Source of the DNA: Dirinaria sp. TL-2023a
Taxonomy: Eukaryota
Reading direction: 5' to 3'
DNA length: 32,200 nt
Assembly: GCA_051941275.1 (NCBI GenBank)
Contig: JAVEBF010000084.1
Span: 1-32,200 of the forward strand
Position 1 is the stretch's first letter, and each line of letters begins with the position of its first letter. Of the stretch, positions 1 to 32,200 are shown piece by piece. The notes beneath the pieces were generated by a model. It searched no databases, was not told the DNA's origin, and saw only the letters and a program-made list of their open reading frames with translations. Position numbers and translations under genes: made by a program.

Positions 1-59
1 GAGGAGGAGCGTTTTCGTTTTTGGAGGTGAGGTGGTAGGTGAGGACCTACGGTTGACAT
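1..59 (-). CDS. 5' end (partial, runs off the window) of a probable GPALPP-motif / DUF3752-family protein
   Basis: Reverse strand from ATG at 59 reads MSTVGPHLPPHLQKRKRSS..., resembling the 'MSxxGPxLPPHLxKRKR' N-terminus of fungal GPALPP1/DUF3752 proteins. Only 19 codons are visible. Confidence 0.5.
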   Translation of the reverse strand, partial: MSTVGPHLPPHLQKRKRSS

Positions 60-821
60 TTCTGCAGCTGGTGGGTTTGATATTGGGCAGAGGTGTGCTG
101 GATATTTGGAGCTAGGGGGATATTTGTTTGGGACTGTATCCTGTATCCTTGTGAGTTGTAAGGGAGGTCCATTGATATCACGTGAACACGCCAAGAAATC
201 GATATGATAACAACTTCATCCTAATAAGGTAAGGTAGTTGGGTCTCAGGACTTTTACTTCATTTCCGAGGAGATCACTCGAATGATCCTCAAGCTTGCTC
301 CAATCTGCTGTTCATATCATCCTGATACAATGGAAGATAGGCTAGGGATAGGTCACAGGATATCCTGAGGTAGATGCCCACGAGACTCATTTAGGACTTG
401 ATCTTTGCAATCTACGCCTTATGCCATCGTCGAACAGAATCTAAGGTGGAGAAGACTGTTTGGTGCCTTTTCCACATGGCGCATCGGGAGCGATAGCAGC
501 ATCTCAATATGGCGCTATCTATTTCAGTGCAACGGTGGTATGTGTGGGGTTAAATTCGCGATCATCTTCTAACATACGCATGTTGCTCCCAAAGAGTTAC
601 TGTCTGCAGGATTCAAATGCTAAGCTGATGCTTTTTGCACAGCTGAAGCGATCTCACAGATTCTGCGCTTACCTGATACCAGCGTGGTAAGAGGATACTA
701 AGGTCGTTGTGATTTCCATTTCAAGTCTCCTCATACCTCATTGTCTGGACGCATTTGGCAAACCTACCACTGCCTCTTTTAGCGAGCGTCGCTTTGCATC
801 TAAGAACATCAAATATCAGTC

Positions 822-2485
822 ATGGCCCTCCACGGTGTCGGTAGCGACCGCAAGCATTTCAATGACTGGCCAAACGAACCCAGATTGGAGACCTTGCGGG
901 AGCAAGAGGATCCCGTGCAATTGAAGGTGTCAAGCCAAATCCCACCCTACACTGCCGGAGTCCTGTACCACAGTGGGCCTGGAGGTCACTAGATCGGCAT
1001 CGTGAGTAAGGGCACATTCGAAGCATCCCACTGGTTTGACAGATTCGCCCAGACGCATCGACTTGTGCTTGCCTCGCCTAAAGAAGGCGAGCATATCACA
1101 GATATCTCATAAGTGTCCGGTCATGCATGCAGTGGTATCGTCAAGGCAGCCCGCAAATTGGGCAAATTTCATGGCGTCACATTTGGACGGAGTCAGATTG
1201 ATGCGAGTCGTTCTTTAAGAAACTCATGAGCTCCTTTTCAGCTGCAATGACATCTGGGCCTAAACCGACTACAGAGGTAAACATGGGCGTGACCGTGGGA
1301 TCTGATATGCCCGTTAGGGGACATCAATCGAGCAACCCAGGCACTAAGAATGGGAATTGAGTCAGCAATCTATGAATCAAGACTGACAGTGCTGTCTTAC
1401 ATTTGATCAATCCCACAACGTTAGAACCAATCTCCACTTTGCGCCACTCGAGGCTGTGTCTGTCGCTGGGAGGGCTATTTACCGCCTATACTCACGGATG
1501 GATCCCACGACGGGAGATTGCCATGATTCCAATCTCAACGTTGGAAGAAAGGCGACATATCGGGTCTTCCGAGTCTCAGCATCAGCCAGCGAGACGAAAG
1601 CGCTTACAAGCATTTCAGACCTATGTCAAAGCGGCTGATCTTCACTCTTTAATGATGACCGAGAGGCATATCGTCTTGTGTATCTATGATGCTTCTTTTG
1701 CAGGCGGAGCAGCGAAGGTCCTTTGGACCAGGAACATACTTGACGCAATGGAATTTCATCCTGGTAAGCAGAACGTTTGGCTCGTCGTTGGCCGACAGGG
1801 TGAGAAAGATCTTGTCGGTGCATATGAATCGGATCCCCTTTTCACCTTTCATCCTGTCAATGTGTGGAAAATCCCGTCAAACATTGTGCCCGGCGCATTT
1901 GATATAATCATAGATGTGCTAGCCTACGGAGCTCTAAGTGTACTCAAGCGCTTTTACTATGACAACATGAAAAGCATATCGCCCTAATCGCTCGAATATA
2001 TCAGCGCAGACGCATGCCGTGCTCACATGCAACGTTTCAAACTTGCAGATGTCAGATCAACAACGCTGCATGTGACGAGTACGCCTCGTAGAATCCAAGT
2101 GGAACTTAAATGCTCAAGCAAGAAAACGCCGCAACTACCTACATTCAATTTAAAATTCACCTGCAAGCCATCCCGCTATATTTATGGCGTCAGCGACCCG
2201 GGCAATTCCACATTCTTAGACGGCCTTCTTAAATTCGATTTCGAGACAGACGACGCAAGCATGGATGCAGCACGCACATTCACCCGGTGAGGATTTTTTC
2301 GTGCCTAATCCTGAAGGCAATACCGATGATTATGGAGTATTGCTTTCTGTAGTGCTTGACGGGAAAAGAGCAAAAATATCTGCTTGTTCTGGATGCCAAA
2401 TCTTTTCAAGACGTTGGACGAACGGACATGGACAGTGGGATTTTCTTTTTGGTTCCACGGTAATCATGACGCTTCAGATCTATGA
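822..2485 (+). pseudogene. Carotenoid cleavage oxygenase (RPE65/CCO family, torulene-dioxygenase CAO-2/CarT-like) pseudogene
   Basis: Family-typical segments are spread over all three frames: ATG 822 ...HFNDWPNEP..EQEDPVQLKVSSQIPPYTAGVLYHSGPG; HWFDRFAQTHRL (1029); INPTTLEPI; DPTTGD..NLNVGRKATYRVFRVS; LHSLMMTERHIVLCI; ESDPLFTFHPVNVW; KPSRYIYGVSDPGNSTFLDGLLKFD; HSPGEDFFVPNPEGNTDDYGVLLSVVLDG; YLLVLDAK; terminal FHG (2453-2461). In-frame stops at 990-992 (TAG) and 1985-1987 (TAA), plus several frameshifts. Confidence 0.85.
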
Positions 2486-3285
2486 GCTCATCAATCCGAC
2501 ACATGAGTCCTCCGCACAGCGCATGTTCCCTGCCCTGCTCCGCTCCGTCATTCCTTCATGAATGGCACTCTCAGCCCAATGATCTCATTCCAAGAAGCCT
2601 ATTTGTACATATCCACCTCAGCCATGTATCCGTGGCAATTCCAGGATCAAGTCGTCAACCACTCTAATCCCGATGATCTTCAGCTGCTGGATGGCGTGAA
2701 CTGCTAGGAACTGCATTCAGAGTCCACAAGGGGAAACTTAAGGTAGGTTTCGGCAATCCATCGAGTAGTTCGGTTGTTGAGCGTTGGCTGATTAAGGTAA
2801 GGTGTCTCACCTTTCTCCAGCCTAGCTTTGATTTAGCGTCCCGAGGTTTTCTTGCCTAAAGATATGTACCTTAAGGTATTTAACCCCCCAATTAAAGTAC
2901 TCGTACATGAAGTAGACGTACACAGTACTACTCTATGCTCGCTTCAGAGGAGACTACTGGGCATGATTCTGCGAAGAGTTGCATACATCGAATACACTCA
3001 GAGCACACGACACTTTTTGAGGGTATTCTGCGAGAATTGAGAGCCGGCAATTGTTTCATTTGTTGTACCAGCACCATGATTGGTTTGGGGATTTGCAACT
3101 ACCTGGCATGTACCCACGACTCGTCTAATAAGTACAAGGAACACCATATGTTTGCCCGCATTGGGTCATTCTTTTACACCATCCCACATGCATTCACCGC
3201 CTAGATGTTAAAATCTCGATCCGAGGAATTTTTGGCCAGATCCTATACAATGGAAGAGTGTACGAAAAAGATACCCGCATGGAGA

Positions 3286-5499
3286 TTACAGCCAACCATT
3301 ACCCTTTTCTCCAATATTCTTACAAGAATCACCCTGCACTGCCTGCAAATACCGCCCAAGGGCCATCATGGGAAAATAGTGGCGATAATAGCGGTATCCG
3401 ATATAAAAGTACCCGGGAAATCCAACCCCGGTATACAAACGCTCAGGCCATGATGCTCCTTCGCCAACGATGTCGGTCTGGGAAGACAATAGATGAGCAA
3501 CTCCCCTTTCGATGGCATCGTCGCTTGGCGAGCAATAAGCCAGCAAGCCCATGAGGGCCCACGCGGTCTGTGATGGTGTCGAAGGACCACGTCCGGCCCA
3601 TGTTGGGTCTTTGTATGATCGTAGGTCCTCGCCCCATCCTCCATCGGCATTTTGAAACCTTTTCAGCCACAAAGCTGCCGACTGTTGGATTCCCTGGATC
3701 ATACTGTTCCCTTTCGAGAAGTAGGATAGGCCTACGAGCGCCATACACGTGCCAAAAATGTAATTCGATGCCCAGCGGCCGAAGAAAGAGCCGTCTGACT
3801 CTTGGTTCCTCCGAAGGTAGGCGATTGCCCGTTCCGAAGCTGCTGTGATGCGGTTCAGTAAGTCTGGAGCGATGTACTCCTGCCGACTGAGCTGTATCAT
3901 CGTTCCGAAAGCTTCTAGGATGCGGCTAGTGACATCGGGGGTCGACGGATCACAAAGGCTCTCCATGTCGCTGAACGGGAGGCTATTCAACCACAACTTA
4001 TTGTTTTCGTGGTCAAAGCCACCCCATCCGCCATCGCGATTCTGCATCCCGCAAATCCACGTCGTCGCTCGTGCGACCGTGTCGGATTCGACAGATTGGG
4101 GATTCTGTTTAAGGAAAGCAAGTACGACGGCGGCTGTGTCATCGATATCGGGATACCAAGAGTTATAGTATTCGAAGGCAAAACCACCAGCGACTATGTT
4201 TGGTTTGAAGATGCGCCAGTCACCCTCAGGTCCAAGGATCTGACGAGCTTTCGTCCATCTGATTGCACGTCTGAGACGCTCGTCTCGAGTATCCATGCCA
4301 GCATCGCATAAGGCCCGGACCATCAAGACTGTGTCCCAAACTGGAGAAACACTTGCCTGAATTCGCTTCCCTCTTTCATCCTGCCATGCGAATCGCTCGA
4401 TCGCCTGAAGTCCGCGCTGGATCCGCATATCTCCCAAGCTAACGCCTTCGAGGACTAGAGCCTGGATATTAAGAAGCATTGGAGGCATGATCCCGGCCCA
4501 ATCACCCGCATCCTCTTGACGATCCCAGATCCATTTCACGCATTTACGTCGAGCATAGCCGCGAAGAGGAAAATATCGGAGTCCTCCAAGCGCGTACAAC
4601 ATCTTATCAAGTACGGCAAACACAAAGCCAAACCGGTCATTCTTCCACAGTTCTGCAAGTGGTGGGCTGCAGGGTACCTTTTTGTCTGCAGGGTCCGTCC
4701 AAAGCTCGTCTAGGAAATCGTTCTGCGCCGAAAGACCATTGGGTAAAGCATAAAGAGGTCGATGATGGCAAATGATAAGCAGTGGCACAACATGCGCGCG
4801 AGCCCATGAGGAAACTAGGTATATATTGATTGGAGACGACCCGGGCATGAGAATAAACTCTGTGGGAAGTTGGGGTACGGTATCCCAGGAACAGAGACCG
4901 AATTGGGCGAAGAAGATACGCGTAAATACACGAGCTTTGGCTAGTCCTCCGGCTCCCAGGATGAAGTCGCGCGCTCTTCGCATTTGAGCATTATCTCTTG
5001 AAACTCCGAGGATCTTCAGAGCCAGGTAAGCTTCAGCAGTGGCTGAGACATCACCAGCATACTCAGGCGCTATTGCCCAAGATCCATCTGAGTTTTGTTC
5101 CGACAAAAGATAGGATTCATATGCCTTCCCGTCGAGATCTTGATCCAGTCCGAACTTCTGACGGAACATGATATGCTCAGCGGTGACAGTCACGTTCGAG
5201 CACAGTTCAGCGCACCAGTGACCGTCAGAGTGCATCTCATCCAATGCAAATCTGGTTGCCGATGAGAGGGCTCGGGAGGTTCTTGAGAGAAGCGACTCAT
5301 CCCCTGGTTTCGGCTTCTCGTCTAGGAAGAGATTCGTTTCGACAATTGAGTCGTGGTTCATTTTGGCCTTTTCGTGTAGGAGGAGATCCGTGTCGCCGAT
5401 TGAATCATGGTTCGTTTTGGCCTTTTCGTTCAGGAGAAGATCCGTTTCGACGACCGAGACATGGCCTGATTTAGCTTGATTATCTAAGAGAAGATCCAT
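3286..5499 (-). CDS. shc: Squalene-hopene cyclase (bacterial-type class II triterpene cyclase), 737 aa, intronless
   Basis: Uninterrupted ORF. Catalytic FAFEYYNSWYPDIDDTAAV carries DxDD, not the DCTAE of oxidosqualene cyclases. QW repeats QNSDGSW, QEDAGDW, QNRDGGW, QESDGSF, QNADGGW; also SNVTVTAE, QASVSPVWDT, STPSQTAWAL and YTGVGFPGYFYIGYRYYRHYFPMMALGRY. Confidence 0.95.
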   Translation of the reverse strand: MDLLLDNQAKSGHVSVVETDLLLNEKAKTNHDSIGDTDLLLHEKAKMNHDSIVETNLFLDEKPKPGDESLLSRTSRALSSATRFALDEMHSDGHWCAELCSNVTVTAEHIMFRQKFGLDQDLDGKAYESYLLSEQNSDGSWAIAPEYAGDVSATAEAYLALKILGVSRDNAQMRRARDFILGAGGLAKARVFTRIFFAQFGLCSWDTVPQLPTEFILMPGSSPINIYLVSSWARAHVVPLLIICHHRPLYALPNGLSAQNDFLDELWTDPADKKVPCSPPLAELWKNDRFGFVFAVLDKMLYALGGLRYFPLRGYARRKCVKWIWDRQEDAGDWAGIMPPMLLNIQALVLEGVSLGDMRIQRGLQAIERFAWQDERGKRIQASVSPVWDTVLMVRALCDAGMDTRDERLRRAIRWTKARQILGPEGDWRIFKPNIVAGGFAFEYYNSWYPDIDDTAAVVLAFLKQNPQSVESDTVARATTWICGMQNRDGGWGGFDHENNKLWLNSLPFSDMESLCDPSTPDVTSRILEAFGTMIQLSRQEYIAPDLLNRITAASERAIAYLRRNQESDGSFFGRWASNYIFGTCMALVGLSYFSKGNSMIQGIQQSAALWLKRFQNADGGWGEDLRSYKDPTWAGRGPSTPSQTAWALMGLLAYCSPSDDAIERGVAHLLSSQTDIVGEGASWPERLYTGVGFPGYFYIGYRYYRHYFPMMALGRYLQAVQGDSCKNIGEKGNGWL

Positions 5500-5508
5500 T
5501 TCGACGAT
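5281..5508 (-). repeat. 54-bp (18-aa) coding tandem repeat, about 4 copies, at the SHC N-terminus
   Basis: Units DLLLDNQAKSGHVSVVET / DLLLNEKAKTNHDSIGDT / DLLLHEKAKMNHDSIVET / NLFLDEKPKPGDESLLSR at 5496-5443, 5442-5389, 5388-5335 and 5334-5281. DNA similarity continues about 9 bp upstream of the ATG. Confidence 0.9.
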
Positions 5509-8309
5509 GTCAGAGGAGAGAAGTCGTCGGCGGCACGCTCGAATCTATCGTCCTCTCTTAACTATTAACGTTGATGCCAACATTGGCGTTACAGTATATG
5601 GCATACTTGAAGGTGGTGCAACAGCAACGAATGGGCCCATCTCTGTCGCCACAGCCGAGGATTAGGCCAAAGAATGGTTGAGATTAGGAAGGAGCTCCAC
5701 GCAGCGTTAGCGGCGAACATTCGAAGAATGCATTAGCTGAATTAGGTTCCATGTCACAACCTGTGCAGGGAATGGGACGATCGATTTTCAGCTTGGCGTT
5801 GTGGCCAAATGAAACTGGGCGTGCGATTGAGCCATGTCTGCGTCTGGATCGAGTTCAGGATGGGCTCGGATGTCCCTTTGGGGATTGCTATGATGACGGA
5901 GAAAAGCCCTACCATTTACCTGGCAATGCTTATCGGTGGATAACGCGGGTCAGCTCGCTAAGTGGCATTCTGGAGACATCTAGACCTCGAACGCTAATTT
6001 TGATCGATTGTACTAGGCAAGAATCCTCCGGATGTCGTGACTTCTGGGCGTTGCTTCCAACATCTTCAACCCCTACCCCTACGGTATGGATCATATACAG
6101 TTACGTCTACGTTGATCATACGTTGATCATACAACGTTGGCGCGATTCGCCTACCCTGAAACCTTGAGAATAGGACCAGTTATACACTGGAATACTAGCT
6201 TATACTTACATTGTCAGGCCTCGGGGGCCCTCGACCCGAGGCGCATGGTCGGGCGCTTTCCGGCTCGGATTATAGCACCCGATCGGCCGCGCCGACGCAT
6301 TTCATGCAGTAGCCTTGGAATGATTCCGATTAAGAGCTGCAAAAATGTACCGGCAAGAAAGGGCATCGGACTGTGGATGACGAATGAGAAGGGTTAGGAT
6401 GCGCCAAACACTACTGGATGTAGAAGCGCTATGGCAAATCAGGCCTACCAAAGGTGCGGTAGGGCGAGGGAAAGCCAACCTCTGTTCCCGTTTAGATAAC
6501 GATTATCACGAACCTATGGAACATCGGCAATGAGCGTTACACGGCATTGGCGCCGATGGGAGAATCATTGCCGACTATCTCGCAACCCAGGTTCGCGCAT
6601 TTTCGTAACGGGTTTTGCCCAGCCCATCATCAACGTCTTCCACCCTCCCTGTCTGCCTCCCCACAGTTGCTGATACCCCAAATTTCAACGTCTCGGCTTT
6701 CATCAGGGCAGTACCGCCGCCTGCAGGGAAGATGGTGGAATCATACGCGCATACAGGATTTCTTCATCATCTGCATATCGATCAGCCAAAAATGCATCCG
6801 CTCTCGAAGACGATGATAGGCCTCGACCGATTCGCTTGCCACTTCGCTTACTCGCCTGCGCTCGTATGTCGTTCTCAACACCCTGCTTCCCTCTCCCCCA
6901 CACTCTCCTCTCGCATTCTCTCTCTCTTTTCCACTTGTCCTGGCTCGACCCAGGCCATATCGACCTGTGTAGGAAGAAGCAGAGGCCCCAGCGCACGCCT
7001 CTCCTTGGGCCCCCCAACAATATCGCCCGAACATCTGCATGCTTTTTGCTTGGCAAGGGTGTGTTGGTACGCTGGAAGTAAAAAAATCGCCTAACGTCGA
7101 TCGATCCATGCGTTTGTTCAATCAGCAAAAGTCAGGGTTAGGTCTTTGGAGGACCGTGAAGCCCGGATAAGGTAAGGTAGGGTAAGGTAGTTTGGGCACA
7201 AGCTAGGAGCTCCTGCATGGCCACCATAGCGCCGCACTAACCCTACATGCGTACGTAGCTCACCTTACAGTATCCTTACTTCCCCCAGCTTACGAAGACG
7301 ATCGTAGACGCCCGTTCCGGGGTGCACAGTACCGAGACATCATACATCCACATACATACTGTATGGAAGGATGAGCCATGTTCCAGAGGATTCACCTTTT
7401 AGGAGAAGGGAGCGGGGAAGATCATGCGCGTCTCTGTTTCCAGAGATCTCACCTCAGACGGATCCTTACAGTACGTCAAAGACCAAGCCTCTGGCCAGGC
7501 AAGCCTTCTTTTTTGCCATTTCCACACGTGGCACGGGGCCTCGGCGCGACCCCGTCCGGTATTTTATTCGTCCAGCCGTGCGCGGGCGCGGGTGGACTTT
7601 TTGGGTGCGGTGCTTGGCAAACCTTAATTCGATGCGCCTTCTTTCCCAGGCTTCCAGCGGTTTCGCCGGTTTGCCAAATTGCGATCCACCAGTCCTGTTG
7701 CATAGAGTATGTACTGCACTGTAAGGTAAGACATGTTCTTGCAACCGGTTCAGGTAAGGTGGTCCGGAGTACTGGACATCGAATGACACCTTCAGAGTAC
7801 TCCGTACGGAGACAGCATGTATCTGTCAACTGGTATTCCAATCAAAACCCCTACAAACTCCACACTAAATTGAGCCACACAGGGCGCACGGCTACCTTCC
7901 ACCCCCCCCACATTGACCATGGACTGATGCTCACTGCGAAGCGAAGAGGGTTGGGAAGAAGCAGGTTTTCGCAGCTGATATGTGCATCCACTGTAAGGAG
8001 CTCTGCTGTGTGTATCCCAGCAAGGCCAGCTAGAACTTGTAGGGTCGCCTCATGGTCATGGATCCCCCGGCCTTGATACCTGGTCCCTGGAAAGACTGAT
8101 GACTGACCCCCAGATGCACCTAATAATGAAGCACACCTGGTGACCTCTAGTCTCTAGACACGGCCCCTTCGTCTCCGCTGCATGTCTCGGCGGTCCTCAG
8201 GGCTTTGGACAAGGTTTTCACGTATTTCTTTTGTAGATCTTGGCTTATGTGCAAGGCTACATACTACTGTGTTCTTTGCGTTCCTACAAGAATCTCTACA
8301 AAAGAGTAC

Positions 8310-10014
8310 TTATTTGGCTCTTGATTCTGGCGTCAACGCCACCACCACACCATTTGCATTGAGGAGACTCAAGCCAATCTGCTCCTGCCACCTTCGTGTG
8401 TCACGGGGCTCAAGTTTGGCGAACGTTTGGAGCATCCGGATTGTCACGTAGGATGCTGATGCGAGGGCGTAGTGTTCTGTGGAATCATCCACAGGAGGAA
8501 TACATTAGCATGAGGACTTTGTTTTCTATGTTTAATTTTCGTGGTGGAATGTCTGAAGGGAGGAGGGGAAACCCAGCAAATTGGAACTTACGGCCAGGGC
8601 AAGCTCGGGGACCGAGATGGAAAGGAATATAGCCGAGTCCTTCCACTTTCAGATGTTCCCACCGTTCAGGTCGGAACTCGTGCGCGTCATCGCCGAAATT
8701 CTGGACACTGCGATGGCTAGCCCAGGAGGAAAATATCACCTGTTCGCCTTTGGAAACCACGATGGGCGAAGTACCGTTGGGCCCCCCACCGCAGGGTAGT
8801 ACGGTGTCTTTATTTGCAACCCGCCCACTGAACGGTACTCCGGGGTATAACCGCATCGCTGTTGAACTGTCAGCGTGAGGTCTCAGCATGACCAATATTG
8901 ATGCGACTACTGGTGGCAGACCTTCATTGAACACATGGCGGAGATACGCGAAGCTCTTGATTTCGTCGTACGTAGGTTCTCTGTGGCCTACGCCATCGAG
9001 GATATTTTTTCGAAGCTTTTGGAATACTCTCTCGTCCCGTGCCAGCAGATAGAATGTCGCCGTTAGCAGGCTTGCAACGGTGTCAATAGCGGCGATCAGT
9101 ATCGACTCGACTCCCTCGCGCAATGCAACAGCGTCGCTGGTGTACTCTGTGAGGGAATGCAGCATGTTGTATCCTTCCGTCGGTTCACCATTTGTCGTTG
9201 CCTTTTCTGCTGGCTGCTGCCGCTTCTCGGTAGCTTGTTTAACCCGCCGTTCTACGAATCCGTGGAATACTTGGCACGCTTTGTAGTAACGCTTGTGACT
9301 CAGGATCACATGCAGAGGACCCATGAAGCCATCTCTCGCCATTATCTTCTTCACATACACCAGAGCCTCCACGAAACGCCGCTGCTCTTCCGTCTGCGAA
9401 GGGCTCAGCATGTTCGATGATTCTCCAAGTGCGAACGCAGTCGTAAGGTCTATTACGAGTTTTAGAAAGAGAGGTTGAAGGTCACACGGAGCTCCTCCGG
9501 ACAAATGAATCTCTCGTAACAAGTTCTCAATGTGGTACTCGTGCCGCTGCAGATCCAGAATCGAACGAGTGTGAGAGAATTCGTCCCGATACACGGCCCT
9601 CGCGGCTTTCCATTCTTGGCCGTCCAAGGCCAAGATACCATGCTCGGCAACATCTTTGAAAATGTGCACCCGACCAGGACGAACATCATAGTCTGCGAAG
9701 CCGGTGACGAGGATATGCTTCAAGTTGCGCGGATCACAGGTAAAGACGATCGTCTCAGTCAAGATTTTCTGAGTAAACGTTCGACCGTGTTTATCGAACA
9801 GATTGGTGATATTCCTAAGCGCTGTCTGCCCCGCAAAGTGACGACTCGTCGTGTAGAGATTTATAAGCCCAAGGTAGTCGTATGGTTGTACTGCTGGCGC
9901 AGCCTGACAACTATTAGATCTTGAGAATTGGCTTGATTGTCGCCATCGTAATGCTTTCTTCAAGACGCATGCCACTGACAGGAATGCCAGAGCTCCAAGG
10001 AAAATGTCGAACAT
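8310..10014 (-). CDS. Cytochrome P450, CYP52 clan-like; 3 exons (10014-8922, 8858-8592, 8476-8310), about 508 aa
   Basis: N-terminal membrane anchor; [23 protein letters not shown]-helix [13 protein letters not shown]-helix NEAMRLYP (ExxR appears only after splicing 8921-8859, GTCTGC..GCTGAC..CAG); FRPERW; heme motif [11 protein letters not shown] second intron 8591-8477 (GTAAGT..GCTAAT..CAG) joins [19 protein letters not shown]. Confidence 0.92.
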
Positions 10015-13000
10015 GGTTCATCGACGATAATAATACAGGGTGATTTACAGGATAATGTACAGTACAGAACGTTCGTGGAAAGTAGAGAATGGGAAAAGTC
10101 AGGGAAAATTGGGCGCTGTTTCAACAATCGGCAACGTTACATGATCGTTGCGTTCCCAACTTTCGATTTGAAGATAATCTTTCATGCAGCTAATGCGAGA
10201 CTAGAAACCAAAAGCGAGACATCGCATCTGGCTGATACGGGAAGGATGCTGCCCACCGTAGCGAGATTGTGGGAAATTCCACCACCGAGGCAGGGTTTTA
10301 TTAGACTGCCACCCATTGGATATGAGGTTCTTAAAATGTCTGGATGGCATGAGCTGGAAAATCGCTACCCGATCCAGCCACACCCTTGCCCGTGGCTGCT
10401 GTCAATCACGCTCAATAGCATAAAGTTTCAATAGCTATATTGGCCTCAGGAGAGACAGACTCAGCGTTCAGTGCTGTCTTGGCCAACTTCGTCCGTATCG
10501 ACGAAAGGTAAAGTAACTTGCTGAATAAAGTAACTTACTGAAATGCCAGGCCGAATATAGCTTCAAAAAAAAGTGCCTCGGTCCAAGTACGTATGATCTG
10601 CTGCTTGTGACGCAGGTCTCCTGCTTGAAGCATTTGCCGAAGTTAAGAGAGAAGAGGTAACCACGTTGAACCTGATTGTCGGGCGCGCAGAATCTTGCTC
10701 GGCCTAGAAGAGGTTTGTGGGACGGCCGTAAGCATTATTACGAAATTTCGGTGCCTTCTCAAGCACGCCATGAGGCTACCACAAAAGCAGCAAAGTCCAT
10801 GGAGAAGGAGTTGATGGACTACTTCCGCTCTGATTGAGGCTGTCTCATGATCTGATCATACCTGGTCTGGAACCAACTGGTAGATTTTAGAGGTGAAGTA
10901 AGGAGGAGAACAATGTCTACCTATGCCACCAAAGTCTCACTTGTTTGCCGTATTTATGGGGCGGGTAGGCGAACGCTTCGAAAGACCGAAAGACAATGCC
11001 ATGTCCGTGCTGATGTCTGCTTGCGATAAGGTACTGTAAGGTACTCCGTACGCGCACCTCGACGAAGTGTCATAGCGCGTCCCACACACCCAAGCATTTT
11101 CCCTCGATGTCGAGAACAGGAATCAACTTTACGGGGTATTATTAGCCATGCCGACGGCATGGCCTATCCTGGTCTGTTTTTTAGATATGATCCAATGTTC
11201 TGGATCTCCGACGAAGTCCAGCGACGTACGACATCAACAAGTCTAGCGTCCCCGGGTTGATTGTCAGCAAACTGTATCATGCTGTTGAAAGCTGACCTAA
11301 GCATAATCTATACGCATAGGATAACGATACCCGCGTTTATGGTAGGTCGAGAGGGTGCTCAGTACTGCTTACTACTCTGATCGACCAGTTACTTTCTTGG
11401 ATCTATACCAATACTCGCTATGTCCCCCAACAATAGCCCAGCATTATTAAAGTCGAGGAAAGGATATGAGGCCTCGAGGCCTAGAGCCTAGCTATACTTT
11501 AGGGTTTGTTTCTAAAACGGTGACAGGTGCTATCCGACCTAGTAGTGGTTACAGCTTGGTATCGGAAGCCGTCGTCCAATAGATCGACGGTCCGCGTTTT
11601 TTCGTTCTACTAAAAGGCACTGTTGGACTTCATCTCGCCAAGTCTACAGCGGAATTTATGAGCCGCAATTGGCGCGTGCAAAAGTCTCTCTGCCTTATGT
11701 CCATGCGCATTTATCACTGCTTACTTTCGTCTATTAATATCTTCCTTTCTCAACTCGATGGTTCATGATTAAACTACAAGAGTCTTCTTTTTCTAGCGCC
11801 TTTTAACACTTAACGATTTATCGATTTGATAGTGGCACTTTCACGGAGAATCGGTTCATCGACACTTCGTGAAAACGTTATGTTGCTAAAATTCCGTTCT
11901 TTCGCTAGAGAGGAGTGTCTGCATTGAATCTCGAGACAGCAAGAGATCGAAGGATGTTTATTTGAGAGATGGAATCGAATTGAAGACACTGAATAAGAAC
12001 GATGTGACGGCAATGGGATTTCTTTTAAAAAAAAAAAGTTCCTTTCTAAATCGCGGATGTAGGGGAAGGTAGAATTTCTAGATGTCAAGGTTTCACAACA
12101 TACATTCATACACCAAATACTAATCGGCTAGCAATGCAAATGCCTCACTCATACAACCAACCTTGAATGAGTCCACCTCGTAGATCTTGGATTGGCTTTG
12201 GCGGCTTTGCCGACCAATCGTACATAGGAGACTGCCGTTTCCTAAGCTTCCTTTTTTCCTCTCTTGATCTCCTATTTGCTTGCTTTCCTGTGCCTTTTGG
12301 CCTCGAGCAACTTCATTGTTCTTCAATGGCATATGCAGATTAAGATCTTCCTCACACTTCTGCCAAGACTATCGAGAGTCGATGGAATGGGGCGTGCATA
12401 TTGACGTGATAAAAGAGTATAGTGCTCCTGTTGAGCTGTCTTTGATATATGCCCAAGCGATGCCGAATACACTGTATGCCTGCCTCATTGGACATGTACA
12501 ATACTGCTTCGTCGCCTTGTTTGGTTTTTGAATAGCGCAGCCTAGCAGTGTCCAAGTCGTAACAGGCGCGAATTTGGAAGGTCTGTTCTCCATCTCTTGC
12601 GTTCAGGTTGTTGACTACTTTGTGACGGGAGCTAAGAGGTGCGCAGATCAAGGCAATCGTGCGATTCGGAGAACGAGGATTCTGGAGTCGGTTTCCGGCA
12701 TGTGTAAGGCGGATGTCGGCAGTATATAGGGCGCGCAAGAAACAGGGATGTGTATCGTATCGGGAAGACGAGGGAAGGCACGACCTAAGGTCAGTGCTGA
12801 AAACGTTGGATACGATAAAGGAACTGGGGGTGCAGATGGGGGCGCATTTCGCGGATACTTCTAGGACGTCGACGTCGAGGAGACATTGCCTTTGACAACG
12901 ATTGGAATATATAGCTGTGTCACCTTTAGTGAGCTATCACGGTACAAATATATACTTTGCCTAAAGGCCTGCATTGGACGAGGATCCATCGACGTGGGGT

Positions 13001-13388
13001 TCTACTGATTTTCCTGAAGCCTGTGGACGTAAAACTTGTGCGGTGCGAGCCTAACACAGTTGAATGTCACCGCCGAATATCTCCTCTGCCAATAGCAAAA
13101 TCTCTGTCTTCTGTGACTGAAAGAGTTAATGTTACCGTAATGTGAAGCACAACAGTCTTCGCCCAGCGGCGCAGACTCGGTACCGTAGAGACAATCTGTT
13201 AGGGTTCCGTAGCACGCCTCTCACGCCACAATTACAGTAGCATCTGGCCTTATTTATTCTAATTCATCCACGCCGTATGAATAAAAATATCATGACGTTC
13301 GCGAGCATCACGATTGTGCCTTGTTAAGAAGGGTCGTCGCGGCTCCTATGATCGGCATCACAGAAATGAGGGCCGTGGGGCAGCTCCG

Positions 13389-16300
13389 ATGAGCTCTGCA
13401 TATGGAGAGGCCGAAGATGGTCACGCGCACAGCACAAGCACTGCGAATGAGGGTGACGATCAGGATAATGTCGAGACAAACGCAGAATATGGAGCAGATG
13501 ACTTGGTTGAGCTATCTCGACCCACGGTCTCGAGCCAGTCCGAGAGCGAACCCGAAAAGAGCGAGGATGAAAACAGCTTAAGCATCGCGGAGAAAGCTGA
13601 TTACGATCGCGAATCAGACATCACAAAGGACGCATCTCAAGGGGCTCACGTTGCTGCAACACATCTTTTGGGAGATGGAAGGCCATCAAGCGCTGATGGA
13701 TCTCTATCGATCCCAGATGATTCACCGTCTATCCAGGTAAGAAAGGGTTTACCATCATGAGGTTTCAGTTTTAACATTATTCGAGGGTTCGGCGACGTCC
13801 TCAACTGGAAGACGTTTCCACTCTCCGGCCTATGGCTCAAGTCCTACACCTTCACTACGGCCCTTCGATCGACGTTTCCAGGCGCGCTTGTCTTCTTCAC
13901 CTGCAAATTCCTATCGAGCTTCCTCTCCAGCTTTCCTCGATGTACGTTCTCGACAATCATCAGTGAGCCATTCAATTCGTGACATTGGTGATGCGGAGAC
14001 GAATCAGGCACCGTGGGATGTTGTGAGATGGACCAAACTCAGGAAAATAACAGGCCAAGCATGCTCTGAGATAGGCAAACGGAACTTTGGGAAACCTACA
14101 TGCATCGCAGTATCTGCGTCAATAGCCTTAGGCACTTCCAAGGGTATAATATTGGTTTTCGATTACAATCAGGATTTGAAGTCCATCATCGGTCCTGGTA
14201 GCAAAGGTTGGTTTCTGTTCAAGTGGATTTTCACGGCATTTTTCTGACTCGATCACGGTGCGCAGCGGTCGAATGCGGAGCAGTGACTTCGATTAGCATT
14301 TCAGCCGACCTCTCTACTATTGCCGGCGGACATGCTTCTGGTCACATTTTTACGTGGGAGCTCGCAAAACCCGCAAAGCCCTTTCTTCAGATTGTGCCCA
14401 TCGACCAACGACGTAATCCTGAGGCCGATGGACACTTCGCAGATGCCGCAGTTTTGCATGTCGGCTTTCTGGGCACAAGACACACGGCGCTGGTTTCAGC
14501 CGACGACAAAGGCATGGCGTTTTCCCATTTAGCAACACGTGGTATGGGGATTGTTGCGCGCACTGTTCGCACCACCAGGATTCTGGGTCGTTACCCAAAT
14601 AGCACGCAAACCCATTCGGTGTCACGAAAGCCAAGCTCTGTTCTTGCCTTTTCGCCGCTTTCCCTTGGTAATGCCGAACATGCGGCTGATACCATGGGGC
14701 TTGTAGCGATGTTAACGCCGTACCTGCTGGTAATAGTGTCGACAACCCCAATAGCGCAAACCCAATACAAGACCGCAAGACCAAAAGAGCTTGCACATAC
14801 AGCCATGAGCGCTGCTCTGGCTTGGTTTCCGAGTGTAAAGCTCAAGGCCCAGGATTCGGATAGCGCAGCAGTCTCTAGAGCTAAGCTTGTATATTGCTGG
14901 TCGAACATCCTCACTGTACTCGAAGTTGTCGAAGTCGAGCCCTCAGAACCAAGCGAAAAAGACGCAGCACCCTCATTGCAGTTTCGACCCAGAAGCAGAT
15001 GGAAAGCAGAAGAGGCAATCGTTGCTGTGCAATGGCTTGGTAGGTCAGTCCTGGCAATTCTCACGATCACTCAACAGCTTGTAATTCTCGAGGACAACTC
15101 CCTGCGGATGACTGATACCTCGGATTTGATTCCAAAACACATTTATCACAGGGACCTTTTCTCCCAGCACCTTAGCTGGCTCGTTGAAACTCTCGACGAA
15201 GAAGATACTTCTATGCATGGCGTTGTGGCCGATGCTTATTACATGAGCTTCAGAGCTTACAAGGGAAGGCTGTTCTTGCTTGGCTATAACGAAGTCTGCT
15301 TTGGTACAATGTCGAATTGGGCTGACCGGCTTCTGGCCCTCATGGAGGAAGGGAAATTCATAAGCGCGATCGAGCTGGCCACGTCCTACTATGTGGGAAA
15401 GGGAGAGAAGGTTACAGTCGGTCTTCCTGAAAACGATACCTCGAGGCATAACCTTGTTAACGAGAAGCTTCTTGAAATGATTTCCGCTTCGCTCAAGTTT
15501 GCGTTTGGCAAGAACAAAATTGCACAGGATAAACAACTTGATAGCAACCAACTCGAGGACCTTGCGGCTGCCTGTATCGATGCATGCTCGAGCACGGATG
15601 ACCTAGACTTCCTTTGTGAGAATGTATATCCGTGGTATGAGGAGGCCCGTGTCGAAGGCATATTCTTGGAGACTCTGGAACCGCATATATTGGACGGCGG
15701 GATTGAGAGTCTGCCTCCTACGATGATCAAAGACCTAGTCGGGCATTATACCAGCCAGGGCCTTGGTGCCCGCCTTGAGGAGATCCTTTGCCATCTCGAT
15801 TCTCATATGATGGACATCGACCAGATTACCTCGCTTTGCAAGAGAAATGGCCTTTGGGACGCATTGCTTTACGTGTGGAGTCAAGCGCTGAACGATTATA
15901 CTTCTATTCTCGATGATCTGCTAGCCTCGACCCTTCCAACCAATGGAGCAAGCCTTGATTCGGCAACAGGGTTGTCACGAACGGCGAGCGCGTCAAAAGT
16001 CTTTCCCTATCTTTCCTGCGTCCTGACAGGGCGCATTTATCCTACAGGTAAAGAGATGATTGAAGAACAAGCTTTCGCGGCCAAGGCGGAGGTATACCAC
16101 TATTTTTTCCCAAGGAGTACCAAGGGGCGAGCGCACGAATCTCAATATGCCAGCCACACTTCAGTCGTATCATACCCCAAACTTCGCCGCGTACTCGACT
16201 TTGATGCACCAAGCTTCCTCACCATGCTGAACGAAGCGTTTGAAGATTCATTTTTAGACGGACAGCATCCTCAGGCTGCGGACGGGTCAACACAGAATTT

Positions 16301-18320
16301 GAATGAGGAACAGACGTCCGGGTCTCCGGTAAAAAGGCAGACAATTGTCGATATTTTACTCGACGTCATGAGTCCGCCGAACTACGAACCTGACGACACA
16401 GTCTACCTGGATATGTTCATTGCTCGTAACCTGCCCAAATTCCCACAATTCATATTGCTTTCAGGACGCGTCCTGCACAGTGTCCTGAAAAGGCTATGTG
16501 AATTCCCAGATGATGGGGTCGCCGAAGACTGCCAACTAAGCGTCGAATACCTACTGTCCGCGTATCAGCCTCCTGACCTACCTTCGCTTATACCATTGAT
16601 ACACGATGCGCACTTCTACCGAGTGTTGAAGTCGATCTACAGAGCCGATAGACAATACGCGAAGCTTTTGGAAACTTGCTTTGAAGATGCAAGCAACCCC
16701 GACGCCATATTCGAATGCATTGGCGACTGCCTCAGACCCAGCACTGGGCTCAATGGAAGACAGATTGACGACGTTCGCCAGGTTCTTATCAAGTCCGCCC
16801 CGCAGCTGGCCTTTGCAGATCCCGTCAGAGCGGCATCGATTATAGATCAATATGCCAAGGATTTACATCCGATAATGCTCCAAGCACTAGATGAGGATGA
16901 GCGAGCTCAGCTCAATTACCTCCAGACGTTACTCGAACCCAGATCTGAAGCAGTGAACGAAGGCGCTAATCAATACAAGAAGCAGCATCTCATTGAGCAA
17001 TACGTTCGACTTCTTTGCATTTACGATCCTCACCATGTCAGCGAATATGTTGAGCACCTCAACTCGGGAGATTTGCGACTTGATCAGGTTCTGCCCGCGC
17101 TCGAAAGTAGTGGCGTGGTCGATGCGGCCATCGTTCTTATGGCGAGAGAGGGCAGAGTCCGCGATGGTATCGACAGGTTCACGCAGCACCTCAGAAAATT
17201 GAAGGCTGCCCTCGTTGGTCTGCTCGAAGGTGCCCAGGCAGTCCCAGACGCAGCCAACGCTACAGAAGCAATCCAACACCTTGCAGGCTCAATTCAGAAA
17301 TACGTTCGGGTTGGCATTTGGCTTTGCCGTGGACAGACTAAGTCATTGCATCAAAGCAAAGCGCAGCTAAAGACGCTGCAACGCTCGGAAAATGTCGAGG
17401 GCCAGCTTTCAGTGGACGAGAAGCTGTGGCTTGATCTCATCGATGCCGTCGTAGCAATCACAAGGGACGTAAGCGAGATTATAAAGCCTACGGAGGACGA
17501 GAACGAAGAGTGGAATACACAAAAACAGGACGAAGATCCCGCTGCGCCCACCCTCAGATCCTCACAGGTCGTCGCACAACTTCGCACGGTGGTGCAAGAA
17601 GCCTTTACGGCTCTGTTGGCCACCACCAATGCGCCTCGGACACCAGACGTGCGGCGTGCAGACGCTCCCTTTTTGCGGATATTGCGCGCCTTTCTCGGCC
17701 GTGCTTCGATGTCATCCTCCTCCTTGTCGAACCTGCGCTCTGTATTGAGCGCCATCTTCTCCGCATACGCTTATGAGGAGTCGCTGCTTGCTTTAGCCAA
17801 CCGTCTCCTCGATAAGGACCTTTTCGCCCACCTCAATGAAGCGGATACGTTGAGAAGAAGAGGGTGGAGACCGCTGGGCCAAGTATGTGAGGGCTGCGGC
17901 AAACGTGCGTGGGGCCCAGGAACGGGCGTGCACGTCTGGGAAGCCTGGAAACGACAGAACGAAAAGAGAGCCCACCAACCGCACGAATCAGGTAAAGCTG
18001 TTGAGCGTGGATCCGACATGAAGATGGGTGCGGGTGGCAAAGGCAAGGCCGCAACCGCCGGTCATGGGAAGGTCGTGGCAGTGCCAGATGGGGGACCCGA
18101 GGCAATGGATGGAAGGATGATGATGGGCGGGCAGGAAGCCGGAAGCGATGAGCGGAACGGCAAAGAAGATTTGGGTGCGTTGGCCATCTTCGCGTGCCGG
18201 CACATGTTCCACCGGCAGTGCTTGGTGGAGATGCAAGGAACGGAGGATCGAGGGGAAACAGGAAATGCGCCGAGGGGTTCGTTGGGGCCAGAGCTCGCAT
18301 GTCCCCTGTGCACACACTGA
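13389..18320 (+). CDS. VPS8: Vacuolar protein sorting protein Vps8 (CORVET subunit); exons 13389-13736, 13786-14206, 14266-18320, about 1607 aa
   Basis: Acidic N-terminus, SPTPSLRPFDRRFQ, PWDVVRWTKLRKI, WD40-like region (GTSKGIILVFDY, HTALVSADDKGMAFSHL), Vps8 region (WADRLLALME, LEEILCHLD), clathrin-repeat-like region, split C-terminal RING (CEGC...CRHMFHRQC...CPLC). Introns 13737-13785 and 14207-14265 restore a single frame. Confidence 0.93.
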
Positions 18321-18437
18321 GGAGGGAAGGGGGCGGCGGCGGCCGGTATCAGGTGAAGATTCGAGCAATCTTCTTGTATTGTAAAATTTTTAGATCGATG
18401 CCAGATTTTTGCCATGTGCAGATCCAGGGATAAGGCA

Positions 18438-18456
18438 TCTCTCTCTCTCTCTCTCT
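18438..18456. repeat. (TC)n microsatellite downstream of VPS8
   Basis: About 9 consecutive TC units. Confidence 0.8.
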
Positions 18457-18735
18457 CCCTACCTATTTTACGGTAGATAGAACTGCAAGATACCTTAAGG
18501 CAAAGTACTTTACTCGAGAGACATGGCGCCACTACCTTACTCTACAGTACCTTATGCTAAGGTAGGTCCAGAGTTTATCCTCCAGGGCAGGTTCGAGTAC
18601 ACCCGAAACGACCCTGGTGGTCCCTTTTCTTCGTAAGATGAGATCTGGGAATGGCCCCTGAGATGCTTTGCCATATTCACATCCAATCGTTGGCCACATT
18701 CATGCTCTGGCTTCTACTGTACCTACTTCATGCGG

Positions 18736-18736
18736 C

Positions 18737-18795
<59 letters not shown>
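18736..18795. repeat. Compound (TC)n-(TTTC)n microsatellite
   Basis: About 17 TC units (18743-18776) followed by TTTC units. Confidence 0.9.
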
Positions 18796-19911
18796 GCGTT
18801 GATGCCAAGGCTTGAGTGAGTGTTTCAGGATAGGACGCGTACCGTATTCCAACAACCAATCCATCTCATCCCCGCCGTAACTCTAATATTCCTTTTCCCC
18901 ACCATTCCACACCAACTTCTGATTAATTATTCACATCCACGACATGTCTGACGCGTCGTGCAGGACGGGGGAGGGGTGGATGGGGATTGAGGAAGGCGAT
19001 CAGGGCTTTAGGGTTGTCACCGAGACTCTGTTTCAGGATATGATTTGCTGCTGGCGTGATTTGGTCTTTGGATGGGTTGATGGGGCAGTCACACATGATT
19101 GAGTGTCTCAGCGAGCGGATTGGCTGGCGTGGTCCATCTATTCCCCCTCCCACCGCTCGCTTGCATGTTTCGGCCCGCGCCAAACCCCGAGTAGCGTTTT
19201 TGGCCTTTTGGGACTCGCAAGCCCATCCAGACCTTACCTTAATCATCCTCCTACTCTGCTCGACCGAGGCTTTGCAGCAGGGCCCCCCATGTGGAAAAAC
19301 GGCAGATACTGAATCCAAACACCCCCGTGATGATGAAGGTTGGTCACTTATTGATGTCGGCGCATAAATCATCTAAATTGTAAGGGGCCTCATCCTACTG
19401 GGCCCCACGCACACCCGTCGCCTTGACTTTCTCTCTCCCCCATCGCGACTTTGTGGATCACAGGTTGCTAGGCACTGATCTTCTCAGTCTTGACGCCATA
19501 CGATGCCTGCAATGGGCAGAGAGTCTTGATCTAGATCAAGCCTGCCTTGGTAAACATGAATCTGGCATCCCCTGCAAGCTTCTCACCACTCGAGTCGTCT
19601 GTTTTTGTTTTTGTTTCAGGGTGACCAGTGACAGCACTCACCATGGGGCCGTGGGGCAGGACAGCTCGACTCCTGAGTTTGGGATGCATCCTTGGAACAT
19701 GGACCTTTTGATTATTGGGGGCACTTTGCTATATCTCTATTACTCTCTCTTTTTTTCTTTTCTTGTTTTCTTCTTTCCTTCGCCAAGTGCAGCTATCTTC
19801 TTCCCAGTCACTCTTTAGGCGGTGTGGTCGAGTCGGTTTTTCATCTAAGAACTGTGCATTTCGTGCAGCTTCTGTATACTGGTTATACACGTTTCGTTTC
19901 ATTCACACAGC

Positions 19912-21394
19912 ATGTATTTCGCTACCCTGCTCCTCGGCGCTCGGCTCGCCCAACTCGGCCTTGCCGCCTACAGCTTGAAAGATGATTACTCGGGAAACAA
20001 CTTCGCCAACATGTTCGGCTTTGATACCGTGAGTCTGAAGAGAATTTACGCAAGCACCGGTGCTGACCAAACGATAGGAGGATGATCCTACCCATGGCTA
20101 CGTCAACTACGTGGACCAGAACACTGCCCAGTCGCAGGGCTTGTACAGCGTCAACAACGGGGTGGTGACGCTTGGTGTCGATCATACGAACGTAGCGTCC
20201 GGGCGAGGACGCAACAGCATTCGTGTTACGAGTCACGCTCAGTACACACATGGACTTGTTGTACTTGATCTAGCCCACATGCCTGGCAGCATCTGCGGCA
20301 CATGGCCTGCATTGTGAGCTTTCAATCTTTCTTCTCCAAGAGCAAGCCATGCTGACTGGGACTTCAGCTGGATGACAGGTCCCAACTGGCCGAATAGTGG
20401 AGAAATCGATATCATTGAAGGCGTCAATAGCCAATCCCAAAACAAGATGAGCTTGCATACCAGTGATGGTTGCTCCGTCCCTCAGGGTAACTGCCAAGGC
20501 AACCAAGGTTGTTCTATTGACAACGGCGGCTCAAGCTCCTATGGCAATGGCTTTAACTCCGCAAATGGAGGCACTTACGCTATGGAATGGACCAGCTCAC
20601 AGATTAGCGTCTGGTTCTTCTCTCGTGGTAGCGAGCCAAGTGACATCAACTCTGCCAGTCCAAATCCCACGAATTGGGGCAGTCCTACTGCAAGCTTCGC
20701 AAGTGGTTCAAGCTGCGATATCGATTCGCATTTCATGAACAACAACATTGTATTTGACACTACGTTCTGCGGCGACTGGGCTGGTCAAGTCTTTTCTTCC
20801 GACAGCACTTGCTCTGCGTTAGCGTCCAGTTGTACGGACTATGTCCAGAACAATCCGAGCGCATTTGCGAACGCTTACTGGGCAATCAATTACCTTAAGG
20901 TATACGAGCAGGGAGGCGCCTCTACTCAAGTTGCTATTGCCACTTCTTCGTCGGTCCACTCTGCTGCTTCGATCGCCCAAACTGCTTCATCGGCTCCCAT
21001 TCCAACATATCATTCCTCGTCCGCCGCTCAACCCCCGCCATCAGGCCATGTCAGCTCGTTAATAGGCAGGTCTACCACAAGCGAGAGTCCCGGTGTTCCG
21101 AGCGCCACGCCTGCTTCGCCACCAGAAACAGGGTCTGTGGCCACGCACACAGTCGTTGGTACTGGCATCGTTACTCAAACACGACAATCATCGGCGTCTC
21201 CAGAAGCAATGTCAGTGACCACCGAATACACTACTGGTAATGGGGTTGTTACTCAGACAGCGGAACCATGGACAGGCAGAGGATCTCATCACGGACACCA
21301 GCGTCCTCCAAGTCCATGGCAGGGAGGTCCGCAGGTCAGGAGGAGCAGGGTAGCGAGGCATATCAGGGAACATGCGGGTGGACACCACTCTTAG
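19912..21394 (+). CDS. Secreted GH16 endo-1,3(4)-beta-glucanase (fungal Lam16A/Mlg1-like) with Ser/Thr-rich tail; exons 19912-20028, 20078-20313, 20368-21394, about 459 aa
   Basis: Signal peptide MYFATLLLGARLAQLGLAA; DPTHGYVNY; GRGRNSIR; HMPGSICGTWPAFW; catalytic GEIDIIEG; IVFDTTFCGDWAG. Introns GTGAGT..GCTGAC..TAG and GTGAGC..GCTGAC..CAG. The first acceptor could be 3 nt further downstream. Confidence 0.92.
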
Positions 21395-21967
21395 ACCACC
21401 TGACGAGGATGCAACTCTTTTTGCTCGGCGTGGAGCTGCTCCGCGATTCATTCGTTCACGATATAATTCGGCCCCTGGTGGTTGGACCTTTCGACATCGC
21501 AATATATTCTGGCATCCCAGATACACATACTTTGAAGGATAATCCCGGTTTTGAATGTCGGGAAGAATTATCTGTACATAATTCACTTCTTGAATGATCA
21601 GCACATAGCCATTGACAAGACCAAGCATTTGCCTGACTGCCGTGCTCAAAAGGACCAGCATGTGATATGCACAAGTTAAAATTCTGAAAACAACCTACAA
21701 CTCAAGCCCCTGCCAAGACTTGCGGAAGCCTTTCCTTATCCGACTTAGCCCCATCCAAAAGCTTGAGACGCAACTTCAAGAAGTTTTAGTGGCCTGATTG
21801 ATAGTCTGCAGGCGCATTTACTCTCGTAGCATCTTTCATCCTCAATGACGTTTCTCCTAAGGTCCATCGTCTTTTCTCCCCTCTAGACCTGTGCTGTATC
21901 CTCCTGTGATTCCTCGAGGCCCTCCCCGCAAACTCATTGATTGGAACGTGGGCGGCTGCTTTTGACA

Positions 21968-23478
21968 ATGCCCGCCAAATCCCGCTTCACCCGCCTGGAC
22001 GCCTTTACAAAGACCGTCGAGGATGCGCGGATACGGACGACATCTGGCGGCGTCGTCACAATCGCTTCGCTGCTCATAGTACTATATCTGGTATGGGGAG
22101 AATGGGCCGACTACAGGCGGGTGGTCGTCAATCCGGAATTAATCGTCGACAAAGGCCGAGGTATGTCCTATGTCCTCGACATTGGCGGATGCGTGCTGCA
22201 TCGGCGCGTCCAGAACGGGATGAAGAGGAAGGTTACCGTGGCTGACAAAATCCAATTCTTCAGGCGAGAAAATGGAAATCCACCTTAATGTCACATTCCC
22301 CCGCATCCCCTGCGAGCTGCTTACCCTGGACATTATGGACGTGTCTGGCGAACAACAAACTGGCGTTAAGCACGGCATAAACAAGATCCAACTCTCACCG
22401 CGCTCCCAAGGTTCTCTTCCCATCTCACAATCCTCTCTTGCCCTGCACTCTGAGGCCGACGCAGCGACCCACCTCGACCCTTCGTACTGCGGAAACTGCT
22501 ACGGCGCACCGGCTCCAGAGACTGCTTCTAAGCCAGGGTGCTGTCAGACGTGTGAAGAAGTCAGAGAGGCATATGCGGGCGTCTCATGGGCGTTTGGGCG
22601 GGGTGAGAATGTTGAGCAGTGCGAGCGGGAGCACTACAGCGAGAAGTTGGACCAGGAACGAGAGCAAGGCTGCAGGATCGAAGGAGGCTTCAGGGTGAAC
22701 AAAGTCATTGGGAACTTCCACATCGCACCCGGTCGAAGTTTCAGCAATGGACAGATGCATGTTCACGATCTAAATAATTATCTCGACAGTCCCATCGAGG
22801 GTGGTCATACATTTACGCATGAAATTCACCAATTGAGGTTCGGGCCACAATTACCGGATGGTCTGAGCGGAACTATCGGGAATGCGGGCTGGACAAGCCA
22901 TCACCTGAACCCGTTGGACGATACTAGGCAGGACACGGATGATCCGGCTTTCAACTACATGTATTTCGTCAAGGTGGTCAGCACGTCTTACCTACCGCTC
23001 GGCTGGGACACCAAACAGTCGCCAGGGAATCGAAAGCGGGATGCGTACTTGGGCGCAGACAGCGAGCTGATACCCCTGGGTCTGCACGGAAGGAGTGAGG
23101 ATGGCAGTGTGGAGACGCATCAATACTCGGTCACGAGTCACAAAAGGAGTTTGAGCGGAGGCAGTGATTCGGCCGAAGGCCACAAGGAGAGATTGCATGC
23201 GAGGGGCGGGATTCCGGGTGTTTTTGTGTCATATGTAAGCTCTTCTCCCTCAACTTCCTCTTCTGAGCTCGTCTTCTTCATGTATCTACGCTCACACTCA
23301 TATGTCACAGGATATTTCACCCATGAAAGTCATCAACCGGGAGTCTCGTCCTAAATCTTTTACGGGCTTCTTAACCGGCGTGTGCGCGAGTATAGGAGGT
23401 ACGCTGACTGTGGCGGCAGCCGTAGACAGAGGACTGTATGAAGGTGCGCGGAGAATTGGAAAGGTGCATCTGCGGTGA
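21968..23478 (+). CDS. ERV46: COPII vesicle / ERGIC protein Erv46 (ERGIC3 family); exons 21968-22160, 22264-23234, 23311-23478, about 443 aa
   Basis: LDAFTKTVEDARIRTTSGG plus TM1; YCGNCYGA, CCQTCEEVREAY, EQGCRIEG, NKVIGNFHIAPG, GIPGVFVSYDISPMKVINRE, FLTGVCASIGGTLTVA (TM2). Introns 22161-22263 (GTATGT..CAG) and 23235-23310 (GTAAGC..CAG). Confidence 0.95.
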
Positions 23479-24666
23479 TATTATGATTGTGTAATTGATA
23501 TTGTTGTAAGGAGTTTGGCAAGGCGGGATTTTCTTGATGTAGGAAAAAAATTCTCAAGAGAGCTTTGTGGGATCATGATTCTCTTGGATATTATGGAGTA
23601 TACAGTAGCTACAGTACATTAGTATAGGTGTTATATCCTAAAGTTCGGCTGAACATCGGTATGACGGATCATGTTAAGCGATGTGTAGCCGCTTGAAGCG
23701 CTGCCTATATAAATACACCTCCCTCCCTCCTTTTCCTGTCCTGTAATTGTCCAGACCATTTTAGATCGCCTTCTTTGATAAGAAATTTCATTATTTGTTT
23801 ATAGAGTAGGGAATATTATATTATGATATATAAAGTGAGGTCCTACCCCTCAGATATAGGAGAAGCTAACCAGTCCTAGTCTAGCCGTCCTCCTCATATG
23901 CCAGGCCTGATATCTGAGTTTGGGGGTCTCGCAATGGTTCTCCTCGGAAATCACGTGCTAATGCTGGTCGAAGCGATGTCTAGCTTCACTACTGTGTTGT
24001 GGATAATCGCTGCCAGACCGCCGTGATGTGGCTCTACCGAGAGCAGCAGACGTTCTAGGGTCATATGCTGTCTGAAACGAGACGCCCATGCCCGACGTGC
24101 AATGGCTCAGTATCGGCTACCAGCAATAGGCTACCATTCCTTCTTCCAATTCATCAATTCCGTGGTGATCATGGCCACAATTCATTTTCCATGTCCTTCC
24201 CCTTTATCTTCGCTGCTTTTAGCCCTAATATATTTGTCATTCGTCATTTCTCGCTTGTGGATTATCGAGGATCACACCATACACCGGAGTTCGAAGTGAA
24301 ATCTCTGCGCACGGCTTCGATTCATTCATGGCACCGGTTCCGCTGCGTTGGTATACCAATCATGGGACTTCTCTTATCAGAGAACGCTCGCTTCTGCAGT
24401 GATCGTATACCCTTCTTTGTCAGATGAATTCCTGCTTGGATAGCACAGCCGATGAATTTTCGGTCAGGCTGATCGGGTGAGTTCTTCGATAGTGTGATCT
24501 TTGCAAATCGAGATTCGGGTCAAAAAACTGACCCTCCTTCCACATTCTCCAGACCTTGTTACATCAGAAGCATTTTAGCCAGCAGATCGGCATTGTAAAG
24601 CAAGCATACTTCGGCACATACAGATTTTAAACTGCTCCTTAGTTGCTGCTTCATCACTGTATCGCT

Positions 24667-26019
24667 ATGGATCATCAAGGCTCCCAAGGAAGGGTTACGA
24701 CCGGTCCGACGTACGAGTTGCCTGCTCTCCCGTATCGTCTACTTGGTCTTCAGTACACAAATTGGACCGCGGCAGACATGCGCCTTGTACTCGCTCATTA
24801 CGGCGTCTCTACTCCACCGGATATGGATAAATTCTTGCTGGCGCACGAGCTGCGTAACCTCACAGCGCAACTTGGACTGACACCCGCCAATCGCCAAGCG
24901 ATACTGTCAGCTGCAAGAGCTGAAAGCCCGTTGCCAGCAGGAATCATCACCCGGCGGCACAACCGACCAGAGACAGGACAGCGAAGGCAGCAGCAGCAAG
25001 CTCGGACTCGTGTAGGAGCTGCAAACATCCTATTTCCGAATCTCCCACGCGCCCGCCAAACACTTGATGCTGGTCCAGTTCGCACAGATACTGCAGAGGA
25101 CCTTACCCCCCCTACGGCATCATCAAGCGATCCTCCACGATGCATGGGCGACGATGTTCCTCTCACCACTGAAAACACGCCGACGAGGCCGATAACGGAA
25201 GGCTGCACGCATCAACATCAATTTTGCCTAGATTGCGTGGCGAAATTCATCAAGGCCCAAGTGCACATCAAGAGAGCAGACGAGATCATGTGCCCAAGCT
25301 GTCCACAATTTCTGGAGTATTGGGATATACAAGCGTTTGCAGATCCAGCCACGTTCGAAAAGTAAGTTTCGATTCTGGCGTGCAAAACACTGCCGCCTCT
25401 CCCGCAGTATGGATTCAGCCATCAGCTAACCATAGTAACTAGGTACGAGGAGGGTCTCCTCAAACAATATCTCAATTCCTTGGATGACTTTCGGCGATGC
25501 CAGCAGCCGGATTGCCGATCTGGCCAAATCTGTGACGCACCCAAAGACAATCACATGGACTGCCTAGCGTGCAATGGCAAGACCTGCCTCCGATGCGACA
25601 AGCCGGGGCACGCGGGGGCACCATGCTTCGCAGCAAATCAACAGGAGCTTGAAGATCCAGCAATGGCAAGGAAAGCGCAAATAATCGCTGATGAGGAGTA
25701 CGTAGAGCAGCATTGCCAGCGTTGCCCGAAGTGCAAAGCTCCCTGTCAGAAGATAGACGGCTGCAATCAACTCAGGTGTAAGACTCGATCGCTTCTTGGT
25801 CTGACTTTGATAGGGGAAATTAGCGTCGCTAACCGAGATGCTGCAGGTCCAAATTGTAACGGTGGCTACCTGTGGAAGAGCAGCGAGTTCTCATGGGGAG
25901 ATGATGGAGACGATGGAGATGATGGCGGTGAAACCTTGGCGCCGGGGAAATTGTCCGAGGAGCAACTTGAGTTTTTAAGGGAGCACGCGGAGGACGATGA
26001 CGATGACGAGGACTGGTGA
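24667..26019 (+). CDS. RBR (RING1-IBR-RING2) E3 ubiquitin ligase-like protein, degenerate; exons 24667-25361, 25443-25777, 25847-26019, about 400 aa
   Basis: RING1-like CTHQHQFCLDC...CPSC; IBR CQQPDC..CLAC..TCLRCDKPGHAGAPC; RING2-like CPKC..KIDGCNQLRCPNC; acidic tail. Introns 25362-25442 (GTAAGT..GCTAAC..TAG) and 25778-25846 (GTAAGA..GCTAAC..CAG). Confidence 0.78.
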
Positions 26020-27690
26020 GGGAATCATATCATCCACAGAATACGTAGACCGCCCATATATATCAGAAGCCTTCGAAAACATGCCTCGTCGGGCTTTTTC
26101 ACTCGAATGGCGCATGGGAGTTTCTGCTGAAAATCGAATTTGTCAGAGCCGGGAATTAAACTTGATTTACATTCTACTTTTTTTTTCACATCCCAAGCTT
26201 GTGCTCTAGCCACATCAGTCAGTGAATCTCGTCCCGCTCCAAAAGCATCATGAAGCATAGATATACAAAATCAAAAGTATGAATCCCCTCTCCGTATATA
26301 TAGCCTTGCGATGTAAAAAATCAATCTCCGCAATGGAGGAATCGTTACTCGTAGAGTTAGTTCTGTTCACAGCAACCTTTTCTTTTTTTCTTTTCTTTTT
26401 TTTTTTTTTTCAAGAAATTCTCACTTCGCCCTCCGTCGCCACTACTTTACCTTGCCATTCATCATCTAAATGCGATCCTCGCTACTCGCTAGATTAGAAA
26501 CACGATGTACCTTATGTATATATTGATGGTGAAAGGTTTGGCGGGGAAGTTGCGTGGACTGCCCCGTTCGTAATGTAGCTAGCCCCTGAGGAATTACCTA
26601 AGGTAGGTAAGACACAGTATTGATATTGCCGGCCTTGGCTTGCATGACTATTAAGCTTGGCATTAGGTATCATTCCCCCTTTTTCAGTTTTCAGATCATG
26701 ACGTTCGACGGGAACTTTATTGGCACTTTGCTAGTTGGTTCGGATTTCCAAGATACAGTAGGATAGTAGTAGTCTAAGTAACTAACAGTAGTAGTAGGAG
26801 AATCGGATTAGGCAGGAGTGGTGTGGAGGTCAAGTGTGCTTTTTGAATTTGGTATTATTCATAGTATTTGTCTCGATTATAGGAGCGAATACTGTACTGA
26901 GACTGAGCATGAGATGTGCAGCCATAGGGATAAATTTCGAAGTACTCAAGATATCTGGGGAGTTTGGTTGAAGCATGCCAATTGCTAAGGCCTTTAGCTA
27001 TGGAGGTAGTGATTATTATTCTCCACCCTACCTTACCTAAGGTACGGTACGTTCGTACCCTGGGCAGGAACCGGAGGAACCGGTAGGGCTTGCACGTTGT
27101 GACCGTTGCTTGATCCCCGAACGTTCGTATCGTTCTTCCTGCAGGACCCCACCTTTCAATCTTGGTCGGGCGACACTTCGAAATGCCCTGGGATCTGCTA
27201 CATCAGCGAAAGGGACGGAAGGAGTTCGTGTAATGATGATTCAATTCAAAAGCAGGAGTACTATATGACTTCGATTTTTTATGCGATCCATAAGATTTTA
27301 GAGGTCGAATAGTTTCTCAGGGGTCCGTGGGCATGGTTCCTCAATAATATGCGACACACCAATCGTGGATCGGACTAGGCCGGAAAATGGACACCGAAGC
27401 TCCCGCATTTTTACCTACTTTGATGCTGTCCTGTACATATTAAGGTAGAGGTAATGTTCCAGCTTACGTACCTATCATTTATCATCGACATGTTTTTAGG
27501 GTCAGGAGAAGCGATGGACCAGATCGTCACTTCCAATTCCACTTCCAGTCTCTTTTACCGCCTACTACCCTCCTACCACTGCTCTCTCTGCTCAACTCAT
27601 ACCTTCTCCGTCCATAATGACCGATCTCTTCAAGCGTGCTAATCAGATGTGTGCTACTGGATTGGGCTTACAAGCGTTCACGACAGAAAG

Positions 27691-29190
27691 ATGCTCGCCC
27701 GCCTCTCCCTTCGCACTCTCACCATCACCACCTTCTTCCTCATCCTTCTCTCCTTCGTGACCTTCTTTCGAGGCTCGAGCCCCTCCTACAACATCCATAC
27801 CAAGATTCCCAAGACCGCCGGTTTATGGCACTCGACCAAAGGTCCTTCCAAACCCTCCCCCGAAATCAAGAAGTTCTGGGTCAAATGGAGTCGCATATTC
27901 TACGACTCCCGCCCCACCGTCGAACCTATCGTCGTTAAAACCACCGCCTCGACGGACGGATCAGATAAAGCCAACGGGGAAAGGCAGCCCAGCAGCCACA
28001 CTCTAAGCCTGCCGGACCAGGTCGTCAATTCACTGCACGACAGCCACAAAGCGCTATTGCAAGACCGAGGGGGACTGTATGGCTCCCGCTTCGACAACGC
28101 GTCGTCGCAAGGACTCTTCAAAGGCGCCGGGGTCGTCACTGTCGCCGGCGGTCCCTACTTCGCCCCCGCCATCGTCAGCATCCGCATGCTGCGGCTCGTC
28201 TCCGATCTTCCCGTGCACGTCTTCGTTGGCGACCACTCCGAGTATGAGCCGGAGTTGTGTGAGAACGTTCTTCCAGCGTTGAATGCCGAGTGTTTCGCTA
28301 TTTCCGACTTCCTGGCCCAAGACTCGGTTGACGTGACCCGCTATCAGCTCAAAGCCCTCGCCATCCTCTTCTCGCCTTTCGAGACAGTCATGTATCTGGA
28401 CAGCGACTGCTTCGCAGTGCGCGATCCGAGTGAACTATTTGAAACGGAGCCCTTCAAATCCACCGGCTTGGTCACGTGGCCTGATTATTGGATCGCGACC
28501 GAGGACCCGGTCTTTTATAAGATCGCTGGCATGAACGCTTTCCCTCCAGGGATGCCCGCGCGCAGTACTGAAAGCGGAGAGCTTCTTATATCCAAGAACA
28601 TGCACCTATCATCTCTGCTCCTGGCCTGCTACTACAACGTATACGGCCCGCAATACTACTATCCAATCTTGTCGCAAGGAGCCTCTGGCGAAGGCGACAA
28701 GGAAACCTTTATGGCTGCAGCCGTGGTGCTCGGTCTCCCATACTATCGAGTGAAGGAGCATGTCGGCACGCTGGGCTATTTCACGCACGAAGGGGACTTT
28801 AAAGGCGGCGCCATGGTGCAGCACCACCCCGGTGATGATGTCACCGTCCATAATGGCACTTGGGCTACCGAGCAAGATAGCAACCAACTGCGCCCCTTTT
28901 TCATTCACGCGCATCACCCCAAACTTAATGTGGGGCGCTTAGTCGATGAGAGCACGCTCACGTCGCCTACGGGCAAAGCGCTGAGGCTCTGGGGCCCGAA
29001 GGAGTCAATGGAAAAGAAGTTCGATGGTCGTGATGTCGAGAAAGAGGTCTGGAAGCAGATGAAGGACATGACGTGTGAGCTCGAGGACAGGATGGGTGAC
29101 TGGAGAGGCCGGCACAACCTTTGCCTGCGTGCGAAAGAGCATTATGCAGAGGTCTTTGGGGAGCAGGCCTTTTTGAGTGGGATTATCTGA
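27691..29190 (+). CDS. Golgi alpha-1,2-mannosyltransferase, GT71 (Mnn2/Mnn5-like), about 499 aa
   Basis: Type II membrane anchor after ATG 27691; GVVTVAGG, SIRMLR, YQLKALAILFSPFETVMYLDSD (DxD), WPDYW, STESGEL, YYNVYGP..YYPILSQG..GEGDKETF, FIHAHHPKLN. Confidence 0.88.
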   Translation: MLARLSLRTLTITTFFLILLSFVTFFRGSSPSYNIHTKIPKTAGLWHSTKGPSKPSPEIKKFWVKWSRIFYDSRPTVEPIVVKTTASTDGSDKANGERQPSSHTLSLPDQVVNSLHDSHKALLQDRGGLYGSRFDNASSQGLFKGAGVVTVAGGPYFAPAIVSIRMLRLVSDLPVHVFVGDHSEYEPELCENVLPALNAECFAISDFLAQDSVDVTRYQLKALAILFSPFETVMYLDSDCFAVRDPSELFETEPFKSTGLVTWPDYWIATEDPVFYKIAGMNAFPPGMPARSTESGELLISKNMHLSSLLLACYYNVYGPQYYYPILSQGASGEGDKETFMAAAVVLGLPYYRVKEHVGTLGYFTHEGDFKGGAMVQHHPGDDVTVHNGTWATEQDSNQLRPFFIHAHHPKLNVGRLVDESTLTSPTGKALRLWGPKESMEKKFDGRDVEKEVWKQMKDMTCELEDRMGDWRGRHNLCLRAKEHYAEVFGEQAFLSGII

Positions 29191-30037
29191 GTGTCTCTAA
29201 GCTCAGACTGGCTGGTTGGATGGCCAGTGCCGCCAGTCAGTGTTGGAGATGAGGGCCGAGATGATCATTGTCAAGGGTTCGACATGGGATCGCGTTTTTG
29301 CAGGGAACGGAAATGGGTACCCTTCTGGCGCACAAGCATGGAGAGCATGTTGACTCATGGAGTTGGCTTTTACTTTTTTTTCTTCTTTTTCTTTTTATCT
29401 TTTTTGGGCATAGCGTTGGAGAAGTGGGAGCCATGAGGCAGCGCATTTGGCTTTACGGGTTTCTGGTGGAAAGATCACTCCCGGTGTTGGATTGGTGTAG
29501 ATTATGGGCTCACTACTTGAGAAATTCAATGACTATACTTCCTTTCTAATCACAATGGCCAAACGCAAATTACTACAAATTACTGTACCTTATGCAAGGT
29601 ACCTTACTTGTGTATCCGTTGTCTCAATCAGTAGTGGCTCTGTGCTGACTAAACTTAGACGCGCGGATTTAAGCGACGGGCTTTAGGCCAATCTGGCATG
29701 ATGAATTGATGACCATCTCCGGCCACGATGCGTCAGATGGAGAGCAATACCACCATTGTACATAGAAGACTCGCATTGATAACTTGACCAGCCAACAATT
29801 TGCGCACTACTTGTACTCTTCCATTTCAGTTCAATAATCACTTGTTTCCATTCTGTTCAAGCCCTTGCAACACACCTTTCTTACACACTCGATACTCAAT
29901 CACAAAGGCCACTCCATTTGTCTATTATAAGAGGAGCGCCTCTCTCTTACAACAGCGCAATGAACAAAGAAACTTGAATTGACCCGACGCTTGACGCTTC
30001 AGCATCAACTTGCACCTCACTATCCTGATCCCTCAAC

Positions 30038-31963
30038 ATGCGCACAGCAGCCAGAGGCTTTTACCTAGCGTTCTTCGCTCTGTTCGGCCACGCTCACGCT
30101 TATTCACCAAGAACAGAATCACCAAATCCAGATCCTTCAGCCGTCTGTGCAGTACGTCACGAACAACATTATGATCCTGATCATGGTGGCGAAGATACTA
30201 AGTCCTATCAGATCAACCCTCGAGCAATCGTCTCCGACGCCTGCGCCTCCTACGCCACACTCGACACTCTCAATCGCGACCTCTCCCCTTCGCTAAAAGA
30301 TATAACGCAGAATACCGACTTCTTCGCCTACTACCGCCTGAACCTCTATGACCAAAAATGTCCCGTCCGGGCCTGGGATGACGAAACGGGTACCTGCGGC
30401 AACATAGCTTGTAAAGTGGACACGTTGGAAGATGAAAGGGATATACCGCCGATCTGGCGAGCAGAAGAGCTGAGCAAGCTTGAAGGACCGAAAGCGGCAC
30501 ACCCGGGACGGGAGTTGCAGCGAGAGAGGGGCAACCAGAAGCCGTTGCAAGGGACCTTGGGTGAAGATGTTGGAGAGAGTTGTGTGGTTGAGTATGATGA
30601 CGAGTGCGACGAGCGCGACTACTGCGTTCCCGAGGACGAATCTGCCACCGCGAAGGGCGACTACGTGAGTCTAGTTGACAACCCAGAGCGCTTCACCGGT
30701 TACGCGGGCAAGGACGTCTGGGACGCCATATACCGCGAAAACTGCTTTTCGAAAGAGCCGGGCATGTTCTCCTCCGGCCTGGGGATAGTGAAACCGTTTG
30801 CGCCCTTCCAAGCAGCCAACGATCTGCGTCACGTAATGCAGGCTGGCAGCTCAACCAACGAACTGGCGTTGGACGACACGTGCTTGGAAAAGCGCGTCTT
30901 CTACCGCATCATCAGCGGTATGCACACGTCCATCAGTACGCACATCTGCAACGATTACCTCAACCAATCGACGGGAGTATGGGGTCCGAACCTGGCATGC
31001 TACACCGATCGACTCGCCTCCCATCCGGAACGGATCTCCAATCTCTATTTCAACTACGCACTCCTGCTACGGGCGGTGACCAAGTTGCGGACTTATCTCA
31101 AGAGCTACACCTTCTGCACCGGCGACCCGTCCCTCGACACTCTCACCAAATCCAAGATCCTCTCCCTTTCCTCCCTCGCCTCCACCCACCGCGCCGGCAG
31201 GATCTTTGACGAGAGCGTCATGTTCGCGGACCCGCAGAACAGCCTTCCGCTGAAGGAAGACTTCCGCAACCGGTTCCGGAACGTTTCCCGGCTGATGGAC
31301 TGCGTCGGCTGCGACAAGTGCCGGCTCTGGGGCAAACTGCAGACGGTCGGGTACGGCACCGCGTTGAAGGTGCTGTTCGAGTTCGACGAGGAGAAGAACG
31401 GGGAGAACCCTCTCCTCCGAAGAACAGAACTGGTCGCGTTGGTGAACACGCTGGACAGAGTAGCCACGAGCATCAACGCGTTGGGCAAGATGCGCGATCT
31501 AGTCCTGCTGCAGCAACAGCAAGAGCACCCCCCGTCGAAAACGCAGGCCGAAGAAGAAGCAGTCTCCCCTCCAAATATCGAGTCCCAACCCAAACAAGAA
31601 CGGAGAAAGGAAAACAATAACAAAAAACAACACCTCCCCCGCTGGACCGACTTCCGCGAAAACCACCACTCCGACGACGACGACCTCGACCTCGACGACC
31701 TCGACGATGACGCCTTCGGCACCGCGCACGGGAACGCAGGAGGAGAGCATGACGAAGAGGAGAGTGTAATGGCGCTGATAATGGAAGAAGCCCGCACCGT
31801 CTACCGCGCGTACATGTTCATCCTCCGCAGCTGGGTCCAGCTGCCGCGCAAGATGGTGCGCATCCTCGTGGGCGAGATGGCGCGCCTGTGGAGTTTCTGG
31901 CTTGGACTGCCGGTCGCGGAACGCAGTTGGGAGATTCGGCTGCCGAGGCGGGAGGAGTTGTAA
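30038..31963 (+). CDS. ERO1: ER oxidoreductin 1; probable exons 30038-30151 and 30212-31963, about 621 aa
   Basis: Signal peptide; DFFAYYRLNL, CGNIAC, YVSLVDNPERFTGY, WDAIYRENCF, CLEKRVFYRIISGMHTSISTH, RISNLYFNY, MDCVGCDKCRLWGKLQ (CxxCxxC). A 60-nt in-frame intron 30152-30211 (GTACGT..TACTAAG..CAG) gives CAINPRAIVSDAC. Confidence 0.95.
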   Translation: MRTAARGFYLAFFALFGHAHAYSPRTESPNPDPSAVCAVRHEQHYDPDHGGEDTKSYQINPRAIVSDACASYATLDTLNRDLSPSLKDITQNTDFFAYYRLNLYDQKCPVRAWDDETGTCGNIACKVDTLEDERDIPPIWRAEELSKLEGPKAAHPGRELQRERGNQKPLQGTLGEDVGESCVVEYDDECDERDYCVPEDESATAKGDYVSLVDNPERFTGYAGKDVWDAIYRENCFSKEPGMFSSGLGIVKPFAPFQAANDLRHVMQAGSSTNELALDDTCLEKRVFYRIISGMHTSISTHICNDYLNQSTGVWGPNLACYTDRLASHPERISNLYFNYALLLRAVTKLRTYLKSYTFCTGDPSLDTLTKSKILSLSSLASTHRAGRIFDESVMFADPQNSLPLKEDFRNRFRNVSRLMDCVGCDKCRLWGKLQTVGYGTALKVLFEFDEEKNGENPLLRRTELVALVNTLDRVATSINALGKMRDLVLLQQQQEHPPSKTQAEEEAVSPPNIESQPKQERRKENNNKKQHLPRWTDFRENHHSDDDDLDLDDLDDDAFGTAHGNAGGEHDEEESVMALIMEEARTVYRAYMFILRSWVQLPRKMVRILVGEMARLWSFWLGLPVAERSWEIRLPRREEL

Positions 31964-32100
31964 ATACATATTTACATGTTACTACTACTATATAGACTTT
32001 ACAATTAAGGCGTACTTGCGTATCTTTTTTGCATAGGCAGAGCATCAGGTAGTTAAATTGCATAGGCATAGGAAAAGGAATATAGTAGGGTTTGAGTCAT

Positions 32101-32120
32101 CTTCTCTTCTCTTCTCTTCT
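32101..32120. repeat. (CTTCT)4 short tandem repeat downstream of ERO1
   Basis: cttctcttctcttctcttct. Confidence 0.7.
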
Positions 32121-32200
32121 GTCCCTATAGTACATACCTAAATTCATTCCCATAGAAATTTAGCTAAATGAGGAAAAATGTGACTTTTTTTTTTTTTTTT

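Follow-up and report, generated by a model that had tools for sequence, protein, structure and literature searches.

A fungal squalene-hopene cyclase and an adjacent cytochrome P450 in Dirinaria as a candidate two-gene module for lichen hopanes

The fumihopaside (afum) cluster of Aspergillus fumigatus was reportedly described by Ma et al. in 2019, and fernane clusters are said to have been described by Kuhnert in 2018. As outlined in excerpts of two reviews (PMC11925756, PMC11051388), the afum cluster comprises the squalene-hopene cyclase (SHC) AfumA, the P450 AfumB, the glycosyltransferase AfumC and the transcription factor AfumD; in the first of these reviews, AfumA converts 2,3-oxidosqualene into a hopane, and C-24 and C-30 are the positions that AfumB oxidises. 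In lichens, hopane diols and acetates are standard substances (table in PMC11814408). According to an excerpt of a 2025 review, terpene clusters of lichens, that of zeorin among them, have not been the subject of available evolutionary or phylogenetic analyses (PMC11923402), and in the main text of a survey of lichen terpene clusters, 'hopene' and 'hopan' occur 0 times by word search (PMC11457338). Our literature search, with two key cluster papers lying outside it, turned up no paper that treats lichen hopanes at the level of genes.

The window, the whole stretch of 32,200 nucleotides from Dirinaria sp. TL-2023a analysed here, is apparently an entire contig and is covered from base 1 onwards. 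It carries an SHC gene and a P450 gene, both real and intact, and the pair represents a known type of cluster in minimal form (Table 1). This pair is a strong candidate for making lichen hopane triterpenes; with a probability of roughly 0.78, it would be a two-gene secondary-metabolite module that shares ancestry with afumA/afumB and yields a hydroxylated hopane without a sugar. The earlier note had described an intact DxDD SHC and an intact P450, co-oriented about 2.8 kb apart, as the only clearly intact genes of a segment of about 13 kb, with no glycosyltransferase or regulator nearby. Reading frames, Pfam and spliced RNA contigs bear out both genes, the spacer between the two minus-strand genes measures 2,810 bp, and frame scans, which small or heavily spliced genes may escape, detected no further intact gene in 1–13,300. 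Neither an AfumC-like glycosyltransferase nor an AfumD-like transcription factor was found in 1–13,300, the DNA to the left of base 1 lying outside the view.

Hidden tailoring genes near the pair are rejected within the scope of these frame scans. Pfam returned no match for 7 longer non-gene frames of 1–13,300 and none at the cut-off for 46 short frames, with two weak sub-threshold matches, and an Atlas search with the 193-aa frame at 12355–12933 gave no usable match. The RPE65-family gene, which the earlier note had overlooked, is probably outside the pathway; its membership was rejected, the gene being broken here and missing from the frames recognised near the pair in a metagenome locus (L039).

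Table 1. Positions of the features of the cyclase–P450 locus in the window.
Feature	Position	Strand	Evidence or remark
Broken carotenoid-oxygenase (RPE65-family) gene, convergent with SHC	843..2470 (about)	+	in-frame stops, frame changes
SHC coding sequence, AfumA clade	3286..5499	-	single coding exon, 737 aa
DIDD catalytic-acid motif, residues 451–454, equivalent to D374–D377 of AacSHC	4138..4149	-	sequence and alignment to AacSHC
54-bp (18-aa) in-frame tandem repeat, N-terminal extension of SHC (low confidence)	5308..5469	-	
GT-AG intron in SHC 5' leader	5545..5606	-	RNA joint in 1/4 runs
Transcribed stretch upstream of SHC, probably 5' leader	5607..6203	-	RNA contigs (give no strand or start)
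P450 exon 3, up to the stop	8310..8476	-	
P450 intron 2, 115 nt, directly after the haem-Cys motif	8477..8591	-	RNA joint in 4/4 runs
P450 exon 2: GGGPNG insert, PERW motif, haem Cys (codon 8601–8599)	8592..8858	-	
P450 intron 1 (63 nt), interrupts the ExxR motif, free of stops and in frame	8859..8921	-	RNA joint in 4/4 runs
P450 exon 1, from the membrane anchor through the K helix, with AAIDT in the I helix	8922..10014	-	

The SHC frame is open throughout, and its coding part is free of introns. The protein has the two-domain architecture of SQHop_cyclase_N (E 6e-102) and SQHop_cyclase_C (E 9e-114) in Pfam and scores 621.6 bits with TIGR01507 against a cut-off of 431.1, which places it in the squalene-hopene cyclase family; the OSC model gives 246 against a cut-off of 851, and the motif is DxDD, not the DCTAE of OSCs. 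The aromatic cation-stabilising residues are kept in the alignment to the SHC of Alicyclobacillus acidocaldarius (AacSHC), and Pfam detects no fused glycosyltransferase domain. The 18-aa tandem repeat has one copy fewer in three relatives. Over the 800 nt of SHC compared, 16 synonymous and 4 non-synonymous changes (pN/pS 0.07) place this part of the gene under purifying selection. An extra upstream coding exon is ruled out: the upstream frame contains stops, and the leader therefore adds no long coding exon.

The P450 gene, from an ATG at 10014 to a stop ending at 8310, consists of three exons that encode a spliced protein of 508 aa. Its first intron is left in by the public gene model P0123, which has 529 aa; in the spliced protein, EAMR and GPRACPG are intact, and the N-terminal anchor, the acid–alcohol pair of the I helix, ExxR, PERW and the haem Cys are all present. 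The protein also contains the GGGPxG insert, a trait tied to the CYP52 clan. The earlier assignment to that clan as an anonymous member gives way to a closer one, as a homologue of AfumB (51%). A PDB search with a spliced relative as the query returned only distant P450BM3 matches. Furthermore, both SHC and P450 are covered by RNA contigs from a single, closely related lichen, in which their introns are spliced; this evidence comes from one sample of one study, and contigs can neither rank expression nor show co-regulation. Contig depth, which likewise cannot rank genes, is about 30–130 for SHC and P450 (runs X1–X3) versus 0–7 for the spacer and VPS8.

The P450 orthologue, which the earlier note allowed might prove unlinked to SHC in all relatives, is linked to it widely: the linkage is conserved across several fungal classes, despite a change of orientation. 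Consecutive gene numbers or accessions mark the pair in 7 named taxa (Chaenotheca, Thyridium, Loekoesia, Lasallia, Heterodermia, A. fumigatiaffinis and A. fumigatus). As an indirect sign of linkage, 13 of 62 P450 matches lie on a contig identical in size to that of one of 122 SHCs (expectation by jitter: mean 0.09, max 3); the remaining 49 are without a paired SHC, the pairing having drawn on the top SHC matches. Of the metagenome P450 loci, 37 are flanked on either side by 2.5 kb or more; among these, an SHC lies beside 2/2 close ones (51%) and 0/35 distant ones (38% or less), the flanks of another 43 of the 80 loci, including four close ones (L001, L010, L026, L036), being too short for this test. 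L038 and L039 are near-identical copies and therefore one independent direct linkage case, in which the pair is divergent, not tandem. All 26 rows scored as linked sit in one 83-row SHC clade (SH-like 99), which is recovered in a 41-row subset (SH-aLRT 99); the contrast with 0/73 in the other group carries a bias, the window P450 having been the starting point of the search for partners, and in that group an A. udagawae SHC is adjoined by a more distant P450 (37–40%). The tree distances of 23 SHC–P450 pairs are correlated (Mantel r 0.87), as plain vertical descent could also yield.

This linkage bears on two other readings of the locus. Both enzymes might be active while the P450 acts on another lipid, such as alkanes or fatty acids, as CYP52 enzymes do; automatic names of its relatives ('alkane hydroxylase', 'cytochrome P450 52A2') include a label of this kind, and the 2.8 kb gap at the window locus holds no shared divergent promoter. 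We regard this as very improbable, given a linkage kept across several fungal classes and a change of orientation, the missing SHC beside all 35 distant CYP52-like loci, and the oxidation of hopane by the characterised homologue AfumB (excerpt of PMC11925756). The sterol-surrogate role is the most improbable of the alternatives weighed: the SHC would mainly supply an oxygen-independent substitute, as described for Schizosaccharomyces japonicus in an excerpt of PMC13556965, and wet thalli may turn oxygen-poor, but the conserved partner of the SHC, a P450, depends on O2, and so does the making of oxidosqualene, the substrate of the closest cyclase that has been characterised. Nothing was found to support that suggestion of the earlier note.

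In the phylogeny, the window SHC, AfumA and the Heterodermia SHC fall together in a single fungal clade (support 99); the window SHC is not sister to AfumA, which is represented by A. fumigatus strain alleles recognised by adjacency to AfumB-cluster genes. The 120 matches listed show 53–86% identity, and their named members are all fungal; the best bacterial relatives found among 75 loci, from Bdellovibrionota and Myxococcota, reach 45–49%. 'Bacterial-type', as the cyclase had been called, holds for the family, but the gene itself sits deep within the fungal SHCs. A recent acquisition from bacteria by horizontal transfer is rejected on the best bacterial identity of 49%, this deep position and a GC3 (0.53) similar to those of the P450 (0.56) and the VPS8 frame (0.55). 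The 83-row clade is characterised by a non-aromatic residue at the Q262 site of AacSHC. Ala at the G490 site is what the window's clade has in common with that of AfumA (16/156 fungal rows), A. coremiiformis, near the AfumA clade, retains Gly there, and the Phe that replaces Y495 in the window SHC occurs in 8/156 fungal rows; the Heterodermia SHC has Gly at 490 and Tyr at 495. Sites 262, 490 and 495 presumably have functional roles; for that of the Q262 site, the literature search found no support.

These pocket residues also bear on the skeleton. EfuA, FsoA and PolA carry aromatic pairs at 261–262 (YW, FF and FF) and Phe at 42 (supplement of PMC13657253), whereas the window SHC has IM and Val, and AfumA II and Val, at these sites. 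The aromatic feature at 42 and 262, drawn from three sequences and compared by eye over the first ~400 residues printed, is absent from the window SHC, as is a fused glycosyltransferase domain. A rearranged skeleton, fernane or other, is consequently judged very improbable here, even though the three fernane synthases are likewise DxDD SHC homologues (excerpt of PMC11371599) and fernanes are known from lichens (PMC11814408 and an excerpt of PMC11371599).

Within the preferred reading of a hydroxylated-hopane module, a sub-case would lead from squalene to 3-deoxy diplopterol and, by hydroxylation at 6alpha or a comparable position, to diols of the zeorin type, as the earlier note had proposed. 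The complete DxDD motif and AacSHC-like pocket are consistent with it, and the clade and gene pair are shared with a Heterodermia MAG, zeorin being reported, in an excerpt of PMC10410537, from other species of that genus. Such a route is possible but unlikely for this genome and ranks below a 3-oxygenated hopane. The nearest characterised enzyme, AfumA, takes oxidosqualene (excerpt of PMC11925756). The window's clade shares Ala490 with that of AfumA and no longer has Tyr495, in contrast to the Gly and Tyr of the Heterodermia enzyme, and the enzymes of Heterodermia, Lecanora and Loekoesia belong to a P450 clade that does not include the window P450. The hopane expected for Dirinaria, moreover, is an acetylated hopane triol that is 3-oxygenated. 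The name of such a triol appears in a table of lichen substances (PMC11814408), and the literature search found no paper connecting any hopane to Dirinaria.

In the proposed pathway, the DxDD acid of the SHC would protonate the C30 polyene and fold it to the hopanyl cation, and quenching of the cation by water would give 22-hydroxyhopane. An ER-anchored P450, receiving electrons via a general reductase, would then hydroxylate this scaffold, and no sugar would be attached by this locus. The hopane skeleton, the water capture and the action of the P450 on the SHC product are inferred. The product would most likely be a hydroxylated 22-hopanol that carries no sugar, and a 3-oxygenated compound is more probable here than zeorin. 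There is about an even chance that 2,3-oxidosqualene is cyclised to hopane-3beta,22-diol and that the P450 adds a hydroxyl, with C-1beta as the candidate position, toward the acetylated hopane triol of Dirinaria, the acetyltransferase being encoded elsewhere. Tentatively, and at somewhat less than even odds, such modules may form the general genetic basis of the chemotaxonomic hopanes of lichens: one SHC clade with a non-aromatic residue at 262 would yield 22-hydroxyhopanes, substitutions specific to single lineages and close to the catalytic acid (sites 490, 495, 377) would switch between squalene and oxidosqualene, and the co-inherited P450 would have radiated to C-1, C-6, C-7, C-15 and C-16 in lichens and C-24 and C-30 in Aspergillus, with the window P450 as a first hopane C-1beta hydroxylase. 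The two-gene unit, with its corrected exon boundaries, makes the question of lichen hopanes testable by heterologous expression, and the relatives of the pair supply further P450s, which may place hydroxyls on an inert pentacycle at varying positions.

Compared with known systems, the window SHC resembles AacSHC in fold (Foldseek E 3e-43, TM 0.91 by target) and retains DxDD, W169, W312, F365, W489, F601, F605, Y609 and Y612, although the identity is 37%. The fungal onoceroid clusters homo, fumi and alli share an SHC/OSC-like core gene, but, according to an excerpt of PMC11109268, require a second cyclase of the Pyr4 family, none of which was recognised in the window by general scans without a dedicated profile. 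The fernane clusters efu, fso and pol (excerpts of PMC11371599, PMC8403587 and PMC9476466) likewise combine a DxDD SHC-family cyclase with P450s; unlike the window, they contain more than one P450 (two or three) along with additional tailoring genes, and EfuA has a fused glycosyltransferase. After afum and pol, a cyclase–P450 architecture is unsurprising. The closest likeness is to afum: the cyclase and P450 are adjacent, the SHC belongs to the same clade and, across 688 aa, shows 56% identity with an AfumA allele of A. fumigatus, the pocket residues are nearly alike, and the spliced P450 is 51% identical over 477 aa to Af293 AfumB, a level at which AfumB regiochemistry would not be transferable. 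In contrast to afum, the window contig lacks a glycosyltransferase and a regulator, its P450 falls in a separate lichen-rich branch that is not sister to AfumB, the SHC has Met versus Ile at the Q262 site and Phe versus Tyr at the Y495 site, and its N-terminus carries the 18-aa repeat. The earlier idea of a minimal cyclase–P450 route is supported as a simple hydroxylated-hopane unit; its suggestion of an uncharacterised pathway is not, because the P450 is homologous to AfumB and afumC and afumD are absent, which makes the pair the core of afum and not a new pathway type.

The SHC open frame encodes 737 aa with both SHC domains (Pfam profile search), scoring 621.6 against TIGR01507 (cut-off 431.1) and 246 against the oxidosqualene-cyclase model, below its cut-off of 851. 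In the alignment with the A. acidocaldarius SHC (AacSHC; E 6e-136), the DxDD motif and the aromatic cage are kept, and AacSHC is the best structural match of the AlphaFold model (pLDDT 82, pTM 0.84; residues 1–67 low). Near the N-terminal, an 18-aa repeat varies in copy number; the window has one copy more than the related proteins P0003, P0186, and P0004, and more distant relatives have none. The P450, separated from the SHC by 2,810 bp, possesses two GT-AG introns and is spliced to 508 aa with every signature motif. The DxDD cyclase and P450 that the earlier note had read as intact are thus confirmed. The public model labelled Dirinaria, 99% identical to the window P450 frame, still contains intron 1, which forms a 21-aa insert within the ExxR motif. 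This in-frame, stop-free intron is often retained, or forms the end point, in public models (P0123, P0125, P0126, P0135, P0155), and constructs derived from such models would be inactive.

The pair had also been described as the only clearly intact genes in about 13 kb, which agrees with a broken RPE65-family gene being the sole other recognisable gene in 1–13,300; VPS8 comes next, from about 13,300 onwards. Over the RPE65 remnant, the RNA contig shows greater divergence (99 other letters plus 19 gap letters in 1,327), and the spacer stretches with RNA contigs or a splice joint gave no match in the protein family search.

Features of the window
Feature	Position	Strand	Remark
SHC	5499-3286	-	open frame
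SHC N-terminal repeat	5308-5469		18 aa
P450	10014-8310	-	start at 10014
P450 intron 1	8921-8859	-	
P450 intron 2	8591-8477	-	
Broken carotenoid-oxygenase (RPE65) gene	843-2470	+	Pfam search; low-depth RNA contig over part
RNA contig of relative over RPE65 remnant	497-1838		low depth; intron joint 601-660
GT..AG joint upstream of SHC	5947-6016	+	1 of 4 runs
Spacer RNA contigs	6637-6999, 10101-11071, 12139-12765		low depth
Repeated intergenic motif AAGGTAAGGT	220-235, 2788-2803, 7163-7178, 7745-7760		
VPS8, ERV/ERGIC transporter, IBR/RING protein, mannosyltransferase, ERO1	13300-31963		ordinary genes; Pfam; VPS8 from about 13,300
Open frame	20318-21394		presumed glucanase likeness; no match in Pfam search

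Four RNA runs of one closely related lichen sample, from one study, contained 21–24% of the sampled words. Their contigs, which carry neither strand nor expression level, are ~97% identical over the genes and cover both the SHC and the P450. Removal of both P450 introns was seen in all four runs, and splicing of an SHC leader intron in one. For 800 nt of the SHC the list of differences is complete: of the 20, 16 are synonymous and 4 non-synonymous (pN/pS = 0.074, p 9e-8).

Of 8,000 candidate proteins in the SHC search, 3,369 matched at E 1e-50 or better, and every organism-named protein among the best 120 is fungal. The window SHC shares 56% identity over 688 aa with an A. fumigatus SHC treated as an AfumA allele because its gene number adjoins genes of the AfumB (fumihopaside P450) cluster, while the closest bacterial relatives reach 49% (75 loci). 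Those bacterial SHCs that come closest to fungal SHCs (Bdellovibrionota and Myxococcota loci L081, L083, L086, L095; 47–49%) have Phe at site 262, as does one fungal group. The P450 search gave 63 matches, three labelled afumB, and Af293 AfumB itself sits in the cluster of one match; AfumB is 48% identical to the public model over 498 aa and 51% to the spliced window P450 over 477 aa. Penicillium proteins share 90% clusters with AfumA and AfumB (P0136/P0213; P0268/P0295/P0296), a similarity that suggests horizontal movement of the fumihopaside cluster.

A FastTree of 173 rows (156 fungal, 17 bacterial) separates the SHCs of fungi by the residue equivalent to AacSHC Q262: Phe or Tyr in 73 fungal rows, and a non-aromatic residue in 82 rows of an 83-row clade (support 99; a gap in the other). 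The tree proposed by the earlier note thereby places the window SHC in one fungal clade with AfumA, several lichen enzymes, and the SHCs of Moelleriella and Conoideocrella, which we take to be hopane-producing genera. All 26 rows scored as P450-linked fall within this clade, a count that includes duplicates and indirect links and is biased towards the window P450. The clade recurs in a mixture-model tree of 41 chosen rows (SH-aLRT 99), in which fungal SHC monophyly is without resolution. The P450 tree of 70 rows puts the window P450 in a lichen-rich group (support 90), next to the group of AfumB (96).

The proposed search for conserved linkage also bore fruit. SHC and P450 have consecutive gene numbers or accessions in Chaenotheca, Thyridium, Loekoesia, Lasallia, Heterodermia, A. 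fumigatiaffinis, and A. fumigatus. Furthermore, 13 of 62 P450 matches lie on a contig of exactly the size of that of one of 122 SHCs, an indirect sign of co-location (chance mean 0.09, maximum 3 in 10,000 jittered sets). Among the best 80 of 507 metagenome P450 loci, 37 are flanked by 2.5 kb or more on each side; an SHC is carried by both full-length close loci (the near-identical L038 and L039; 51%) and stands beside none of the 35 distant ones. In L039, the two genes are divergent, followed by NOL10 and MED13 homologues; on that side the listed frames of at least 120 aa include no glycosyltransferase, and past the SHC the sequence continues for only about 600 bases. The pair has thus outlasted rearrangement and is found again in a different genomic context. 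SHC and P450 tree distances correlate (23 pairs, r 0.87), which vertical descent alone could give. Beside this linkage, a P450 acting on an unrelated substrate is very improbable, and an SHC serving as a source of sterol surrogates even more so. Fused gene models (P0188, P0208, P0251) join Phe-262-group SHCs to a more distant P450 or a non-P450 neighbour, so this group has other partners. The last Asp of DxDD is lost in the P450-linked SHCs of Chaenotheca (Gly; P0017) and Thyridium (Asn; P0067), possibly marking epoxide-only cyclases.

SHC catalysis begins when DxDD protonates the terminal olefin or epoxide. Aromatic residues then steer the pentacyclisation, and whether the reaction ends in proton loss or in water capture depends on the pocket around E45/Q262. 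The substrate of AfumA is 2,3-oxidosqualene, and AfumB oxidises C-24 and C-30 (PMC11925756). Three fernane synthases are aromatic at sites 42 and 262 (by eye, first ~400 residues of the supplement rows, PMC13657253), whereas the window SHC and AfumA differ there, and another skeleton from this SHC is quite improbable. Because of this chemistry, the AfumA/AfumB roles, and the non-fernane-like sites, the window SHC would form a 22-hydroxyhopane, which the P450 would hydroxylate (probability about 0.78). Tyr at site 495 presumably strengthens the catalytic acid; the window SHC has Phe there and Ala at site 490, the latter common to the AfumA clade though the two clades are not sisters. Both residues lean towards the epoxide, the easier substrate, and this lean fits 3beta-acetoxyhopane-1beta,22-diol, which we take to be contained in Dirinaria. 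A 3-oxygenated hopane route has about an even chance. The hydroxylated hopane of the earlier note would be a hydroxylated 22-hydroxyhopane, and its zeorin-type product ranks lower and is unlikely, given Ala490 and Phe495. In the literature searched, no link of the acetoxyhopanediol to the genus was found; PMC11814408 lists it as a lichen substance, source not given.

SHC homologues in Lecanoromycetes were noted previously (PMC9476466). No paper tying lichen hopanes to genes appeared among the matches listed, whose coverage is thin for subscription journals, the usual home of such chemistry. The window pair is a promising candidate for the biosynthesis of lichen hopanes. A pathway of cyclase plus P450 only is known for the fernane polytolypin (PMC11371599). 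The window pair is real and conserved and represents a minimal form of a known cluster type: no clustered glycosyltransferase or regulator like those of the fumihopaside cluster was recognised in 1–13,300, but the pair is predicted to work like its AfumA–AfumB core.
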